Shown: one piece after another, positions 1 through 64,000 of the stretch
Position numbering within the stretch: position 1 is the first letter of the stretch
Layout of the letters: each line of letters begins with the position of its first letter
NCBI GenBank assembly: GCA_963715085.1
Contig: CAVQQU010000005.1
Coordinates: 30,538-94,537 of the forward strand
Source of the DNA: an uncultured Chloroflexia bacterium
GTDB taxonomy: Bacteria; Chloroflexota; Limnocylindria; Limnocylindrales; CSP1-4
Direction: 5' to 3'
DNA: 64,000 nt
Notes under the pieces: model-generated
Database searches by the model: none
The model's input: the letters and a program-made list of their open reading frames with translations, nothing else
What the model was told of the DNA's origin: nothing
Position numbers and translations under genes: made by a program

Positions 1-211
1 CCGATACCGAGGATGCGGGTGTGTGCCTTCGATCCCATGCGCACAGGAGACGCCAACGTCCACCCGACGTCAAGGGTCGCCCGTCATCACCCACGCACCG
101 CGAGCCTGGCGCTTGCCCGTCCGACAGACGAAGCGGCGCGGCCCCTGCCGCCCCGCGTTCGTGGTCGCCCGGCGCGAGTGATCGGCCGACCGCAGCGGGT
201 ATCATCCGGGC

Positions 212-1471
212 GTGACCGAGCGCATTGCCGATCCGCAGGCCGTCTGCCCGTTCGTCGCCCTCGACGAGGACCGTGACCATCGGGCGCCCGGCCCCGACCA
301 TCGCCACCGATGCTTTGCGGAGAGTCCCGCCGCGCCGCGGGCCCTCGCCCACCAGGCTGCGTACTGCCTCTCCGGAGCGTTCGCAGGCTGTCCGACCTTC
401 GTGGATTGGGCGCGGCGCGAGGCGGCACCCGTCAAGGTCGACGAAGCGGCGCGCTCCGTGCGCGAGGCGGGTGCGACCCGGGCGGCGGTTCCAGCGCCGC
501 CGGTCGGTCCGACATCCCGGTCGGACGGGTCCGCCAAAGACTGGACCGCACCTCCGCCGTGGGGCTCCGCAGCCGGGGCTGCCGCGATCGGCGCTGTCGC
601 CGCCGGATCGGCAGGGCCTCCCGGGCCCGAGGGCCCCGCGGCGCATGGCGGTGTCGACGAGGCAGCGTTCGACGGACGCGAGGCCGCTGGTGCCGTGACA
701 CCACCGGGCACGGACGACGCGCCCGCGCCGTCCGCGGCAGGCCCGGACGATGCGCCGGCGTTCCTTGCAGGGCGCTCGACGCGCCCGATCCCATCCCCAG
801 CCGCAGCTCCGATCGCTGCGGCGGCGCCCGCCCCAGCTCCGATCGCGGCGTGGGACGACGGCGCGCCCTGGAACGCACCGGCCGACGATCTCGACGCCCG
901 CGACGGCCCGCCCACGCGCGTGCCCGTGGCAGCCCCTCGTCGCACGCCCGTCGGGTACGCGCCCGTCGCCCCCGGGAGAAGCGATCGCCACGCGGGCAGC
1001 TCGCGGCATGGCCGCGGGGAAGTCTCCGCCCCCAGCTGGGAGGAGCCGCGCCACGTCGAGGAGTATCCGCCCCTCAAGTCCCGGCGCGGCGCGGGCATCC
1101 CGCGCCTCGCCCTCTACGCGCTGGCCGTTCTTCTCGTCGGCGCCGCGCTCTTCATCGCGCCGTCGCTCCTGAAGGGCATCGGCGAGGGTGGAGCCGAGGC
1201 CAGCCCGACACCGGCCGCTTCGGCATCGATCGTGCCGTCGGCGGAGCCCAGCCCCACCCCGATCCCCACGCCCGCGCAGGTCGTCTACACCGTGAAGTCG
1301 GGCGACTCGCTGTCGGGGATCGCGGCCGCCTATGGCGTGACGGTCGAGGACATCCTGGCCGCCAACCCGTCGATCACGGACCCGAACAAGATCGCGCCCG
1401 GCGACAAGATCGTGATCCCGCAGCCGCTCCCGTCCGAGATCGTGGACGGGGAGATCACGCCGGCTCCGTAG
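212..1471 (+). CDS. LysM domain-containing membrane protein
   Basis: The C-terminus has a classical LysM motif (YTVKSGDSLSGIAAAYGVTVEDILAANPSITDPNKIAPGDKIVIP). One TM segment is present (IPRLALYALAVLLVGAALFIAPSLL). The N-terminus is Cys/His-rich (CPFVALDEDRDHR...HRHRCF...YCL...CPTF), followed by a long Ala/Pro-rich linker. Confidence 0.8.
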   Translation: MTERIADPQAVCPFVALDEDRDHRAPGPDHRHRCFAESPAAPRALAHQAAYCLSGAFAGCPTFVDWARREAAPVKVDEAARSVREAGATRAAVPAPPVGPTSRSDGSAKDWTAPPPWGSAAGAAAIGAVAAGSAGPPGPEGPAAHGGVDEAAFDGREAAGAVTPPGTDDAPAPSAAGPDDAPAFLAGRSTRPIPSPAAAPIAAAAPAPAPIAAWDDGAPWNAPADDLDARDGPPTRVPVAAPRRTPVGYAPVAPGRSDRHAGSSRHGRGEVSAPSWEEPRHVEEYPPLKSRRGAGIPRLALYALAVLLVGAALFIAPSLLKGIGEGGAEASPTPAASASIVPSAEPSPTPIPTPAQVVYTVKSGDSLSGIAAAYGVTVEDILAANPSITDPNKIAPGDKIVIPQPLPSEIVDGEITPAP

Positions 1472-1539
1472 GGGGCGCCGGCTCCGCGCGCGCCGGTGAG
1501 CGGCACGCAGGCCGCTGCGCCGCCCGGGCGGCCGCAGCC

Positions 1540-1872
1540 CTAGCGGCGCGGCGTCAGGTTGATCGAGGTGATCTTGCCCGCCTCGACGCGGAACGCCGCG
1601 TCGAGATGCTGGGAGGGCGCACCCGGCCGCAGGACCAGCACGTCCGCCTGCCACGTGTTGCCCATGTCCTTGATCTCGCCGGGGACCATCTTGAGCCCCG
1701 CATCGGCGCGGAGGAACCAGCCGCTCACCTGGTCGAAGCCGCGCAGCGTCCGGGCGCTGTCGCCGACGTGAACGCGCATCTCGACGCGCTCGTCCATCAG
1801 CCCGACGGCGCGGTCGCGCGCACCTGCGTTCAGCTCCTCGAAGAAGACTTCCATCGTGTCGACGGCACCCAT
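1540..1872 (-). CDS. NTF2/SnoaL-like small protein (hypothetical)
   Basis: Clean 110-aa ORF with non-repetitive composition. Size and pattern resemble the SnoaL/NTF2 fold; the assignment is from memory only. Confidence 0.5.
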   Translation of the reverse strand: MGAVDTMEVFFEELNAGARDRAVGLMDERVEMRVHVGDSARTLRGFDQVSGWFLRADAGLKMVPGEIKDMGNTWQADVLVLRPGAPSQHLDAAFRVEAGKITSINLTPRR

Positions 1873-1944
1873 GGCCCGAGTCTAGCCGAAGCGGGCGCGG
1901 AGCACGGTTGAACAGGTCTCGAAGGCGGCCGCCGCCGAGGCCGC

Positions 1945-3660
1945 TCAGAACCCGCCGCCGGCGCCCCCGCCGCCACCGCCCGATGAGCCGCCCGAGAAGC
2001 CGCCGCCGCTGCCCGACGAGGACGGCGTGTTACCGATCGTGCCGAGTGCCGCGAACATGCCGCCCAGGTTCGGGATGGGCGAGCTCGACATGACGCCCGG
2101 CGCTGCTCCGCCCCAGCCTCCGCCGCCTCCGCCCGACGACCCGTACCAGGCCGGGACGTAGACAGCGTTTGCCCGACCCGCCCGCAGGTCCTCCATGCTC
2201 CGCTTCAGGACCTCCGCGGCCTCGTCCTGGAGGCCGAGCGCAACCGCCCAGACCACGGCACGGTCGGGCGTCTCGAGCCAGGCGAGGCGCGGTTCGGCCA
2301 CGACCTGGTCCATGGAACGGGCCCCGAAGAGCGCCGCCTGGAGCGTGCGTCGGTAGGCGACCAGCATCACCCGCAACGTGGCGCCGGTCAGGGTTCGCGC
2401 AGGCATCACGCCCGCCAGCACGAACGTGAAGACCCCGGCGGCGACGAGGCCGATGGCGAGCAGCGTGAACCCGCCCGACGGCAGCGCCACGCCAAGCCAG
2501 AACGCGGGAAAGGCCGCGACCAGCTCCACGACGCCGATGATCCGCCAGCGGCTCGTGACCTTGCCCGGTGGCTCCGTGAACCAGCCGCGCTGGACCAGCT
2601 CGGCCTCCAGGCGCTCGTCGAACGCGGATACGGAGGCGCCGAACTCGAGGAGCGCCGCCTTGTCCAGCGTCCGCACGGGGTCGGGACCCGACGCCCCCTT
2701 CGCCGCGAGCTCGCGGAGCGCGTATGCCTCCGCCGGCGAGAGTGGATTGCGCCGATTGAGGACGACCCGCGGGTCGTCGAGGTCGGGCTGGCGGATCTCG
2801 ACGGTCACTTCGTCCGCGCCGATGAGCTGATCCTCGGCCCGGAAGGCCAGCTCGTCGCGGGACGCGAGGTCGAGGAGGGCCGTCGTCAGAGTCCGCCGTG
2901 ACGAATTCCCGTCGTGGAGGAGCGCCCCGCCTGCGGCCGTCAGCTCCGGCGGCGGCGCCGGCAGGTAGATCGAGCGGCTGTCGACGACGTACGGGTCGCG
3001 ACCGTAGCGGCGCCAGTGGAAGAACGCGTAGCCCGACAGCAGCAGGAAGCCGCCGAGCCCGCCGATGATCCCGACCACCGCGTCGACCTGCCGGCCGAGC
3101 TGGAGCTGGCCGGCCCGCTCTGCCGTGGCGGCGGCGTCGATCCGGGCGAGCGCGACGAGCAGGGCCTCGTCGAACTGCTGCCCGCGAAGGAGCGGCAGCA
3201 TCTCCTGCTCGAAGATGGCCTGGCGCTCGTCGTTCGTGAGGTAGAGGGCACGGAACCCCGGCGCTGCGTAGAGCTGCACTTGGCCCCGCACCCGTCCGTC
3301 CGCCTCGGTGTAGACGTTCATGAGGATCGCCAGCCCGTCGTCGAACCCCTGGCGCCCGACGCCCCACTGGTCGATCAGCGCGATCGCGTCGGCCTCGGTC
3401 GATTCGGTCGTGGCACTGGGTTTGACCTGGGTGTAGACCACGACTTCGGCGCCGGTGCGCTCCTCGACCCGGTCGATGATCGCCTCTGCTTGGGCGATCG
3501 TCTGCGCGTCGAAGAGGCCGGCCGTGTCGTAGACCGCCCGGCCGGCGACCGGCCCGGGATACGGGGGACCGGCCGGCGTCTCGGCCCGAGCGGGGGAAGC
3601 CGGCGCGAGCCACGTCGCCCCGGCGAGCAGGAGCGCGAGGACCGAGAGGAGCCGCCTCAT
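1945..3660 (-). CDS. TPM-domain / DUF2207-type membrane protein with Gly-rich C-terminal tail
   Basis: Signal peptide MRRLLSVLALLLAGATWLAPASPARA. TPM-like segment (YDTAGLFDAQTIAQAEAIIDRVEERTGAEVVVYTQV). Several TM helices and a terminal GGGGGWGG...SGGGFSGGSSGGGGGGAGGGF tail. Its ATG overlaps the lysA stop as ATGA at 3657-3660. Confidence 0.8.
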   Translation of the reverse strand: MRRLLSVLALLLAGATWLAPASPARAETPAGPPYPGPVAGRAVYDTAGLFDAQTIAQAEAIIDRVEERTGAEVVVYTQVKPSATTESTEADAIALIDQWGVGRQGFDDGLAILMNVYTEADGRVRGQVQLYAAPGFRALYLTNDERQAIFEQEMLPLLRGQQFDEALLVALARIDAAATAERAGQLQLGRQVDAVVGIIGGLGGFLLLSGYAFFHWRRYGRDPYVVDSRSIYLPAPPPELTAAGGALLHDGNSSRRTLTTALLDLASRDELAFRAEDQLIGADEVTVEIRQPDLDDPRVVLNRRNPLSPAEAYALRELAAKGASGPDPVRTLDKAALLEFGASVSAFDERLEAELVQRGWFTEPPGKVTSRWRIIGVVELVAAFPAFWLGVALPSGGFTLLAIGLVAAGVFTFVLAGVMPARTLTGATLRVMLVAYRRTLQAALFGARSMDQVVAEPRLAWLETPDRAVVWAVALGLQDEAAEVLKRSMEDLRAGRANAVYVPAWYGSSGGGGGGWGGAAPGVMSSSPIPNLGGMFAALGTIGNTPSSSGSGGGFSGGSSGGGGGGAGGGF

Positions 3661-5163
3661 GCCAACGACCCGAGGGTGCCACGCCGCCGCGCAAGCGTGA
3701 GCGAGCCGTTCGCCTCCACGATCACCTCGGCGGGCCGCGGTCGCCCGTTGTACGTCGATCGCATCGACGCGGCGTAGGCGCCCGAATCGGCGATCGCCAC
3801 GAGGTCGCCGCGGCGGAGCGGAGGCAGCCGGTGCTCGCCGAGCGTGTCGGTGGACTCACAGATCGGCCCGTCGACGCGCGCAGGGCGGGCGACGACGCGT
3901 GGGTGCGGCGCCCGACCCAGCGAGGTGAGAGCAACGACGGCGTGGTCGACGCCGTACAGCGCGGGCCGGATCAGCTCGGTCATCCCCGCGTCGATCACGA
4001 CGAGGCGACGCGTCCGGTCGTCGGTCGCGGATCCCGGCGGGAGGATGGCGAGGGCGTGGGCCCCCGACCACTCCGTCTGCGCGGGTGCCGGGGGAAGCGT
4101 CCGCTCGCGCACGTGGAGGACCCGGGCGACGAGCCAGCCCGCCGACGCGACCATCACCCGCCCGGGCTCGACGGCCAGGCGGCGCGGCCGGCGATCGGAC
4201 GGGATCGCTTCGAGGAGGAGCGGGATCTCCGCGGCGAAGCGCGCGGGGTCGAGCTCCGTGGCCCCCGGGCCGGCGGGGGTGCCGCCCGTGGCGCCAACGC
4301 CGGCCGCCGTGCCCCCCGTTGCCCCACCCCCTCCGGCCCGCCACGCCCCGACCGGCATTCCGCCGCCCACGTCGAGCGTGTCGAAGTCCGGCAGGCCGCC
4401 CTGGAGCAGGGCGAGGAGCGCCAGGCCGCGTCGCACGGCATCCCGCCAGGCATCGATCGCCCCGAGCTGGGATCCCACGTGGAGATGGATCCCGCGCCAG
4501 CGGACCGGGCCGTCGGCCCCGCCGCCAGCCTCGATGACGGCGCCGATCTCGTCGGGGTGCACGCCGAACTTGGACCCCGCCGATCCGGTCGCCAGGCCGG
4601 CCCGCGTCTCGGGCTCGACCGACGGGTTGAGCCGCACGAGCGCATCGACGCGGAGATCGGCCAGGCCCGATCGCCCGGACGATCCGGGCCAGCGCGGCCG
4701 CCTCGTCGGCCGACTCCACCGCCACCCAGCGAAGGGGCTCCCCGGCGGCGGCGGCGCGCACGATCGCCCGCAGATCGGCGTCGGTCTTGCCGATCCCCTC
4801 GAACGTGATCGCCGCGTTCGAGACGCCCGCTCGGCGCGCGAGCGCCCACTCGCCGCGCGACACGACGTTGGCGCCGAATCCCCGGGCGGCCAGGCGCGCA
4901 ACGATCGCCGGCAGGTCGTTGGCCTTCAGCGAGTAGGCGCGCAGCCACGGGTCGGGGAAGGCGGCGCGGACGGCGTCGGCGGCCGCGTCGAGGGTGGCGC
5001 CGTCGGTGACGTACAGGGGGGTTCCGAACCGTCGGGCCGCCGCGCGCAGGGCCGGGGCGAGCGCCGGGAGCCGGTCGGGCGCGTTGCGGGCGCGCCCATC
5101 GTCGCGGTCGCTGCCGGGCGCCTCGCCGCGGCGGCGCACGGGAGGGTCGACCCCGCGGTCCAC
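3657..5163 (-). pseudogene. lysA: Diaminopimelate decarboxylase, split by one apparent frameshift near 4660-4690
   Basis: The N-terminal half (RRFGTPLYVTDGATLDAAADAVRAAF...AYSLKANDLPAIVARLAARGFGANVVSRGE) lies in the frame of ORF 3856..5643. The C-terminal half (RVDALVRLNPSVEPE...GSKFG...HLHVGSQ...DVGGGMPV...EPGR...VIDAGMTELIRPALYG...GPICESTD...SGAYAASMRSTYNGRP) lies in ORF 3657..4901. A GTG at 5163 follows the upstream stop directly. The break could be a sequencing indel. Confidence 0.85.
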
Positions 5164-5165
5164 GG

Positions 5166-5576
5166 TCAGTCGGGAACGACGAGCCGGACGATTGCCGACA
5201 CCAGGCCGACGACGAGCGCCCCCAGCGCCGCCGCCACGATCGTCGCCTGGGTGAGGATCTCCGGCGGGAAGTCGCCGACCTGGATCGACCCGCCGAGCTC
5301 GTTGGAGACGTAGGCCGCCACGATGAACAGGGCGACGTTCACGACGAACCCGGCCAGCCCCATCGTGACGAGGTTGAACGGCAGGGCCAGCATCTTGACG
5401 ACGGATCCGATGAGCCCGTTGGCCACGCCGAAGACGACGGCGACGGTCCCGAAGGCGACGAGGTCGTCGGGGATGGTCGCGAACGCCGCGGACGGGATCT
5501 CGATCCCCGGCACGAACCGCGCCGCCACCCAGAGGGCCACGCCCGTGGCGACGAATGTCGCGATGAAGCCCTTCAT
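5166..5576 (-). CDS. Small 4-TM membrane protein (phage holin family 4 / DUF360-like)
   Basis: 136 aa, four hydrophobic segments, typical of Phage_holin_4_2-like proteins. Confidence 0.55.
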   Translation of the reverse strand: MKGFIATFVATGVALWVAARFVPGIEIPSAAFATIPDDLVAFGTVAVVFGVANGLIGSVVKMLALPFNLVTMGLAGFVVNVALFIVAAYVSNELGGSIQVGDFPPEILTQATIVAAALGALVVGLVSAIVRLVVPD

Positions 5577-5715
5577 GGAGCGCCCTCCCCGTGGATGATC
5601 CGCCCGACGACGACGAGCCCGGAGTCGCGGCCAGCTCGATCATCCCACGCCCCGGCTCGCTGCGGGAGGGTCAAGATCCGGCTGCCGCGCCTCTCCTGGT
5701 CGCCTGCGTTCGCCT

Positions 5716-6783
5716 TCAGCGCAGCAGGAAGCCCGTTCCGAGCGGGTCTGCCGGGTCCAGGACGAAGTGCGAGCGGCCGGCGAGGTGAGCGGTTCCCTCG
5801 ACCTCCGTGATCACCGCAGGGCGGCCGGCGACCGCTGTCTCCCCGCTGACGCGGCCGGCGAACACCGAGTCGACGATGCTCCGGTGGCGCAGCGTCTCCC
5901 CGATCCTGATGCGGCCGGCGCGGTGAAGGAGGGCCAGCCGGGCCGAGGTGCCGGACCCGCACGGCGAGCGGTCGACCTCGCCGTCGGCGAAGACCGTGAC
6001 ATTGCGCTGGGTCAGGACGGCGTCGTCGCCGGGGGCGGTCGGCTCGTCCTGCCACCAGATGATCCCGTAGATGTCGCGCAGCTCGGGCTCGGTCGGGTGG
6101 ACGACGTCGAGCAGCGCGTCGAGCGCCGGGCGGAGCTCGCGCTGGAGGGCGATGAGGACCGGCAGGCTGGCCTTGTCGACGGCGAGGCCCAGGGGCCGCA
6201 CGTCGGCCGCGCCGTAGAAGGCGCCGCCGATAGGCCACGTCCACGGTGACGGGCCCGCGCGAGGTCGGCAGCGTGGCGCCGGTGGCCAGCACGAAGGACG
6301 GCACGTTCGTGAAGCGGACGCTCGATACCCGACGGGCCTCGACGTCGCAGCGCGCGACGCAGGCGAGGCGCCCGGACGGGACGTCGACCGTGACGGGCGT
6401 CTCCGTCCCGGTCATCGGCAGGACGCCGCTCTCGAGCGCCCAGGTCACCAGCGCGATCGTCCCGTGCCCGCAGGCCGTCGAGTAGCCCTCGTTGTGGAAG
6501 AAGACCACGCCGAGGTCGGCCCCGGCGTCGTTGGGTGGAACGACGTGGCAGCCGTACATGTCGGCGTGACCGCGCGGTTCGTGGACCAGGAACCGGCGGA
6601 CGTGATCGAGGTGCTCGCAGGGCAAAGCGCCGGCGCTCGAGGATCGTGGCGCCATGCGAGGGGCGGAACACCGTCGACGATGATCCGGAACGGCTCGCCG
6701 CCGGTGTGGTAGTCGACGGTGTCGACTGCGAGCGGGGCATCGGCCATCGCGGGACCGCCTCCAGCGTGATGTGCGCTGCCCAT
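5716..6783 (-). pseudogene. Proline racemase / 4-hydroxyproline epimerase family protein, three apparent frameshifts (about 6655, 6615, 6230)
   Basis: The pieces lie in successive frames: MADAPLAVDTVDYHTGGEPFRIIVDGVPPL; then HGATILERRRFAL; then HLDHVRRFLVHEPRGHADMYGC...FFHNEGYSTACGHGTIAL...; then GGAFYGAADV...DRSPCGSGTSARLALLH...GTGFLLR. Both catalytic-Cys motifs are present (ACGHG and SPCGSGTS). Confidence 0.85.
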
Positions 6784-6792
6784 CGGCCGGGT

Positions 6793-7900
6793 CTACGCTT
6801 CGTCGGGACGCGCGGCGCGAACCCGCTCGATGGCCAGGCGCAGGAGCTCCATGCCGGCCGGGTCCAGGTCGTACGTCCATTCGCGGATCCGCTCCGGCGC
6901 GTGGAAGCGTGGGGCCAGGCCGATCTCGAGCGCCTCGCGGGTCAGGAGCAGCAGGTCGGCGTGCCGGTCGACGCGATCAAGCGCGGCCTCGTCGCCCGCC
7001 ACGGCCTCGATCAGGCGCGTGCGACCTCCCGTGCGGGCGAGCCAGTCCTCCATGTTGGCGGTGCTTCGGGCGGAGGAGCAGACCATGCCCACCGTGCTGC
7101 CGGGCGGGAGCGCCCCGATCTCGTCGAGCAGCTCCGCGTAGGACGGCGCCGCCATGAGGGCGATGACCGGCGCACGTCCGGCGACGATGGCCACGGTCTC
7201 GTCGGCGTGGAACGTCGAGGTTGCGACGAGGTCGTAGTGGTGCCGTTCGAGGCGATCGACGACGTTGTCGATCAGGGCTCCGTCGGCCTCCGCGATCCCA
7301 CTCGAAGGTCGTGCCGATCGTCTCTGCCGCGCGACGGGCGTCGGCGGCCGTGCACTCGACGAAGAGGACGTTCACTCTCGGCCCCGGACGGCGGCGCTCC
7401 GTGGCCACCGCGTAGACCGCGGCTGCCACCTCGTCCGCGGAGTAGCCGGCCCGGGCGGCGGTCCGCAGGAGCTCGGCGACCAGGCCGTCGAGCGCCCCGG
7501 TCGTCCGGCGCACTGGCGGGCGAGCCGCGACCCGGGTCCCCGCGCCCTGGCGGCTGACCACGTAGCCCGCGTCGGCCAGGCGCCGATACACGGCCCGGAC
7601 CGTGTTCGGGTTGACCCGGAGCATCGCGCCGAGCTCGCGCACCGTCGGCAGGCGGGCACCAGGGTGCAGCCGGCCCGTGTCCACCTGGTAGGCGAGCTGC
7701 CAGTAGAGCTGGGTGGAGATCGGGACGTCCGAGTCGCGGGCGACGTCGAGGCCGCGTGCGTCACGCCCAGATGCCCCGGCGGGACGCATGTCCGCACGCC
7801 GCGCCCCGGCTGGCGCTGCCTCCGCCGTCCGGGCGACGGGCGTCGCGGCCCCCGTCGACCCGTGCGACGTGGCCCGCGGTTGTCGGGACTTCTCGCCCAT
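6793..7900 (-). pseudogene. GntR-family transcriptional regulator with C-terminal ligand-binding-like domain, one apparent frameshift near 7297
   Basis: The winged-HTH segment PISTQLYWQLAYQVDTGRLHPGARLPTVRELGAMLRVNPNTVRAVYRRLADAGYVVSRQGAGTRV is in ORF 6977..7921. The C-terminal part continues in ORF 6793..7194. The start is uncertain (ATG at 7900 or 7789). Confidence 0.75.
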
Positions 7901-7950
7901 TGACATAGTTCGATAGTCCAACTACTCTTCGCTTGTACTACTCGACTATA
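7900..7950. promoter_or_regulatory. Divergent control region: sigma70-like promoter plus imperfect inverted repeat (candidate GntR operator)
   Basis: An AT-richer island. TTGACA lies at 7900-7905 and TACTCT 17 nt downstream on the + strand. ATAGTTCGATAGT (7905-7917) faces ACTACTCGACTAT (7937-7949), with 9 of 13 positions symmetric. Confidence 0.4.
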
Positions 7951-7998
7951 CCAATGACACCACGCAGCCGAAGTAGAAGACTCGAGAGGCCCGGATCA

Positions 7999-8130
7999 AT
8001 GGAATTCCTGCTCATCACCCTGTTCGCCCTGATCGGGCTCGCAGTGTTCGACTTCCTGGCCGTCGAGCTCGGCGTCGACTCCCGCTCCGGCTCCGACGAT
8101 CCGCACGCGCCGCTCTTCGGCGCGCACTGA
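7999..8130 (+). CDS. Small hydrophobic peptide (43 aa, hypothetical)
   Basis: MEFLLITLFALIGLAVFDFLAVELGVDSRSGSDDPHAPLFGAH. One TM helix, preceded by the promoter-like site and followed by a strong hairpin. Confidence 0.35.
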   Translation: MEFLLITLFALIGLAVFDFLAVELGVDSRSGSDDPHAPLFGAH

Positions 8131-8215
8131 CATCCGGCCCGCTCGCGGGCCCACCATACGCGCTCGGCGAGGCACCCTCTCCCTCCTCCCTCCCTCCTGC
8201 CGACCCGAGCAACGG

Positions 8216-8243
8216 ACGAACCGCCGGCCGGCCGGCGGTTCGT
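8216..8243. terminator. Bidirectional stem-loop between convergent genes
   Basis: ACGAACCGCCGG/CCGGCGGTTCGT forms a 12-bp stem, followed by CTTGT. It lies between the small ORF stop (8130) and the GH57/DUF3536 stop (8264). A CT-rich tract sits at 8175-8199. Confidence 0.6.
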
Positions 8244-8263
8244 CTTGTAGCTGGCCATGGAGA

Positions 8264-9738
8264 TCAGGCCGGTGACTGGCCCACCTCTTCGAGCGCTTCC
8301 CGGTAGATCGCCGCGCCATCGATCCCCCGCGTCGGAGATGCGACCAGGGTGAGGTCCTCGATCAGTCGTCGCTCCAGGTGCGCACCGGTCAGCTGATCCA
8401 CGACCTGCGCCGCGCGCGCAGCACAGCGCAGGACCTGCTTCGTCTCCGGCCGGGTTGGCTCCTCCCAGTACCAGCCGTCGCTGGCGAACATCGCCAGCCG
8501 CCAGCGCTGAGCCTCCATGAGCGCCTCCAGGTCGCGCCGGGTGGCTGCCGGTGCAGCGGCGCCCAGGAGGCGAGCGGAGAACGCGCCCGGTGTCTCGAGG
8601 CCGAGCACGACGTCGATGTACGTGTCGCGGGCCACCCATGCGTCGATGCCGGCCCGCCGGTCGCCTTGCCCGGGCATGCCCGAACCGCCCGAACCGCCCG
8701 CCCACACGGGGCAGCCCCGCCACCCGCTCCTCGGTCAGCGCGTCGATGGCGCCGGCAAGCCGCTCCAGCGCCGCGCGGAGCGGCTGCTTCCAGCGCCCGT
8801 CCGGCGCGCACGGACACTCGCCCGACCAGCGCAGGACGCCGTGGTGACAGCTCCACGACGTGCGATCGGCGATGCGGGCGTCCGGCAATGCGTCCCGGTC
8901 CTCGGCTGCGAGCGCCTGCCCGAGAGAAACCACGTCGAAGCCACGGTCGACGGCCGGGTCCACGAGCCGCTCGAGGAACAGGTCCCGGAACGGCTGGTGG
9001 TGGCCGTACAGCTCGCCATCGGTCGCGACGACCACGAGGGGTGAGCCCGCCTGCCAGCTCGACGAGCTGTCCCGGTGGAGTGCGCTCGAGGTGCGCGGCA
9101 GGACCCAGTCGCGGGCGAAGCGGTCGGCGTCGGCCGTCTCCGACGGCTGGAAGGAGACGGCCCCGGACAGCGCCGCGTCGTAGAAGGCCACGACGAGCGA
9201 CCGCCCGCCGCCCAGGTCGACGCGGTGGGGGCGACGTGATTCGAGGGCGGCCGTGACTGTCTGCCACGGCGCCAGCACGGTCCAGCGGATCCCCTCGTCG
9301 GCGAGGGTCCGCAGGGCCGCCTCGTCCACGGCCGTCTCGGGCAGCCAGAAGCCGGTGGGCGCATGGCCGAACCGGAAGTCGGTAGTCGCGGATGCCCCAG
9401 CGGATCTCGGTCTGCCGGTCGCGCTGGGAGGCGAGGGGCAGGATGGTGTGGTGAAAGGCCTGGGCCAGGGTGTTCTCGGGGTGCGCGGCGACCGTGATCC
9501 GCGCGAGGACGTCCGGAGCGTCGGCTGCCAGGACGCTCGTGAGGGTCGGGCCGATGTTGAAGGAGATCCGGTCGAGGTTGCCGCGCTCGGCGTTCGGCCG
9601 GTAGCACTCCGCCGTGATCCGGTCGCTCCAGCTCGCGTAGGGCGCCGCGCTCGGGTCCGGGCGTGTCCGCCCGCCGAACGGGTCGCGCCGCTCGGGCTGG
9701 TAGAAGTGGGCGTGGATCGCAAGGCGGCCGCGGGTCAT
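8264..9738 (-). pseudogene. GH57-family / DUF3536 protein, two apparent frameshifts (about 9382 and 8700-8715)
   Basis: MTRGRLAIHAHFYQPERRDPF...ISFNIGPTLTSVL...FHHTILPLAS is in frame A. FRFGHAPTGFWLPETAVDE...VATDGELYGHH...SWSCHHGVLRWSGECPC is in frame B. ...DAWVARDTYIDVV...ASDGWYWEEP is in frame C. The ATG overlaps the upstream gene's stop (ATGA at 9735-9738). Confidence 0.8.
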
Positions 9739-11933
9739 CGCGCTCCCAGGTGGACCTCCTCGGAGGCCCGATCGCGCGTGGTGGTGACGGTGTGCTCCAC
9801 GCGGACCGTGGTCGCGGCGCCCGCCGGCAGGACGAGGGGCCAGGCGAAGACGAGTGCCGAGCCCTGGTAGACACGCTCGAAGCCCGCCTCGGAGCTCGAG
9901 ATCGTGTCGATCGGCGAGATCCACGTCTCTGCCGCCGGCTCCACCCGGGTCGCGATCTCGAGGCCCACGTAATCGTTGCCGGAGCGCACCTCGCCCAGCG
10001 AGGCGCGACTGCCGGCAGCGTCGTGCGCGATGCGCTCATCGCCGAGGAGGTACCAGGCGGCCGGGTTGCCACCCCCGCCCAGCATCGTCGTGGCCCACTC
10101 CACGGCGAGCGTCGCCTCGAGTGGCCCCGTGCCGCGGTTCTCCACCCGGACCTCGAGCGAGAGGGTCGGCGTCCGACGGTCGCCGCCGGCCGCGATCGTC
10201 TTCACGACCCGGACCGGCAGAGCGCCGGCCGGCGTGCAGGCCACCCCGTCCCGGACCAGGCGGACCCAGCGGACAGCGCCATCGTCGCCCGTTCCCTCGA
10301 TCCGGAAGGGGTTCGCCACGAAGTCGCCGTACTCCTCGGCGTCGGCCCGGGCGAAGGCACCGGGCGTGGTGGCCGGTGCCAGCAGGTGGACGAGGCCTGA
10401 GCGGCGCTCATAGGCGTCGTAGTGGAGCAGGCCGGCGAGCCCTGTCTCCTTGGCGTTCACCCGGTCATGGATCGAGCCCACGCCCGCGGCGGGCGCCGCC
10501 GGCCCGTCCTGTGCGGCCAGCCTCCGCTCGTGCGCGACGAGCGTCTCGTGAGACGCCTCCGGCCGCCGGCGCAACACGGCCGCGAGCGCGTGGCGCACCG
10601 CCCGGACGTCCCAGCTCCCGATCCCCGCGCCCTCGGAGGGCTTGATCGTGACGACCTGGCCCGCGGTCGCGAGGACCACCTCCGCCACGCCGTCGAGGTC
10701 GACATCCTCCACGCGGACGCCGTCGACAGCCGCGCCGGCCGACCGGGCGGCCTGGTCGGCGGCATCCTCCGCGGCGATCAGGTGCTCGTAGGTGGCCAGG
10801 CGCATGTGGCTGATGTAGATGCCCCCGAACAGGCCGTGCCAGTAGCAGTCGTTCGACTGGCCCTGGTAGAGATGGTCCAGCGCGGCCATCTTCGCCGGCC
10901 CTTCGGGCATCGCCCCGACCTTGGCCGACGTCCGGAGCATCTGCTTGTGGAGGTCGTTGATCTCGCGGTACTTCACCTGGAAGTTGCGCCAGAACCCGCC
11001 GCGCAGGTAGCGGTACTCGGGAGCGCCGGCCGCCTCGGCCCGGTGGAGGAGGTCGGCGAAGCGCCGGCTCTCGTCGGGCGGCAGGGACCACTCGCCCATC
11101 TCGGCGTACGACGCGGTCGGCAGGTAGACCCGGCCGATCGGCGCGTTGCCGTCGAGCCAGTCCGACGGGGTGACCGTCGTGAGCCAGCCGGCGTTCGCCT
11201 CGAGGGCGTCGAAGAAGCGGTCGACCCAGCGGTTCGCGCCCCAGCAGTGCTCCCAGGTGGTGGGCCACGAGCCGAACTTCTCGCCGTCGTCGCCCATCAT
11301 GCCGACCCGGTCGCCCTCCTCGGTGGCGTGGTCGTGGAGGTAGGCGATGAGGTCGTCCACATCGCCGAACGGGATCCGGTAGCGGAGGCCCTTCTCCGTG
11401 CCGAAGACGGTCAGGAGGTGGCCCTGGTCGTCGGTGGTGTAGGGGCCCCAGAGGCGCTCCTCGGGAACGGAGGCCGCCCGGAAGTGGTTGTCGTCGAGGA
11501 TCGTCCAGCCGTAGCCGGCCGTGACGAGGGAGGTGGGCAGGTCCGGCTCCCAGACCCGCTCCGCCAGCCAGGCGCCCCGCGGTCGCCGTCCCGTGATCCG
11601 CTCCAGCTCGTCGGCCATCCTGGTCAGCTGGCCCAGGCGGTCGCGCTCCGGGAGCGAGGCGAGCACCGGCTCGTAGTAGCCCCCACCGAGCAGCTCGACC
11701 TGGCCGCGGTCGACGAGGGCACAGAGCCGCTCAAGGAACTCCGGCCGCTCGGCGCTGAACCAGTCCAGGAGCGGCCCCGTGTAGTGGAGGGCGAGGCGCA
11801 CCCCGGGGTGGCGGTCCAGCGCGTCGAGCATCGGCCGGTAGGCCTGGTCGTAGACGTCGCCGAAGACCCAGCCGAAGTTGCCCACCGGTTGGTGGTTGTG
11901 GAGCGCCAGGGAGAGGGAGATGCGCGGTGCCAC
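9735..11933 (-). CDS. GH57 alpha-amylase / 4-alpha-glucanotransferase-like protein (intact)
   Basis: N-terminus LSLALHNHQPVGNFGWVFGDVYDQAYRPMLDAL...LHYTGPLLDW...GGGYYEPVLASLPERDR...WLAERVWEP is typical GH57. The single ORF is 732 aa. Confidence 0.85.
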   Translation of the reverse strand: MAPRISLSLALHNHQPVGNFGWVFGDVYDQAYRPMLDALDRHPGVRLALHYTGPLLDWFSAERPEFLERLCALVDRGQVELLGGGYYEPVLASLPERDRLGQLTRMADELERITGRRPRGAWLAERVWEPDLPTSLVTAGYGWTILDDNHFRAASVPEERLWGPYTTDDQGHLLTVFGTEKGLRYRIPFGDVDDLIAYLHDHATEEGDRVGMMGDDGEKFGSWPTTWEHCWGANRWVDRFFDALEANAGWLTTVTPSDWLDGNAPIGRVYLPTASYAEMGEWSLPPDESRRFADLLHRAEAAGAPEYRYLRGGFWRNFQVKYREINDLHKQMLRTSAKVGAMPEGPAKMAALDHLYQGQSNDCYWHGLFGGIYISHMRLATYEHLIAAEDAADQAARSAGAAVDGVRVEDVDLDGVAEVVLATAGQVVTIKPSEGAGIGSWDVRAVRHALAAVLRRRPEASHETLVAHERRLAAQDGPAAPAAGVGSIHDRVNAKETGLAGLLHYDAYERRSGLVHLLAPATTPGAFARADAEEYGDFVANPFRIEGTGDDGAVRWVRLVRDGVACTPAGALPVRVVKTIAAGGDRRTPTLSLEVRVENRGTGPLEATLAVEWATTMLGGGGNPAAWYLLGDERIAHDAAGSRASLGEVRSGNDYVGLEIATRVEPAAETWISPIDTISSSEAGFERVYQGSALVFAWPLVLPAGAATTVRVEHTVTTTRDRASEEVHLGAR

Positions 11934-11964
11934 GGGTCCTCCCCGGAACAGGTGTCGGGCGAGG

Positions 11965-14172
11965 TCAGCCCGCTTCGGTGACGACGCGCCGCCTGGCCGT
12001 CGCGACCGCAGGATCGACTCCGGCGGCCGGCAGGTAGAGCAGCTCGGCGTACTCGTGGAGCATCCGGGTGGTCGAGAAGCGCCAGATCGTCGTGGAGATG
12101 GCCCGCCGCATGAGCTCGAGCCAGGCTCGCGGCAGGCCGTCGGCGTCGCGCCGATAGTAGCGGGGCACGACCTCCTCCTCGAGGATCCGGTAGAGGTCGA
12201 GGACGTCCGACCAGTCCTGGGCGCCCTCGTCGGGGTTGGTGACCCGGCCGCCGATCGCCCAGCCGTTGTCGCCGGTCCAGCCCTCGTCCCACCAGCCGTC
12301 GAGGACGGAGAGGTTGACGATCCCGTTCACCGAGGCCTTCATGCCCGACGTCCCGGACGCCTCCAGGGGTCGCCGCGGGTTGTTCAACCAGACGTCGACG
12401 CCGCGGACCAGGAGCTTGGCGACCCGGATGTCGTAGTCCTCGAGGACGAAGACCCGGCCGCGCAGCTCGGGGGAGCGGCTGCGCTCGAAGATGGACTGGA
12501 TCACCTGCTGGCCGGGCCGATCCGCCGGGTGGGCCTTGCCGGCAAAGACCAGCTGCACGGGGCGGTCCGGGTCGTGCAGGAGGCGGGCGAGCCGGGCGAC
12601 GTCGGTGAAGATGAGCGACGCGCGCTTGTACGTGGCGAAGCGGCGTGCGAAGCCGATGGTGAGGGCTTCGGGATCGAGGGCCAGCCCGACCTCGGTGAGC
12701 GTCGCCGGCGACTCGCCGTGGCGGGCCAGCTGGGCCACCAGGCGCGCCCGGGCGAAGATGGCCAGCTCGCGCTTCTGGTGGAGGTGAGCCTCCCACAGCT
12801 CCCGATCAGGAATGCGGCCGACGCGTTCCCAGAACCGGCCGGTGTCCGACTGGCCGTCGAGGTCGTCGAGGTCGGCGTCGAGGAAGCGCTGGTAGAGCTC
12901 GCTCATCGCGCGGCCAACCCACGTCGGGGGATGGATCCCGTTCGTGACGCCGTGGATCGTCCGGCCGCCGAGAAGGTGCTGCCAGGTGTCGTTGGCGGTC
13001 TCGCCGTGCAGCTTGGATACCGCGTTCGCCCCGTTGGCGAGGCGGAGGCTGAAGGCAGTCATGTCGAACTGGTTCGGGTCGTCATCGAGACCGCGGCCCA
13101 GGGCCAGCACGTCGTCGACCGGAATGCTCCCTGTCCCGGGCTGCCCCTCGGCCGCGAGGAGCGGCCCCGCGACGCGCCGGACGAGGCCCGCGTCGAACCG
13201 CTCGTTGCCGGCGGAGACGGGTGTGTGAATCGTGAAGGCGCTCGTGCGTCCGACGGCTGGCCAGGCGTCGGCAAGGGGTGTGCCCGCGCTCACCAGCTCG
13301 CGGGCGCGCTCCACGAGCAGGAACGCGGAGTGGCCCTCGTTGAGGTGCCAGATCGCCGGGGCAACGTCCAGGGCCCGGAGGGCGCGCACGCCGCCGACGC
13401 CCAGGACGAGCTCCTGGTGGAGGCGCATCTCGCGGCCGCGGACGTAGAGGATGTGGGTGATCGGCCGGTCAGGCTCCTCGTTGCGCGCGTGGTCCGTGTC
13501 GAGCAGGAGAACGGGGACACGGCCCACCTGGAGCATCCAGACGGCGACCTGGACGATCCGGCCAGGCAGCTCCACGGGGACGTAGAGCGGGTCGCCCATC
13601 CGGTCGAGGACCCGGAGCACCGGGAGGCGGGCGAGATCGAAGTCGGGGTAGGCGTGCTCCTGGTGCCCGTCCGCGTCGATCGACTGCCGGAAGTAGCCCT
13701 TGCGGTAGAGCAGCCCCACGCCCACGAACGGGAGGGCCATGTCGCTGGCGCTCTTCATGTGGTCGCCGGCGAGGACGCCCAGGCCGCCGGAGTAGATCCC
13801 GAGCGACTCGTGGAGCCCGTACTCGGCGCAGAAGTACGCGATCGGGCCTGTCAGCTGACCGCCATGGACCCGCTGGAACCAGTGGTCGGAGCCGTTCTCC
13901 ATGTACCGGTCGAGCTCCGCGAGGACGTCCTCGTACTCGGCAATGAACGCCGGGTCGTCCAGCAGCGGCTGCCAGCTGATGGGGCTCTCGAAGAGGGCGA
14001 TCGGGTTGCGATAGCGGGACCAGGTCGTGGCGTCGATGCGCTGGAAGAGGAGCGCGGCGCGCGGGTGCCACGTCCACCACAGGTTGTGAGCGAGGCGACG
14101 CAGGCCCTCGAACCGCGGTGGCAACCGGAACGGCGCACCGGGCAGGGTGGGGACGCGGACGAGGGGTTCCAT
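11965..14172 (-). CDS. glgP: Alpha-glucan (glycogen/maltodextrin) phosphorylase
   Basis: YFCAEYGLHESLGIYSGGLGVLAGDHMKSASDMALPFVGVGLLYRKGYFRQ...AHPADRPGQ...EASGTSGMKA. The likely start is MEPLVRV at 14172; the ORF extends to 14358. Confidence 0.9.
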   Translation of the reverse strand: MEPLVRVPTLPGAPFRLPPRFEGLRRLAHNLWWTWHPRAALLFQRIDATTWSRYRNPIALFESPISWQPLLDDPAFIAEYEDVLAELDRYMENGSDHWFQRVHGGQLTGPIAYFCAEYGLHESLGIYSGGLGVLAGDHMKSASDMALPFVGVGLLYRKGYFRQSIDADGHQEHAYPDFDLARLPVLRVLDRMGDPLYVPVELPGRIVQVAVWMLQVGRVPVLLLDTDHARNEEPDRPITHILYVRGREMRLHQELVLGVGGVRALRALDVAPAIWHLNEGHSAFLLVERARELVSAGTPLADAWPAVGRTSAFTIHTPVSAGNERFDAGLVRRVAGPLLAAEGQPGTGSIPVDDVLALGRGLDDDPNQFDMTAFSLRLANGANAVSKLHGETANDTWQHLLGGRTIHGVTNGIHPPTWVGRAMSELYQRFLDADLDDLDGQSDTGRFWERVGRIPDRELWEAHLHQKRELAIFARARLVAQLARHGESPATLTEVGLALDPEALTIGFARRFATYKRASLIFTDVARLARLLHDPDRPVQLVFAGKAHPADRPGQQVIQSIFERSRSPELRGRVFVLEDYDIRVAKLLVRGVDVWLNNPRRPLEASGTSGMKASVNGIVNLSVLDGWWDEGWTGDNGWAIGGRVTNPDEGAQDWSDVLDLYRILEEEVVPRYYRRDADGLPRAWLELMRRAISTTIWRFSTTRMLHEYAELLYLPAAGVDPAVATARRRVVTEAG

Positions 14173-14283
14173 ACGGGGCGCGATGATACCGCGCCGGGCC
14201 GGTCGGCCTGACGCGTACGATGACGCAGCGCGTCCCGCCGCAGAGGTGCGCAATGTCCGCTGGCGAGAATTCGACACGTCCTG

Positions 14284-15180
14284 GTGATTGGAGCCGGGAC
14301 GATGGGGACGCAGATCGCGGTCCAATGTGCCGCTCACGGCTTCGAGGTTGCGCTGCACGACACTGCTCCGGCCGCGGTCGCCGACGCCCCACGCCGGCTG
14401 GCGGCGGCGGCCGACGAGATGATCGCCTCCGGCTTCCTCGACACCGATGCCCGCTCAGCGACCCTCGCCCGGATCGCCGTCGAAGGGGACCTTGCGGCAG
14501 CTGCCTCCAGGGCCGACCTCGTCAGCGAATCCATCGTGGAGGACCCGAAGGCGAAGGCGACCCTCTTCGCCCGCCTCCATGACCTGTGCCCGCCGGGCAC
14601 GATCTTCACCACGAACTCGTCGTCGCTCGTCCCTTCCCAGATCGCGTCGAAGACCGGCCGCCCCGAGCGTTTCGCCGCCCTGCACTTCCACCAGCCGACC
14701 TGGTCGGCCCGGATCGTCGACGTCATGGGCCATCCGGGCACGGACCCCGGCGCGCTCGACCGCGTGGAAGGCTTCGCTCGCCGGATCGGGCAGATCCCCG
14801 TGCGGGCCGCGAAGGAGCACCACGGCTATGTCTTCAACGCGATGTACAACGCCCTGAACCGCGAGGCGATCACCCTGGCGGCCTCCGGGGTCGCCAGTGT
14901 CGAAGACGTGGATCGATCCTGGATGGGCATCATGAAGATGCCGATCGGCCCGTTCGGGATCCTGGACATGGTCGGCATCGATACCGCCTGGCACATCACG
15001 GACTACTGGGCGAAGCGGCTGATCTGGGATCGCCAGATGCGCCGCAACGCGGCCTGGCTGCGGGGCTACGTGGACCGGGGTGCCCTGGGGACGAAGGCGG
15101 GCCGCGGGTTCTACACGTACCCCGACCCGGCCTATGCCCGTCCCGGCTTCGTGGAGGGCGTGCCCCCTCACGGCGACTGA
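14284..15180 (+). CDS. 3-hydroxyacyl-CoA / 3-hydroxybutyryl-CoA dehydrogenase family protein
   Basis: Rossmann motif IGAGTMGTQIA with a GTG start, plus a 3HCDH-like C-terminal domain. Divergent from glgP across 111 bp. Confidence 0.8.
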   Translation: MIGAGTMGTQIAVQCAAHGFEVALHDTAPAAVADAPRRLAAAADEMIASGFLDTDARSATLARIAVEGDLAAAASRADLVSESIVEDPKAKATLFARLHDLCPPGTIFTTNSSSLVPSQIASKTGRPERFAALHFHQPTWSARIVDVMGHPGTDPGALDRVEGFARRIGQIPVRAAKEHHGYVFNAMYNALNREAITLAASGVASVEDVDRSWMGIMKMPIGPFGILDMVGIDTAWHITDYWAKRLIWDRQMRRNAAWLRGYVDRGALGTKAGRGFYTYPDPAYARPGFVEGVPPHGD

Positions 15181-15350
15181 CCCCTGCCGGGGGCAGTGTC
15201 CTCCCGACTGGCGTGGCGCCTCCTCCCGTCCCGTGCGTGCGCAATCCGAGACGATGCTCGAGTCCAGGGGCTCCGTGCTCGAGCCGTGCGGCGGCGTGCC
15301 GGATCGCCCACGGGTCGGCGAGGGCCGGCCCGCAGGACTAGGATCCCGCC

Positions 15351-17009
15351 ATGCGCGTGATCTTCATCGCCGCCGAGTGCGAGCCGTGGGCCAAGACCGG
15401 TGGGCTGGGCGACGTCGTCGACGCGCTGGCGCGTGCTCTCGGTCGGGTTCCCGGCGTCCTCGACGAGCCGGTCGAGGTGTTCCTCCCGCGCTATCGGTCG
15501 GTGCAGGTGCCGGCCGATGCCACCCTCGAGACCCTGGCTCTGCGCGTGCCCGACCCGCGCGCCACCGCCGGCGTGACCGAGCTGGTCGTCCGCTCGTTCG
15601 GGGCTGCCGGGTATCGCCTTCGGCTCGTGGACCATGCGCCGGCATTCGACCGTGACGGCTTCTATCACGACGCCGCGGGCGAGTTCGCCGACAACGCCTG
15701 GCGCTTCGGCCTGCTGGCCCGGGCCGCGCTCGAGACGCGTCGCGCGGAGGGCCGGCCGGTCGACGTCGTGGCCCTTCACGACTGGCACGCCTGCCCCGCA
15801 GCGCTCCAGCGGGACCTCGCCTATGCCGACGATCCGGTGATCGGGCCGGCCGCGATGACCGTGACGCTCCACAACCTGGCATACCACGGGTGGACGCCCA
15901 GGGACCGGGTGCCCGACCTCGGGCTGGGTGTGGACCCACCGGCCGGCGATGCGTGGGGCATCGACCTGCTCCGCGAGGGGATCATCCGCGCCGAGATGGT
16001 CAACACCGTGAGCCCAACGTACGCCCGCGAGGTCCTCGGCCCGGAGATGGGGATGGGCCTCGAGAGCCAGCTCAGGGCCCGTGGCGCCCGCTTCACCGGC
16101 ATCCTCAACGGCCTGGACCAGGCGCTCTGGAACCCGGCGACGGACGGGACGCTCGCGGCGCCCTACGACGCTTCCGACCGGCGCGGGAAGGCCGCCTGTC
16201 GAGCCGACCTCTGCGCGCGGGTGGGCCTGGACCCCGACGACCCGTCGCCGATCCTGGGCGTCATCGGGCGGCTCGACCCACAGAAGGGCTTCGACCTGGT
16301 GGCGGGTGCTGCGCCCGCCCTAATCGCGGCCGGCGCCCGGATCGTGGCCCTGGGCAGCGGCGACGCGGGCCTCGTCGCCGGGATGCGGGCGATCGCCGGC
16401 GCCCGCCCGGGAAGCGTCGCCATGGTCGAGCGCTTCGATCGCGACCTCGCCCGCCGCATCTACGCCGGCGCCGACCTCTTCCTGATGCCGTCCCGCTTCG
16501 AGCCGTGCGGCCAGGGCCAGATGATCGCGATGCGCTACGGCACGCCCCCCGTCGCCCGGCGGACCGGCGGCCTGGCCGACACGATCGTCGACCTGCACGA
16601 GGAGCCGGGCACGGGCACGGGGTTCCTGTTCGACGATGCGACGCCCGATGCGCTCCGCTTCGCCTGTGAGCGGGCGATCGCGGTCCTGCGCGACCGAGAT
16701 CGGACGCGCTGGGAAGGCCTGGTTGGTCGCGGCATGGCCGTTGACTGGGACTGGGAGCGGTCGTCGGCGCCAGCCTACGCCGCGATGTTCCGGCGCGCGG
16801 TGGCCGCGCGGAAGGCTGTCCGGGCCGGCTCGGGAGCGTCGCAGCGGCAGGCGGCCGTCAGCCAGGTGGCGTCCCGACCGGCCCCGGCGATCATTCCGGC
16901 GCGGACAGTCAGCCCAGCGCCGACGGTTGGCCCGGCGCCGACGGTTGGCCCCGCAGCACCGCCGGTTGGCCCCGCAGCACCGCCGCCACCACGACCGCGC
17001 CGACCGTGA
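15351..17009 (+). CDS. glgA: Glycogen synthase with ~60-aa low-complexity C-terminal extension
   Basis: MRVIFIAAECEPWAKTGGLGDVVDALARAL...; RLDPQKG; PSRFEPCGQGQM. The tail is ...PAPTVGPAPTVGPAAPPVGPAAPPPPRPRRP. Confidence 0.9.
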   Translation: MRVIFIAAECEPWAKTGGLGDVVDALARALGRVPGVLDEPVEVFLPRYRSVQVPADATLETLALRVPDPRATAGVTELVVRSFGAAGYRLRLVDHAPAFDRDGFYHDAAGEFADNAWRFGLLARAALETRRAEGRPVDVVALHDWHACPAALQRDLAYADDPVIGPAAMTVTLHNLAYHGWTPRDRVPDLGLGVDPPAGDAWGIDLLREGIIRAEMVNTVSPTYAREVLGPEMGMGLESQLRARGARFTGILNGLDQALWNPATDGTLAAPYDASDRRGKAACRADLCARVGLDPDDPSPILGVIGRLDPQKGFDLVAGAAPALIAAGARIVALGSGDAGLVAGMRAIAGARPGSVAMVERFDRDLARRIYAGADLFLMPSRFEPCGQGQMIAMRYGTPPVARRTGGLADTIVDLHEEPGTGTGFLFDDATPDALRFACERAIAVLRDRDRTRWEGLVGRGMAVDWDWERSSAPAYAAMFRRAVAARKAVRAGSGASQRQAAVSQVASRPAPAIIPARTVSPAPTVGPAPTVGPAAPPVGPAAPPPPRPRRP

Positions 17010-17727
17010 ACGCCGACCCGTCGTCGGCGATCTCGAACGCGCCGCGGGCTGCCTCCGGGGCCTCCCGCAGCAGCCGACGGACGGCGTCGGCGCGCCACGG
17101 AAGCGGCGCCGTGCGGGAGAGCCAGTCCTCGGTGTCGTGACGGAACCGCCACTCCCGTGCGATGTCGCCGCGGAAGCCGGCTCCGGCGATCGCGGTGCGC
17201 CAGTCCGAAGGGCGAAGTGACCGGCCATGGGTTGGGTCGCGCAGCAGCTCCACGGTGTTGAGGAACGTGTCCAGCCCGGCTTCCTCGGGCGAAACCAAGT
17301 CGACCAGGACGATCCGCCCGCCGGGGCGCAGCACGCGGGCGACCTCGCGGAGTGCGCCCCCCGGATCCGGCCAGTGGTGGATCGAGAAGCGGCTGATGGC
17401 GAGGTCGAAGGCCGCGGCGGGGTAGGGGAGCGCGTCGGCACGCGCCTCGACCCACTCCACGTTGGCAATTCCGCGCTCGGCGGCCAGGCGCGCGGCCACG
17501 GCGAGCATCTCGGGTGTCGGGTCGATCGCGTCCACGTGCTCGACGTGGGGCGCGAGGGCCAGCGCCGCGTGGCCCGCGCCGGCGCCCACGTCGATCGCCA
17601 GGTCCGTGGGCCGGGGCGCTGCCGCCTCCACGAGCCAGCGCAGGTCGGGGCCGTCGGCGTGCGACCAGCCCGTCCCGTAGCGCTCCGCAACCGCGGCCCA
17701 CTGGGCGCGGACGGGATCGCCGGTCAT
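16909..17727 (-). CDS. Class I SAM-dependent methyltransferase (UbiE/type-11-like)
   Basis: SAM motif DLAIDVGAGAGHAAL, ...LRPGGRIVLVDL. Start MTGDPV at 17727 overlaps the upstream stop (ATGA). The last ~100 nt overlap the glgA tail. Confidence 0.85.
   Translation of the reverse strand: MTGDPVRAQWAAVAERYGTGWSHADGPDLRWLVEAAAPRPTDLAIDVGAGAGHAALALAPHVEHVDAIDPTPEMLAVAARLAAERGIANVEWVEARADALPYPAAAFDLAISRFSIHHWPDPGGALREVARVLRPGGRIVLVDLVSPEEAGLDTFLNTVELLRDPTHGRSLRPSDWRTAIAGAGFRGDIAREWRFRHDTEDWLSRTAPLPWRADAVRRLLREAPEAARGAFEIADDGSAFTVGAVVVAAVLRGQPAVLRGQPSAPGQPSALG
16918..16985. repeat. Short tandem repeats (18-nt unit x2, 21-nt unit x2)
   Basis: GCCGACGGTTGGCCCNGC occurs twice, then AGCACCGCCGGTTGGCCCCGC occurs about twice. 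The repeats are read on both strands as the tails of glgA and the convergent methyltransferase. Confidence 0.85.
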
Positions 17728-18050
17728 GCAGGTTCCCGGTCTGGCCCCGGGCGCGCCGCGGGCGGAAAGCCAGCCGCCGGGCGGGAGGACACCCGGCGCG
17801 GCGGCCGCGGCGGCCATGCGGACGGCGGCGTCGGCGGCCCGGAGACGACGGGCGCGCCCATCGCGGCCAGGAGGCGGGCGGTCGACCCGGCGATCTCTGC
17901 CACGGCGGCGTCGAAGGCGGCCACGTCCCGGGCGGCGGGGGCGCGCGTCGCCGCGATCTTGCGCACGTACTGGCGGGCGGCGTCGTGGACGTCCCCGTCC
18001 GTGGCCGGGGGCGCGGCGCGACCACGCAGGGGGCGGATGTTGCGGCACAT
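17724..18050 (-). CDS. DUF2277-like protein
   Basis: MCRNIRPLRG...PPATDGDVHDAARQYVRKIA matches the MCRNI...FVRK pattern I recall for DUF2277. The start is taken at MCRNI (18050). Confidence 0.65.
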   Translation of the reverse strand: MCRNIRPLRGRAAPPATDGDVHDAARQYVRKIAATRAPAARDVAAFDAAVAEIAGSTARLLAAMGAPVVSGPPTPPSAWPPRPPRRVSSRPAAGFPPAARPGPDREPA

Positions 18051-18154
18051 GGCCGAAGCGTAGCGCGCCGGGTCCAGGAGCCGGAAAGTCGGTGCCTTCC
18101 GGCACTCCCGTGAAGGGCGGCACGGGCCGACGATATGAGGTCGGAGGTAACCCA

Positions 18155-19162
18155 ATGCGTGCTCGAGTCCTTCTCGTCGGCGCCGCCGCCGCTGCCGCCG
18201 GTGCGGCTGCCACCTTCGCCTTCGCCGTCCGGCCGTGGTGGCGCTCCTGGGGTGTCGATCCGGTCGACGCGACGCTCGACTTCGCGGGCGACGACCTCGT
18301 CCCCGATGCGACCGTCGTCGAGACCCGGGGCATCGAGATCGATGCCCCGCCCGATGCCGTGTGGCCCTGGCTCGTCCAGATGGGCTACAACCGCGCCGGC
18401 TGGTACAGCTACGACGCGATCGACATGAAGGGCGCCAGCGTGAGCGAGATCATCCCGGAGCTCCAGCACCTCGCCGTGGGCGACCCGGTCCCGAACTCGC
18501 CGGACACCGCGTTCGTCGTCCGTTCGCTCGATGCGGGTCGGTCCCTCGTCCTCTATGCCGACGAGAAGACGGTTGAGGAGCAGGTCGCCGCGGCCCGCGC
18601 CCGCAAGGAGGCCGGTGAGGCAGTCGATGAGACCCCGGTCAACCTGAAGGCTGCCGGGAAGATGATGCCGTCGATGCCGGGGTTCGCGGCGAGCTGGGCG
18701 TTCGTCCTGCGGCCGCTCGACGACGGCCGACGGACGCGCCTCACCGAACGCTTCCGGGTGCGGATGCCCGCGCCCGACGGCCCGGCCGCCACGGTCCTCG
18801 GCGGAGCCTTCGGCTTCGGTGTCTTCGCCATGACCCGCAAGCAGATGCTGGGGATCCGCGATCGGGCCGAGGCGGCCCACATCGCCGCCGGGATCACGGC
18901 GGAGTTCAGTGGGCGCTGGGGCGAGAAGGTCGCCGCCGCCGGAGAGGCGACCGTCGAGAGGGTCGCCAACGCCGCGGCCCAGGCGGCCGACACGGCCGCC
19001 GAGATTGCCGGCGGCGCGCCGCCGCCCGTGAAGAAGGTGGCCAGGAAGGCCGCCACCGCCGCCGATACGACCGTCGAGACTGCCGGCGACGCGAAGCCGG
19101 CGGCCAAGAGGACGGCCAGGAAAGCCGCCCACGCCGACGACGGGGGCGAGCCGACCGTTTGA
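18155..19162 (+). CDS. SRPBCC (START/polyketide-cyclase-like) protein with Ala/Lys-rich C-terminal tail
   Basis: GGAGG lies 9 nt upstream of the ATG at 18155. There is an N-terminal TM or signal segment and the motif IEIDAPPDAVWPWLVQMGYNRAGWYSYD. The tail is ...VKKVARKAATAADTTVETAGDAKPAAKRTARKAA. Confidence 0.7.
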   Translation: MRARVLLVGAAAAAAGAAATFAFAVRPWWRSWGVDPVDATLDFAGDDLVPDATVVETRGIEIDAPPDAVWPWLVQMGYNRAGWYSYDAIDMKGASVSEIIPELQHLAVGDPVPNSPDTAFVVRSLDAGRSLVLYADEKTVEEQVAAARARKEAGEAVDETPVNLKAAGKMMPSMPGFAASWAFVLRPLDDGRRTRLTERFRVRMPAPDGPAATVLGGAFGFGVFAMTRKQMLGIRDRAEAAHIAAGITAEFSGRWGEKVAAAGEATVERVANAAAQAADTAAEIAGGAPPPVKKVARKAATAADTTVETAGDAKPAAKRTARKAAHADDGGEPTV

Positions 19163-19197
19163 CGCATCGCGCGTCCGGCTGTCATGGTGTGCCGGCC

Positions 19198-21044
19198 ATG
19201 ACGGTCCCCCGCCGGACGCTTTCCGCGCTGCTCCTGCTCATGGTGCTGGCGATCGGCGTCGCCCCGGCCCTGGCGCCGGTCGTGCGAGCCGAGGTCCCAC
19301 GCCGACGCCGACCGCCGAACCGACGCCAACGCCGAGCGCGCCGAGCCCACGCCGTCGCCGTCGCCCATCGCCGTCGCCTTCGCCGTCGCCGACCCCGACC
19401 GTGCCGCCCATCGGCAGCCCCGAATCGCCGATGAGCGATCATCTCTCGGGCGACGTATACGGCTACCTCCCGTACTGGGAGATGACCAGCGCGATCGTTG
19501 ACTACCTCGACTGGAACGCCCTCTCCGTCCTGAGCCTCTTCTCCGTGACGCAGACAGCGACCGGGACGATCAACCGGACCCTGGGCGGGTACAAGGCGAT
19601 CACCGGTTCGCTGGGCCGCACGCTCGTCGCGACCGCAAAGTCGCGGGGCGTGCGCGTCGAGCTCACCTTCACCTCGTTCGGCTACGACAAGAACGCGGCC
19701 TTCTTCGCCGATCCCGCTCGCCAGGCGGTGCTCATCGACGAGCTGCGAGCCCTCGTCATGGACGTCGGGGCGGACGGGGTCAACGTCGACGTCGAGCTCA
19801 TCAGGGGCACCTGGTTCGACGAGTACGCCACCTTCGTCGCCAACCTGCGGGCCGCCCTCCAGGCCGACAACCCCGTTGCCTCGGTGTCGGTCGCGACGAA
19901 CGCGAACACCTCGGGCGCCCAGATGGCGAAGCGCGCCGCCGATGCCGGCGCCGACCGGATCTTCATCATGGGCTACGCGTACCGCACGACCTCGTCGAAT
20001 CCCGGCGCGATCGCGCCGCTCGTCGGCCGGTCGTCCCCGAGCGGGCTCGACCTCCGCTGGACCGTGGACCGGTACGCGGCGGAAGGTGTCCCGCTGGGCC
20101 GGACCATCCTCGGCCTCCCGTACTACGGCATCTCGTGGCCGACGACGTCCGGCGCCCTCGGCGCGCCGCGGACGACGACCGGGTCAACGTGGGTGCCGCG
20201 CCGCCACATCGGCGAGCCCGCGTCGCTGGGGGCGTCCCTGCGTTACGAGCCGGGCGAGTCCGTCAGCTGGTTCGCCCGGTACGACACGGCCGCGGGCACC
20301 TGGCGCCAGGTCTTCTACGACACGCCGACCTCGCTCGCGCCCAAGTACGCCTACGCCATCTCGCGCGGCCTGGCCGGAGTCGGCATCTGGGCCCTCGGCT
20401 ACGACCGGGGCGTGCCCGGGTACTGGGAGCTTCTCAAGTCGATGTTCGGGCCGCCGCTCGTCGCCACCCTCAGCGTGGCGCCGAGCCTCACGCGCTCGTT
20501 GACCGTGGCCGCCACGGTCGGCACGATGCCGGGGAGCCGGCCCGTGTCCGAGGTCCGGTTCCACGCCGAGGGACAGGCCTGGGGACCGTGGCAGCCGATG
20601 GTCCCCGCCACGGTCGACGTCACCACCGGCCTGCCCGTCCCGGCGCTGCCGTACCCCGTGACCCTCAGAGCCTCGGCCGCCGATGGGCGACGCCTCGTCT
20701 GGGCCCAGGTGCGCGACCAGGGCGGCACCCTGTCGAGCGCCGTGTCCGCTGCCATCACGCTCGACCGGACCGCGCCGGTCCTTGCCGAGGCGCCGGTGCT
20801 CTGGTATTCGACGACCTCCGGCTCGTGGCGGGCGCGGTGGAAGGCGGCCAAGGACCTGCACGGCCCGGTGGCCTACCGCGTCCAATACTCGGTGAACAAC
20901 GGCCCGTGGAAGATCGCCACGCTCCAGACTCCGAAGGCCGGGATCGTTCTGCCGGTCCGCAGCCGCGCGGCGAAGGTGGCGGTGCGGGTTCGCGCGGTCG
21001 ACGTGCTCGGCAACTGGGGGCCCGCGAAGGTCACTCGCCGCTGA
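19198..21044 (+). pseudogene. Secreted GH18 (chitinase-like) glycosyl hydrolase, signal peptide in a different frame (shift near 19295)
   Basis: The signal peptide MTVPRRTLSALLLLMVLAIGVAPALAPVVRAE starts at the ATG at 19198. A Pro/Thr/Ser linker and the GH18 core (GYLPYWEM..., GADGVNVDVE) follow in the frame of ORF 19401..21044. Confidence 0.75.
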
Positions 21045-21100
21045 CGGAGGGGTCGTTCCCGGGCGCGGGCAAGGCGCCTGGCGCCGGGCGCGGGCGCGGC

Positions 21101-21149
21101 GGCGCGGCGCGGCACCGGGCACTGATCGGCGCGGCGCGGCACCGGGCAC
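21101..21149. repeat. 22-nt direct repeat x2 (period 27)
   Basis: GGCGCGGCGCGGCACCGGGCAC occurs at 21101 and 21128, inside a 680-bp non-coding gap. Confidence 0.8.
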
Positions 21150-21207
21150 GTGGCCGGCGGGCTGCGCCACGGTGGGCGGACGCGCCTGCGGCCTCGCCGA
21201 AATGGCG

Positions 21208-21248
21208 CCAGCCGCGGGGTCAGCCCGGCCAGCCGCGGGGGCAGCCCG
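21208..21248. repeat. 20-nt direct repeat x2 (period 21)
   Basis: CCAGCCGCGGGGNCAGCCCG occurs at 21208 and 21229. Confidence 0.8.
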
Positions 21249-21728
21249 CCCAACGCGTCGCTCCATCACCCCCATCATTAGGCGGCGGGGTTCTGCCCAG
21301 GTTGGGCCGCGGATCGCTCCGCTCAACCCTCTCCTGGCTGCTGAGACGCGCGAGCCCGCGGAATCTGAGCATGTACCGAGCGTCGGCGACCGCTCCCCGA
21401 GCGCCGAGATGCCGTCACGCCGGGCAGACCGGCGGCGAGGCCGCGAATCCCTGCCTGCTAGTGGTGGGGGTGATCAAGCGGCACCAACCGCCGGGCCGAA
21501 CATCGCGGTGTCGCACGAAGCCTGCCATTGAGTTCCCGCCGAAGCGAGCACGTGGCTGACCCTGGCTCGAGCAGTCCGCGAGGATCCTGGCCAGGCGCGA
21601 CGCCCCGGATGGGCACTGCCCGCGACCCACCGCCCCTCCGCAAAACCTCCATACGGATTCCATCGAGCATCCGCCGGGCGCGGCCCATCGTCGGGCCGAC
21701 GGAAGATCGGCAACCCGGAGGCTCGACC

Positions 21729-22643
21729 ATGGCCACGACGGCAGCTCCCCCGCGATCGGCTCCGCGCCGACAACCGCGATCGCGTCTCGACCACCAGGCT
21801 CTGCGCCGTGTCGTCCAGGTGGGGGTGGCGGCGATCGTGGCGGTGGTGGCCCTCGAACGTGCGGCCGCGGGCCGGGGCGTCGCCGCGCCGGAGGCCCTCT
21901 GCCCCTTCGGCGGCATCGAGACCGCGTTCCGCCTGGTGACGGGCGCCGGGTACGTGCCCCACGTGCACGCGTCGAACGTGGTGCTGGGCATCGGCGTCCT
22001 CATTCTCGCCCTCCTCGCCCGCTCGGCGTTCTGCGGGTGGCTCTGCCCGCTCGGCTTCCTGCAGGACCTGGTCAGCGGCGCCTCGCGCCTCGTGCAGCGC
22101 AAGGTTCGGCCGGTCCGCCTCGGCGTGCGCTGGCTGAAGGTGCACGCTCGTCCCCTCGCCGTCCTGGATCGCCCCCTGCGCCTGCTCAAGTACGCCGTCC
22201 TGGCCTGGGCCGTCGGTGGCGCAGCCCTCTGGGGCGTCATGGTCTTCCGCGACGTCGATCCGTGGTTTGCCCTCCTCGAGCTCTTCCGCCTCACCGTCAT
22301 CCCGGCCGTCCTCGTGCTGGTGGCCATCCTCGTGGCGGCGCTCTTCGTGGACCGGCCGTGGTGTCGCTACGCGTGCCCGCTCGGCGCCGCGAGCGGCCTG
22401 GTCGGCGCGTTCTCGCCGGTCCGGATCGAGCGCATCGCGGACGCCTGCACCTCGTGCGGGATCTGCACGCGTGCCTGCCCGATGGGCCTGCCCGTCGCCA
22501 CTGCGGACCGGATCGTGTCGCCCGACTGCAACGCCTGCCTCGAGTGCCTGGCTGCCTGCCCGCAGGCCGGTGCGCTCGAGCTGCGCGCGGGGCTGCCGGT
22601 CCTGCACCTTTTCCCTGCTCCGCTCACCCCGAAGGAGGCTTGA
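21729..22643 (+). CDS. Membrane 4Fe-4S polyferredoxin (NapH/MauN-like)
   Basis: GGAGG lies upstream of the ATG at 21729. Several TM helices are present. Cys motifs: CPFGG, CGWLCPLG, WCRYACPLG, CTSCGICTRACP, CNACLECLAACP. Confidence 0.75.
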   Translation: MATTAAPPRSAPRRQPRSRLDHQALRRVVQVGVAAIVAVVALERAAAGRGVAAPEALCPFGGIETAFRLVTGAGYVPHVHASNVVLGIGVLILALLARSAFCGWLCPLGFLQDLVSGASRLVQRKVRPVRLGVRWLKVHARPLAVLDRPLRLLKYAVLAWAVGGAALWGVMVFRDVDPWFALLELFRLTVIPAVLVLVAILVAALFVDRPWCRYACPLGAASGLVGAFSPVRIERIADACTSCGICTRACPMGLPVATADRIVSPDCNACLECLAACPQAGALELRAGLPVLHLFPAPLTPKEA

Positions 22644-22644
22644 C

Positions 22645-23073
22645 GTGCGGATCCGGCCGGCGTTGTTCGGCGTCTTCGTCGTTCTCGTCTTCCTGGCGCC
22701 GGTCGTCGTGGCGAACGCCGCCGGCACCTGGGCGCTCACCGGCCGGCCCGCGGCCGGCGACGGCGCGGGCGGCGGCGGAGGAGAAGGAGGAGGTGGCGGC
22801 GGAGGTGGTGGCGGATCCGGCAACGGCGGCGAAGGCGAAGGTGGAGGCATGGGCGGTGGGCAGGGAAGCGGCGTGGTCGCCCCGGGCGAGGCCCGCGGCT
22901 GGATGACGCTCGCCCAGGTCGCCGAGGCCAACGCGATCCCGGTCGAGGAGATCCTCGCGGCATTCGACCTCCCGCGGACGACGGATCCGGCGACCGAGCT
23001 CCGCGACCTCGAGTCGGACGCCTTCTCGGTGGCCGCGCTGCGCGCCTGGCTCGCCGAGCGCGGGGCGCCCTGA
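22645..23073 (+). CDS. Small membrane-anchored protein with poly-Gly linker (hypothetical)
   Basis: AAGGAGG, then a GTG at 22645, 1 nt after the polyferredoxin stop. It has a TM anchor (ALFGVFVVLVFLAPVVVA), a GGGGGEGGGGGGGGGGSGNGGEGEGGGMGGGQGSG linker, and a ~60-aa C-terminal domain (WMTLAQVAEANAIPVEEILAAFDLP...). Confidence 0.5.
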   Translation: MRIRPALFGVFVVLVFLAPVVVANAAGTWALTGRPAAGDGAGGGGGEGGGGGGGGGGSGNGGEGEGGGMGGGQGSGVVAPGEARGWMTLAQVAEANAIPVEEILAAFDLPRTTDPATELRDLESDAFSVAALRAWLAERGAP

Positions 23074-23174
23074 CACCGCCCTGACACCGCCCTGACACGT
23101 CCGTGCTCGCCGGCCCGTCCGGGGCTGTCGGCGCCAACGCGCACCTCGGTCCCTGCGGTACACGCGCACTGCGA

Positions 23175-24313
23175 TCAGGCGCGAGGCAGCTCCATCCAGA
23201 CCAGCGCGCCGCCCTCGGGCGCCGTTCCCGCGCCGACGCGTCCGCCCTGCGCCTCCACGAGCGCCCGAACGATCGCGAGGCCCAGGCCCGACGATCCCGT
23301 GCGTCGGTCACGCGCCGGGTCAGCTTGATAGAGGCGGTCGAAGACGTGCGGCAGGTCCTCGGCGGCGATCCCCGGCCCCGTGTCCCGGACCTCGATCCGG
23401 ACGACACCTGCGATCGCAGCCCGGCCCGCCAGCACGACCCGGCCTCCGGGAGGCGTGTGGCGCAGGGCATTGTCCAGCAGCGCCGCCAGCACCTGGCGCA
23501 CCCGGTCGCGGTCCGCCACGACCGCCAGGTCCGCGGCCGGCGACTCGACGGCGACGGCGCGGCCCACCTCGCCTGCCCGAGCCTCCACGTCGCGGGCCGC
23601 GTCGCCGAGGACGCCGGCAACGTCGACCCGCTCGGCGTGGAGGTCCAGCCGGCCGCCCTCCGCAAGGCTGATCGTCCGCAGGTCGTCGACGATGCGCGTC
23701 AGGAGTCGGGCCTGGTCGCGGATCGTGCGCAGGTGCTCGTCGTCGTGGGCGTAGACGCCGTCGAGGACGGCGCTCGTGGTGGCCTCGACGACCGGCCAGC
23801 GGCGTGCGGAGCTCGTGGACGGCGTCCTGCATGAACCGGCGCCGGTCCTCCTCACCCCGCTCCAGGGCCGCCGCCATGCCGTCGAACGAGCGGCCGAGGT
23901 CGCCCAGCTCGTCGCTGCGGTCGGCCAGCCCCGATCGCCCTGGCGAGGTCGCCGGCCGCGACAGCCGCCGCCGCCTCCTCGAGCCGTCGAATGGGCCTCG
24001 TCAATCGGCCCGCCGCCCAGACGCCGCCGAGCGACGCCACCAGGGCCGCGGCGCCGGCCACGAGGACGATCGTGAGGATCATGGTCTCGCGGACATCGGC
24101 GAGGTGCTGCCCCTGGCCCTGTCCGGCCCCAGGCCCCTGGCCCTGTCCGGCCCCTGGCCCCTGGCCCTGTCCGGGGCCCGGCGTGGCGGCCGACCCGATG
24201 TCGAGCGACGCGAACCCCCGGTTGATGATCAGGGGCGTCAGGAGCGCGATGGCCCCCGCGGTGCCGATGGCCACGACCGCCAGGGCGAGCGCAAGGCGCG
24301 CGCGGAGGCTCAT
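23175..24313 (-). pseudogene. HAMP-containing sensor histidine kinase, two apparent frameshifts (about 23940 and 23800)
   Basis: The N-terminal TM/loop/TM/HAMP part is in ORF 23852..24394. The H-box FMQDAVHELRTPLA is in ORF 23320..23877. The HATPase part (LLDNALRHTP, VRDTGPGI, GLGLAIV) is in ORF 23175..23855. Confidence 0.85.
24110..24178. repeat. In-gene tandem repeat encoding (GQGQGPGA)n in the kinase sensor loop
   Basis: CCTGGCCCTGTCCGGCCCC-like units are repeated about 3 times. They translate (minus strand) to PGPGQGQGPGAGQGQGPGAGQGQGQ. Confidence 0.8.
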
Positions 24314-24338
24314 CGGTCCACGCCCCGGCCGACGGGAT

Positions 24339-25064
24339 TCACCGTCGCCCCGCCCGGTAGCCGATCCCGCGCACCGTCTCGACGTAGGCGCCACCGTCCG
24401 GCCGCGGGCCGAGCTTGGCCCGCAGGTTCTTGACGTGGCTGTCGATCGAGCGGTCGAAGGCGTCGAACTCCTCGCCGTGGACCCGGGCGCCCAGCTGCTC
24501 GCGCGTCCAGGCGCGATCGGGCTGCTCCGCCAAGGCGAAGAAAAGGTCGAACTCGGTGCGAGTGAGCTCGATCGGCTCTCCCGCGCGGCCCACGGTGCGG
24601 GCCACAGGGTCGATCTCCAGGTCTGCGAAGGGCAGGCGATCGTGGCCGGGTGGCGCGGTCGCCGGCGATGCCCCCAGACCCGGCCCGCGCCCGGTCGGGC
24701 GAAGGCGCCGCAGGACGGCGCCGACCCGGGCCACGAGCTCGCGCGGCTCGAACGGCTTCGTCACGTAGTCGTCGGCCCCGAGCTCCAGGCCGGCGACCCG
24801 GTCGATCACGTCGTCGCGGGCCGTGAGGAGGATGATCGCAGGCCCCGGGTCGCTCTCGGCGCGGAGGGCGCGAAGGACGTCGAAGCCGGTGCGGCCGGGG
24901 AGCATGACGTCGAGCACGATGAGGTCAGGCGGCGTGGCCCGAGCCGCCGCGAGGGCGGTGTCGCCGTCGTGGGCGACGTCAACCTCGTGCCCCTCACGCT
25001 CGAGGTACGCGCGGACGACGTCGACGATGCGGGGCTCGTCGTCGACGACCAGGATCCGGCTCAT
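24339..25064 (-). CDS. OmpR-family response regulator
   Basis: Receiver domain (ILVVDDE...DLIVLDVMLPG) plus winged-helix domain (LTRTEFDLFFALA...VETVRGIGYR). Confidence 0.9.
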   Translation of the reverse strand: MSRILVVDDEPRIVDVVRAYLEREGHEVDVAHDGDTALAAARATPPDLIVLDVMLPGRTGFDVLRALRAESDPGPAIILLTARDDVIDRVAGLELGADDYVTKPFEPRELVARVGAVLRRLRPTGRGPGLGASPATAPPGHDRLPFADLEIDPVARTVGRAGEPIELTRTEFDLFFALAEQPDRAWTREQLGARVHGEEFDAFDRSIDSHVKNLRAKLGPRPDGGAYVETVRGIGYRAGRR

Positions 25065-25157
25065 GGCGCAAGCATGCGCGGACGGCCCGACCGTTGCAGG
25101 CCGGGCCGTCGCGCGGGGTGGCGGGGCCGGACGACGCCCGGCCCGTGCTCGTGAATG

Positions 25158-25706
25158 CTACGGCTGGGTCGTGCCGGAGCCGGTTCCGTCGCAGGTGCCG
25201 TTCCCGGCACCGCGGCCCCGGCCGCCCATCCCGGCGCCCGCCTCACCGGCTGGACCGGCACCGCCCCGCTGGCCCTGCGCACTCGCGGGCCCTGCGCCGA
25301 CCGCCGCGCCCTGCATCCCGCCGAGCGTCGTGCGGTAGACCATGTCCTTCGCCCGCGTCGCGAGCTGGGCCTTCAGCGCGGTGGCCTGGGTCGTCGTGAG
25401 GGCGCCGTTCTGCACGCGCACGTCGATGCGCGCGGTCCACTGCTTCGTCAGCGCATCGACGAGGGTCTGCGGGTCGACCTTCTGTCGCTCAGCGATCTGG
25501 GCCAGCGAGAGGCCATCCTGGCGAAGATCGCTGATCGCGGCCTGGGTCAGCCCCAGGACGTCCGCGACCACGTTGGCCTGTACGCCGGCCCTCACGGTGC
25601 CGCCTGCGCCACCTGGCCGGCCCATCGGCCCGGCGGCAGCTACGGTGGCGACCACGGCGATGGTGAGCAGGGCCGCGGCCCCGGTGGCAAGAATAAATCG
25701 TCGCAT
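25158..25706 (-). CDS. Secreted hypothetical protein (helical repeat, Gly-rich C-terminus)
   Basis: Signal peptide MRRFILATGAAALLTIAVVATVAAA. Start taken at 25706; the ORF extends to 25772. Adjacent to the two-component pair. Confidence 0.5.
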   Translation of the reverse strand: MRRFILATGAAALLTIAVVATVAAAGPMGRPGGAGGTVRAGVQANVVADVLGLTQAAISDLRQDGLSLAQIAERQKVDPQTLVDALTKQWTARIDVRVQNGALTTTQATALKAQLATRAKDMVYRTTLGGMQGAAVGAGPASAQGQRGGAGPAGEAGAGMGGRGRGAGNGTCDGTGSGTTQP

Positions 25707-25895
25707 GGTTCGTGCCTCCACTGGCAAGTTCGTCGCGGGCCCGGCCGTTCGCGCCTTCGTGGCCGACGTCACCGGCGACAGGAAGAGCGTCGCTCGCCTG
25801 GGTGACGGTTCGATGCGTCCCCGGTGGAGGTTGCGTGGAGGCCGTCGCTCGCCGCGGTGCTGCGGGTTATCAGTCCCGGGCGTAGGCTTGCCGGG

Positions 25896-26969
25896 ATGAC
25901 GGGCCGCCGCGACAGGTCACCCAGTCACGGAGGTACGCGGTTGCTCAACCCCATTCCGGATCGACCAACGCTCACCGCGGCCGCCCTCCGCCGCTGGCTG
26001 CCGCCGCTCGCGCGGCGAGCACCGGACCTGGTGTCCGCGTATCTCGTCCCGGGCCGCGTCTCGCCCCGGTTGCGGGAGGCGACCATGCTCGGGGTCACGT
26101 CGATCAACCGCTGCGCGGCGTGCAATCGCGTTCACCAGCGTCTGGCGAGGGCGACCGGTCTCGTGATCGACGATCTAGGGGCCCTTGCACCCGAGGAAGC
26201 CGCCGCTCACGCGTATGGGCAGGCACTCGCGGTGGCCGGGCCGCGGGGTGTCTCGGCGCCGCCCACGCTCAGCGCACGGCATCGTCGCGAGCTCGAGGCG
26301 TCCGGCCTCGCGATGGAGCTGGCCAACCTCGCGGGCAACCGGTTCCTGCCCGAGCGAGCGTCGACGCAACGGCCCCAGATCGGCGGGGCACGGGTGGCTC
26401 GTGCCTACGACGCGGCGATGCGCGTCGCCGATCGAGCCGGCCTCCGCGTGGCACGGCGCCGGATCGCCGGCGGCGCGTCCGGGGACGTGCTCGAGATCGG
26501 GGTCGGGACCGGCCTCAACCTTGGCGCCTACCCGTCGGACGCGTCGCTTCACGCCATCGACCCGAGCGATCACGCGCTGGCGATCGCCGCCCGCCGCGCG
26601 GATCGCCTCGCGCTGCGGGCCGCCCTGCAGAAGGCTGATGCAGCCGCAATTCCCTATCCCGACCGATCCTTCGACGTGGTTGTCGGGACTTTCGTCCTCT
26701 GCTCGGTGGGGGACGTGGCCGCAACGCTCCAGGAGAGCCGGCGCGTGCTTCGGCCGGGCGGCAGCGTGCGGTTCCTCGAGCACGCGAGGTCCGACCATCG
26801 GTCGATCGCCCGCCTCCAGGGCCGGATCGCTCCGGGCTGGGCCCGGGCGTCCGGCGGCTGCCGGCTCGATCACGATGTTCGCGCCGCGATCGAGGGAGCC
26901 GGTCTGCGCATCACCGAGGAGCGATCCCATGCCGGCGGGCTGCTCGTTGAGATTGTGGCCGCCGCCTGA
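25896..26969 (+). CDS. Fusion: carboxymuconolactone-decarboxylase (AhpD-like) domain + class I SAM methyltransferase
   Basis: The CMD-like segment contains ...EATMLGVTSINRCAACNRVH. The methyltransferase part is VLEIGVGTGLNL...YPDRSFDVVVGTFVLCS...LRPGGSVRFLEH. Start uncertain (25824 or 25896). Confidence 0.65.
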   Translation: MTGRRDRSPSHGGTRLLNPIPDRPTLTAAALRRWLPPLARRAPDLVSAYLVPGRVSPRLREATMLGVTSINRCAACNRVHQRLARATGLVIDDLGALAPEEAAAHAYGQALAVAGPRGVSAPPTLSARHRRELEASGLAMELANLAGNRFLPERASTQRPQIGGARVARAYDAAMRVADRAGLRVARRRIAGGASGDVLEIGVGTGLNLGAYPSDASLHAIDPSDHALAIAARRADRLALRAALQKADAAAIPYPDRSFDVVVGTFVLCSVGDVAATLQESRRVLRPGGSVRFLEHARSDHRSIARLQGRIAPGWARASGGCRLDHDVRAAIEGAGLRITEERSHAGGLLVEIVAAA

Positions 26970-27095
26970 TCGCGACAGCGCCCTGTTGCGCGCCCATCCG
27001 TTCGCCGGCGAGCTTCCTGTCGCTGATCCAGGGCCAGGAGGCGTTGGCGTCGCGGTCCGCTCGGCTATAGTTGGCGCGGCCTTGTCGGCGTCCGG

Positions 27096-27171
27096 GCGGG
27101 AGTAGCTCAGCTGGCAGAGCGGCAGCCTTCCAAGCTGCATGTCGCGGGTTCGAACCCCGTCTCCCGCTCCA
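27096..27171 (+). tRNA. tRNA-Gly (anticodon UCC), CCA encoded
   Basis: A manual cloverleaf folds. Acceptor stem is GCGGGAG/CTCCCGC. D arm is GCTC-AGCTGGCA-GAGC. Anticodon stem is GCAGC/GCTGC with loop CTTCCAA. T arm is GCGGG-TTCGAAC-CCCGT. Discriminator is T, followed by CCA. Confidence 0.92.
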
Positions 27172-27189
27172 CTCCCCTGTTTCGTGCTC
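27125..27189 (+). repeat. Left copy of 65-bp direct repeat (tRNA-Gly 3' half plus 18 nt downstream)
   Basis: GCCTTCCAAGCTGCATGTCGCGGGTTCGAACCCCGTCTCCCGCTCCACTCCCCTGTTTCGTGCTC recurs at 33392-33456 with 2 mismatches. Confidence 0.9.
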
Positions 27190-27404
27190 ATGGCGAGACG
27201 ATAACTGTACGGTTGGCCTGCTCAGCGAGCGGTCAATTCTGACGAATCCCGTGCTGTAACGCTCGCCGACGAACCGAAGAGCAGCGAGCCCTTGGCGTGC
27301 GAGGACCGCCGCCGTCGACCGGGCTGGGTCCAACGCTGGGGGAGCGTCAGAGCGCTCCCCCAGTCAGCCGCGAAGCTGCTCCTGCACAACGCCCAGGCTA
27401 GTCG

Positions 27405-27433
27405 AAGAGGGGCGCCGACGAAGCGCCCCTCTT
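27405..27433 (-). terminator. Stem-loop 17 nt after the stop of the giant gene
   Basis: AAGAGGGGCGC / GCGCCCCTCTT forms an 11-bp stem with a 7-nt loop. The U-tract is weak (CUCUUCGAC). Confidence 0.6.
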
Positions 27434-27449
27434 ACGTGTGCGTGATGTT

Positions 27450-30400
27450 CTAGCGGATGGTGAGGTTGCCACCCTTCAGGGGCTGGAACGACGGTCCGGT
27501 GACGAGCGGGCTGACCGCTCCGCCGCTGAAGTCGGTGATCCAGTTGACCGTGAAGGTGTCGGGCTTGGTGCTGCTGCCCTTCTTGCTCGACCCGGAGTCG
27601 GTGAACGTGACCTTGAAGTTCACCGAGTCATCGACGAGTACATAGTCGTAGATGGAGGGGGCGACCTCCTGCCACTGGAACAGCTTGCCGATGCCGCTCG
27701 CGGTCCCGGTCAGCGGGTTCGACGACGTCTTGGCATAGGAGGTGATCTCGCCCTTGAGGCGCCACGCCTGCTTGTCGTGGATGAGGATCTGGCCGCGATA
27801 GGCCTGGTCCCTGTCCGACCACCGAGTGGTCAGGCCGAAGTTCACGTTCTTCGAGGCGCCGGTGATCGGGGTGGGGTTCACGATCTGGTACCAGCCACCG
27901 CCGGTGGCGGCATCGTCCGGCGTGACGATCGTGACGATGCCGTCGGTGTCGGAGGATGCGGCGCATTCGTTCGTCCCGAGGAACTCGACCTTGACGAGGT
28001 AGATCCCCGGGTCGAGGTTGGCCGGCTTCTGGGCCACGGCGGAGTTGCTGGTGCCGCTGGTGACGGCGGCGCCGACGCTTTCACCCGCGTCGCCGAAGTC
28101 TCCATCGCCAGTGAGATCCACGTAGAAGCGGATCGTCTGGCCGCTCACGTCGCAGGCGGCCTGGCCGTCGGCAAGCGTCGCCTTCAGCGTCGGATCGGTC
28201 GGCTCGATCACCTGCGTGTCGCCGCTGTAGGAGATCGTCGTGGGGACCTGTCGGTAGATCGTCACCGTGCTGCTGCCCGTGCTCGTGGCCGCGTCCGTGA
28301 CGCAGACCCACACGGGGTTCGCACCATAGGCGAGCTCGGTGGCGAGGATGTTCGACGTCACGGCCCCGGAGGCGTACGAGCCGCTGTCGACGACGGTGCC
28401 GGTGGTGCAGCTGGTACCCCCGACCCGGACGCTGTAGGACCCGGCCTCAGTCGCGCTCCAGACGGCGTCGACCGAGGACTCGCTCGGCGACACCACGTTG
28501 CCCGGGGCGCTGGTCGGGCTCGTGATGGTGACCGTTGGCGGCGTGAGATCGATCACCCAGGTGAACGAGGCCGGGGTGGCGTCCATGTTGTTGGCCTGGT
28601 CGATCGCCATGACGTAGAAGGTGTGTTCGCCCTCGTCCAGCGGGCCGAAGGTGTCCCCGCTCGTGCACACGAAGCTCGGAGGCTCGTCGATCACACAGCG
28701 GAAGCCGACCACGCCGCTGCCGCTGCCGTCACTGCCGGAGAAGGCGAACGTCGGGCTGGTGTCGAGGCTCGGGTTGCTCGGGTGGGACGTGATCGTGGTG
28801 TTCGGCGCGGTCGCGTCGATCGTCCAGGTGCGCGAGGCCGGGGAGGGGTCCGCGTTGTCGGCGCGGTCGACCGCCCGCACGTAGAACGTGTGCTGGCCGT
28901 CGGCCAGGGGGCCGAAGGTGGCGCCGCTCGCGCAGGTCGAGGGGCCCCCGCCGTCGAGCCAGCACTCGAAGTGGTCGATGCTCGTGATCGCGTCCGTCCC
29001 GGAGAAGGAGAACGTCGGCGTCTCGTCGTCGGTCAGGCCACTCGGGCCGCCCGTGATCGACGTGGTCGGCGGGCTGGTATCGACCTGGAACGTGTCGGTG
29101 TCAGGGGTCGGGTCGACGTTCCCCGCGACGTCGATCGCCCGCACGCGGAATGTGTGCTCGCCGTCGGTCAGCGGCATGAGTGTCAGCGGGCTCTCACAGG
29201 TTGAGAAGTCCATCGAGTCGATCCGGCACTCGAAGGAGGCGATGCCACTGCCGTCGCCGTCGTCGCCGGTGAAGCTGAACGTCGGCGTGTCGTCGTCGGA
29301 GATGTAGAGCGGGTGGGCCGTGATCGTGGTGGTAGGCGGGTCCGTGTCGGCCAGGCAGTCGAGGACGAGCGCGAGATCGGTGACCGGCGGCGGGATCGTC
29401 AGCACGCCGGTCTCGACGAAGGCGCCGCCGCCCGGTGCGCTGCAGCCGACCTTCTCGGCCCGCACCTTGTAGTAGCCGGCGACCACGTCCCAGCCGAAGA
29501 GCCCATCCGCGCTGGTCAGATCCGGGTTCGAGCGATTTCCCGGACTCATGATCGAACTCCCGTCAGCCACCACCACGAACGGGCCGTCCGGGTCGACCGA
29601 GCGATAGAGGGTGACGGTCGCGCCCACCACCGGATCGCCAGACGTATCTCGCACGACGCCGCTCGGGTCGATGTAGAGCGTGAACGACCCTTCCACATCG
29701 GGGTCGTCTGGATAGTCGATCCTGAACGAGATCAACGCTGTTCCATGGTGCGGGTAGGGCGCGGCGAACGTGCCCGTGTACGTGCCGCTGGAAGCCGGGG
29801 TCTCGACCAGCGGGATCGTCTGCACGTAGCCGTCGCTCGTCGTGAGCGTGGCCGTCCCCGTTCCGCCGCTGCGGCCGGTCGTGGTGACGGTCAGCGGGTC
29901 GTGCCAGTAGACGGTCGGCGTTCCCGACGTCTGTGTGCCGCTGCCCTCGGTTTCGACGGATGTGCCCGGCGGGATCGGAACCGGTGGGAACGGGACCTCG
30001 AACCCGCAATTGGTGCCGTTGCCGCCTTCGTCCTTCTGCTGGACCCCCACGTTGGTTCCGACCGTGATGTCGTACACGGCCGAGAAATCAGCCGCCCACT
30101 CGCCGCTGCCATCGGCTGTCGCGACGACACCCTCCCCGTCTTCAGCGCCACTGACGTCCACCCACACTTCGGTGCCCGGGTCGGCTGTCCCACGGACGAC
30201 GTCGGTCGCGGTGTCCACGTCGGTGATCGAGATGGCTCTCACCGTGTGCGTCCGGGTAATCGCACCGTAGGTCACGGTGATGAGCCATCCCGGCTGGAGG
30301 CCGGGGAACACGCCGCCACCCTCGAAGAAGCCCTCGGCGTTCGTTGCGAGAGGCAGCGTGATATCGGGCTTCTCCCCAGTCACAGGATCGTCGGCGGTGA

Positions 30401-33098
30401 CCGTCAGGTCAACCTCAGCAGGCCAGCCCCAACCGGCCAGGCCACGCCAGTCCAGGAACACCAGGAAGGATGGTGGCCGGGCGTCGATCTGCGTCTGGTC
30501 GCCGTCCTCATCGGCCTGGTAGGTGTAGGTCATCATCGGCGGCAGGATGTCGAACGCGGGATCTCCGTCCGCGCTCGGGACGGAGAAGTCCGCCGTCCAT
30601 GCTCCCGCGCCGTCCGACGTCACGTTGCGCAGCGGCCATGCCTGAAGCTGATCGTCCCCCACGAAGACGACCGTCTCGGTGTTCGGCGATCCAACGCCGG
30701 AGACCGTGTCGGCCACCGGGTCGATCAGGGTCACCGTGAGGTCGATGACCTCATGAGTCTTGGCCGTCGTTCCCTGGGAGACGGTGACGACGTGGCCCGT
30801 CTGGATGTTGAAGGGAATGTCGTAGAGCTCGAAGCGCCCGTCGCCGTCGGTCTCGGCGGTCGTGGAGAAGTTGACCGCCCCAGCGACTTCGGGGTCGTCG
30901 ATCTCGATCGTGACCTCGGAGTCCGGCGCCCACTCCTGGCCCCACATGTGTTCGGGAGGCTCGATGGGGCTCACCGAGAAGAACGATGTCGGCAGGGGCG
31001 CAACCTCGGCCTCGACCACGGAGGCGCCTTCGCCACCTGGAATGTCGTTCCAGCCGATCGGGGGCCGGTTCTCGATCTCCGCGAAGTCCTCGCCGAGGTA
31101 GTCGTTCGGCTCACTGGAGAACCAGTTCGTGTACGTCACCGGTTCGCCGCTCGACCACACCCAAACGCCCTCGACGGCGATGTCGCTGAGGCCGATCCAG
31201 TACCACGTCCCGAACGTCGCCACGACCCAGTCGTTCTCGGCGGAGTCGTTGATGGTCACGAGGTGGCCGCCGAGCGAGACCGCGTGGGCCTCGGCATCGG
31301 CCCACGACATGCCGTCCTCGACGTACACGTAGTAGTGGCCCGTGGCGGGGTTGAGCTGCCACCCGTCGGGCCGGGGAACCTCCCAGTCGTACACCGTGCT
31401 GTCGGCATCGGCGTCGAATTGCTCGGCGCCTCCGGAGGTGCCTGGCACGATGTCGAACACCCACTCGTCAGGACCCGTCACCGAGAAGTCCGCCATCCAG
31501 TTCCCGGAGCCGTCCGCAGTGAAGTAGCGGTTCGCGCCCTCCGTGTAGACGGTCACCGGGCTGCCGGGTGTGGGCACGGTCCCGGACACCTGGTCGGTAT
31601 CGACGTCCACGGAGGTGACCTCGATGTCGATCACGGTGTGGGACTTCGTGGTGGCCCCGTCGGTCACGGTGACGATGTCGCCCGGCTTGGCCTCGTACTC
31701 GATGCCGACCCCGCCGCCGATGCCATCGTTGTCGGTCGGGACGACATCGAACATGGTCTGGTAGTCCGGGGAAACCACCGTCGCGGGATCGTTGATGGTC
31801 GCCGTGAGGGTGGTGGCGACTGGCCAGAACTTGACGAAGATGCTGGCCGACCCGTCGGAAGAACGGTGCACCTCGAACGCAGTTTCGTCGAAGTCACGAC
31901 TGATGGTGTTCGTCACGGTCACGGTGACCGCGACCGTCTCGTCGCCCTGGGCGATCGTCGCCGGGCTGCCGGAGATCGATGGGCCGTCGAACGTCCAGCC
32001 GCCGGGAGCTGTCGGCAGGTTCGGCTCGCTGACGACGCAGGACGTCCCGGTCGGGATGCCGCCGATCGTCGCGCTGCCGCCTGCGGGGAGGTCGACCGTC
32101 CCGTCGTGGGCGGTCCCGTCGTCGCAGTCGTAGCTGATGGCGAACGTGCCGGTGAAGCCCGAGGTGAGCGGGTCGAAGACCTTGCTGATCTTGAGGGAGC
32201 CCTCCGTCGCCTTCAAGGCGATGCTGTGATAGCCACCGGCCGCGATGGCGGTGACGCCGGTGAGCCCCGCCGGCACGGTCGTCTGCCCCTCGACGTTCCG
32301 ACCCCAGGCCACCACCGTGCCGTCGTTCTTCAGCGCGAGGCTGTGGGAGAGCCCGGCCGCGATCGCGGTGACGCCGGTGAGCCCGACCGGCACGTTCGTC
32401 TGCCCCCAGCCGTTTTCGCCCCAGGCCACCACTGTGCCGTCGGCCAGCAGCGCGAGGCTGTGGTAGCCACCGGCTGCGATCGCAGTGACGCCGGTGAGCC
32501 CCGCGGGCACGGTCGTTATCCCCCAGGCGACCACCGTGCCGTCGTTCTTCAGCGCGAGGCTAAAGCGGAACCCGGCTGCGATCGCGGTGACCCCGCTGAG
32601 CCCCGCGGGCACGGTCGCTTGTCCGTTGATGTTGTCGCCCCAGGCCACCACCGTGCCGTCGTTCTTCAGCGCGAGGCTGTGGAAGTGCCCGGCCGCGATC
32701 GCGGTGACCTCGGTGAGCCCCGCGGGCACGTTCGTCTGCCCGGAGAAGTTGAGGCCCCAGGCCACCACCGTGCCGTCGGCCATCAGCGCGAGGCTGTGGG
32801 AGTACCCGGCTGCGATCGCGGTGACCCCGCTGAGCCCCGCGGGCACGGTCGCTTGTCCGTTGATGTTGTCGCCCCAGGCCACCACCGTGCCGTCGGCCAT
32901 CAGCGCGAGGCTGTGGGAGTACCCGGCTGCGATCGCGGTGACCGCGGTGAGCCCCGCGGGCACGGTCGCTTGTCCGTAGGTGTTGTCGCCCCAGGCCACC
33001 ACCGTGCCCGGGGGTGATGCTGCGAGAGCCACCCCGGGCACCCCTGGGCCACTCAATACGAGCATGGTGGCGGCAACCGCCGCAACGATCCGTCTCAC
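27450..33098 (-). CDS. Giant exported multidomain protein: 7x RCC1-like repeats, prealbumin-like domain, repeated beta-sandwich modules, C-type lectin domain, CarboxypepD_reg-like domain, 3x Ig-like repeats
   Basis: A single uninterrupted ORF. GGAGG lies 7 nt before the GTG at 33098, followed by signal peptide VRRIVAAVAATMLVLSGPGVPGVALAA. Seven ~39-aa GTVVAWGxNxxGQxxVPAGLxxVTAIAAGxxHSLAL repeats are present. The lectin segment carries EPN and WND motifs. Three repeats of the form PPTTxIT...TPTFxFxG...FxCxxD...G.HTFxVxAxDxAxNxDxxP follow. No LPXTG motif or C-terminal TM is present. Confidence 0.9.
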   Translation of the reverse strand: MRRIVAAVAATMLVLSGPGVPGVALAASPPGTVVAWGDNTYGQATVPAGLTAVTAIAAGYSHSLALMADGTVVAWGDNINGQATVPAGLSGVTAIAAGYSHSLALMADGTVVAWGLNFSGQTNVPAGLTEVTAIAAGHFHSLALKNDGTVVAWGDNINGQATVPAGLSGVTAIAAGFRFSLALKNDGTVVAWGITTVPAGLTGVTAIAAGGYHSLALLADGTVVAWGENGWGQTNVPVGLTGVTAIAAGLSHSLALKNDGTVVAWGRNVEGQTTVPAGLTGVTAIAAGGYHSIALKATEGSLKISKVFDPLTSGFTGTFAISYDCDDGTAHDGTVDLPAGGSATIGGIPTGTSCVVSEPNLPTAPGGWTFDGPSISGSPATIAQGDETVAVTVTVTNTISRDFDETAFEVHRSSDGSASIFVKFWPVATTLTATINDPATVVSPDYQTMFDVVPTDNDGIGGGVGIEYEAKPGDIVTVTDGATTKSHTVIDIEVTSVDVDTDQVSGTVPTPGSPVTVYTEGANRYFTADGSGNWMADFSVTGPDEWVFDIVPGTSGGAEQFDADADSTVYDWEVPRPDGWQLNPATGHYYVYVEDGMSWADAEAHAVSLGGHLVTINDSAENDWVVATFGTWYWIGLSDIAVEGVWVWSSGEPVTYTNWFSSEPNDYLGEDFAEIENRPPIGWNDIPGGEGASVVEAEVAPLPTSFFSVSPIEPPEHMWGQEWAPDSEVTIEIDDPEVAGAVNFSTTAETDGDGRFELYDIPFNIQTGHVVTVSQGTTAKTHEVIDLTVTLIDPVADTVSGVGSPNTETVVFVGDDQLQAWPLRNVTSDGAGAWTADFSVPSADGDPAFDILPPMMTYTYQADEDGDQTQIDARPPSFLVFLDWRGLAGWGWPAEVDLTVTADDPVTGEKPDITLPLATNAEGFFEGGGVFPGLQPGWLITVTYGAITRTHTVRAISITDVDTATDVVRGTADPGTEVWVDVSGAEDGEGVVATADGSGEWAADFSAVYDITVGTNVGVQQKDEGGNGTNCGFEVPFPPVPIPPGTSVETEGSGTQTSGTPTVYWHDPLTVTTTGRSGGTGTATLTTSDGYVQTIPLVETPASSGTYTGTFAAPYPHHGTALISFRIDYPDDPDVEGSFTLYIDPSGVVRDTSGDPVVGATVTLYRSVDPDGPFVVVADGSSIMSPGNRSNPDLTSADGLFGWDVVAGYYKVRAEKVGCSAPGGGAFVETGVLTIPPPVTDLALVLDCLADTDPPTTTITAHPLYISDDDTPTFSFTGDDGDGSGIASFECRIDSMDFSTCESPLTLMPLTDGEHTFRVRAIDVAGNVDPTPDTDTFQVDTSPPTTSITGGPSGLTDDETPTFSFSGTDAITSIDHFECWLDGGGPSTCASGATFGPLADGQHTFYVRAVDRADNADPSPASRTWTIDATAPNTTITSHPSNPSLDTSPTFAFSGSDGSGSGVVGFRCVIDEPPSFVCTSGDTFGPLDEGEHTFYVMAIDQANNMDATPASFTWVIDLTPPTVTITSPTSAPGNVVSPSESSVDAVWSATEAGSYSVRVGGTSCTTGTVVDSGSYASGAVTSNILATELAYGANPVWVCVTDAATSTGSSTVTIYRQVPTTISYSGDTQVIEPTDPTLKATLADGQAACDVSGQTIRFYVDLTGDGDFGDAGESVGAAVTSGTSNSAVAQKPANLDPGIYLVKVEFLGTNECAASSDTDGIVTIVTPDDAATGGGWYQIVNPTPITGASKNVNFGLTTRWSDRDQAYRGQILIHDKQAWRLKGEITSYAKTSSNPLTGTASGIGKLFQWQEVAPSIYDYVLVDDSVNFKVTFTDSGSSKKGSSTKPDTFTVNWITDFSGGAVSPLVTGPSFQPLKGGNLTIR
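32201..33011. repeat. 117-nt periodic intragenic DNA repeats (RCC1-like blades), some units near-identical
   Basis: For example, the ~75-nt string GTGACCCCGCTGAGCCCCGCGGGCACGGTCGCTTGTCCGTTGATGTTGTCGCCCCAGGCCACCACCGTGCCGTC occurs at about 32588 and about 32821. Confidence 0.85.
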
Positions 33099-33121
33099 GA
33101 CGCGACCTCCCAAGGGAGCCT

Positions 33122-33204
33122 CGCGGGTCGGTCTCGCCAGTGGCTCGGCGCGGTCCCGGCGGCCGGAGTGTGGACCGCGTGTCAGAGCCTCCCGCCAACT
33201 GGTC
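33122..33204 (-). promoter_or_regulatory. Conserved structured 5' leader, copy 1 (upstream of giant gene)
   Basis: The sense RNA is ACCAGUUGGCGGGAGGCUCUGACACGCGGUCCACACUCCGGCCGCCGGGACCGCGCCGAGCCACUGGCGAGACCGACCCGCG. It ends 23 nt before the GUG start. See findings. Confidence 0.7.
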
Positions 33205-33391
33205 ACCGTAGGCGGCGGTCATCAGTCTGGCGAGAGCCAGATGGCCCGGCCGCCCGGTGCGAAGCCGGGCCTGGAGCCGCCCCCGCTCCGGCTGGGACGC
33301 ACGGGCGCTGACGCCACCTCGTGACGACACGCTAACTGGACACGTTTCGCTCGGGCCGCTGAGCACGGTGCTGTTACGCATAGCCGTTCCG

Positions 33392-33456
33392 GCCTTCCAA
33401 GCTGCATGTCGCGGGTTCGATCCCCGTCTCCCGCTCCACTCCCCGGTTTCGTGCTC
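33392..33456 (+). repeat. Right copy of 65-bp direct repeat: truncated pseudo-tRNA-Gly (3' half only)
   Basis: Identical to 27125-27189 apart from TTCGAAC>TTCGATC in the T-loop and CCCCTGTTT>CCCCGGTTT. No 5' half is present upstream. Confidence 0.9.
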
Positions 33457-33466
33457 GGGACGCTAC

Positions 33467-34432
33467 TCACTCACCGTTCGCCACGACGATGACGACCTTG
33501 CCTTGAGCGTGCCCCCGGTCCAGATACCGAAAGGCATCGGCGGTCTCAGCCAGCGGATACGTCCGGTCGAGGACCGGCGTGACCCGTCCGGCCTCGACCA
33601 GCTCCTTGAGGGCGATCAGGTCGGCGTGGTTCGGTGTCGAGACGAACGCGCGCTCCACCTGGCGCACGAACAGTGGCATCAAGAACGCTTTCAGGATGTA
33701 GCCCATGCCGGCATGCCCGCTGTTGGGCATCAGCTTCCCCCCTGGCTCGAGCACGCGCCTGTAGTCCGCGAACGAGTGACTCGCAACGTTGTCGAGGATC
33801 AAGTCGTAGCGCAGATCGCGCTCGGTGAAGTCCTCCTTGGTGTAGTCGATGACATGGTCCGCCCCGATCGATCGGATCATGTCCACGTTCGGCGAGCTGC
33901 AGACGCCGGTCACCTCCGCCCCGAGGGCCTTGGCGATCTGCACGGCGAAGGTGCCCACGCCCCCCGACGCTCCGTTGATCAGGACCTTCTGCCCGGGCTG
34001 CACCTTGCCGTGATCGCGAAGCGCCTGCAGCGCGGCCAGGGCCGACGTCGGCACGGCCGCGGCCTGCTCGAACGTCAGGTTGAGCGGTTTGTGCGCGAGC
34101 TTGCCCTCAAGGGCGACCGCATACTCGGCGCACGAGCCGCGGCACTCCCCGTACACCTCGTCACCAGGCAGGAACCGGGTCACATCCTTGCCGACCGACT
34201 CGACGACTCCCGCGCAATCGAGCCCGACGACGAAGTCCTTCTTGGGCTTCGGGAACCCGACGTACATCCGGATGGGGAACGGCGCGCCACGCATGGCGAA
34301 GTAGTCACCGGCGGCAAGTGATGCCGCATGGACACGCATCAGGACGTCGCCATCAGCGGCGACCGGCCTGTCGATCTCCCTCGGTTGGAGCACGTCCGCC
34401 GAGCCGTAGCCGACCTGGACGACTGCCTTCAT
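33467..34432 (-). CDS. Zinc-type alcohol dehydrogenase / NADPH:quinone oxidoreductase family (MDR)
   Basis: [15 protein letters not shown]...; [23 protein letters not shown]. Its ATG overlaps the upstream paralogue's stop (ATGA at 34429-34432). Confidence 0.85.
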
Positions 34433-35419
34433 GGCGTTCCCCCGATGACGACAACGATGTTCCCCAGCTTCTGGCCGGTCTCGGCGTACCGGTGCGCCTC
34501 GACCATCTGCTCGAGCGGGAAGCTCCGGTCGACGATCGGGCGCAGTCGCCCCGCTTCGACCAGGCCGCGCAGGTAGGCAAGGTCCTCGCCCGTCGAGCGC
34601 GATGGAATGAACGACACCCGCTTCCTGCTTCCCCTCGCCGCCCACCGGGCGCGAACGATCTGCAGGAAGCCCGGATTGGCCATGAGCAGCCATCCGTTCT
34701 CGGTCAGCCGACCTCACCATGCGAGCGGACGGTGTGCCGCGGACCACGTCGAAGATGACGTCGTAGGTCTCGGGGCCGGCGGTGAAGTCCTCCTGGGCGT
34801 AGTCGATGACGCGATCCGCGCCGATCGCGCGCAGCATCTCCAGCTTGGGCGCACGGTCCACCGCGGTCACGTGCGCCCCGAGGTCCTTGGCGAGCTGGAC
34901 CGCGAACGTGCCGAAGCTCCCTCCCGCGCCGTTGACGAGGACGCGCTGCCCGCTGCGGACGTTCGCCTTCCGCAGGAACGCCAGGGCCTCGCCTCCCCCG
35001 TAGGGGACGGCCGCGGCCTCCGCGTAGTCCAGGTTCGCCGGCATCGTCGTGATCGCCCCGGTCTGGGGGTTCTCGCGCAGGCAGATGTACTCCGCGTAGG
35101 CTCCCAGGGGGATGCCCGTCGCCGCGAAGACCCGGTCGCCCTTCCTGAGCGACCTGACCTTCTTGCCGACCGCGTCGACGTCACCGGCGAGCTCCTGCCC
35201 GAGCACGCGTCGTCGCGGTTTGCGGATGCCGAACGCCAGCCGCATGGGCACCCAGATCCAGGGGGCGAAGTCGAACCTCCGCAGCTCGCAATCGGCCGCG
35301 CTGACCGTCGTGGCGCGGATCCGGACCAGCACCTCGTCGTCCTTCGGAACCGGCTTTCGCACGTCCCGAAGTCGAAGGACATCCGGTGGCCCGTAGGCCT
35401 GGCACACGATCGCTCTCAT
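34429..35419 (-). pseudogene. Second MDR quinone-oxidoreductase paralogue, one apparent frameshift near 34690-34740
   Basis: MRAIVCQAYGPPDVLRL...VNGAGGSFGTFAVQLAKDLGAHV is in ORF 33467..35419. The C-terminus ...[49 protein letters not shown] is in ORF 34429..34683. Confidence 0.8.
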
Positions 35420-35534
35420 GGGTCTCCACTTCGTTCAGTCCGTCAAGAGGCGCAGGTCAGCGTACTTCCGCCCACCCGGTGCGCGTCCCATCACGGCAAG
35501 CCGGAGCGGAGCGCCCGGTGCGGATCCGGGCTGG

Positions 35535-36218
35535 CTACTTCACCTGCTGCTTCGACACCGCGGTCGCGTACTTGTTGATCTGCTCGGGAGTCACCGGATT
35601 CTTGAGTTTCCAGCCCCAGGCGCCCGTGGTCCAGAACTTCGCGCCTGGGCACTTCGGGGTGGCGCTTGTCAGGACCTTCTTCTGGAGGACCTTGCCGGTC
35701 GCCGCGACGACGACGCGGACCGTCACCTTGTCCTGGTATCGGACGACCTCGCCGACCTCGCCAGCCTCCGTCTTGTAGAGGCCGCACGTGCCCGCCTTCT
35801 TGTCTGCGCTGTCGTAGCACACGACGAGCTGGATCGGGCTCGGCCATGGCCAGCCACTCGTCCGGAACCCCTCGTTGATGTCGACGTCGTAGGCCAGCCA
35901 CCCGTTGTTCATATCGAAGACGACAAGGGGGTGGACCTCGCCGGCATAGGGCGCGGCTCCCGGCACGGGCGTCCCGCCGTAGCAGGCATCGAAGAGCTCG
36001 AGCCGGAGATCCCGTTCGACCTCCCAGTTGACGTCCAAGCCCCCCTCTGGCCAGCCGCTCGACCATGGGCTTGGCTCGGGGGTGGGCGTGGGCTCGGGGC
36101 GTGGGGTGATCTGCCGCGGCGTGGCGGAGGGTGAGGACGCCCCGCAGCCAGCAAGCACCACGACGGCCAAGACGCAGATGAGCAGCTGCCGACGGTGGGA
36201 GCGCGAGACCGCGTCCAT
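35535..36218 (-). CDS. Lipoprotein of unknown function (paralogue 1)
   Basis: GGGGAGG lies upstream of the ATG. Lipobox VVVLAGC, then a Pro/Thr linker. Conserved motifs are shared with the next gene. Confidence 0.7.
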   Translation of the reverse strand: MDAVSRSHRRQLLICVLAVVVLAGCGASSPSATPRQITPRPEPTPTPEPSPWSSGWPEGGLDVNWEVERDLRLELFDACYGGTPVPGAAPYAGEVHPLVVFDMNNGWLAYDVDINEGFRTSGWPWPSPIQLVVCYDSADKKAGTCGLYKTEAGEVGEVVRYQDKVTVRVVVAATGKVLQKKVLTSATPKCPGAKFWTTGAWGWKLKNPVTPEQINKYATAVSKQQVK

Positions 36219-36347
36219 GACCTCCCCTTCCGAGATGCCCGCTGCGGGAAACGTCGCAGCCAGCCATGTTGCCGACGAGAGCCGAACGGCCCCCCAGGAC
36301 GCCCAATGCGTGTCCTGTCCTCCGGGAATGGCAGAGCGCCGGGTGGC

Positions 36348-36980
36348 CTACTCCACCGGCTGCTCCGATACCTTCGCCGCGTACTCGTCGATCTGGTCGA
36401 GTGTCACGTTGTCCCCGAGGAAGCTCCAGGGTGGCGCGGCTCCCACGACCATGCCCGTGCTGGCGGGACATTTCGTCTTGGGACCCACCAGCGTTGTTGT
36501 CTGGAGGGTCTTGCCGGTCCGCGCGACGACCACTCGTATCTTCACCGCGTCCCGAAGGCGAAGGAGCTCGCCGCTCACTCCTTCGACCATCGTGTAGATC
36601 CCGCACGAACCACCGGGCTTGGGCTTCGCGGGTTCGGGGCAGACGATCAGCTGGATCGTCGGGCTCGCCCACTCGCCATCACGCCACTTCCCGTTGATGT
36701 CGTAGTCGGGCAGCCAGCTCCATACGCCAGCCTTTCCATGGGGCCCTGCGATCACGAGAGGGTGCACGGTGCCGGCGTAGGGAGCGGCCCACGCGACGGG
36801 CTCCCCGTAGCAGGCCCTGATCAGCTCGGTTTCGGGCGCTGGTGTCGGCAGCGGCGTCGGCGCTGCGGTCGGGGCCGGCGTCCGGGCGGTGGTGGGCGTC
36901 ACGGGCGATGGAAGGCCGGTTGATGCCCCACCTCCGCAGCCAGCGAGGGCCACGGTCAGGGCGAGCAACAGGCGGCGCAC
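36348..36980 (-). CDS. Lipoprotein of unknown function (paralogue 2)
   Basis: GGAGGA lies 7 nt before the GTG at 36980. Lipobox LTVALAGC. Shares the motifs ACYG, APYAG-VHPLV, IQL(I/V)VC, G-CG-Y, V-(I/V)RVVVA-TGK-LQ and KCP with 35535..36218. Confidence 0.7.
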   Translation of the reverse strand: MRRLLLALTVALAGCGGGASTGLPSPVTPTTARTPAPTAAPTPLPTPAPETELIRACYGEPVAWAAPYAGTVHPLVIAGPHGKAGVWSWLPDYDINGKWRDGEWASPTIQLIVCPEPAKPKPGGSCGIYTMVEGVSGELLRLRDAVKIRVVVARTGKTLQTTTLVGPKTKCPASTGMVVGAAPPWSFLGDNVTLDQIDEYAAKVSEQPVE

Positions 36981-37127
36981 CGACGGTTCCTCCAGCCGCC
37001 AGTCTAGGCCCCGCGTTGCCCAGTGCGCGTCCATCCCGACGGCCGGAGCGGAACGCCCGGTGTGGAGCTGAGGGCCGACAGCGGCATGCAGGCCTGGGCC
37101 GGCGTAGTTCTGCCGATGACACAGCAG

Positions 37128-37157
37128 GACCCCCGACAGCCGAACCGCCGGGGGTCC
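37128..37157 (-). terminator. Stem-loop after the stop of 37171..37740
   Basis: GGACCCCCG...CGGGGGTCC forms a 9-bp GC stem, 14 nt downstream of the stop on the minus strand. Confidence 0.55.
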
Positions 37158-37170
37158 CGCGCTACGGTCG

Positions 37171-37740
37171 TTAGGCCCGGTAGACCTTCATCTTGACCTG
37201 TGCAGACAGTCCGTTCAGGTCGCCGGTGTACTTGTACGTGCCGGTCGGGTAGTCGTTGTCGATCCGGAGCGGAGTGGCCGAGCCGCTCAGCCCGTAGGTG
37301 AAGCCGTCGATCAGCGTGCAGTCCGCCATCTGGTCGCGGCACTGAAGGAAGAAGAACGGGGCGGTCCCGGCGATCTGCCTGGCCATCTGGTCGCAGTACG
37401 CGAGAAGCGTGACGTCACTCGTGGTCAAGCAAGACCACTTGGCGTTGAAGTAAGCCGCCAGCGCGGCCTTCTGGGTGTCACTCGCTTTCAGGACGAAGGG
37501 ATAGCGAGTGTCATCCGGAATGAGCGGGTCCGCTACGGTGTTCACGACGTCCAACGCCATCAGCCCGGGGTTCCCGGTGGTCGGGATGAAGAACCCGCCC
37601 TTGTACGACCCGGCGGCGAGACTGTCCTGACCCTCGATCCAGAGGTCCGTCGAGAACGTGGCGGGCTTGGCGGCAGCCACCGGGCCGGCGACCACCGCGA
37701 CGAGCGCGAGGGCAGATAGAACCGCGATGAACCGACGCAT
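37171..37740 (-). CDS. Secreted hypothetical protein (189 aa, Cys-containing)
   Basis: GGAGG lies 5 nt before the ATG at 37740. Signal peptide MRRFIAVLSALALVAVVAGPVAAA. The longer ORF call to 37839 only translates the conserved leader. Confidence 0.7.
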   Translation of the reverse strand: MRRFIAVLSALALVAVVAGPVAAAKPATFSTDLWIEGQDSLAAGSYKGGFFIPTTGNPGLMALDVVNTVADPLIPDDTRYPFVLKASDTQKAALAAYFNAKWSCLTTSDVTLLAYCDQMARQIAGTAPFFFLQCRDQMADCTLIDGFTYGLSGSATPLRIDNDYPTGTYKYTGDLNGLSAQVKMKVYRA

Positions 37741-37762
37741 GCGACCTCCTTGGGGCGCCATC

Positions 37763-37844
37763 CGCGGGTCGGTCTCGCCAGTGGCTCGGCGCGGTCCCGG
37801 CGGCCAGGGTTTGGGCCGCGTGTCAGAGCCTCCCGCCAACTGGT
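37763..37844 (-). promoter_or_regulatory. Conserved structured 5' leader, copy 2
   Basis: The sense RNA is ACCAGUUGGCGGGAGGCUCUGACACGCGGCCCAAACCCUGGCCGCCGGGACCGCGCCGAGCCACUGGCGAGACCGACCCGCG. It ends 22 nt before the AUG. Confidence 0.7.
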
Positions 37845-37984
37845 AGCCGGTCTACTCCGACCAACCGTCGCCGTCTATGTCCGTTGTGCCTCTCTTGGTC
37901 CGTTGCGCCATTTCTGGCGGCAATTCTCGTTGAGGGCCGATCGACCGTGTACGAGGGAGTCAGCCTGGAGCTGCCTTCGCCGGC

Positions 37985-38105
37985 TATGGCCCGATGCCGC
38001 TCGCGTTGACTGGCCGCACCGCCGACGGCCTGATCGTCCAATTGGCGGATCCGGACCGGATCCGCTGGACGGTCGGCCTCATGCGTGAGCCTGCCGAGAC
38101 AGCCC
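37985..38105 (+). pseudogene. Fragment resembling an LLM-class (F420/flavin-dependent) oxidoreductase
   Basis: Only ~40 aa (LALTGRTADGLIVQLADPDRIRWTVGLMREPAETA). No N- or C-terminal remainder is present. Confidence 0.3.
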
Positions 38106-38131
38106 GAGCCGCCCGCCGTCGACTCGACCCG

Positions 38132-38659
38132 TCAGTAGAGCCACGGGATCAGCCGGCGCGTGCGCCGCCGGTAGGCTGCGTAGCCGGCGAACTGCTCGGC
38201 GAGCCACGCTTCCTCGCGGCGTGACTTGAGGTCGAAGAAGACCCCCAGCACGAAGGCGCCCGCGAGGGCCAGGGGCGAGGCCATGACGAGGCCCCAGCCG
38301 AGACCGACGATCACGCCGCCGCCGTCCATCGGGTGCCGGACGAGCCCGAAGACACCGTGCTCGATGAGGCGGCCACCCGGCACCGGCCGCGGATACGCGG
38401 TCAGCTGGCGTCGGAGCCCGAGGATGCCGGCGATCACGAGACCGACGCCGAGGGGGATCAACGGCAGTCCGGCGCTCGCCCCGACCACCCTCGCCGAGCC
38501 GTTCCAGAGCGGTCCCACGAACCCGGCGGCGATGATGCCAACGAAGAGGAGGAGCTGGAGGACGACCCAGCCTTCGCCGCGCCGACCGAGGTCCGGCAGG
38601 CGAACACGGTTGGTGATCAGGGAGTGCGCCTTCGTCGAGATCATCGTCCTACCTCTCAC
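38132..38659 (-). CDS. Isoprenylcysteine carboxyl / phospholipid methyltransferase-family membrane protein
   Basis: Multi-TM protein with ...GLVRHPMDGG...REEAWLAEQFAGYAAYRRRTRRLIPWLY, typical of the ICMT/PEMT family. Confidence 0.7.
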   Translation of the reverse strand: MRGRTMISTKAHSLITNRVRLPDLGRRGEGWVVLQLLLFVGIIAAGFVGPLWNGSARVVGASAGLPLIPLGVGLVIAGILGLRRQLTAYPRPVPGGRLIEHGVFGLVRHPMDGGGVIVGLGWGLVMASPLALAGAFVLGVFFDLKSRREEAWLAEQFAGYAAYRRRTRRLIPWLY

Positions 38660-38984
38660 GTCCGAGCTGGCCCGCGATGATCGCGAGCCCGCAGGCGATC
38701 AGCCCGAGTGCGAAGACGGGGATCTCCATGCCGGCCAGGGCGCCGAGCCCGGCCAGGAGCGCGCCCGCCCCAATGATCACGCCGAACCGGTCGATCGGTA
38801 GGCCGATGTACAGCCGGGTGGCGTTTGCGCCGAGCATCAGGAGGCCCAGGCCCACCAGCCAGGTGCCGTCGGGCACGCCGGGGACGAGGACGAGGACCCC
38901 GGTCATCAGGAGCAGGAGCCCCCAGCCGATCACGTCGATCCGGCCGGAGATGTCGTGTCGTCCCATGTTCGCTGCCGTTCCCAT
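38649..38984 (-). CDS. Small 4-TM membrane protein (hypothetical)
   Basis: Hydrophobic ORF overlapping the next gene's start by 11 nt. Start uncertain (38984 or 39053). Confidence 0.45.
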   Translation of the reverse strand: MGTAANMGRHDISGRIDVIGWGLLLLMTGVLVLVPGVPDGTWLVGLGLLMLGANATRLYIGLPIDRFGVIIGAGALLAGLGALAGMEIPVFALGLIACGLAIIAGQLGRER

Positions 38985-39058
38985 CGCTGTGTCTCCCCGG
39001 GGGAGGAGCCCCCGCATTGATGTCGCGTCGGGCCTTCCAAGCTCAGCCTTCATCGCGA

Positions 39059-39149
39059 CGTTGACAGACTAGAAGAACGAACGCTCGCTTTGCATGTGCC
39101 ATTCGGCCCTATTCTGGATGTGCTAGAGTGACCAGACAGCAAAGGAGCG
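39059..39149. promoter_or_regulatory. Lower-GC divergent intergenic region with inverted-repeat arms (candidate TetR operator)
   Basis: CTAGAAGAACGAACGCTCGC (39059-39078) faces GGAGCGCTCGTTCTAG (39134-39149). Confidence 0.35.
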
Positions 39150-39184
39150 CTCGTTCTAGTTGAGTGCCATGAGGAGGCCAGTAC

Positions 39185-39817
39185 ATGCCACGGATCACGG
39201 CTGAGCACGAGGCAGAGAAGCGCAAGCACATCCTCGACGCCGCACGCCGGGTGTTCGTCGCGAAGGGCTTCCACGAAGCGAGCATCGACGACGTCGTCGC
39301 CGAGAGCGGCGTCTCCGTGGGCGCCATCTACAACTACTACGGGGGGAAGGACGAGCTGATCCACGAGAGCATCCTGGCCGCGATCAACGTCGAGGCGGAC
39401 GCCGTCCTCGCGGACGGCCGGTTCGTCGGCAACGCGCGCGCCAAGATGGAGCGGGCGATCTGGGGGTACTTCGACTTCACGATCGACGCGCCCGGCGCTG
39501 CCGCCTTCCTCGTCCAGTGCTGGGCGTTGGCGTCGCAAAGGCCCCTCATCCGCGACCTCCTCGTCCGGCGCCGCGAGCGTACGGTGACGGTCGCCGTGCT
39601 CATCGGCCGCGAGGCCGTCGAGACCGGCGAGCTGCCGGCGGGCTTCGATGTCGAGGCCATGGCCCGGGGGTTCACCGCCCTGCTCGACGGCCTCGTCCTC
39701 CAGCGCGTGGAGGAGGGCGACGCCTACCGCCGCGCCGACATGGAGCGGCGGGTGCTGGCGTTCCTCGACCTGGTCGCCCCGCGCCGGCCCGCTGACGGCG
39801 TGAGCTGGAGAGAGTGA
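39185..39817 (+). CDS. TetR/AcrR-family transcriptional regulator
   Basis: HTH segment KRKHILDAARRVFVAKGFHEASIDDVVAESGVSVGAIYNYYGGKDEL. GAGGAGG lies upstream of the ATG. Confidence 0.9.
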   Translation: MPRITAEHEAEKRKHILDAARRVFVAKGFHEASIDDVVAESGVSVGAIYNYYGGKDELIHESILAAINVEADAVLADGRFVGNARAKMERAIWGYFDFTIDAPGAAAFLVQCWALASQRPLIRDLLVRRRERTVTVAVLIGREAVETGELPAGFDVEAMARGFTALLDGLVLQRVEEGDAYRRADMERRVLAFLDLVAPRRPADGVSWRE

Positions 39818-39830
39818 CGGGCCCCGGCCG

Positions 39831-40370
39831 TTACGGACGCGGCCGGCGCGCGGCGAAGCGCGGCGCCCACAGCCCGATCCCGATGCCGAAGGCGGCGTGG
39901 CCGAGGAGCATGATCCGGTTGAGCCGCGCCGCGTCGCCGGACCGGAGACCGAACCAGCCGTAGCCCATCGACGGGAACATGACGAGGAGCGGCAGCGCGG
40001 CCGTCGCGATGCCGTACGCCGTCCCCACCGCCAGGCTCGTTCGGTCATTCCCGCTACGCGGAAGAAGCACGAATGCCTCGGTGAGGATGACGCCCGTGGC
40101 GTAATGGGTGAGCATGCCCAGCGCAAGCTCACCGCGGACGGCCGGCTCGCTAGTGATCTCGATCTCATCGCGGCGCCAGCGGCCGCGCGCCAGGTCCGCC
40201 GCCCATCGCCCGATCATGTCCGGGCCGAGACGTTCCGAGGTGAAGGCGCTGCCGCCGAAGCGCTCGGCGGTCACCATCGCGATGTCCATGGTGACGGTCG
40301 CCAGCACGCCCGCCGGCACCCCGGCCGGAACACGGATCGAGCGGCTGCGATGATCGCTCATTGCCGGCAA
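39831..40370 (-). CDS. Membrane protein (DUF2938-like, tentative)
   Basis: 179 aa with 4-5 hydrophobic segments. The family name is from memory only. Confidence 0.45.
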   Translation of the reverse strand: MPAMSDHRSRSIRVPAGVPAGVLATVTMDIAMVTAERFGGSAFTSERLGPDMIGRWAADLARGRWRRDEIEITSEPAVRGELALGMLTHYATGVILTEAFVLLPRSGNDRTSLAVGTAYGIATAALPLLVMFPSMGYGWFGLRSGDAARLNRIMLLGHAAFGIGIGLWAPRFAARRPRP

Positions 40371-40426
40371 TTATCCGCCGCGCGCTGGCGTTTGGGGGAA
40401 GCCGAGACGACTGCTCGAGGGTGCCC

Positions 40427-41425
40427 CTATGCCCCGGTGGTCCGACGCGCTTCGGCGTCTCGTGGGCTCTCACGGGACAGCATCTGGACCTGCTCGGCAA
40501 CCTGACACCCGATCGCCCTGCACTTCGTGATCCCATCACCCTCGACGTAGTCGGACACGCCCTTCGAGTCGGAGAAGTCGCATCCAGTGATCTTCTGGCA
40601 CTGGGTGCTGCCGAACTCGCTCGCGAACCACTTCGCCAGGCGGTTCCCGCGGTTCATGCTGGCGTTGAACTTGTTGAGGTGGTCACCGAAGGCGTCTCCG
40701 CCGACCGTCATGATGGCGAGCAGGCGGGCGACCCGCAGGCGGCTGTTCTCGATCTCCCCGTCCTTGAGGCCGATCGCCATCACACCCGCCGTGAGCGCGC
40801 TGCACGTCCTGCCCATGAACAGCGTCCCGCCCATGTACGCCGAGGTGGCATCGAACAGCTCGCGGTGCTCGGCGGGTGAGTAGCCTAGGTGGCCGAGCAC
40901 GGCCTGGGCGCAGTGGAACTCGCTCTCCACGAAGTGCGAGTACAGCCTCGAGTAGGCCGGCCGGGTGCTCTCCGGGATGGCATCCGGTCGGGCGTCGTCG
41001 AGCGCGCCCCGCCAGAGCTCCGCCGAGCGCAGGACCGGACCGACGCACTGCCGCGGGAAGCCTTCCTTCGTTCGGATCTCCCGGCACTGGAGCGTCCCCT
41101 GGCAGGCGAGGAAGTCGCGGCACAGCGCATGCCCCCGGTCGAAGAGCACCGGAAGACCGCGGTCAACCTCGCGCAGGCCGTGCTGGGTGCCCATCATCGC
41201 GAGGGGCGAGGTGACGGCCCCGCACTCGTGCCCCGTGTTGCCGATGCCCCCCGGCATGCCGGCGCTCAGCCTGACGAGCCACTCCTTGTCTGTCGATGAG
41301 ACATCGAGGATCGTCTTCATCGCTGTCGGAGCACAGTGGCCCATCCTCAGCAGGTTGGAGAAGGCCTGCCTCCGGTAGCTCCAGTTCGGCGCCGGGCCTG
41401 GTCGAGGTGGCGTCTGCGTCTCCAT
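40427..41425 (-). CDS. C_GCAxxG_C_C-family (putative redox-active) protein, two-domain
   Basis: GHECGAVTSPLAMMG and GRTCSALTAGVMAIG motifs, plus C-terminal Cys pairs (QCQKITGC, KCRAIGC). No signal peptide. Confidence 0.6.
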   Translation of the reverse strand: METQTPPRPGPAPNWSYRRQAFSNLLRMGHCAPTAMKTILDVSSTDKEWLVRLSAGMPGGIGNTGHECGAVTSPLAMMGTQHGLREVDRGLPVLFDRGHALCRDFLACQGTLQCREIRTKEGFPRQCVGPVLRSAELWRGALDDARPDAIPESTRPAYSRLYSHFVESEFHCAQAVLGHLGYSPAEHRELFDATSAYMGGTLFMGRTCSALTAGVMAIGLKDGEIENSRLRVARLLAIMTVGGDAFGDHLNKFNASMNRGNRLAKWFASEFGSTQCQKITGCDFSDSKGVSDYVEGDGITKCRAIGCQVAEQVQMLSRESPRDAEARRTTGA

Positions 41426-41504
41426 CAGGCCTGCCCTGCCAGTCTTGCCAGGATCGAGGACGGCGCGGTGTGCATGGTCACTGTGGCCCTCTCGGGACGC
41501 ATCC

Positions 41505-41585
41505 CGCGGGTCGGTCCCGCCAGTGGCTCGGCGCGGTCCCGGCGGCCGGGGTCTGGACCGCGCGTCGCAGCCTCCCGCAGCTGGG
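41505..41585 (-). promoter_or_regulatory. Conserved structured 5' leader, copy 3
   Basis: The sense RNA is CCCAGCUGCGGGAGGCUGCGACGCGCGGUCCAGACCCCGGCCGCCGGGACCGCGCCGAGCCACUGGCGGGACCGACCCGCG. It lies 29 nt before a 16-codon uORF AUG and 79 nt before the main AUG. Confidence 0.65.
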
Positions 41586-41646
41586 ACGCTGACGGACGTG
41601 CGCCGGATTGGCGAGTGGCAAACGGCCCGACCTCGGCTGACATGGC

Positions 41647-41677
41647 GTCTGGCCGCCGGTCGTCCCGGCGGCCAGAC
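41647..41677 (-). terminator. 13-bp perfect stem-loop after the binding-protein gene
   Basis: GTCTGGCCGCCGG-TCGTC-CCGGCGGCCAGAC, 12 nt downstream of the stop at 41690. No U-tract. Confidence 0.5.
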
Positions 41678-41689
41678 GGCCGCTTCGGA

Positions 41690-43174
41690 CTACCTCTTGC
41701 CCGGCCAGGAGCCGGTGAAGTCGCTGGCCCTGTAGTAGCCCGTGTCGATCAGGGCCGCCTGGATGTTGGCCCGGGTGACGGTGACGCTCGGCAGGAGCGA
41801 TGCCGGGACCGAGACGACGCCGTTGTCGGAGGTTGCGTTCGTGGCCGGGGTGCCGCCCGACATGAGGGTCGCGGCCGCCGCGAGACCCGCCCGCACGCGG
41901 GCGCGGGGATCCTTGAAGACCGTCATCCCCTGGGTTCCGTTGATGAGGTACTGGACCCACGCCCTGTCCGCGTCCTGCCCAGTCGCGAAGAAGGTCGTGA
42001 CGTCCGGGTCGGCCTCGAAGACGTCCGTGATCGCGCGGGCGGTGGTGTCGTTGGGAGCCAGGACGAAGGCCGTGCTCTTGGCGGCCGCCGGGACGGCTGC
42101 GAGGTTGCCCGCCGCCAGGGTCCGCGCGGTGCCGAAGTCCCAGTTGGTGGTGATCTGGGTGATGACCGACCCGAGCTGTTCGCGGCTGAGGGTGGGGCTC
42201 CCCGCCAGCGAGGTCGCCACGCTCGAGTTGCGGATCACGAAGGTGCCGTCGGCGACCTTGGGCTGGAGCTTGCCCCAGGCGCCATCGAGGAATACGAAGG
42301 AGTTGTCGTCGGCGGGGTTGCCCGCGTACAGGTACAGGTTGTTGCCGGTGGTCGCACCGGCTCGGTCGATCAGGTACTGAGCCTGCGCCGCGCCAACAGC
42401 CAGGCGGTCGAAGTCGAGGTGGTAGTCGACCGCCGCCGTCCCGCGGATCAGCCGGCCGTACGCGATGACCTTGACGCCCGCTGCCCGTGCCTCGTCGGCC
42501 GCGACGGCCGCCGCCGCGGCGTCCTGGGGGCAGAGGAGAAGGATGCGAGTGCCCTGCCGGATGAGCGCCCGAACCTGCGCCAGCTCCGTCACCGCGTCCT
42601 GGCTCACGAGGACCCGTGCGCCGTACGCCGTGGCGGGGAGAGTCTTCCAGAATGCCGCCAAGTCCGGCCAGGTCGACGGCACCACGACGCCGATCGGCGC
42701 ATAGAGGACCGTGACGACGCCGCACTTGACCCCGCCGGTCGTGCTGCTGCCGACCCGGATGGCGATCTTCCCGGCGCTCGTGGTCGCGGCCTTGATCAGC
42801 TTGACCTGGGTGGCCGTGAGGCTCGAGGTCCGGGTCGCGGTGCCGGAGCTCGTCGTCCTGATCGCCGGGAACCTGATGAGCGCCGCTCCGGCGGACCCAC
42901 ATGTTCCCTTCGAGAGCGTGACCGGCAGGTACGTGGCCGCCCGCAGCTTCGCCAGCTTGAGGGCGAGCGACCCCGACCCAGTCGTGTACGCGGAGATCGT
43001 CGCCGTGCCGTTGGCCCCGGAGGGGCCGACCTTCGCCCGCCACGAGGCGCCCACCGTGGCGGCGCTGGCGGGCGAGACCACCGTCATCACCAGGATGGCG
43101 GCCATGGAGAGCGACAGGCCGGCGCCCAGCCGGCGCCGACCCAGATACGTGGCTCGCATCGCACCCACCTTCAT
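41690..43174 (-). CDS. Exported periplasmic-binding-protein-like (sugar-binding type I fold) protein with extra ~120-aa N-terminal domain
   Basis: AGGAAGG lies 5 nt before the ATG at 43174. Signal peptide ...LSLSMAAILVMTVVSPASA. The C-terminal ~370 aa resemble ChvE/XylF-type binding proteins (ILLLCPQDAAAAAVAADEARAAGVKVIAYGRLI...). No permease or ATPase gene is nearby. Confidence 0.6.
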   Translation of the reverse strand: MKVGAMRATYLGRRRLGAGLSLSMAAILVMTVVSPASAATVGASWRAKVGPSGANGTATISAYTTGSGSLALKLAKLRAATYLPVTLSKGTCGSAGAALIRFPAIRTTSSGTATRTSSLTATQVKLIKAATTSAGKIAIRVGSSTTGGVKCGVVTVLYAPIGVVVPSTWPDLAAFWKTLPATAYGARVLVSQDAVTELAQVRALIRQGTRILLLCPQDAAAAAVAADEARAAGVKVIAYGRLIRGTAAVDYHLDFDRLAVGAAQAQYLIDRAGATTGNNLYLYAGNPADDNSFVFLDGAWGKLQPKVADGTFVIRNSSVATSLAGSPTLSREQLGSVITQITTNWDFGTARTLAAGNLAAVPAAAKSTAFVLAPNDTTARAITDVFEADPDVTTFFATGQDADRAWVQYLINGTQGMTVFKDPRARVRAGLAAAATLMSGGTPATNATSDNGVVSVPASLLPSVTVTRANIQAALIDTGYYRASDFTGSWPGKR

Positions 43175-43198
43175 CACGACCTTCCTGGGACGCGATCT

Positions 43199-43276
43199 GC
43201 GGTCGGTCTCGCCGGTGGCTCGGCGCGATCCCGCCGACCGGGCGTGGACCGCGTGTCGGGGCTTCCCGTCACCAGT
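43199..43276 (-). promoter_or_regulatory. Conserved structured 5' leader, copy 4 (most divergent of the four)
   Basis: The sense RNA is ACUGGUGACGGGAAGCCCCGACACGCGGUCCACGCCCGGUCGGCGGGAUCGCGCCGAGCCACCGGCGAGACCGACCGC. It ends 24 nt before the AUG. Confidence 0.65.
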
Positions 43277-43344
43277 CACAGATGCGGCTCGCGGTCCGAG
43301 TGTCCCACGCCGCTGCATCGTGCGGTCCCACTCGCGGCGCGGGG

Positions 43345-45587
43345 CTACCGCGTGGCCGGGTCGGGCTCGACCAGGAGGCTGGCCGGCAGGCGCTGCACGC
43401 CCGATGGTCCGAGCGCCCACAGGGTGCCGTCGGGGGCGAAGGAGAGGGCGTTGAAGAAGGATCCGGCGAGGAGGAGGCTCCAGCGCCGTCCATCGAAGTG
43501 GGCCAGGCCCTGGCCCGTGGCCACCCACAGGCCTCCGTCCGGAGCGATCGCGAAGCCATTCGGCGCCACCAGGCTTCCGGGCTGCGCCAGATCGTCGGGG
43601 GGGCGGTGGACCGTCCAGGTCGCGCCGTCGTACCGGGCGACTGCCCAGTCCGTCTGGTCGTGGCCGGTGGTGAGCGCCAGGAGATCCCCGTTCGGAGCGA
43701 GGGCCAGGCCGGCGACGTCGCCCAGGTGGTATTCGCCGAGCTGGGACCCCCGGGTCCAGCTCGTGCCGTCGAAGCGGTGCAGCTCCCGGCCCCAGCCCTG
43801 GCTGAGCAGCCACCGCCCACCGTCGGGTGCCCTGACCAGCGCCGCCGGCCAGCCGATCGAGGTCACGGCCGGAAGGGCGTTCCGCACCCAGGCCCGGCCG
43901 TCGAAGCTGAACGAGGCGACGGTCGTCTGGGTGCCCTCCGACGGTCGCTCGCCGACCCAGATCGCGCCGTCGTCGGCGATGGTGACCGCGTGCGCCTCCT
44001 CCTCCGCGAGGACGGTCCAGCGTCCGGCTCGCAGCACCGCCGTGCCCTGGTCCGTCGCCACGGCGAGCGTGCCGTCGGGAGCGCGGTCGACGTCGAAGGC
44101 CCGCATCGGCGGCTTCCAGCCGGCGACCGGGACTCGGGTCCACCTGCCGTCGCGCACGTGCCACAGGCCATCGTCGCTGGCGGCCCACGCTTCGCGGGCG
44201 GAGACCGCCAGCAGCTTCTGCGCCCAGGCCGGGGCCGCGGCCGGCGATCGACCGACCCGCACCCAGCGATCGCCCGAGAGCCGGTAGAAGCCGTCGCGAG
44301 TCGCGGCGATCACGGCCTGGCTCGACGCGGCCACCGCGGTGATGGTGGCCCGATTGGGCTCCGGCGCCGGCAGGCCGTCAGCGCTGTCGTAGACGGTCCA
44401 GGACCCGCCGTCGACATGGGCGACGGCGATCCCGGAGTGCGGACCCCACTCGTCGCCGGGCAGGCTCACCGAGCCCGTTGCCAGCCAGGCCGAGCCGTCC
44501 GGCGCCGCGGCGAGTGAGACGGTCCCGGAGAGGTCGACCGCGTCGGTCGCGGCGCTCGTCCAGGTCTTCGCCTGGTAGTGCCCGAGCCCACCGAATGCCA
44601 ACCAGAGGGATCCGTCGTCCGCTGCCACGAGCGACACCGGCCATGCGTTCGCCCCTCCCCGGTCGGCGGTCCACGCGGGATCGCTCGGCGGGGTCGACCA
44701 CGTCGTGCCGTCGAAGCGGCTGACGTCCGTCGTGAGCTCAGGGGCGACCCACACGCCGCCCGCCGCATCGACGGCGACGTGGGCGATCGTGAACGACGGC
44801 TGCGGGCGGCAGACAGCCGTCCAGGACGTGCCGTCCCAGTGGGACACCACGCCCTGGTCCGCAGGTCCGTCGGCAGGGCCGGCGTTTGCGGCGACCCAGA
44901 GCGACCCGTCGGGAGCCTCGCCGACGTCGACGATCCAGGCGGCCTGGGACGCCGTCGCCGGGGCGGCGATGACGTCGCGGAACTGCTCGCCGTCGAACCA
45001 GGCGATGGTCGACCCGTCCCAGAGCCAGACGCCGCCCTCACGCGCCGGGACGATGCTCCACGCGCCGAAGAGCTCGTCGTCGGCGAACGTCCAGCTCGCG
45101 GTCATGACGCCCCGCGCGTCCAGGCGCGTCAGCCGGCCATTGCCTGTGGCCCAGAAGCCACCCAGGGCATCCGCGACCAGGCTCGGTTCGCCGCCTATCC
45201 AGGGCGTCAGGACGTCAAACCCCGTCGGCGCCAGGGGACGGGGATGGCGGGGGATCGGCGCGGTCAGGGCCGCGATGTGCGGGGGCTACGCAGGGCGGAG
45301 GAGTCGGAGCCGCCACACGGGGCGAGACCGTCGGGCTCCAGCGTGGCGTGGGCGACGGGGCGACCACCGCCGCCGGCGAGGAGCGCGGGGGCGGGCGCGA
45401 CGGGGGTCTTGTTCAGGATGGCGAGTCCGGCGACCGAGGCGACGGCGACGACGACGACAGCCAGGCCCGCCCGGGGCGGGAGGCCTCTCTGCGGCACACG
45501 CGACGGCGGGACCTCGACTGCCACCGTGCTCTCAGCCTCCAGCGTGGTGCGGCCATTGTCCCACCGCGGTACAGGTTGCCGGCCCAT
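43345..45587 (-). pseudogene. Membrane-anchored beta-propeller repeat protein (Reg_prop/WD-like blades), one apparent frameshift near 45270-45290
   Basis: The N-terminal TM anchor (AGLAVVVVAVASVAGLAIL) is in ORF 45264..45587. The propeller frame is open from about 45288 (FDVLTPWIGGEPSLVADALGGFWATGNGRLTRLD...) and runs into ORF 43345..45105, which has many DG-(S/T)-(W/L)-W-(V/L)-A blades. Confidence 0.55.
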
Positions 45588-45630
45588 CCACGCGACGCCG
45601 CCGGCGCCGGTCTCGGCGAGCCGAGCGCCC

Positions 45631-45810
45631 GATCCCGCACAATCGGGGCATGATCCAGCAGCGGGCCTTTGGGCGCACGGGCCGAACCGTGCGCGCGATC
45701 GCAGCCGGCTGCGAAGGGACGCCCGCCGGCGGGCCAGCCCGTCGGATCCCGCACAATCGGGTCATGATTCAGCAGCGTGCCTTCGGGCGGACCGGCCGCG
45801 CCGTGAGCGA
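45631..45810 (+). repeat. Tandem duplication (period 114 nt) of the aldo/keto reductase 5' end
   Basis: GATCCCGCACAATCGGGGCATGATCCAGCAGCGGGCCTTTGGGCGCACGGGCCGAACCGTG (45631) matches GATCCCGCACAATCGGGTCATGATTCAGCAGCGTGCCTTCGGGCGGACCGGCCGCGCCGTG (45745). Both encode MIQQRAFGRTGR and are in frame with each other. Confidence 0.85.
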
Positions 45811-46754
45811 CCTCGGCGTCGGCATGTGGGGGATGGGCGGCGGGGTCGGCGGCTGGACTGGCGCCGACGATCGCCAGAGCATGGCCGTCCTCCAGGCCGC
45901 CGTCGACGCCGGCGTGACCTTCTTCGACTCCGCCCTCGTCTACGGCTACGGCCACACCGACCGGCTGCTCGGCGAGCTCGTCCGGGCGAACCCGGGGCAC
46001 GAGCTCTTCGTCGCCTCGAAGGTGCCGCCCAAGAACCGCGAGTGGCCGTCGAACCCCGGCGACAGGATCCGCGACGTCTTCCCTCCGGACTACGTCCTCG
46101 CCTCCGTGAAGGGGATCCTGCGGCAGCTGCAGATGAAATCGCTCGACCTGGTCCAGTTCCACGTCTGGCAGGACGCCTGGGCCGACGACGAGGGCTGGCA
46201 GCGCGCCGCCGAGGACATCCGCCGCCAGGGGCTGGCCCGGCACGTCGGGATCAGCGTCAACCGGCGCGAGCCGGCCAACGTGCTGCGGACCCTGCGCACC
46301 GGCCTGATCGACGCCGTCCAGGTCGTCTACAACGTCTTCGACCAGTCGCCCGAGGACGAGCTCTTCCCGCTCTGCCGGGAGCTGGGCGTGGCCGTGATCG
46401 CCCGGGTGCCGCTCGACGAGGGAAGCCTGGCGGGCACGCTGACGCTCGACAGCCGCTGGCCGGACGGCGACTGGCGCAACTCCTACTTCGGGCCGGCCGC
46501 GCTGGCGGCCACGATCCCGCGGGTGGAGGCGCTCCGCCCGCTCGTGCCCGAGGGCGAGACGCTGGCCCAGCTCGCGCTCCGCTTCATCCTGTCGAACCCG
46601 GACGTGACCACGGTCATCCCGGGCACGCGCCGGCTCGACCACCTCGCGGCGAACGTCGCCGCGGTCGGCGGCCGGCCCGCTCGCCCCGGACCTGATCGCG
46701 GCCCTCCGGCAGCACCGCTGGGACCGGCCGTCCTCCCGGGCGTCGCTGTCGTAG
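45764..46754 (+). pseudogene. Aldo/keto reductase, one apparent frameshift near 46670
   Basis: MIQQRAFGRTGRAVSDLGVGMWGMGG...FFDSALVYGYGHTD...GISVN...[18 protein letters not shown]. The expected C-terminus ([26 protein letters not shown] stop at 46752-46754) is in the +1 frame. An alternative start lies at 45650. Confidence 0.85.
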
Positions 46755-46805
46755 CGGCGCTGGCGGCCGCGCCCTGGTCTGGGGCCCGCGCCGCGCGGCG
46801 GTCCG

Positions 46806-47735
46806 TCAGCCCCAGAGCGCGTCGATCGACAGGTAGCGCTCGCCCGTGTCGTAGGCGAAGGTCAGGATCCGGGCTGCCGTCCGGCATCGAGGGCAGGAGC
46901 TGCGCCACCGCCGCGAGCGACGCACCGGACGAGACCCCGACCAGGACGCCCTCCTCGCGCGCCGAACGCCGCGCGTAGGCCATCGCGTCCTCTGGCGACA
47001 CCTGGAGGATCCCGTCGAGCAGATCCATCCGCAGAACGCCCGGGACGAACCCGGCGCCGATCCCCTGGATCGGGTGGGCCGAGTGCGAGCCGCCGGAGAG
47101 GACCGGCGAGAGGGTCGGCTCCACCGCGTAGACCTTCAGGCCCGGCCAGCGCTCCTTGAGGACCTCGGCGACCCCGGTGATGTGGCCGCCGGTCCCGACG
47201 CCCGTCACGATGTAGTCGAGCCCGTCGGGGAAGTCGGCCAGGATCTCCTGCGGCCGTCGTCCGGCGGTGGACCGCCGGGTTGGACGGGTTGTCGAACTGC
47301 ATCGGGATCCAGGCGCCGGGGATCTCCGCGGCGAGCTCGTTCGCCCGGGCGATCGCCCCCTTCATCCCGAGCTCGCGCGGCGTCAGCTCCAGCTCTGCGC
47401 CGTAGCCGGTCATCAGCTTCCGGCGCTCGATCGACATCGACTCGGGCATCGTCAGGATCAGCCGGTAGCCCTTCACCGCGCAGACGAGGGCGAGGCCGAT
47501 CCCGGTGTTGCCCGAGGTCGGCTCGATGACGACCGAGCCCGGGCCGAGGATCCCGCGCTGCCTCGGCGTCCTCGATCATCGCCAGCGCGATGCGGTCCTT
47601 GATGCTGCCGCCCGGGTTGGCGCGCTCCATGCTTGAACCAGACCTCGACGCGGGGGTCGAAGAGGCGGTTCACCCGGACGTGCGGGCGTGTTGCCGATGG
47701 TGGCGAGGATGGTCTGGGCCTTCATGGGGCGCTCC
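46806..47735 (-). pseudogene. cysK: Cysteine synthase (O-acetylserine sulfhydrylase), five apparent frameshifts
   Basis: Segments run in frame order 2,0,2,1,0,2: [14 protein letters not shown] / [16 protein letters not shown] / [25 protein letters not shown] / [48 protein letters not shown]... / ...[18 protein letters not shown]...GIGAGFVP...[13 protein letters not shown] / [21 protein letters not shown]. Confidence 0.85.
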
Positions 47736-47809
47736 TTGTCGGATCGGCTTGGCGGCGGCCGGACGGCTGGCGGCGGCCAGCCGCGCGCCGGCCGCGGGTC
47801 GCCGGGCGA

Positions 47810-48665
47810 TCAGATGACGAAGTCGGCGTCCTCGAAGCCGTCGCGGACGCGGCGGATCCGGAGCTGGCTGGACTGGTAGACGATCGAGTCGGGCGGCACG
47901 CTGTTCGTGAGGAAGACGTTGCCGCCGACGACGCTGTCGTCGCCGACGACGGTCTCGCCGCCCAGGACGGTCGCGTTGGCGTAGATCACGACGCGGTTCC
48001 CGATCGTGGGGTGGCGCTTGCGTGCCGGCCGCGCTCTTGGCGACCGAGAGGGCGCCGAGCGTGACGCCCTGGTAGAGCTTGACCTCGTCGCCGATGACGG
48101 CCGTCTCGCCGACCACGACGCCGGTGCCGTGGTCGATGCAGAACGAGCGACCGATCGAGGCGCCCGGGTGGATGTCGATGCCGGTCCGGGTGTGGGCCAC
48201 CTCGGCCAGGAGTCGGGGCAGGATCGGGCACGCCGAGGTGGTGGATCGCGTGGGCGATCCGGTGGATGGCGATGGCCAGGAAGCCCGGGTACGCCGCGAT
48301 CACCTCGTCGACGGATTCGGCGGCCGGGTCGCCGGCACAGATCGCCTCGGCGTCGAGGACGAGGCGGGCGTGGATCTCCGGCAGCGCCTCCGCGAAGGCG
48401 TCGACGACGCGCGCCGCGTCCGCCTCCCCGGCGAGCGGTGCGACGAGACTGCGCAGGTCGCGGCGGGCGAGGACCAGGCGGGCGGCGAGCTCGTCCGGGC
48501 TCGCGGTGGCGTCATCGGAGAGCTGCGGGAAGAGGACGCCGAGGAGCCGTCCGCGAACGCGGCGACGTCGCGCTTGAGCGGGTAGAGGCGGCCGTGCTCG
48601 GAGCGGCCGGCGGCAAGGAGCTCCGCGAACGCGTGCTCGCGGTCGTGGTCGGTGGGCGTGGTCAT
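47810..48665 (-). pseudogene. cysE: Serine O-acetyltransferase, three apparent frameshifts (about 48545, 48225, 48030)
   Basis: MTTPTDHDREHAFAELLAAG... / ...[35 protein letters not shown] / ...[48 protein letters not shown] / ...[36 protein letters not shown]...DFVI. GGAGGAG lies upstream of the ATG. Confidence 0.85.
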
Positions 48666-48678
48666 GGTCTCCTCCGCA

Positions 48679-49195
48679 TCAGCGGTCGGTGTAGCGGATG
48701 GGCGCCGGAACGGCGAGGCCGGCAAGCTGGTCGGTGCGCCGGAAGAGCCGGGCGACGAGCGACGGGACCCACCAGCGCAGGACGTAGAGGCGGCAGCCGA
48801 CGCAGATGCCGGTTGTCGCGAGGAGGACCTGGAGCGCAGCCGACCGCGCCCACGAGGAGCCAGCCCAGCGGCGCGGCGCCCAGGGCGAAGGCGACCGCGG
48901 CCGAGCCCGATGAAGGTGGCCCCGAGGGCCTGGGCGAAGCGCGGCGGGTACTCGTGCTCGAGCTCGGCCGGCGGGCCGAGGCGGAGGGCGCGGCGGACCG
49001 CGCGGCCAGGCGCGGCCCGGGCAGGAAGAGGCGGGTGCCGAACGCGGCCGAGACGGCGAGGTTCAGCCCGACGAGGAGGGCCAGGGCGGGGGCTGACGCG
49101 AGGTAGGCGGCGACCAGGACGACCGCCGAGACGCCGGCGCCGAAGCGCTGGCCGCGCGGGTCGATCCGGCGGGCGGGCGGGGTGAGGATGGACAT
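48679..49195 (-). pseudogene. DUF4395-like membrane protein, three apparent frameshifts
   Basis: MSILTPPARRIDPRGQRFGAGVSAVVLVAAYL... / ...LGPPAELEHEYPPRFAQALGATFIGLG / ...AAVAFALGAAPLGWLLVGAVG / LQVLLATTGICVGCRLYVLRWW... It is the first gene of the cysE-cysK operon. Confidence 0.6.
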
Positions 49196-49499
49196 CGGGG
49201 ACCTCCGGGGACGCGGAACGGCGGGGACACGTGTCGCGGCGCGTGCAATGCACGCGGCCGGCGACGAGGGGAGATCGCGAGGCCCGCGCGAGGGGGCCGG
49301 AGGTCAGCGAGCGATCGCGACCGTGCCCTGCGCCGGCTCTCGCCGGGGACAGGAGCAACAGGTGCCGCTGGAGAAGCGGGGGTCGCGAGGTGCCATGGGC
49401 AAATCATAGTCGGGAACTCGGAATTGCGCGTGCGTGAGCTACGCGTCCCCGGTGCGCCGACGCCATCACGCGGGCCGGCCGTGGCCCGTCCCGCGCTCG

Positions 49500-49933
49500 T
49501 CAGCCGGCGGGCGTCGCCTCGACCGACCTGCGGAGCCGCTCCAGCGTGTCGGGGATGGCGGCCCGCAGCTCCTTCTCGATGCGAGCCGGCCGCCAGCTTG
49601 GCCAGGCCGCGCGGCTCGACGTCCGCATCGACCCCGATCCGCGAGCGCCCCTCGTCCAGCGGCTCCACCGTGCAGGTCGCCGCGATCCGGAAGAGGCCCG
49701 AGGTCGCCTCGATCGAGATCGAGCGCGGCGGGTCGGAGGCCGTCGACGCGCCCGAGCGCCTCGACGCCGATCCCGCCCGGGCCGACGAGCGAGAGGCGTA
49801 TCCCTCCGTCGGCTGTCGGCTCCGCGCGAGAGACGCCGGGGAGCCAGGCCGGGTAGTCCTCGACGCGCGCGACGAACGCGAACGCCGTCTCTGGCGTGAC
49901 ATCGACGTCGAGGTGCTCGCGGAGCCTGATCAC
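49500..49933 (-). pseudogene. SRPBCC (polyketide cyclase/dehydrase-like) protein, two apparent frameshifts
   Basis: MIRLREHLDVDVTPETAFAFVARVEDYPAWLPGVSRAEPTADGG / ...SISIEATSGLFRIAATCTVEPLDEGRSRIGVDADVEPRGLAKLAAG / IEKELRAAIPDTLERLRRSVE. Confidence 0.6.
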
Positions 49934-50175
49934 GCCGAGAGCCTAGCAGGAGGCGCGCACATGGCTGCGGCTCTCGGAGGCCGCTGCGGCGGACGACCCG
50001 GGCAGATGGCCCTCGGCGCGGGGGGCCGTCCGTCCGCCGATGCGGGCCGCCGGGCACTTGGCGGGCTGCCTCCCGACGGCGACGCTCGCCGGGCGAGGCA
50101 GCGCCGGACGGCGCCCTGCTGGGCGACCCGCTGCAGCCTGCCCGTGAGCCTTGCCCCGACACACCTGGAGCTTCC

Positions 50176-50778
50176 ATGACCCCGTCCCGACTCGTCCGCG
50201 CCGCCGGCGCGATGCTCTTCGTCGCCGGAGCCGTGATCCTGATGGGGATCATCTCGGCCGAGGCGCTCTACCCGGCGCCCTACACCACCGGCGGCAACGA
50301 GATCAGCGACCTGGGCGGCACCGAGCCGCCGGCGGCGATCGTCCTCCAGCCTTCGGCCACGATCTTCAACCTGACGATGATGGCGGCGGGCGCGCTGGTG
50401 CTCGCCGGGGCGGCCTGCCTCCAGCTCGGGCTGCGGCGCTGGTCCATCTCCCTGGTGGTGGCCGCCATGGGGGCCGGAGCTCTCGGCGTCGGGGTCTTCC
50501 CGGGCAACACGGGCGGCATCCACGCCCTCTTCGCCATGTTGACGTTCGTCGGCGGTGGCCTCGCCGCCATCGTCACGGCGCGGGCGACCCGGCCGCCGTT
50601 CCGGTACCTGTCCATCGCCCTGGGCGTGATCTCGCTCGGCTCGCTGCTCTCGTACGTCCTGATGGGCGAGGGGACGCCGCTCATGCCGCTCGGGATCGGG
50701 GGCGTGGAGCGCTGGGTCGCCTATCCCATCGTGATCTGGGTGACCGGGTTCGGCGGCTACCTCTCCGCGCGGACCTGA
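50176..50778 (+). CDS. DUF998-like integral membrane protein (intact)
   Basis: 200 aa with about 6 TM segments. The family name is from memory. Confidence 0.55.
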   Translation: MTPSRLVRAAGAMLFVAGAVILMGIISAEALYPAPYTTGGNEISDLGGTEPPAAIVLQPSATIFNLTMMAAGALVLAGAACLQLGLRRWSISLVVAAMGAGALGVGVFPGNTGGIHALFAMLTFVGGGLAAIVTARATRPPFRYLSIALGVISLGSLLSYVLMGEGTPLMPLGIGGVERWVAYPIVIWVTGFGGYLSART

Positions 50779-50871
50779 CCTGGAAGCCACCGAGCACGAA
50801 ACCCACCGCGTCCCCCCTGGCCCGCCACTTCCCCTCTCGACGCCGGGCGCCGGGCGCGCCACACTCCGGCG

Positions 50872-53800
50872 GTGAACTGCGGAGCGTGCGGAAGCGAGAA
50901 TCGACCGGGGCGGAAGTTCTGCCGGTCGTGCGGCGCCGCCATGGCCACGACCTGCCCGGCCTGTGGCGCGGCCAACGACCCGGAGGACCGCTTCTGCGGC
51001 GATTGTGGCGCCGACATCGGCGGATCCGGGGCTGCCGGCGGCCTGGGTGCACCGGCGGCCAGCGGCCAGGCTCGCGCGCCATCCCGCCCGGCGCCGGCTC
51101 GCCGGCCGGCGGCGCGGCGGCTGCGACCGAGCGCCGGCTCGTCAGCGTCCTCTTCGCCGATCTCGTCGGCTTCACGACCCTGGCCGACGACAGCGACCCG
51201 GAGGCCGTCCGCGAGTTCCTCGGCCGCTACTTCGACGTCGCCCGCGAGGTCGTGGAGCGGTACGGCGGCGCGGTCGAGAAGTTCATCGGCGACGCGGTCA
51301 TGGCCGTCTGGGGCACGCCGACCGTCCGCGAGGACGACGCCGAGCGGGCCGTGCGCGCCGCGCTGGACCTCGTGGCCGCGGTGCCGGGCCTCGCGGCGCC
51401 CGGCGAGGATCGCCCGCAGGCACGGGCCGCGGTGCTGACCGGCGAGGCTGCGGCGGTCGTCGGGGCGCAGGGCCAGGGGATGGTGGCCGGCGATCTCGTG
51501 AACACCGCCTCGCGGCTCCAGGCGGCCGCGCCCGCCCGGCACCGTGCTCGTGGGCGAGGCGACGCTGCGCGCGGCCGGCGAGGCGATCGTCTTCGAGGCC
51601 GCGGGCGAGCAGCTCCTGCGGGGCAAGACTGCGCCGGTCCCGGCGTGGCGCGCCGTCCGGGTCGTCGCCGGGCGCCGCGGGGCGGGCCGGAGCAGCCGGG
51701 TCGAGCCGCCCTTCGTGGGCCGCGACGAGGAGCTGCAGCTCCTCAAGGACCTACTCCACGCGACGACCCGCGATGGCCGCGCCCGCCTCGCCTCGGTCGT
51801 GGGGATGGCCGGGATCGGGAAGAGCCGCCTCGCGTGGGAGCTGGAGAAGTACGTCGACGGCGTTGCGGCCGACATCTACTGGCACCGCGGTCGCTCCCCG
51901 GCGTACGGCGAGGGCCTTGCCTTCTGGGCCCTCGGCGAGATGGTCCGCGAGCGGGCCGGCATCGCCGAGAGCGACGACGCGCGCGACGTCGCGGCAGAAG
52001 CTGGCGGCCACGCTCCGCGAGTACGTCGCCGACGCGTCGGAGCGGACCTGGATGGAGCCCCGCCTCGCGGCCCTCCTCGGGCTGGAGGCGGCGCCCCCCG
52101 GCGAGCGCGAGGAGTTCGAGGCCGCCTGCCGGACCCTCTTCGAGCGGATCTCGGAGCGCGGCACCGTCGTCCTCGTCTTCGAGGAGCTCCAGTGGGCCGA
52201 CCCGGCGCTCCTCGACTTCATCGAGACCGATCACCGACCGCTCGCGCGCGCGGCCCATCCTCGTCGTCACCCTGTCGCGCCCCGACCTGCTCGAGCGGCG
52301 ACCGACCTGGGGCGCCGGCCTGCGCAGCTTCTCGAACCTCCCCCTCGACCCGCTCGGCGCCCGACGAGGTGGAGATGCTCCTCGTCGGCCTCGCCCCGGG
52401 GCTCCCGGCGACGGCCATCGCGGCGATCGTCGAGCGCGCCGAGGGGATCCCGCTCTACGCGGTCGAGATGGTCCGGATGCTCCTGGACCAGGGCGTCCTG
52501 CGCGAGCGCGAGGGCCGCTACCACCTCGACGGCGAGCTGGGCCCGCTGGCCATCCCGGCGACGCTGGCCGGGCCTCCTCGGGTCGCGGCTCGACGGGCTG
52601 ACGGAGCCGGAGCGGCATGCTCATCGGGCACGCGGCGGTGCTGGGCCAGTCCTTCACCGTCCGGGCGCTGGCGGCGGCGACGGGGCACTCCCCGGAGCAC
52701 CTGGGGGCCACGCTCGACGCGCTCGTCCGCAAGGAGATCCTCGACCTCGAGCAGGACCCCCGCTCGCCCGAGCGCGGCCAGTACCACTTCGTCCAGGGGC
52801 TCATCCGCGAGGTCGCCTACGAGCGGCTGGCCAGGCGCGACCGGCTGGCCCGCCACCTGGCCGCGGCACGCTACTTCGAGGAGCTCGACGACCCGGAGCT
52901 GGCCGGGATCGTGACGACGCACTACCTGGAGGCCCACCGGCTGTCCCCGGAGGGCGCGGAGCGCGACGAGATCGCGGCGAAGGCGCGGACGACGCTCCTC
53001 GACGCGGCCGCGCGCTCGCGGGACCTGCACGCCTACGCCAGCGAGCAGCGCTTCCTCGAGCAGGCCCTTGCCTTCGCGGCCGATCCGGCCGACGAGCGGG
53101 AGATCCTGACCCGGCTCGCCGACGCGGCCTTCGACGGCGGCGAAGGAGCTGGCCGAGTTCGACCGGGCGGAGGGGTTCGCGCGTCGCGCGCTCGAGGCCG
53201 CGCGCGCCGGCGGCGACCCGGCCGCAACGGCCCGGGCGTACACGACGCTGGCGAGCATCCTCGCCTCGAACAACCACGCCAAGGAAGCCCGGGACATCCT
53301 GCGCCAGGCCGTCGACGAGCTCGCGGGCCGGGCGCCCGACGCCGACATGGTGCGGCTGGAGGCCGAGCTGGGCCGCGCCTACCTGATGTCGGGCCAGCCG
53401 GACGCTGGCGCTGCCCGTCATCGAGCAGGCGCTGGTGCGCGCGGAGGCCACCGCCCAGCTCGAGTCGATCGCGGAGCTGCTCGTCAGCCGCGCCTGGGCG
53501 GTGACCCGGGCCGGCCGCCCACGCGAGGCGCTGGTGCTCCTGCGCGGCGTCGTCCCGTTCTGCGACGAGCACGACTTCCTGAACGCCCGGATGCGCTGCG
53601 CCATGAACCTCTCGGCCTGGGAGATCGGTGGACAACCCGCGGCGGGCGATGGCAGCGGCGTCGCGGGACTCGCGATCGCGCGTCGCCGCCGGCTCGCCGG
53701 CTGGGCCGGCGCGCTCGCCGGCAACTGGGCCGAGGGCGCCTTCGAGGTGGGGGAGTGGGACGCGATCCTGGCCCTCGCCGCCGACCTCGACGCGGAGGGG

Positions 53801-54428
53801 CTGCTGCCGGTCGACGAGAGCGCCAACATCTTCGTGGGCGTCTACCTCGTCCGCGCCTACCGTGGCGCGGTCGACGAGGCGACCGCCGCCCTGGAGCGCG
53901 TCCTCGGGCCCGCAGATGGACGACTATCCAGGTCGGCTGCGCGGCTACCACGACGCGTTCGCCCACCTGCGCTTCGCCGCGGGCGACGACGAGGCGATGC
54001 GGCAGCACGCGGCGGAGCTCCTCGGCTAGCCGCGAGATGTACCCGTACGACGCCATCCCGGCTGCCCGGGCATCGCTCTGGCTGCGCGACGCCGCCGGCA
54101 TGCGCGAGGTGCTGGGCGAGCGCGACGTCTCCGCGGGTACGCGCGACCGATCTCCGCTTCGCGGCGATCCGGGCCGGCCTGGCCGCCCTCGAAGGCCGCC
54201 CCGACGATGCCCGCGCGGCCTACCTGGCCGCCGAGTCAGGCCTCCGCGAGCTCGGCATCCGCTTCGAGCTGGGGCTCGCCCTGCTCGAGCACGCCGTCTT
54301 CCTCGCCGGCGATGCGTCCGCCCGCGCGGCGGACCGAGGAGGCGCGGGCGATCTTCGAGGAGCTGGGGGCGACCACCCTGCTCGCGCGGCTGCCGGCCGG
54401 GGTTCCCTCCGCCACGCTCGCAGACTGA
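50872..54428 (+). pseudogene. Large signalling protein: double zinc ribbon + class III adenylate/guanylate cyclase + AAA/STAND-type ATPase + TPR-like C-terminus, about 13 frame changes
   Basis: MNCGACGSENRPGRKFCRSCG...CPACGAAN...FCGDCG. Cyclase part: RRLVSVLFADLVGFTTLAD...EKFIGDAVMAVWG...GDLVNTASRLQ. P-loop: FVGRDEELQLL...VVGMAGIGKSRL. Also VLVFEELQWADPALLDFIE and AEGIPLYAVEMVRML, then helical repeats ending ...IFEELGATTLLARLP. The pieces alternate among all three frames. Confidence 0.8.
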
Positions 54429-54495
54429 CCCGTCTCGGCGGGGGCTGAGCGCGTGACGGACAACCCGGCACGCCGCGCCCGTACGATGAGCGGCG

Positions 54496-57400
54496 ATGCA
54501 GCTCCTCGACGGCAAGCCCGTCTATTCCGCCACGGACCTCGTCGGCTTCCTCGCCTGCGGCCACCGCTTCGAGCTGGAGCGGGCGGCGCTCGCCGGCCTC
54601 GTGAAGAAGCCCATCCGCAGCGACCCCACCATCGAGCTGATCCAGGAGCGCGGGTACGAGCACGAGCGCCGGTACCTCGATGACCTGCGGGCGACCGGCC
54701 GCACGATCGTCGAGATCCCCCGCGACGGCTCCACGGCGAACACGCGCGAGGGCCTGCGGGAGGCTGCGGCCGCGACCGTCGACGGCGATGCGCGCCGGCG
54801 CAGACGTCGTTTACCAGGCGACGTTCTTCGACGAAGCCTGGCGCGGCCACGCCGACTTCCTCCTGCGGGTCGACCACGCGGCGGGCGAGCCATCGAGCGC
54901 CTTCGGCGCCTGGCACTACGAGGTCGCCGACACGAAGCTGGCCCGGCACGTGAAGGCCGGCGCCGTCCTCCAGATCTGCTCGTACGTCGACCAGCTGGAG
55001 CGGATCCAGGGGCGTCGGCCGGAGGAGCTCCACGTCGCCCTCGGGGGCAGCGCCCGCGAGACGGTCAGCCTCCGCGTCGACGACTACATGGCCTACTACC
55101 GGCGCGTCAAGGCCGACTTCCTGGCGGCCGCCGACGAGGTGGCCGTTGGCCCACCGGTCTACCCGCCGGCCGCCACGTACCCCGAACCCGTCGAGCACTG
55201 CGACGTCTGCCGCTGGTGGTCCGACTGCGTCGATCGCCGCCGGATCGACGACGACCTGAGCCTCGTCGCCGGCATCAGCTCGCGCCAGCGCCGCGGCCTC
55301 AAGGACGGCGAGGCGGGGTCGAAGCCGGGGCGGATCGCTACCCGGCGCGGGCTCGCGGCACTGGATGTCGCCGGCCTGCCGAAGCTCGACTGGAGCAGCC
55401 GCCCCGCCCTCGAGCGCGTCCGCGAGCAGGCCAGGATCCAGGTGGAGGGCGAGGATCGCGGCGAGATGCTCTGGGAGCTGCTCGAGCCCCAGTGGACGGC
55501 CGGCGCCGCGGCGGAGGGCGCCGCGAGAGCCGCCAACGCGGCGCCCGGCGCGCGGACGCTCGTGCCGGACCGGGGCTTCCTCGTCCTGCCCGAGCCGTCG
55601 CCGCACGACCTCTTCCTCGACCTCGAGGGCGACCCGTTCGCCTTCGACGACGGCATCGACTACCTCTTCGGCGTGCTCGATCCCTCGACCGCCGAGGACG
55701 ACCGTCCGGTGGGCCACCGCGGGCGGCGGCGGGGCCGACGGCGCAGGTGCCGGTGACCGTCCGAACGCCGGCGCTGGGGCGCCCGTCCCCCGGTTCGTCG
55801 CCTTCTGGAGCCGCGACGCCGAGGGGCTGGTCACCCTCGCCGCGGAGAAGGCCGCCTTCGAGCGCCTGATGGACTTCCTCATCGCCCGTCTCGACGCGGA
55901 TCCCGACGCTCCACGTCTACCACTACGCCGCGTACGAGAAGACCGCCCTCGCGCGCCTCGCCCAGCGCCACGCGACCCGCGAGGAGGAGGTCGACCGGCT
56001 GCTCCGCGGCCGCGTCCTCGTCGACCTCTTCCGCGTCGTCCGGCAGGGGATCCGGGCCAGCGTCGAGAGCTACTCGATCAAGCGCCTCGAGCCCCTCTAC
56101 GGCCTCACCCGCGAGGTCGCCCTGAAGGACGCGGGGAGCAGCATCGTCCAGTTCGAGACCTGGCTCGGCCGCGGCGCCACCGCCGAGGGCCTCGTCGGCG
56201 ACGAGATCCTGCGCGGGATCGAGGGCTACAACCGCGACGACGTCGTGAGCACGTGGCGCCTGCGCGACTGGCTCGAGGCCCGCCGGCTCGACCTCGGGGA
56301 GCGGCTCGGCATCGGAGATCCCGCGGCCGCCGCTGCAGCCGGAGGCCGCCGAGCCGGCCGAGCCCGAGGGGCGCGCCGCCGAGGTCGCCGAGGTGGTGGC
56401 GGCGCTGACGCGCGACCTCGAGGGCGTGGACCTCGCCGCCCCGACGACGACCGACGAGCAGCGGGCGACGTGGCTCCTGGCCCAGCTGCTCGGCTGGCAC
56501 CGGCGCGAGAACAAGGCGTTCTGGTGGCGCTACTACGAGCTGTGCGGCATGGCCGACGCCGACCTCGTCGACGAGCGCGAGCCGATCGGCATGGTCGAGC
56601 TCGACGCCGACCTCGGCCAGGCGAGCAGGAACGGCGCCCGCCTCCAGCGCTTCCGCTTCCCGCCCCAGGACCATGGCGCGAAGGTGGGCCGCGCAGGTCG
56701 ACGACCCGCGCACCCAGGCGTCCGTCGGCACGTCGACGGAGGTGGACGACCTGGCCGGCACCGATCACGATCTACCGGACGAAGAAGCAGCTCGAGCGCG
56801 GGCACGCCGGCGTCGCTCATCCCGAACGACTTCGTGCGGACGACCGTCATCGAGGACTCCCTGCTGCGGATCGGCCGGTGGGTGGCGGAGGAGGGGATCG
56901 CCGCGGGCGCCGGCGACGCGTACCGTGCCGGGCGCGAGCCCTCGACGCTACCGCGACCGCCGGCGCGCGAGCTCCTGCTTCGACGACCGCCCGCGGATCG
57001 CCGGCGGCGCGCCCGGCGCGCCTGCTCCGCGCCGCCGACGAGAGCCCCGCTCGACGCCGCCGTGCGAATCGCCCTCGCCCTCGACGGCGGCACGCTCGCC
57101 ATCCAGGGTCCGCCCGGCACCGGCAAGACGTACACCGGGGCGCGGATGATCCTCGCCCTCGTCGCCGCGGGCAAGACCGTGGGCGTGACCGCCAACAGCC
57201 ACAAGGTGATCGGCAACGTGCTCGACGCCGTCGTCGCGGCGGCGAAGGAGACGGGCGCCCGGACGGCGACCGGGACGCGCATCGTCATCGGCCAGAAGCC
57301 GGCCGGCGACGAGGAGCCCGCATGCGCCGATGCCGAGCCGCTCGGGCGACGCGCGCGACATCGCGGCCGCCCTGGCCGCCGGCACGCTCCACGTCGTCGG

Positions 57401-58303
57401 GGGCACGGCCTGGCTCTGGTCCGCGCCCGCCATGGCGGGGAGCGTCGACGTCCTCCTCGTCGACGAGGCCGGCCAGTTCAGCCTCGCCAACACCGTGGCT
57501 GTCTCGCCCGCCGGCCGCTCGCTCGTGCTCCTCGGCGACCCCCAGCAGCTCGACCAGCCCCTCAAGGGGAGCCACCCGCCCGGCGCCGAGCGGAGCGCCC
57601 TGGCCCATCTCCTCGCCGGCGCCCCGGGCGAGCCGCCGCACGCCACCATGCCGCCCGAGCGCGGCCTCTTCCTCGAGAAGACGTGGCGCCTCCATCCCGC
57701 GATCTGCGCCTACACGAGCGAGCTCTTCTACGCGTCGCAGCTGCATCCGATCGAGGGGCTCGAGCGCCAGGCGCGTCGCGAGGCCGCGACCGGCTCGCGG
57801 CGACCGGCATCCGCTGGCTGCCCGTCGCGCACGCCGGCAACGACACCCGACTCGATCGAGGAGGCCGGGGCGATCGTCGAGGTCGTCCGCGACCTGCTCG
57901 ACGGCGACGCCCGCTGGACGAACCGCGCACGGGGTCGAGGCGCCGCTGCGGCTCGAGGACATCGTGATCGTCGCGCCGTACAACGCCCACGTCGACCAGA
58001 TCGCCGCGACGCTCGCGTGCGGCGGGCTTCGCCGGCGCGCGCGTCGGCACGGTCGACAAGTTCCAGGGCCAGGAGGCGCCGCTCTCGATCTACGCGATGG
58101 GCTCGTCCTCGCCCGAGGACGCGCCGCGCGGCATGGAGTTCCTCTACTCGCTCAACCGGCTCAACGTGGCCACCTCGCGCGCCCGCTGCGTGGCGCTCGT
58201 CGTGGCGTCGCCCGCGCTCGTCCGCGTCTCGTGCGCGACGCCGCGCCAGATGCAGCTGGCGAACGCGCTCTGCCGGCTCGTCGAGGTGGCGACGCCGGTG
58301 TAG
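54496..58303 (+). pseudogene. TM0106-type RecB-like nuclease fused to SF1 (DNA2/Upf1-like) helicase, at least 10 frame changes
   Basis: MQLLDGKPVYSATDLVGFLACGHRFELE...; ...YEVADTKLAR...LQICSYVDQL...CDVCRWW; FLDLEGDPF...; HVYHYAAYEKTAL...; Walker A IQGPPGTGKTY; VLLVDEAGQ; LLGDPQQLDQP; WRLHPAICAYTSELFY; IVAPYNAHV...; LNRLNVATSRAR. Confidence 0.8.
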
Positions 58304-58360
58304 GGCGCCGCCGCGCCGGCCTCGTGTCCGGTCGTCCGGCAATGTGCTACCATGTGCTAC

Positions 58361-58739
58361 ATGGCGGGATCGGACGAGTCGGAAGGTCGCCCGCGCAAGC
58401 GTCCGCGTACCCGCCCCGGGCGAGCACGGCCCCGAGCGCCGGTGCGGGCGACGCCCGCACGCGTGGGCGTCCGCGAGCTGCGCCAGAACCTGTCCGTCTA
58501 CCTGCGCCGGGTGGAGGCCGGCGAGACGCTCGAGGTGACCGAGCACGGCCACCCGGTCGCGCGCCTCACGCCGCTGCCGCCGGAGCGGATGAGCGTGCTC
58601 GACCGGATGATCGCCGAGGGCAGGGCCTACCCGGGCAAGGGCGGCAACCTGGCCGACCTCGGCCCGCCGATCGACATCGGGCCCGGGCCCGACGCTGTCG
58701 GAGGTGCTCCAGCAGATGCGCGACGAGGACGATCGGTGA
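58361..58739 (+). pseudogene. Phd/YefM-type antitoxin, C-terminus displaced by one frameshift near 58680-58692 (ORF now runs into vapC)
   Basis: RVGVRELRQNLSVYLRRVEAGETLEVTEHGHPVARLTPL is in frame with the toxin ORF. The natural end TLSEVLQQMRDEDDR-TGA is in the next frame and overlaps the toxin GTG (GTGA at 58736-58739). Start uncertain (58361 or the GTG at 58439). Confidence 0.7.
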
Positions 58740-59128
58740 CGGTCTACCTCGACGCGTCGGCGCTCGTGAAGCTGGTGGCGCCCGAAGCCGAGTCGGAGGC
58801 GTTGGCGTCATTCGTCGCCGACCACCGGTCGCAGTCGACGAGCGTGGTCGGTCTCGTGGAAGTCCGGCGAGCCGCCGCTCGCCGCTTGGGAGTCGCCGAA
58901 GCGCGCGTGGAGGATGTCCTCGAACGCGTCGTCGGGATCGCGTTCGATCCGGATGTCGCGGCCGCCGCGGCGACGATCGGGTCGACGACGCTCCGCACCC
59001 TCGACGCGATTCAACTCGCGTCTGCCGCGGCACTCGGCACGGACCTGGAGGCGTTCGTTACGTACGACTTCCGCCTGGCGGATGCGGCCCGGGCGCTTGG
59101 CATGCGGGTGGCGTCGCCCGGCGTCTGA
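58736..59128 (+). CDS. vapC: PIN-domain toxin (VapC family)
   Basis: VTVYLDASALVKLV...EVRRAA...TLDAIQLASAA...FVTYDFRLADAARALG has the typical PIN acidic residues. Confidence 0.8.
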   Translation: MTVYLDASALVKLVAPEAESEALASFVADHRSQSTSVVGLVEVRRAAARRLGVAEARVEDVLERVVGIAFDPDVAAAAATIGSTTLRTLDAIQLASAAALGTDLEAFVTYDFRLADAARALGMRVASPGV

Positions 59129-59242
59129 GGCGGCGGTCACGCGCGACCCCGACACGAAGCGAGGCCCCGCCGGCGGACCGGCAGGGCCTCGTGTCACTGG
59201 GGCGATGGGGGCGGCCGCTCCGCGGGGGGCGGCCGCGGACTG

Positions 59243-62261
<3,019 letters not shown>

Positions 62262-62566
62262 GTTCCCTCCAACGTGGATCTCGCGATCCGATCGCCTCAT
62301 GCCCGCGCCGCGCTCGGGGCCCCTGGGAGGGCACGGCCGAGGCGCGCAGGTCACCAACTGCCGGCGTGGGACGCCACCGGCGCAGGAGGCGAACCTACCG
62401 CACTGGTGCGTCCCCTGCCTGTCGGGTGCGCATCATTGGCCCCCGACGGGTGGTCCCGCATGCGCAATTGGTGCGTCGGCGCACCGGTTCCTGCCAGGCG
62501 CCACCGGCGGCACCGTGGGATCGCCGCCGGCCCGACCGCCCCGCCGGCCCGACCGCCCGCGGCTAC

Positions 62567-63080
62567 CTACCCGACGTCGCGCCAGTCGTCGGGCGGCGGG
62601 AGGGCGGCGCTGTCGCCGCGGTGCCACGCGCGGCTCCGCGCGGCCTCCTCGACGCGTCGCGCCGATTCGATCATGGACGCCCTGGTGGATTCGCCGCGCA
62701 GTGCGGTGTCCCGGCGGCGGATGAGCGCGTCGAGGCGCTTCTGGGCGTGGTCCAGCGCCTCGGCCGCCGCGACGCAGGCCGGGCTCGTGCTCGCCGGGAG
62801 TGGCGAGGGCTGCGAACGCGTCCCGCCGCTCCACGTGGGCCTGGGTGGCTTCGGCGATCTGCTCCTCGAGGCGGGGGAACCACCGGGCGCGCGCCGCGGA
62901 TGCCTCCTCGTGGGCCTCGACAGCCTCGTCGCACGAGGGGCTGGCGTGCTCGATCGCCCGCCGGAAGCGTTCGATGGCGTGGCGCAGGGTCTCCTCGTCC
63001 GCATCGTCCGGCCGGGTGGGTTCCGGGCCGAGCGAGCCGGGACGCGGGAGATCAGGTGTGGGTTCGCGGTCCTCTGTCAC
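62567..63080 (-). pseudogene. Hypothetical helical protein, one apparent frameshift near 62800
   Basis: VTEDREPTPDL...ETLRHAIERFRRAIEHASPSCDEAVEAHEEASAARARWFPRLEEQIAEATQAHVERRDAFAAL continues in another frame as ...ACVAAAEALDHAQKRLDALIRRRDTALRGE... No family is recognised. Confidence 0.3.
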
Positions 63081-63225
63081 GACTCCATTCTCGCGCACGG
63101 GGCCGGCCGAAACAGGGGCGCTCTGCGATACGTGGCAGGTGAGTGACCCGACGTAGGCTTCGACAGGGCCCACAGGCCCAGGCGGCCGTGGTCCAACCCG
63201 GCGAACGGGATAGTCGAAGTCGCCC

Positions 63226-63258
63226 AATGCGTCCGGTGACGCCCTCACCGGACGCATT
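63226..63258. other. Perfect 14-bp inverted repeat with 5-nt loop
   Basis: AATGCGTCCGGTGA-CGCCC-TCACCGGACGCATT, lying in a divergent intergenic region 13 nt before a TTGACA box. Confidence 0.8.
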
Positions 63259-63270
63259 GCCTGAGAACCG

Positions 63271-63299
63271 TTGACATCTTGATGCAGGTACTAGATGCT
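63271..63299 (+). promoter_or_regulatory. Sigma70-like promoter of the vapBC module
   Basis: TTGACA at 63271-63276, with TAGATG/GATGCT 15-17 nt downstream. The GTG start at 63307 is very close, so the transcript may be near-leaderless. Confidence 0.4.
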
Positions 63300-63306
63300 T
63301 TGATGC

Positions 63307-63552
63307 GTGAGGACCACCATCAAGATCGATGACACGCTGCTCGCCGAGGCGAAGTCGCGAGCTGCGGACTCCGGCCGAACCCTCAACAGGGTGGTCGAGG
63401 ACGCTCTCAGGGAGTCATTCGCCCGGCGCGCGGTCGCCGACCCCGCGGCTCGGCCGAAGCTGCCGGTCTTCCGAGGGGCACGGCTGGTGCCCGGCGTTGA
63501 TCTCGACGACAGCGCCGCGCTGCTCGAGCAGATGGAGAGGGCCGAACGCTGA
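63307..63552 (+). CDS. vapB: VapB-type (ribbon-helix-helix-like) antitoxin
   Basis: MRTTIKIDDTLLAEAKSRAADSGRTLNRVVEDALRESF... is the typical antitoxin N-terminus. It lies immediately upstream of a PIN toxin. Confidence 0.8.
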   Translation: MRTTIKIDDTLLAEAKSRAADSGRTLNRVVEDALRESFARRAVADPAARPKLPVFRGARLVPGVDLDDSAALLEQMERAER

Positions 63553-63983
63553 TCCTGCTCGACGTCAACGTGCTCGTCCAGGCGTTCCACGAGGGGGCTC
63601 CACGACACCGGGAGTACCGCGCCTGGCTCTCGTCGGCGGTCGCCTCGGATGAGCCGTTCGGCCTCTCCGATCTCGTCCTCAGCGGGTTCATCCGGGTGGC
63701 CACGCATCCGCGCGTCTTTGACCCCCCGGCGCCGATCGGCGAGGCCCTCGCCTTTGCCGAGGCGCTGCGATCGCAGCCGAACGCCGTTGCCGTCTCGCCG
63801 GGTTCCCGCCACTGGGAGATCTTCGACCGTCTGTGCCGTTCCGTGGAGGCTCGTGGCAACCTGGTCCCGGATGCCTACCTGGCCGCGCTGGCGATCGAAT
63901 CCGGCAGCGAATGGATCACCGCGGACCGGGACTTCAGCCGATTCCCGGGTCTCCGCTGGCGCCATCCACTCGCCGAGGGATGA
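63549..63983 (+). CDS. vapC: PIN-domain toxin (VapC family)
   Basis: (L)ILLDVNVLVQAFHEG...SDLVLSGFIRVATHP...DAYLAALAIESGSEWITADRDFSRFPGL. The N-terminus ILLDVNVL is conserved, but only a CTG (63549, overlapping the vapB stop as CTGA) or the GTG at 63570 is available as a start. Confidence 0.75.
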   Translation: MILLDVNVLVQAFHEGAPRHREYRAWLSSAVASDEPFGLSDLVLSGFIRVATHPRVFDPPAPIGEALAFAEALRSQPNAVAVSPGSRHWEIFDRLCRSVEARGNLVPDAYLAALAIESGSEWITADRDFSRFPGLRWRHPLAEG

Positions 63984-64000
63984 TCCCCGCCGATCGGGGC

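Follow-up and report, generated by a model that had tools for sequence, protein, structure and literature searches.

The tRNA-Gly(UCC) gene of this uncultured Chloroflexota is followed by a single giant gene, beyond which the 3' half of the tRNA appears a second time. The question raised by this arrangement is whether an integrative element once entered the genome at the tRNA, and whether such an element could still move. The window analyzed here is the whole stretch of 64,000 nucleotides around the locus; its relevant features are collected in Table 1. With a probability of around 0.7, we consider that the 6.3 kb between positions 27125 and 33456 are what is left of an integrative element, now decayed and non-autonomous, and that they belong with the cis-mobilizable elements (CIMEs).

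Table 1. Features at the tRNA-Gly(UCC) locus, in window coordinates.
Feature	Position	Strand	Basis
Predicted sigma-70-like promoter of tRNA-Gly, TTGGCG-16-TATAGT	27044..27071	+	Consensus scan, 9/12 matches; position only
Intact tRNA-Gly(UCC)	27096..27171	+	ARAGORN; Rfam tRNA, 68.8 bits
attL identity block (O): last 47 nt of the tRNA and 18-nt tail	27125..27189	+	Direct repeat
P' arm	27190..27290	+	Conserved 3' of tRNA-Gly in nearly all relatives
G+C-rich hairpin, GGGGGAGCG-loop-CGCTCCCCC	27338..27361	.	Read from sequence; no T-run; missed by terminator scan
Hairpin, AAGAGGGGCGC-loop-GCGCCCCTCTT, 17 nt 3' of the giant-gene stop codon	27405..27433	-	Read from sequence
Giant cargo gene, 1882 aa, GTG start	27450..33098	-	ORF; Pfam
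c-di-GMP-II-GAG riboswitch aptamer	33117..33201	-	Rfam RF03169, 78.5 bits vs gathering score 40
Linker with presumed giant-gene promoter	33202..33308	-	Alignment with L011, L022 and L023
P arm	33309..33391	+	Conserved beside partial tRNA copies in relatives
attR identity block: displaced partial tRNA-Gly 3' half and tail	33392..33456	+	
Second strain-specific tract beyond attR	33457..38114	.	Synteny; Pfam; translations
Intact MDR oxidoreductase	33467-34432	-	
Frameshifted MDR copy	about 34440-35419	-	
Two paralogous lipoproteins	35535-36218 and 36348-37034	-	
Riboswitch-led 194-aa secreted protein	37171-37755; riboswitch 37758-37842		

The tRNA gene and its displaced 3' end

ARAGORN and Rfam agree on one intact tRNA-Gly(UCC), as originally predicted, and the repeat search recovered the proposed duplication: positions 27125-27189 and 33392-33456 form a direct repeat of 65 nt, identical at 63 positions, with one mismatch in the T-loop (A/T) and one in the 18-nt tail (T/G). 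The block in attL begins within the anticodon stem/loop, at GCCTTCCAAGC, the core being the 3' part of the tRNA from the anticodon stem onwards, and a faint similarity past the attR block reaches 33462. A search for other copies, which the original prediction had recommended for the full genome, was run within the window. Allowing up to 3 mismatches, it returned exactly two 65-nt copies, and none in 100 shuffles; neither blastn-short nor an nhmmer profile revealed a third copy in the window. The possibility that a third, decayed att site marks the right end of the low-GC tract was also considered and discarded, none being present in the window; in the relative L001 a weak candidate for a third att site (13822-13864, E about 3) abuts the PEMT gene. 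A viral collection scanned for the att pattern gave 0 matches.

The T-loop mismatch had been taken as damage to the displaced copy. The same sequence, TTCGATC, is found in the intact tRNA-Gly of 11 of 18 related loci, among them that of the closest relative, L001, and is an ordinary T-loop variant. We dropped the argument, drawn from its presence in L001, that attR holds the native version of the tRNA, since in relatives either nucleotide, A or T, is found in full as well as in partial copies, which makes the variant only weakly indicative. Partial tRNA copies occur in seven other loci, and all of them share one left boundary, in the anticodon stem.

Arm-type repeats and the cognate integrase family

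If the repeats are products of site-specific recombination, integrase-binding sites would be expected beside them. The reference is L034, an intact 6.1-kb element inserted in tRNA-Arg(TCT), whose integrase belongs to the same family of tRNA-targeting, XerD-like tyrosine integrases as those found at tRNA-Gly in relatives (about 305 aa; 63-64% identical; more than 7000 database relatives). Perfect direct repeats of 55 nt, beginning at the anticodon loop, form its boundaries. Its P' contains two copies of the arm repeat AGACACGCTAACTGG and its P one, TAACTGGAC being located 51 nt before O, and the element carries int, small ORFs and a replication-type protein (AAA_25/DnaB_C). In the window, the P' arm contains an arm-type repeat (GAGACGATAACTG, 27195-27207) about 25 nt beyond the tRNA end, the offset in L034 being 27 nt, and a second motif (TGCTGTAACGC, 27252-27262) that we read as a decayed integrase-promoter motif. 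The P arm contains a repeat (ACGACACGCTAACTGGAC, 33324-33341) that ends 50 nt before O, against the 51 nt of L034, followed by the motif TGCTGTTACGC at 33369-33379. The consensus of the repeat on both arms is ACACG(A/C)TAACTGG; of the P' repeats of the window, one is diverged and the other decayed.

Both arms are conserved in relatives. The P arm, of about 85 nt, is 86-95% identical beside the partial tRNA copies of L007, L011, L013, L018 (two copies), L022 and L023, loci whose flanking genes are only about 75-80% identical. On the other side, members of the integrase family are encoded about 80-110 nt 3' of tRNA-Gly(tcc) in five relatives (L016, L028/L029, L031, L033 and L041), where the spacer between tRNA and int contains two repeats, the first separated by about 30 nt from GCTACAATG and the second following that motif. 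The window P' is homologous to this region in L016, L028, L031 and L033, and is a decayed version of that spacer. The distal att sites of these int-bearing elements were not reached within 5-11 kb. What had been described as a lower-GC spacer next to the tRNA is mostly conserved P' arm, with its decayed integrase-promoter region, and not anonymous DNA of the element. The extent of P' is alike in almost all relatives regardless of what comes after it, and P' could be an ancient fossil, fixed ahead of the arrival of the cargo, in which case the history of the locus would comprise more than one integration and one deletion.

The interpretation of the repeats as attL and attR of an integration into tRNA-Gly is strengthened by these data, as the arms carry repeats of the integrase family in the geometry of an intact element, and integrase-bearing elements use the same tRNA-Gly in relatives. 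Judged by their sequence, both repeats are genuine att sites.

Content of the insert

Between the repeats there are a spacer of 260 nt (27190-27449), in which both hairpins are located, a single ORF, the riboswitch leader and about 190 nt up to the second repeat, in agreement with the description of the segment as a single-gene insert with no other coding content. The product of the giant gene is predicted to be an adhesin-like, secreted surface protein. It has a signal peptide, and Pfam identified six or more RCC1 repeats in it, besides DUF5979, a C-type lectin domain and Ig-like domains (Big_13/Big_3_3). It is identical to the database protein P0124, start included, and its only full-length match among 5.8 billion proteins is itself; the full-length search was swamped by RCC1 repeats, and a search without them gave a mosaic of matches and no ortholog, the middle 2.5 kb of the gene being 80% identical to L042. 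Exact-protein look-ups returned no record for the giant protein or the methyltransferase, and a 1.5-kb contig only for the TetR protein.

The riboswitch covers positions 1-86 of the 86 of the RF03169 model, scores above its threshold, and ends 18 nt upstream of the GTG start codon, a position consistent with a role in controlling the giant gene. Three more copies of RF03169 are present in the window (77.4, 66.4 and 48.4 bits). We know of no established ligand for the c-di-GMP-II-GAG variant. The linker upstream of the riboswitch is specific to the window, and L011, L022 and L023 share another linker among themselves; a consensus scan identified no promoter within it. The promoter and terminator scans found the tRNA promoter only, and the hairpin that follows the stop codon is a likely terminator of the giant gene, as read from its sequence.

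The codon usage comparison proposed in the original prediction does not indicate a compositionally foreign insert. The giant gene has a GC3 of 0.90, and its synonymous usage diverges least from that of the host among 27 genes (KL 0.021); the low overall GC of the insert is due to amino acid composition (GC1 0.61). The deviation in composition or codon usage by which genomic islands are recognized is thus missing, and the insert, with synonymous codon usage equal to that of the host, does not betray a foreign origin through its composition. This could reflect either a donor that was a close relative or a long residence.

Mobility genes

Pfam scans of individual ORFs between 17 and 47 kb gave no integrase or transposase domain, no mobility family was among the best 25 of the 69 families matched in a pooled scan of 142 ORFs covering the whole window, and tblastn with the cognate integrase gave no match to the window. 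These results bear out, within the scope of those scans, the proposal that neither the insert nor the window encodes a recombinase or transposase. The insert also differs in this from an autonomous tRNA-integrating island, which has its own integrase beside the att site. Loss of the integrase cannot be demonstrated as a pseudogene, because no remnant of its ORF was found between P' and the cargo gene.

The locus in related genomes

For an empty site, genome contigs were searched once, using the upstream methyltransferase as query, and one close relative, L001, was obtained. It has 1.8 kb of other DNA in place of window positions 27207-38114, between flanks that are 87-95% identical at the nucleotide level. 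In L011 the slot is occupied by another cassette, and L012 and L019, with different content again, lack the segment as well. The insert is therefore variably present among close relatives, as islands are; universal conservation, which together with a composition like that of the flanks had been named as a refutation, is not what is seen. The simple empty site that had been envisaged, with tRNA-Gly directly followed by the MDR oxidoreductase gene, was not found in L001 or L011. The tract beyond attR is also missing from both. The variation between relatives affects the whole 27.2-38.1 kb tract, which is hypervariable, and it is probable that tRNA-Gly originally had the PEMT gene, at 38.1 kb, as its neighbor.

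Logan unitigs of the runs that contain the locus showed neither a joint between 27189 and 33457 nor a circle junction, and they break at the repeat; no second genomic location of the cassette was found. In 4-5 relatives the slot contains other riboswitch-led genes for secreted proteins, and this differing cargo in one att-bounded slot is the single less ordinary aspect of the locus.

Origin of the element and alternative explanations

The anatomy of the locus suggests the following history. A XerD-like integrase would have joined the attP of an element with the segment of tRNA-Gly(UCC) from the anticodon loop to the 3' end, rebuilding the tRNA at attL and displacing a partial 3' copy to attR. 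Both att sites would have survived, with core and predicted arm-type integrase-binding repeats, whereas the integrase gene, starting about 105 nt past the tRNA in relatives, would have been lost, leaving its upstream region as the roughly 100-nt decayed P' arm. The interior may now be one minus-strand unit formed by promoter, c-di-GMP-II-GAG riboswitch, giant gene and terminator hairpin, with expression presumably set by the ligand of the riboswitch. Such an element would not be self-mobile, and at most it might be excised or co-mobilized by the integrase of another element in the same tRNA (accretion). Because one P' repeat has diverged and the other is decayed, the element has more probably become a fossil, fixed in its place. 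The original prediction left a choice between lost mobility genes and mobilization in trans; the first option is better supported by our analysis, and the second less so.

Mobilization in trans would nevertheless be the essence of the strongest alternative, according to which the att-bounded unit is still active: an integrase acting in trans, from a gene at another place in the genome or on an incoming element, would excise it as a circle and re-insert it at tRNA-Gly. The unit would then resemble integron cassettes or satellite elements, but would carry a promoter and be anchored at a tRNA. What speaks for this possibility is a recurring order with different cargo, namely tRNA, P', minus-strand gene, c-di-GMP-II-GAG riboswitch, linker of about 100-140 nt, P and (O). 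The cargo is the giant RCC1/lectin gene in the window, Peripla_BP_4 in L011, SBP_bac_5 in L022/L007, a small secreted protein in L023 and an AXE1-like protein in L012, where a P-arm remnant only is left, and all products whose N-terminus is visible have signal peptides. In addition, L013 has P-O-P', the junction expected from a tandem array or a circle, and the break in the attR copies of L012 and L023 falls at or beside the anticodon-loop core, the expected place of strand exchange. Nonetheless, we consider current activity unlikely: for no cassette was a circle junction, an empty site or a duplicate location found, the scans of the 64 kb described above revealed no integrase, the P' repeats are diverged or decayed, and the examples are only 4-5, mostly on short contigs. 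The same pattern would also result from an ancestral element with riboswitch-led cargo beside its P arm that repeatedly lost the rest. The broader proposal that tRNA-Gly(UCC) anchors a cassette-exchange system, in which a trans-acting XerD-like integrase swaps integrase-less P'-gene-riboswitch-P-O units singly, is similarly doubtful.

About as improbable is a contribution of homologous recombination in which the att sites are ancient fossils and the giant gene arrived, instead of by site-specific integration, by exchange among arrayed riboswitch-led genes through homology (85-95%) at the riboswitch/P arm and at P'. Riboswitch paralogues of the window and its relatives are indeed 81-96% identical over 73-90 nt, the cargo gene is host-like in codon usage and is itself a mosaic, and the linker of the window is unlike that common to L011, L022 and L023. 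Furthermore, a PBP gene with its riboswitch (41690-43275) that belongs to the core region here has its homologue as att-bounded cargo in L011, the homology stopping exactly at gene and riboswitch, and no difference separates L012 from L019 until 12 nt past the riboswitch, where they diverge. Shuffling leaves unexplained, however, why the cargo is inside and never outside the att pair, and why a conserved P arm with integrase repeats abuts the partial tRNA copy; moreover, the creation of attR would still need an integration event.

A decayed tandem duplicate, with the giant gene between two former tRNA-Gly genes, is very unlikely, for nothing other than the repeat itself favors it: the two full tandem genes that the original prediction had named as its refutation were looked for and contradicted by the relatives, none of which has a second complete tRNA-Gly (one tRNA per locus), the conserved P arm with integrase repeats stands to the left of the partial copy in place of a diverged 5' half, and the anticodon-stem boundary of the partial copies is sharp. 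An artefactual join at the repeated tRNA segment comes to mind, given that the nearest relative is a MAG, that the source is evidently a metagenome assembly and that unitigs break at the repeat, but it is hardly credible when the identical 1882-aa protein is encoded by two long, independent contigs of 126 kb and 425 kb and, in fragments, by a third, unitigs of run X1 span 27143-28356 (from the tRNA across P' into the gene) and 33448-33853, gene depth is like flank depth in X1-X3, and unrelated assemblies have the same architecture.

Comparison with known elements

The decayed element that we favor fits a known kind, the CIME, in an uncultured Chloroflexota. CIMEs are elements derived from ICEs/IMEs that are without integration and transfer genes and have kept attL and attR (PMC5704250), such as CIME19258 and CIME302, related to ICESt1 of Streptococcus thermophilus (Pavlovic et al., 2004; Bellanger et al., 2011; PMC5704250), and their movement should require accretion with a functional element. 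In common with them, our insert has attL and attR in the 3' end of a conserved gene, produced by site-specific integration as indicated by the 65-nt repeat and the P/P' arm repeats in the geometry of L034. No integrase, excisionase or transfer gene is found inside, the sole ORF being the giant RCC1/lectin gene, and the att family is shared with autonomous relatives that encode the cognate integrase (L016, L028, L031, L033 and L041). It differs in its host, an uncultured high-GC Chloroflexota, in its target, the anticodon loop of tRNA-Gly(UCC), in its one riboswitch-controlled gene and in a parent family with no known conjugation module. On its sequence it would be placed among the CIMEs. Within that family, the start of the identity block at the anticodon loop, the arm repeat and the spacing on both arms are the same as in L034 and the five int-bearing relatives, the latter also sharing the target tRNA; the small int-bearing elements carry int and small ORFs, and L034 also its AAA_25/DnaB_C protein, all of which the insert lacks, having a host-like riboswitch gene instead.

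In the same phylum, 15 ssrA genomic islands of Dehalococcoides lack integration modules and were read as possible CIMEs (McMurdie et al., 2011, PMC3146451). They resemble the present case in lying at a small stable-RNA gene, downstream of which they are arranged in tandem, in the direct repeats of the RNA 3' end and in the hypervariable region. However, they involve a CcrB-like serine recombinase, a tmRNA target, a 20-bp repeat and reductive dehalogenase cargo. In the window the family is one of XerD-like tyrosine recombinases, the target is tRNA-Gly, the repeat measures 65 bp and is accompanied by arm-type sites, and the cargo encodes a secreted protein. Tycheposons and their degenerate remnants in Prochlorococcus islands (Hackl et al., bioRxiv 10.1101/2020.12.28.424599) are likewise cargo elements at tRNA genes by hypervariable islands, where each new integration displaces the older ones outward and where partial tRNAs and pieces of integrases lie dispersed; they are defined by a tyrosine recombinase and a replication module. 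The integrase lineage and the host are different here, and there is no replication module. Integron cassettes are also single-gene units at one site, with differing cargo in the same slot across relatives. They are defined by attC and a promoterless ORF at an intI/attI/Pc platform, whereas here neither an attC-type imperfect palindrome nor an adjacent platform of this kind is present, the site is a tRNA gene, the boundaries consist of tRNA 3' halves and arm repeats, the unit has its own promoter and riboswitch leader, and no intI-like gene was detected by tblastn or among the best 25 of 69 families.

Concluding remarks

In this uncultured lineage of soil and freshwater Chloroflexota, large surface proteins are gained and lost at a tRNA-Gly hotspot used by a very large family of small XerD-like integrases. 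The att grammar of this integrase family can now be stated, i.e. a core starting at the anticodon loop and ACACG(A/C)TAACTGG at fixed offsets, and it is usable to find further elements and fossils. The orphan riboswitch variant c-di-GMP-II-GAG is tied to secreted and periplasmic proteins that recur in an att-bounded slot, a gene context that offers a handle on its ligand. If the tentative reading as exchangeable cassettes were true, it would represent a new way to shuffle individually regulated genes, in which a riboswitch-controlled repertoire of surface and periplasmic proteins would be swapped gene by gene, in a tRNA-anchored and self-regulated analogue of integron cassettes.

Results

The last 47 nt of tRNA-Gly(UCC), together with 18 nt of flank, form a 65-nt direct repeat whose two copies are 63/65 identical. 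Mismatch-tolerant searches returned these two copies in the window and none in shuffled sequence, and no third copy was detected in the window by blastn-short or a profile search. The partial 3' copy of the original prediction is thus borne out, but not its reading of the T-loop mismatch (TTCGAAC versus TTCGATC) as damage: 11 of 18 related loci, that of the closest relative L001 among them, have TTCGATC as the T-loop of an intact tRNA-Gly. Between the copies we found a single ORF for a giant protein with RCC1 repeats, DUF5979, a C-type lectin domain and Big_13/Big_3_3 Ig-like domains, a riboswitch leader, and two G+C-rich hairpins 3' of the gene, which agrees with the predicted content (spacer, terminator region, exported gene and structured leader). 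The predicted absence of mobility genes also held: no integrase or transposase domains were found in the insert, nor in window ORFs scanned singly, nor among the best 25 families listed from a pooled scan (a limit for weak matches), and tblastn with the cognate integrase against the window was negative.

Features of the tRNA-Gly locus in the window and in related genomes and contigs (L)
Feature	Sequence	Position	Strand	Remarks
Fer4 protein, histidine kinase, response regulator	window	21495-25714		4.2-kb block
tRNA-Gly(UCC)	window	27096-27171	+	sole tRNA gene in window
attL / attR repeat copies	window	27125-27189 / 33392-33456
P' arm (after tRNA)	window	27190-27290		~100 nt
Decayed motif TGCTGTAACGC in P'	window	27252-27262
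Giant gene	window	27450-33098	-	1882 aa, signal peptide
RCC1 array	window	32094-33080	-	N-terminal part
Riboswitch (c-di-GMP-II-GAG) of giant gene	window	33117-33201	-	78.5 bits
Other c-di-GMP-II-GAG aptamers	window	37758-37842, 41500-41584, 43192-43275	-	set of four scores: 78.5, 77.4, 66.4, 48.4 bits
P arm (before attR)	window	33309-33391		~85 nt
MDR oxidoreductase, intact	window	33467-34432	-
MDR oxidoreductase, frameshifted	window	34440-35419	-	upstream copy
Lipoproteins	window	35535-36218, 36348-37034	-	lipobox LAGCG
~60-nt repeat	window	35468-35531, 37018-37075		inverted partial copy 33283-33302
	L016	3902-3956
	L027	3226-3286, 4701-4758, 8221-8272
PIN-domain toxin-antitoxin pair	L001	11172-11844
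tRNA/tail-like remnant	L001	13822-13864
Riboswitch copy	L001	19210-19294	+
P-identity block copies	L018	96-214, 5752-5873	+, -	inverted
Upstream integrase homologues (tRNA set on + strand)	L008, L020, L015, L025, L026	89-793, 5515-6087, 320-709, 8-535, 1187-1576	-

In L016, a XerD-like tyrosine recombinase of 304 aa, with PF00589 and a SAM-like N-terminal domain, starts ~105 nt past a tRNA-Gly of the same type as that of the window. Its family has more than 7000 relatives in the database, and four more members, 73-74% identical, lie 80-110 nt downstream of tRNA-Gly(tcc) (L028/L029, L031, L033, L041). A further member (63-64% identity), in L034, belongs to an intact 6.1-kb element in tRNA-Arg(TCT), with perfect 55-nt direct repeats beginning at the anticodon loop. 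The P' arm of L034 carries the arm repeat AGACACGCTAACTGG in two copies and its P arm in one, TAACTGGAC being placed there 51 nt ahead of the identity block; in the window, ACGACACGCTAACTGGAC lies 50 nt before the attR block and GAGACGATAACTG ~25 nt past the tRNA end, versus 27 nt in L034. At integrase-bearing tRNA-Gly loci the spacer between tRNA and integrase gene (int) is built of the repeat, ~30 nt, GCTACAATG and the repeat again, and the P' arm of integrase-less loci, window included, is a decayed copy of it. Since arm repeats and spacing match L034 and these loci, both window copies are genuine attL and attR of the L016/L034 integrase family, in line with the predicted integration into tRNA-Gly. 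Crossover would presumably take place in the anticodon loop, Williams' sublocation I.

Homologues of this integrase (53-64% identity) were also present in five loci on the other side of tRNA-Gly, upstream of it and in opposite orientation; several have an internal deletion of ~85 aa, and no arm repeat separates them from the tRNA. An element entering the 3' half of the tRNA would not put its integrase there.

In L001, an uncultured Chloroflexia MAG whose shared genes are 87-95% identical at the nucleotide level, methyltransferase and tRNA-Gly are as in the window, but in place of 27207-38114 there are 1.8 kb of other DNA, and homology restarts at the PEMT gene. The predicted empty site, with tRNA-Gly directly before the MDR gene, was therefore not found there, nor elsewhere in the data compared. 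A pattern scan of metagenome contigs for the tRNA-Gly tail yielded 22 loci. P' is kept in nearly all relatives irrespective of the DNA beyond, while the P arm is 86-95% conserved beside partial tRNA copies in L007, L011, L013, L018 (twice), L022 and L023, with an identical tRNA boundary throughout. The layout of tRNA, P', one minus-strand gene, riboswitch, 100-140 nt linker, P and identity block recurs with other cargo: Peripla_BP_4 (L011), SBP_bac_5 (L022), a small secreted protein (L023) and an AXE1-like protein (L012, P arm reduced to a remnant). The two att copies of L018 surround 5.5 kb encoding a Rce1-like protease, a GH5 cellulase and a Mutator-family transposase; the first of these junctions recurs in L027, there with an inserted IS481 transposase followed by four opposite-strand riboswitch-led genes.

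The 4.6 kb past attR are strain-specific (two MDR copies, two lipoprotein paralogues, one riboswitch gene). In L001, a weak match to the tRNA 3' end and tail (~75% identity, E ~3) adjoins the PEMT stop codon, exactly at the synteny breakpoint with window position 38114. This remnant could represent a distal att site, now decayed, at the original tRNA-PEMT junction, and its location suggests that PEMT was the ancestral tRNA neighbour and all of 27.2-38.1 kb accreted DNA. The frameshifted MDR copy reads through into its intact tandem neighbour as a 650-aa ORF; the frameshift (~34708-34711) could be an error of the assembly or polymorphic in the population, because public contigs carry 1-nt deletions at 34708 and 34711. 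The adjacent lipoprotein paralogues had no Pfam match. Left of the tRNA the DNA is also variable (18069-27095): core synteny with L017, L020, L021, L023 and L026 stops at ~18069, the 4.2-kb block is missing from L001, and a PIN-domain toxin-antitoxin pair lies between methyltransferase and tRNA in L001, L009 and L012.

GC content is 65-71% over a 16-kb tract (27-43 kb) versus 73-76% on either side. This is no sign of foreign DNA, and codon usage did not set the insert apart from its flanks: the GC3 of the giant gene is 0.90, its divergence in synonymous usage is the smallest among 27 genes, and its low overall GC is due to a GC1 of 0.61, which reflects amino-acid composition. Inside this tract, four minus-strand riboswitches spanning no more than 10 kb lead one gene each, for the giant adhesin-like protein, a 194-aa secreted protein, a C_GCAxxG_C_C protein and a Peripla_BP_4 protein; they are 81-96% identical among themselves and to relatives' copies. 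Just past the shared block, L001 carries a c-di-GMP-II-GCG variant as well. A ~60-nt repeat (CACCGGGCG.TCCGCTCCGGC...GGGACGCGCAC), located in L027 ~40 nt upstream of a riboswitch and, in metagenome unitigs, directly abutting the 5' end of the riboswitch (joints 33198>35473), could serve riboswitch-led genes as a promoter element.

Among 5.8 billion sequences, the only full-length match to the giant protein was the window's own protein, found on two long contigs, with fragments on a third. With the RCC1 part left out, the best match covered 54% of the query at 72% identity (L042, with 80% nucleotide identity over window 29355-31886, a lectin gene, and different ends), and remoter matches were giant surface proteins of Chloroflexota that carry fused substrate-binding domains. 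Because L042 shares the middle but not the ends, and given these remoter matches, the gene is a mosaic typical of its lineage, which fits its host-like codon usage. Its seven-copy RCC1 array (117-nt DNA period, copies 62-83% identical to one another), along with the L042 middle joined to other termini, indicates that giant surface proteins have shuffled domains among themselves.

Discussion

The island is a real att-flanked, integrase-less, CIME-like (cis-mobilizable) one with a well-resolved att grammar; its att anatomy, the lack of a detected integrase, its variable presence and its riboswitch and cargo content are direct observations. An element would originally have integrated at tRNA-Gly and later lost int, and the riboswitch would control the giant gene. 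The divergence of the first P' repeat and the decay of the second argue for a fossil rather than a presently mobile island, and int may have been lost once, long ago, since P' has the same extent in all loci compared. The attR sites of L012 and L023, broken at the core, are a hint that an integrase once acted on secondary sites.

The recurrent pattern of single-gene riboswitch cassettes is noteworthy but unproven. It could reflect homologous exchange via the riboswitches, which are 81-96% identical, or an element family carrying riboswitch-led cargo beside its P arm; an active cassette system is the least likely of the three. Islands without integration modules have a precedent in the same phylum, where the ssrA islands of Dehalococcoides form tandem arrays bounded by 3'-end repeats and 15 of the islands lack such modules (PMC3146451), and the Tycheposon remnants that occur in Prochlorococcus islands (bioRxiv 10.1101/2020.12.28.424599) offer a further parallel.

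Follow-up and report, generated by a model that had tools for sequence, protein, structure and literature searches.

Four c-di-GMP-II-GAG riboswitch family members lead genes in an uncultured Chloroflexia bacterium, probably acting on translation

Four similar 5' leaders in a 64,000-nt stretch of contig CAVQQU010000005.1 from an uncultured Chloroflexia bacterium (the window) are almost certainly members of the curated c-di-GMP-II-GAG family (Rfam RF03169), a variant of the class II cyclic-di-GMP aptamer. All four lie on the minus strand and match the family model end to end: copy 1 at 33117..33201 (78.5 bits, model positions 1-86 of 86), copy 2 at 37758..37842 (77.4 bits), copy 3 at 41500..41584 (66.4 bits) and copy 4, the most diverged, at 43192..43275 (48.4 bits). 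The gathering score of this 86-position model is 40 bits, and three lower-scoring overlapping matches in the window are left out of the list of four. For each copy c-di-GMP-II-GAG is the top-scoring family of clan CL00127, ahead of the canonical c-di-GMP-II model, and Rfam's own model likewise assigns 28 sampled homologues to RF03169. A sequence-only reading of the same DNA had described an unclassified riboswitch and proposed an Rfam scan, with a significant match counting against that description; the four matches contradict it. Since the leaders are ordinary members of an existing family, the finding is real yet not a new class; the earlier view, a structured 5' leader of pseudoknot type that acts in cis on the gene after it, was right in kind. 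The full interpretation, which joins this identity to the fold and the translational ON switch set out below, is given a probability of roughly 0.85.

Alignment confirms the four places and the shared strand recognised earlier. The element is about 85 nt long in every copy, and a 21-nt core, GAGCCANNGGCGRGACCGACC, occurs exactly four times in the window (0.5 expected by chance; four reached in 0/100 shuffles). The Rfam-defined aptamers extend about 5-7 nt further 3' than the ends first reported; the distances given from those ends (23, 22 and 24 nt to GTG 33098, ATG 37740 and ATG 43174, and, for a short uORF, 29 nt to ATG 41475) are correct, and from the Rfam 3' end the first three become 18, 17 and 17 nt. 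A Pfam scan found the downstream genes, all on the minus strand, to be as described. Copy 1 precedes a gene (27450..33098) for an 1882-aa exported protein with RCC1_2 repeats, DUF5979, Lectin_C and Big_13 domains and a signal-peptide-like N-terminus; copy 2 precedes one for a 189-aa secreted protein with no Pfam domain (37171..37740), with a G+C-rich hairpin 3' of its stop codon; and copy 4 precedes one for a 494-aa exported Peripla_BP_4 protein (41690..43174; PF13407, E = 6.5e-26). Copy 3 is followed by the uORF (frame 41425-41481, 18 codons from GTG 41481 to TGA 41427-41425) and then by the gene (40427..41425) for a 332-aa C_GCAxxG_C_C protein (PF09719, E = 1.1e-25) with a twin-arginine-like N-terminus. 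The uORF stop and ATG 41425 of the 332-aa gene have one A in common, and this TGATG overlap suggests that their translation is coupled. A 65-nt direct repeat (97% identity) that corresponds to the 3' half of tRNA-Gly(TCC) brackets a cassette with copy 1 and the giant gene, and analogous tRNA-derived repeats occur at the other loci L046 (tRNA-Gly, three copies) and L023 (tRNA-His).

The search of other genomes that had been called for, made with a genome scan and a purpose-built covariance model, yielded 85 further copies, mostly from Chloroflexota and Actinomycetota MAGs; covariation and pairing statistics were computed on an 81-sequence alignment. A Shine-Dalgarno (SD) sequence and a same-strand ORF lie downstream in 69 of the 81 copies, the median gap between aptamer and start codon being 20 nt. 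The proteins encoded there are varied: 50/69 have a signal-peptide-like N-terminus, and 52/75 are singletons by BLASTP. Second-messenger riboswitches, GEMM among them, typically have large, disparate gene sets downstream (PMC7266159), and the c-di-GMP-II regulon typically comprises surface or adhesion proteins (PMC9481103).

The aptamer is predicted to fold into P1 (GCGGG with CCCGC and a variable outer part), P2 (GGC with GCC) and P3 (CGCGGNCC with GGNCCGCG), with a putative pseudoknot between the P3 loop (CGGyCGCC) and the 3' strand (GGCG..ACCG). Across the 81 sequences, both sides change in 10 of 11 Rfam P1 pairs and in all eight P3 pairs (87.6% of P3 cells paired), and one P2 pair is seen as GC in 59 sequences and CG in 8. 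These covariation values were reached in 0/500 shuffles, and slid registers drop to 31-42% paired. The putative pseudoknot helix is paired in 86.9% of cells in a register-specific way, and lacks covariation because both of its strands are almost invariant. In copy 4, P1 has several mismatches and the putative pseudoknot has one.

c-di-GMP itself has even to slightly better than even odds of being the ligand, and the earlier guess of a cyclic dinucleotide agrees with that family (class II c-di-GMP riboswitches). An alternative, to which we give rather less than even odds, is that the RF03169 aptamer senses another signal, for instance a different cyclic dinucleotide or some related nucleotide, in which case the four genes would form a regulon for a signal other than c-di-GMP. 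Rfam keeps the GAG variant as a separate family, and every copy scores higher with the GAG model than with its clan relatives. Weinberg et al. 2017, who defined the variant, reportedly suggested that variants of c-di-GMP-I and -II might recognise different signalling molecules. Ligand-switched variants inside parent riboswitch classes are well documented (PMC7266159), and the accessible full-text literature yielded neither a ligand assignment for the GAG variant nor a demonstration that it binds c-di-GMP. Against another ligand, some overlapping matches in the window also exceed the gathering score of another CL00127 member, which implies a fold very close to the parent; the diverse secreted and surface cargo corresponds to the usual targets of c-di-GMP riboswitches; and the sequence data indicate no specific alternative. 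c-di-GMP as the ligand, for its part, has no local support: among the window ORFs scanned there was no gene for a c-di-GMP synthase or phosphodiesterase.

Control is probably translational. No terminator-like site was found in the window region scanned, and TTTT is absent within 60 nt of the aptamer for all 81 copies; because no terminator follows any copy, regulation would act at translation initiation. Each mRNA would start at its copy or very close to it, with a strong SD directly 3' of the aptamer and then the start codon of an exported protein or, for copy 3, the start of the coupled uORF. On the minus strand, the stretch after copy 1 (33096..33116) reads CUCCC, SD GGGAGG (33106-33111), GGUCG and GTG 33098; after copy 2 (37738..37757), GCCCC, SD AAGGAGG, GUCGC and ATG 37740; after copy 3 (41425..41499), CGUCCC, SD GAGAGGG and the 18-codon uORF; and after copy 4 (43172..43191), GUCCC, SD AGGAAGG, GGUCG and ATG 43174. 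When no ligand is bound, the 3' strand GACCGACCCGC, which is C-rich and conserved, would pair with the G-rich SD and start region, assisted by the conserved (G/U)CCC motif just downstream of the aptamer. Ligand binding would lock this strand into the pseudoknot and P1 and free the SD, giving an ON switch, a direction that is somewhat more likely than not. Ligand-bound class II c-di-GMP switches are described as turning translation on (PMC7583470).

Folding models lean toward this ON direction. SD plus start have an unpaired probability of 0.476 when the tail (nt 69-85) is free and of 0.610 when it is locked (Wilcoxon p = 8e-7, n = 56), the main SD partners inside the aptamer being nt 75-81. 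Copy 2 follows this pattern (0.40 free versus 0.63 locked), and copy 4 runs opposite, with SD accessibility of 0.65 when the tail is free and 0.58 when it is locked, hence no gain. Folded to minimum energy without constraints, copy 1 pairs G91, G93, G95 and G96, four of its six SD bases, with nt 75-77 and 79 of the aptamer; in the same fold GGUCG (nt 95-99), which shares its first two G with the SD, pairs with nt 72-76. The SD occlusion first proposed is partly supported: its pairing of ACCGACC with GGUCG is present in three window copies and in this copy 1 fold and does not extend to the family, in which GGUCG is not enriched (6/68 leaders versus 3.6 expected). The tail effect appears generic: tails swapped between sequences give 0.486 against 0.476 with cognate tails, and the duplex energy of tail and SD region is no better than in shuffled leaders (-12.2 versus -11.5 kcal/mol, p = 0.16). 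The feature shared more widely is the capacity of the conserved C-rich tail to occlude the G-rich SD.

Just outside the Rfam boundary a GUCCC leader motif is conserved. GUCC occurs in 31/68 leaders (5.9 expected; 0/500 shuffles), and GUCCC in 30% of riboswitch leaders; of the 199 other starts with an SD at these loci, 6% have it. The same family could thereby work as an OFF switch, although we consider this unlikely: (C)GUCCC would be a local anti-SD and aptamer GGGAGG (nt 9-14), identical in sequence to the SD, an anti-anti-SD, so that without ligand the two would pair and leave the SD free, and with ligand nt 9-14 would be locked in P1/P2, GUCCC would pair with the SD and translation would drop. 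In favour of this scheme, GUCC(C) is strongly enriched right after the aptamer. When 24 extended sequences are folded with RNAalifold, GGGAgG of the aptamer pairs with CgUCC of the leader, ensemble pairing of GUCC is mostly to the SD and downstream (0.34 of 0.76 total paired probability), and copies 3 and 4, folded to minimum energy, pair CC(C) of GUCCC with GG(G) of the SD (CCC with GGG in copy 3). In many leaders, however, GUCCC lies only 0-2 nt from GGGAGG (e.g., GUCCCGGGAGG), a gap too short to form a hairpin; the pairs that the scheme needs, being almost invariant, show no covariation; and predicted SD accessibility rises when the whole aptamer is locked. Exported adhesin-like cargo also fits induction at high c-di-GMP. 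The description of ligand-bound class II switches as ON (PMC7583470) likewise favours the ON switch.

The unclassified class first proposed, a P1-closed H-type pseudoknot (P1 CCAGUUGGC/GCCACUGG, pseudoknot GGCGG/CCGCC), is now very improbable: the four window copies do contain its complementarities, and compensation seems to occur in copy 4, but all four copies give full-length significant Rfam matches, and over 81 sequences only its P2, which is the covarying Rfam P3, holds, with its P1 paired in 51.9% of cells and its pseudoknot in 73.7%, equal to the shuffle mean, with zero compensatory changes and a 5' strand that overlaps the covariation-supported Rfam P1.

Upstream of copy 1, promoter-like boxes span 33205..33236 on the minus strand: CTCTCGCCAGA (33226-33236), 15 nt, TACGGT (33205-33210), then 3 nt to aptamer nt 1. 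The block also precedes eight other riboswitch copies at eight other loci. Among 73 flanks, a CTCT.G.C box occurs in 9 (0.3 expected) and TAnnnT ending 1-10 nt before the aptamer in 18 (3.1 expected); the boxes stop 3-8 nt before aptamer nt 1. The shared block may act as a promoter, and a sigma-70 consensus scan found nothing. It is highly implausible that the copies are merely a REP/MITE-like dispersed repeat or mobile promoter module, spread by tRNA cassettes and devoid of riboswitch function: they are clustered (four in 10 kb in the window, 2-3 per 8-kb locus elsewhere), sit inside segments flanked by tRNA-derived direct repeats and are in some cases accompanied by the promoter-like block, yet instead of the random position and orientation named earlier as the mark of a repeat they keep strictly to the ORF strand at their usual distance from a start codon, with compensatory changes that preserve the helices across phyla and a full-length match to a curated aptamer model.

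Similar bracketing repeats are known from tRNA-targeted genomic islands, whose att sites are duplicated 3' ends of tRNA genes. The segments here differ in being small (1.3-6.2 kb) and in holding little besides riboswitch-led genes, and no integrase gene was found in or adjoining them. Among riboswitches, c-di-GMP-I (GEMM) likewise responds to a second messenger ahead of a large, disparate gene set, but its fold is unrelated and it has no sequence or structural match to the window copies; its c-AMP-GMP-sensing variants are a precedent for ligand change inside a parent class (PMC7266159). The canonical c-di-GMP-II riboswitch belongs to the same Rfam clan as the window copies. Its structure includes a pseudoknot and a kink-turn. 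A triple helix recognises its ligand (PMC7583470), and the riboswitch is catalogued as RF01786 (Lee et al. 2010 Science 329:845; PDB 3Q3Z, Smith et al. 2011). High-G+C Chloroflexota and Actinomycetota, rather than Clostridia, carry the elements described here, and the platform here differs in being, as proposed, translational and without a terminator. Compared with RF03169 itself, the window copies have the same P1/P2/P3 architecture and 5'-UTR position and do not differ within the aptamer; what goes beyond the model is the (C)GUCCC leader motif 0-5 nt past its 3' end and the shared promoter-like block upstream.

The four repeated leaders belong to an already-described Rfam family, c-di-GMP-II-GAG (RF03169), and are not a new riboswitch class. 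With Rfam 15 and its gathering thresholds, a scan of all 64 kb gave five matches, one tRNA and four RF03169 aptamers, all four on the minus strand: copy 1 at 33117-33201 (78.5 bits), copy 2 at 37758-37842 (77.4 bits), copy 3 at 41500-41584 (66.4 bits) and copy 4 at 43192-43275 (48.4 bits). Each match spans model positions 1-86 of 86 and exceeds the family's gathering score of 40 bits. An earlier, sequence-only reading had called the class unclassified and had named a positive cmscan search against Rfam as evidence to the contrary; because that search gave a significant match to an existing family, the description no longer applies, and since the Rfam scan alone annotates all four copies they have no value as a riboswitch discovery. 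Cmscan reports one best family of clan CL00127 per site, the scores of losing models not being displayed, and RF03169 was the top clan model at all four window copies and at 28 of 28 sampled homologues. Because only the best clan family is retained, RF03169 scores above both the GCG variant and canonical c-di-GMP-II (RF01786) at each copy, and the canonical family was set aside as outscored. The underlying observation of four repeated leaders on the minus strand was sound: the alignment confirms them, and the 64-kb window holds the 21-nt core GAGCCANNGGCGRGACCGACC four times, always on the minus strand, where 0.5 occurrences are expected and none of 100 shuffles reaches four. Within the ~85-nt block copies 1-3 are near-identical and copy 4 is more diverged (88% mean column identity in the trimmed alignment of the four copies); GCGAGACC is found in all copies but copy 3, which has GCGGGACC. 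The variant is named GAG after three nucleotides of its binding site.

The general kind proposed for the element, a pseudoknotted cis-regulatory leader, also stands. The copies behave as 5' leaders: they lie directly upstream of the regulated ORF and on its strand, and are not dispersed repeats. At copies 1, 2 and 4 the aptamer's 3' end falls 17-18 nt ahead of the start codon, and the element-to-start spacings first reported proved correct when checked against the sequence. A same-strand Shine-Dalgarno (SD) sequence and ORF follow 69 of 81 copies, with a median aptamer-to-start distance of 20 nt (interquartile range 16-24). A dispersed repeat of the REP/MITE type, which would be recognized by random orientation or position, is rejected: the opposite is seen, the copies being strict both in the way they point and in their distance from the start codon that follows.

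Homologous loci (at least 120, L001-L120) were collected by searching one genome of each GTDB species for an exact pattern. A covariance model made from the four window copies with the Rfam structure found at least 77 further copies in L001-L099 and at least 8 in L100-L120, with two or three copies in many of the 8-kb loci, and all 28 copies sampled are RF03169 by Rfam's own model. Hosts among the matches listed are mainly uncultured Chloroflexota, from MAGs that bear the label Chloroflexia or Limnocylindrales, and Actinomycetota, including Cellulomonas and Nitriliruptoraceae, are among them too. The RF03169 members of Nitriliruptoraceae MAGs (L029, L039, L052, L063, L071 and L078) have an extra ~20-35-nt hairpin within the P3 loop, and their leaders are long (~40-55 nt). 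Also in Nitriliruptoraceae, an element complementary to the aptamer's tail (nt 69-85) lies ~25 nt 3' of the aptamer and by eye varies along with the tail (CGACCCG with CGGGUCG in L052 and L039, CGGCCCC with GGGGCCG in L071), so that this clade may share a conserved helix for switching.

The P1, P2 and P3 helices of the Rfam consensus are supported by compensatory change in an alignment of 81 sequences, which was fitted to that structure, so that the counts are biased in favour of these helices. Both sides change in 10 of 11 pairs of P1 and in 8 of 8 pairs of P3, where 87.6% of cells are paired, and one pair of P2 is GC in 59 sequences and CG in 8. Over the Rfam helices as a whole, 83.3% of cells are paired as against 31-42% in slid registers, and none of 500 shuffles matches the observed values. 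The sequence-only reading had recovered P3 (as its P2); along with its claim of novelty, its two other helices were wrong. The P1 it proposed, CCAGUUGGC with GCCACUGG, is paired in 51.9% of cells in the 81 sequences, because its 3' strand is invariant and the 5' bases opposite change freely. Its pseudoknot, GGCGG with CCGCC, is paired in 73.7% of cells, a value identical to the mean of the shuffles; the same sequences show no compensatory change in it, and its 5' strand falls within the supported P1. The ACCGACC that it took for an invariant 3' tail is the end of a predicted pseudoknot 3' strand (ACCG), after which P1's own 3' strand begins (CC of CCCGC). Class II c-di-GMP riboswitches have a pseudoknotted architecture. 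The Rfam structure line omits pseudoknots, and from complementarity and the class II architecture we infer that the P3 loop CGGyCGCC joins GGCG..ACCG; these strands are paired in 86.9% of cells (18-43% when slid), with covariation no better than in shuffles because both are almost invariant.

All four regulated products have signal-peptide-like or twin-arginine-like N-termini, and Pfam bore out the original gene descriptions. Copy 1 precedes a giant gene on the minus strand (GTG at 33098), a 1882-codon frame with a GC3 of 0.90 and RCC1_2, DUF5979, Lectin_C and Big_13 domains; a tandem 117-nt unit repeated seven times at its 5' end (32094-33080) matches RCC1_2 repeats and is thus ordinary protein-repeat DNA. 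The minus-strand gene after copy 2 (ATG at 37740) encodes 189 aa with no Pfam domain. A G+C-rich hairpin follows it, which suggests that two paralogous lipoprotein genes further along the same strand (35535-36218 and 36348-37034, minus; products 40% identical, LAGCG lipobox, no Pfam domains) are transcription units separate from it. Copy 4 leads a 494-aa Peripla_BP_4 gene (ATG at 43174, minus strand). Between copy 3 and its 332-aa C_GCAxxG_C_C gene (ATG at 41425, minus strand) lies an 18-codon uORF, MTMHTAPSSILARLAGQA (41425-41481, minus), which starts at GTG 41481 or ATG 41475 and has its own SD, GAGAGGG. Because the main gene's ATG at 41425 begins on the final A of the uORF's TGA stop (41427-41425; TGATG), the sequence suggests that copy 3 may act on the 332-aa gene via translational coupling.

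Control is most likely exerted at translation initiation, since there is no terminator-like site in window positions 32900-43600 and none of the 81 copies has a TTTT in the 60 nt that follow it. When leaders were folded with the tail free or locked, the unpaired probability of the SD and start codon was 0.476 and 0.610, respectively (n=56, p=8e-7), and the main partners of the SD inside the aptamer were nt 75-81. On our reading the conserved C-rich tail GACCGACCCGC would act as a general anti-SD, and ligand binding would move it into the pseudoknot and P1, giving an ON switch. We infer this ON direction with a probability of about 0.6; the exported-protein cargo agrees with it.

A rival is OFF-switch logic acting through a conserved motif just past the Rfam boundary, which we regard as comparatively unlikely. 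The motif, (C)GUCC(C), lies 0-5 nt past the model's 3' end and immediately ahead of the SD, with about 17-21 nt between it and the start codon. Of 68 leaders, 31 have GUCC (5.9 expected; 0 of 500 shuffles). GUCCC is present in 30% of riboswitch leaders versus 6% of 199 further SD-bearing starts from those loci, and Fisher's test on GUCC between these two kinds of start gave p=1e-4. In the window, all on the minus strand, the sequence reads GUCCC at copy 4 (43187-43191), CGUCCC at copy 3 (41494-41499), CUCCC at copy 1 (33112-33116) and GCCCC at copy 2 (37753-37757). RNAalifold pairs the motif with the aptamer's 5' GGGAGG, which is identical in sequence to the SD, and such a pairing would allow OFF logic. 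In the thermodynamic ensemble the motif's usual partner is the SD or the stretch directly 3' of it, and in the minimum-energy folds of copies 3 and 4 the motif pairs with the SD; the gap between motif and SD is too short for a hairpin in many leaders. The data suggest that a conserved motif of the expression platform lies beyond the end of the curated RF03169 model.

The sequence-only reading had proposed occlusion of the SD by pairing of ACCGACC with a GGUCG beside it. In copy 1 this helix is present in the minimum-energy fold, where C75-C77 and C79 are the partners of four of the six SD bases and GGUCG, overlapping the SD 3' end, pairs with C72-C76; family-wide, however, GGUCG is not enriched (6 of 68 leaders, 3.6 expected). 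The shorter GGUC is found in 14 of 68 (8.7 expected, p about 0.05). GGUCG was accordingly rejected as a family-wide anti-tail element and retained only for copies 1, 2 and 4 and a few homologues. Real leaders contain no longer exact complement of the tail than shuffled ones do, nor do they give the duplex between tail and SD region a better energy (p=0.16). The idea that outer P1 co-evolves with the start region was rejected as well, cognate tails having no advantage (0.486 with swapped tails, 0.476 with their own). Because swapped tails work equally, duplex energies are at shuffle level and GGUCG is unenriched, the modelled effect of the tail on SD accessibility is generic. A transcription-terminating riboswitch is rejected, the scan of 32900-43600 and the TTTT search at the 81 copies having shown no intrinsic terminator (G+C-rich hairpin plus U-run) between aptamer and ORF.

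Upstream of copy 1, a promoter-like block, GGGCCGTT.GCCTCTCGCCAGA-N15-TACGGT (33205-33250, minus strand), ends 3-5 nt ahead of aptamer nt 1. It is conserved at eight other riboswitch copies in eight other loci, a similar block lies upstream of copy 3 (about 41590-41635), and T(G/A)GGA(C/G)AAT replaces it in a second group of loci. The block looks like a dedicated promoter from which transcripts would begin with the first bases of the aptamer. Riboswitch genes are not alone in having such a block, as a similar one at 36270-36300 (minus) precedes a lipoprotein gene without a riboswitch. A consensus promoter scan found none, a result that is uninformative at a genome G+C of ~73%.

The surroundings of the riboswitch genes are marked by tRNA-derived repeats. 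A 65-nt direct repeat of 97% identity occurs on the plus strand at 27125-27189, where it consists of the 3' half of tRNA-Gly(TCC) (27096-27171) plus 18 nt, and again at 33392-33456; the pair encloses a 6.2-kb segment that holds only the giant RCC1/lectin gene, copy 1 and the promoter-like block. The closest relative among the matches listed is L046, an uncultured "Chloroflexia" MAG, several of whose genes are 71-77% identical in nucleotides. It shares the tRNA, and the 3' part of that tRNA with its flank is present there in three direct copies (1386-1581, 2871-3067 and 6678-6801), with one riboswitch and two SnoaL-like genes between the first two. Window positions 33124-33462 are 77% identical to L046 over repeat, promoter and riboswitch, and the cargo gene differs. 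In another homologous locus, L023, a 71-nt tRNA-His-derived repeat (1810-1880 and 6529-6599) encloses all three riboswitch genes. No integrase was found among the Pfam-scanned ORFs of the window and L046. Elsewhere in the window, one ORF (58352-59128, plus strand) matches both Phd/YefM antitoxin and PIN toxin domains and is probably a toxin-antitoxin pair merged by the crude ORF call. G+C is 0.66-0.70 at about 27000-43500, which includes all four riboswitch genes, versus 0.73-0.76 in the flanks, and this lower value is consistent with acquired DNA.

A full-text literature search returned no ligand assigned to c-di-GMP-II-GAG. The element probably senses a cyclic dinucleotide, and c-di-GMP is the default ligand, at even to slightly better than even odds; another nucleotide signal is a live alternative, and the abstract of the defining paper by Weinberg et al. 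in 2017 reportedly states that variants of c-di-GMP-I and -II might recognise different signalling molecules. A bolder and rather doubtful combination is that the GAG variant senses a second messenger other than c-di-GMP and that its genes spread in soil Chloroflexota as small integrase-less cassettes, each made up of an att-like tRNA fragment, promoter, riboswitch and exported-protein gene, which would accumulate in tandem at tRNA genes. If true, it would mean a mobile, signal-controlled repertoire of surface proteins. The cassettes bracketed by tRNA repeats give a hint of the way in which surface-protein genes under second-messenger control may spread among these poorly studied bacteria. No GGDEF, EAL, HD-GYP or integrase gene was found by Pfam in ~35 window ORFs (gene calling being poor in the right-hand 20 kb), and the absence of c-di-GMP enzymes from 64 kb of one genome says little. 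A gene for a large AAA_16 protein (50963-53386, plus strand) is 74% identical in nucleotides to L046 4826-6787 (minus), whose product also matches Guanylate_cyc (class III nucleotide cyclase) and which adjoins a TPR protein; the AAA_16 protein is possibly a STAND-type cyclase and regulator, with no riboswitch link established. The value that remains lies in the variant's ligand, the GUCCC platform motif and the tRNA-repeat cassettes, and the locus suits ligand and reporter tests, offering four natural aptamers of differing P1 strength before four different exported-protein genes.

The downstream proteins are highly varied. By BLASTP 52 of 75 are singletons, and all four of the window's regulated proteins are singletons too, with no homologues found among other riboswitch-led genes. 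A signal-peptide-like N-terminus is found in 50 of 69, and a lipobox in 6. Recurrent Pfam families are SRPBCC/Polyketide_cyc2 (6), SnoaL_2 (4), Kelch propellers (3) and collagen repeats (2). Among those seen once are a serpin, a subtilase, a beta-helix protein and solute-binding proteins. Such disparate gene sets are typical under second-messenger riboswitches (PMC7266159), and the ON direction favoured here is in line with descriptions of class II c-di-GMP switches (PMC7583470).
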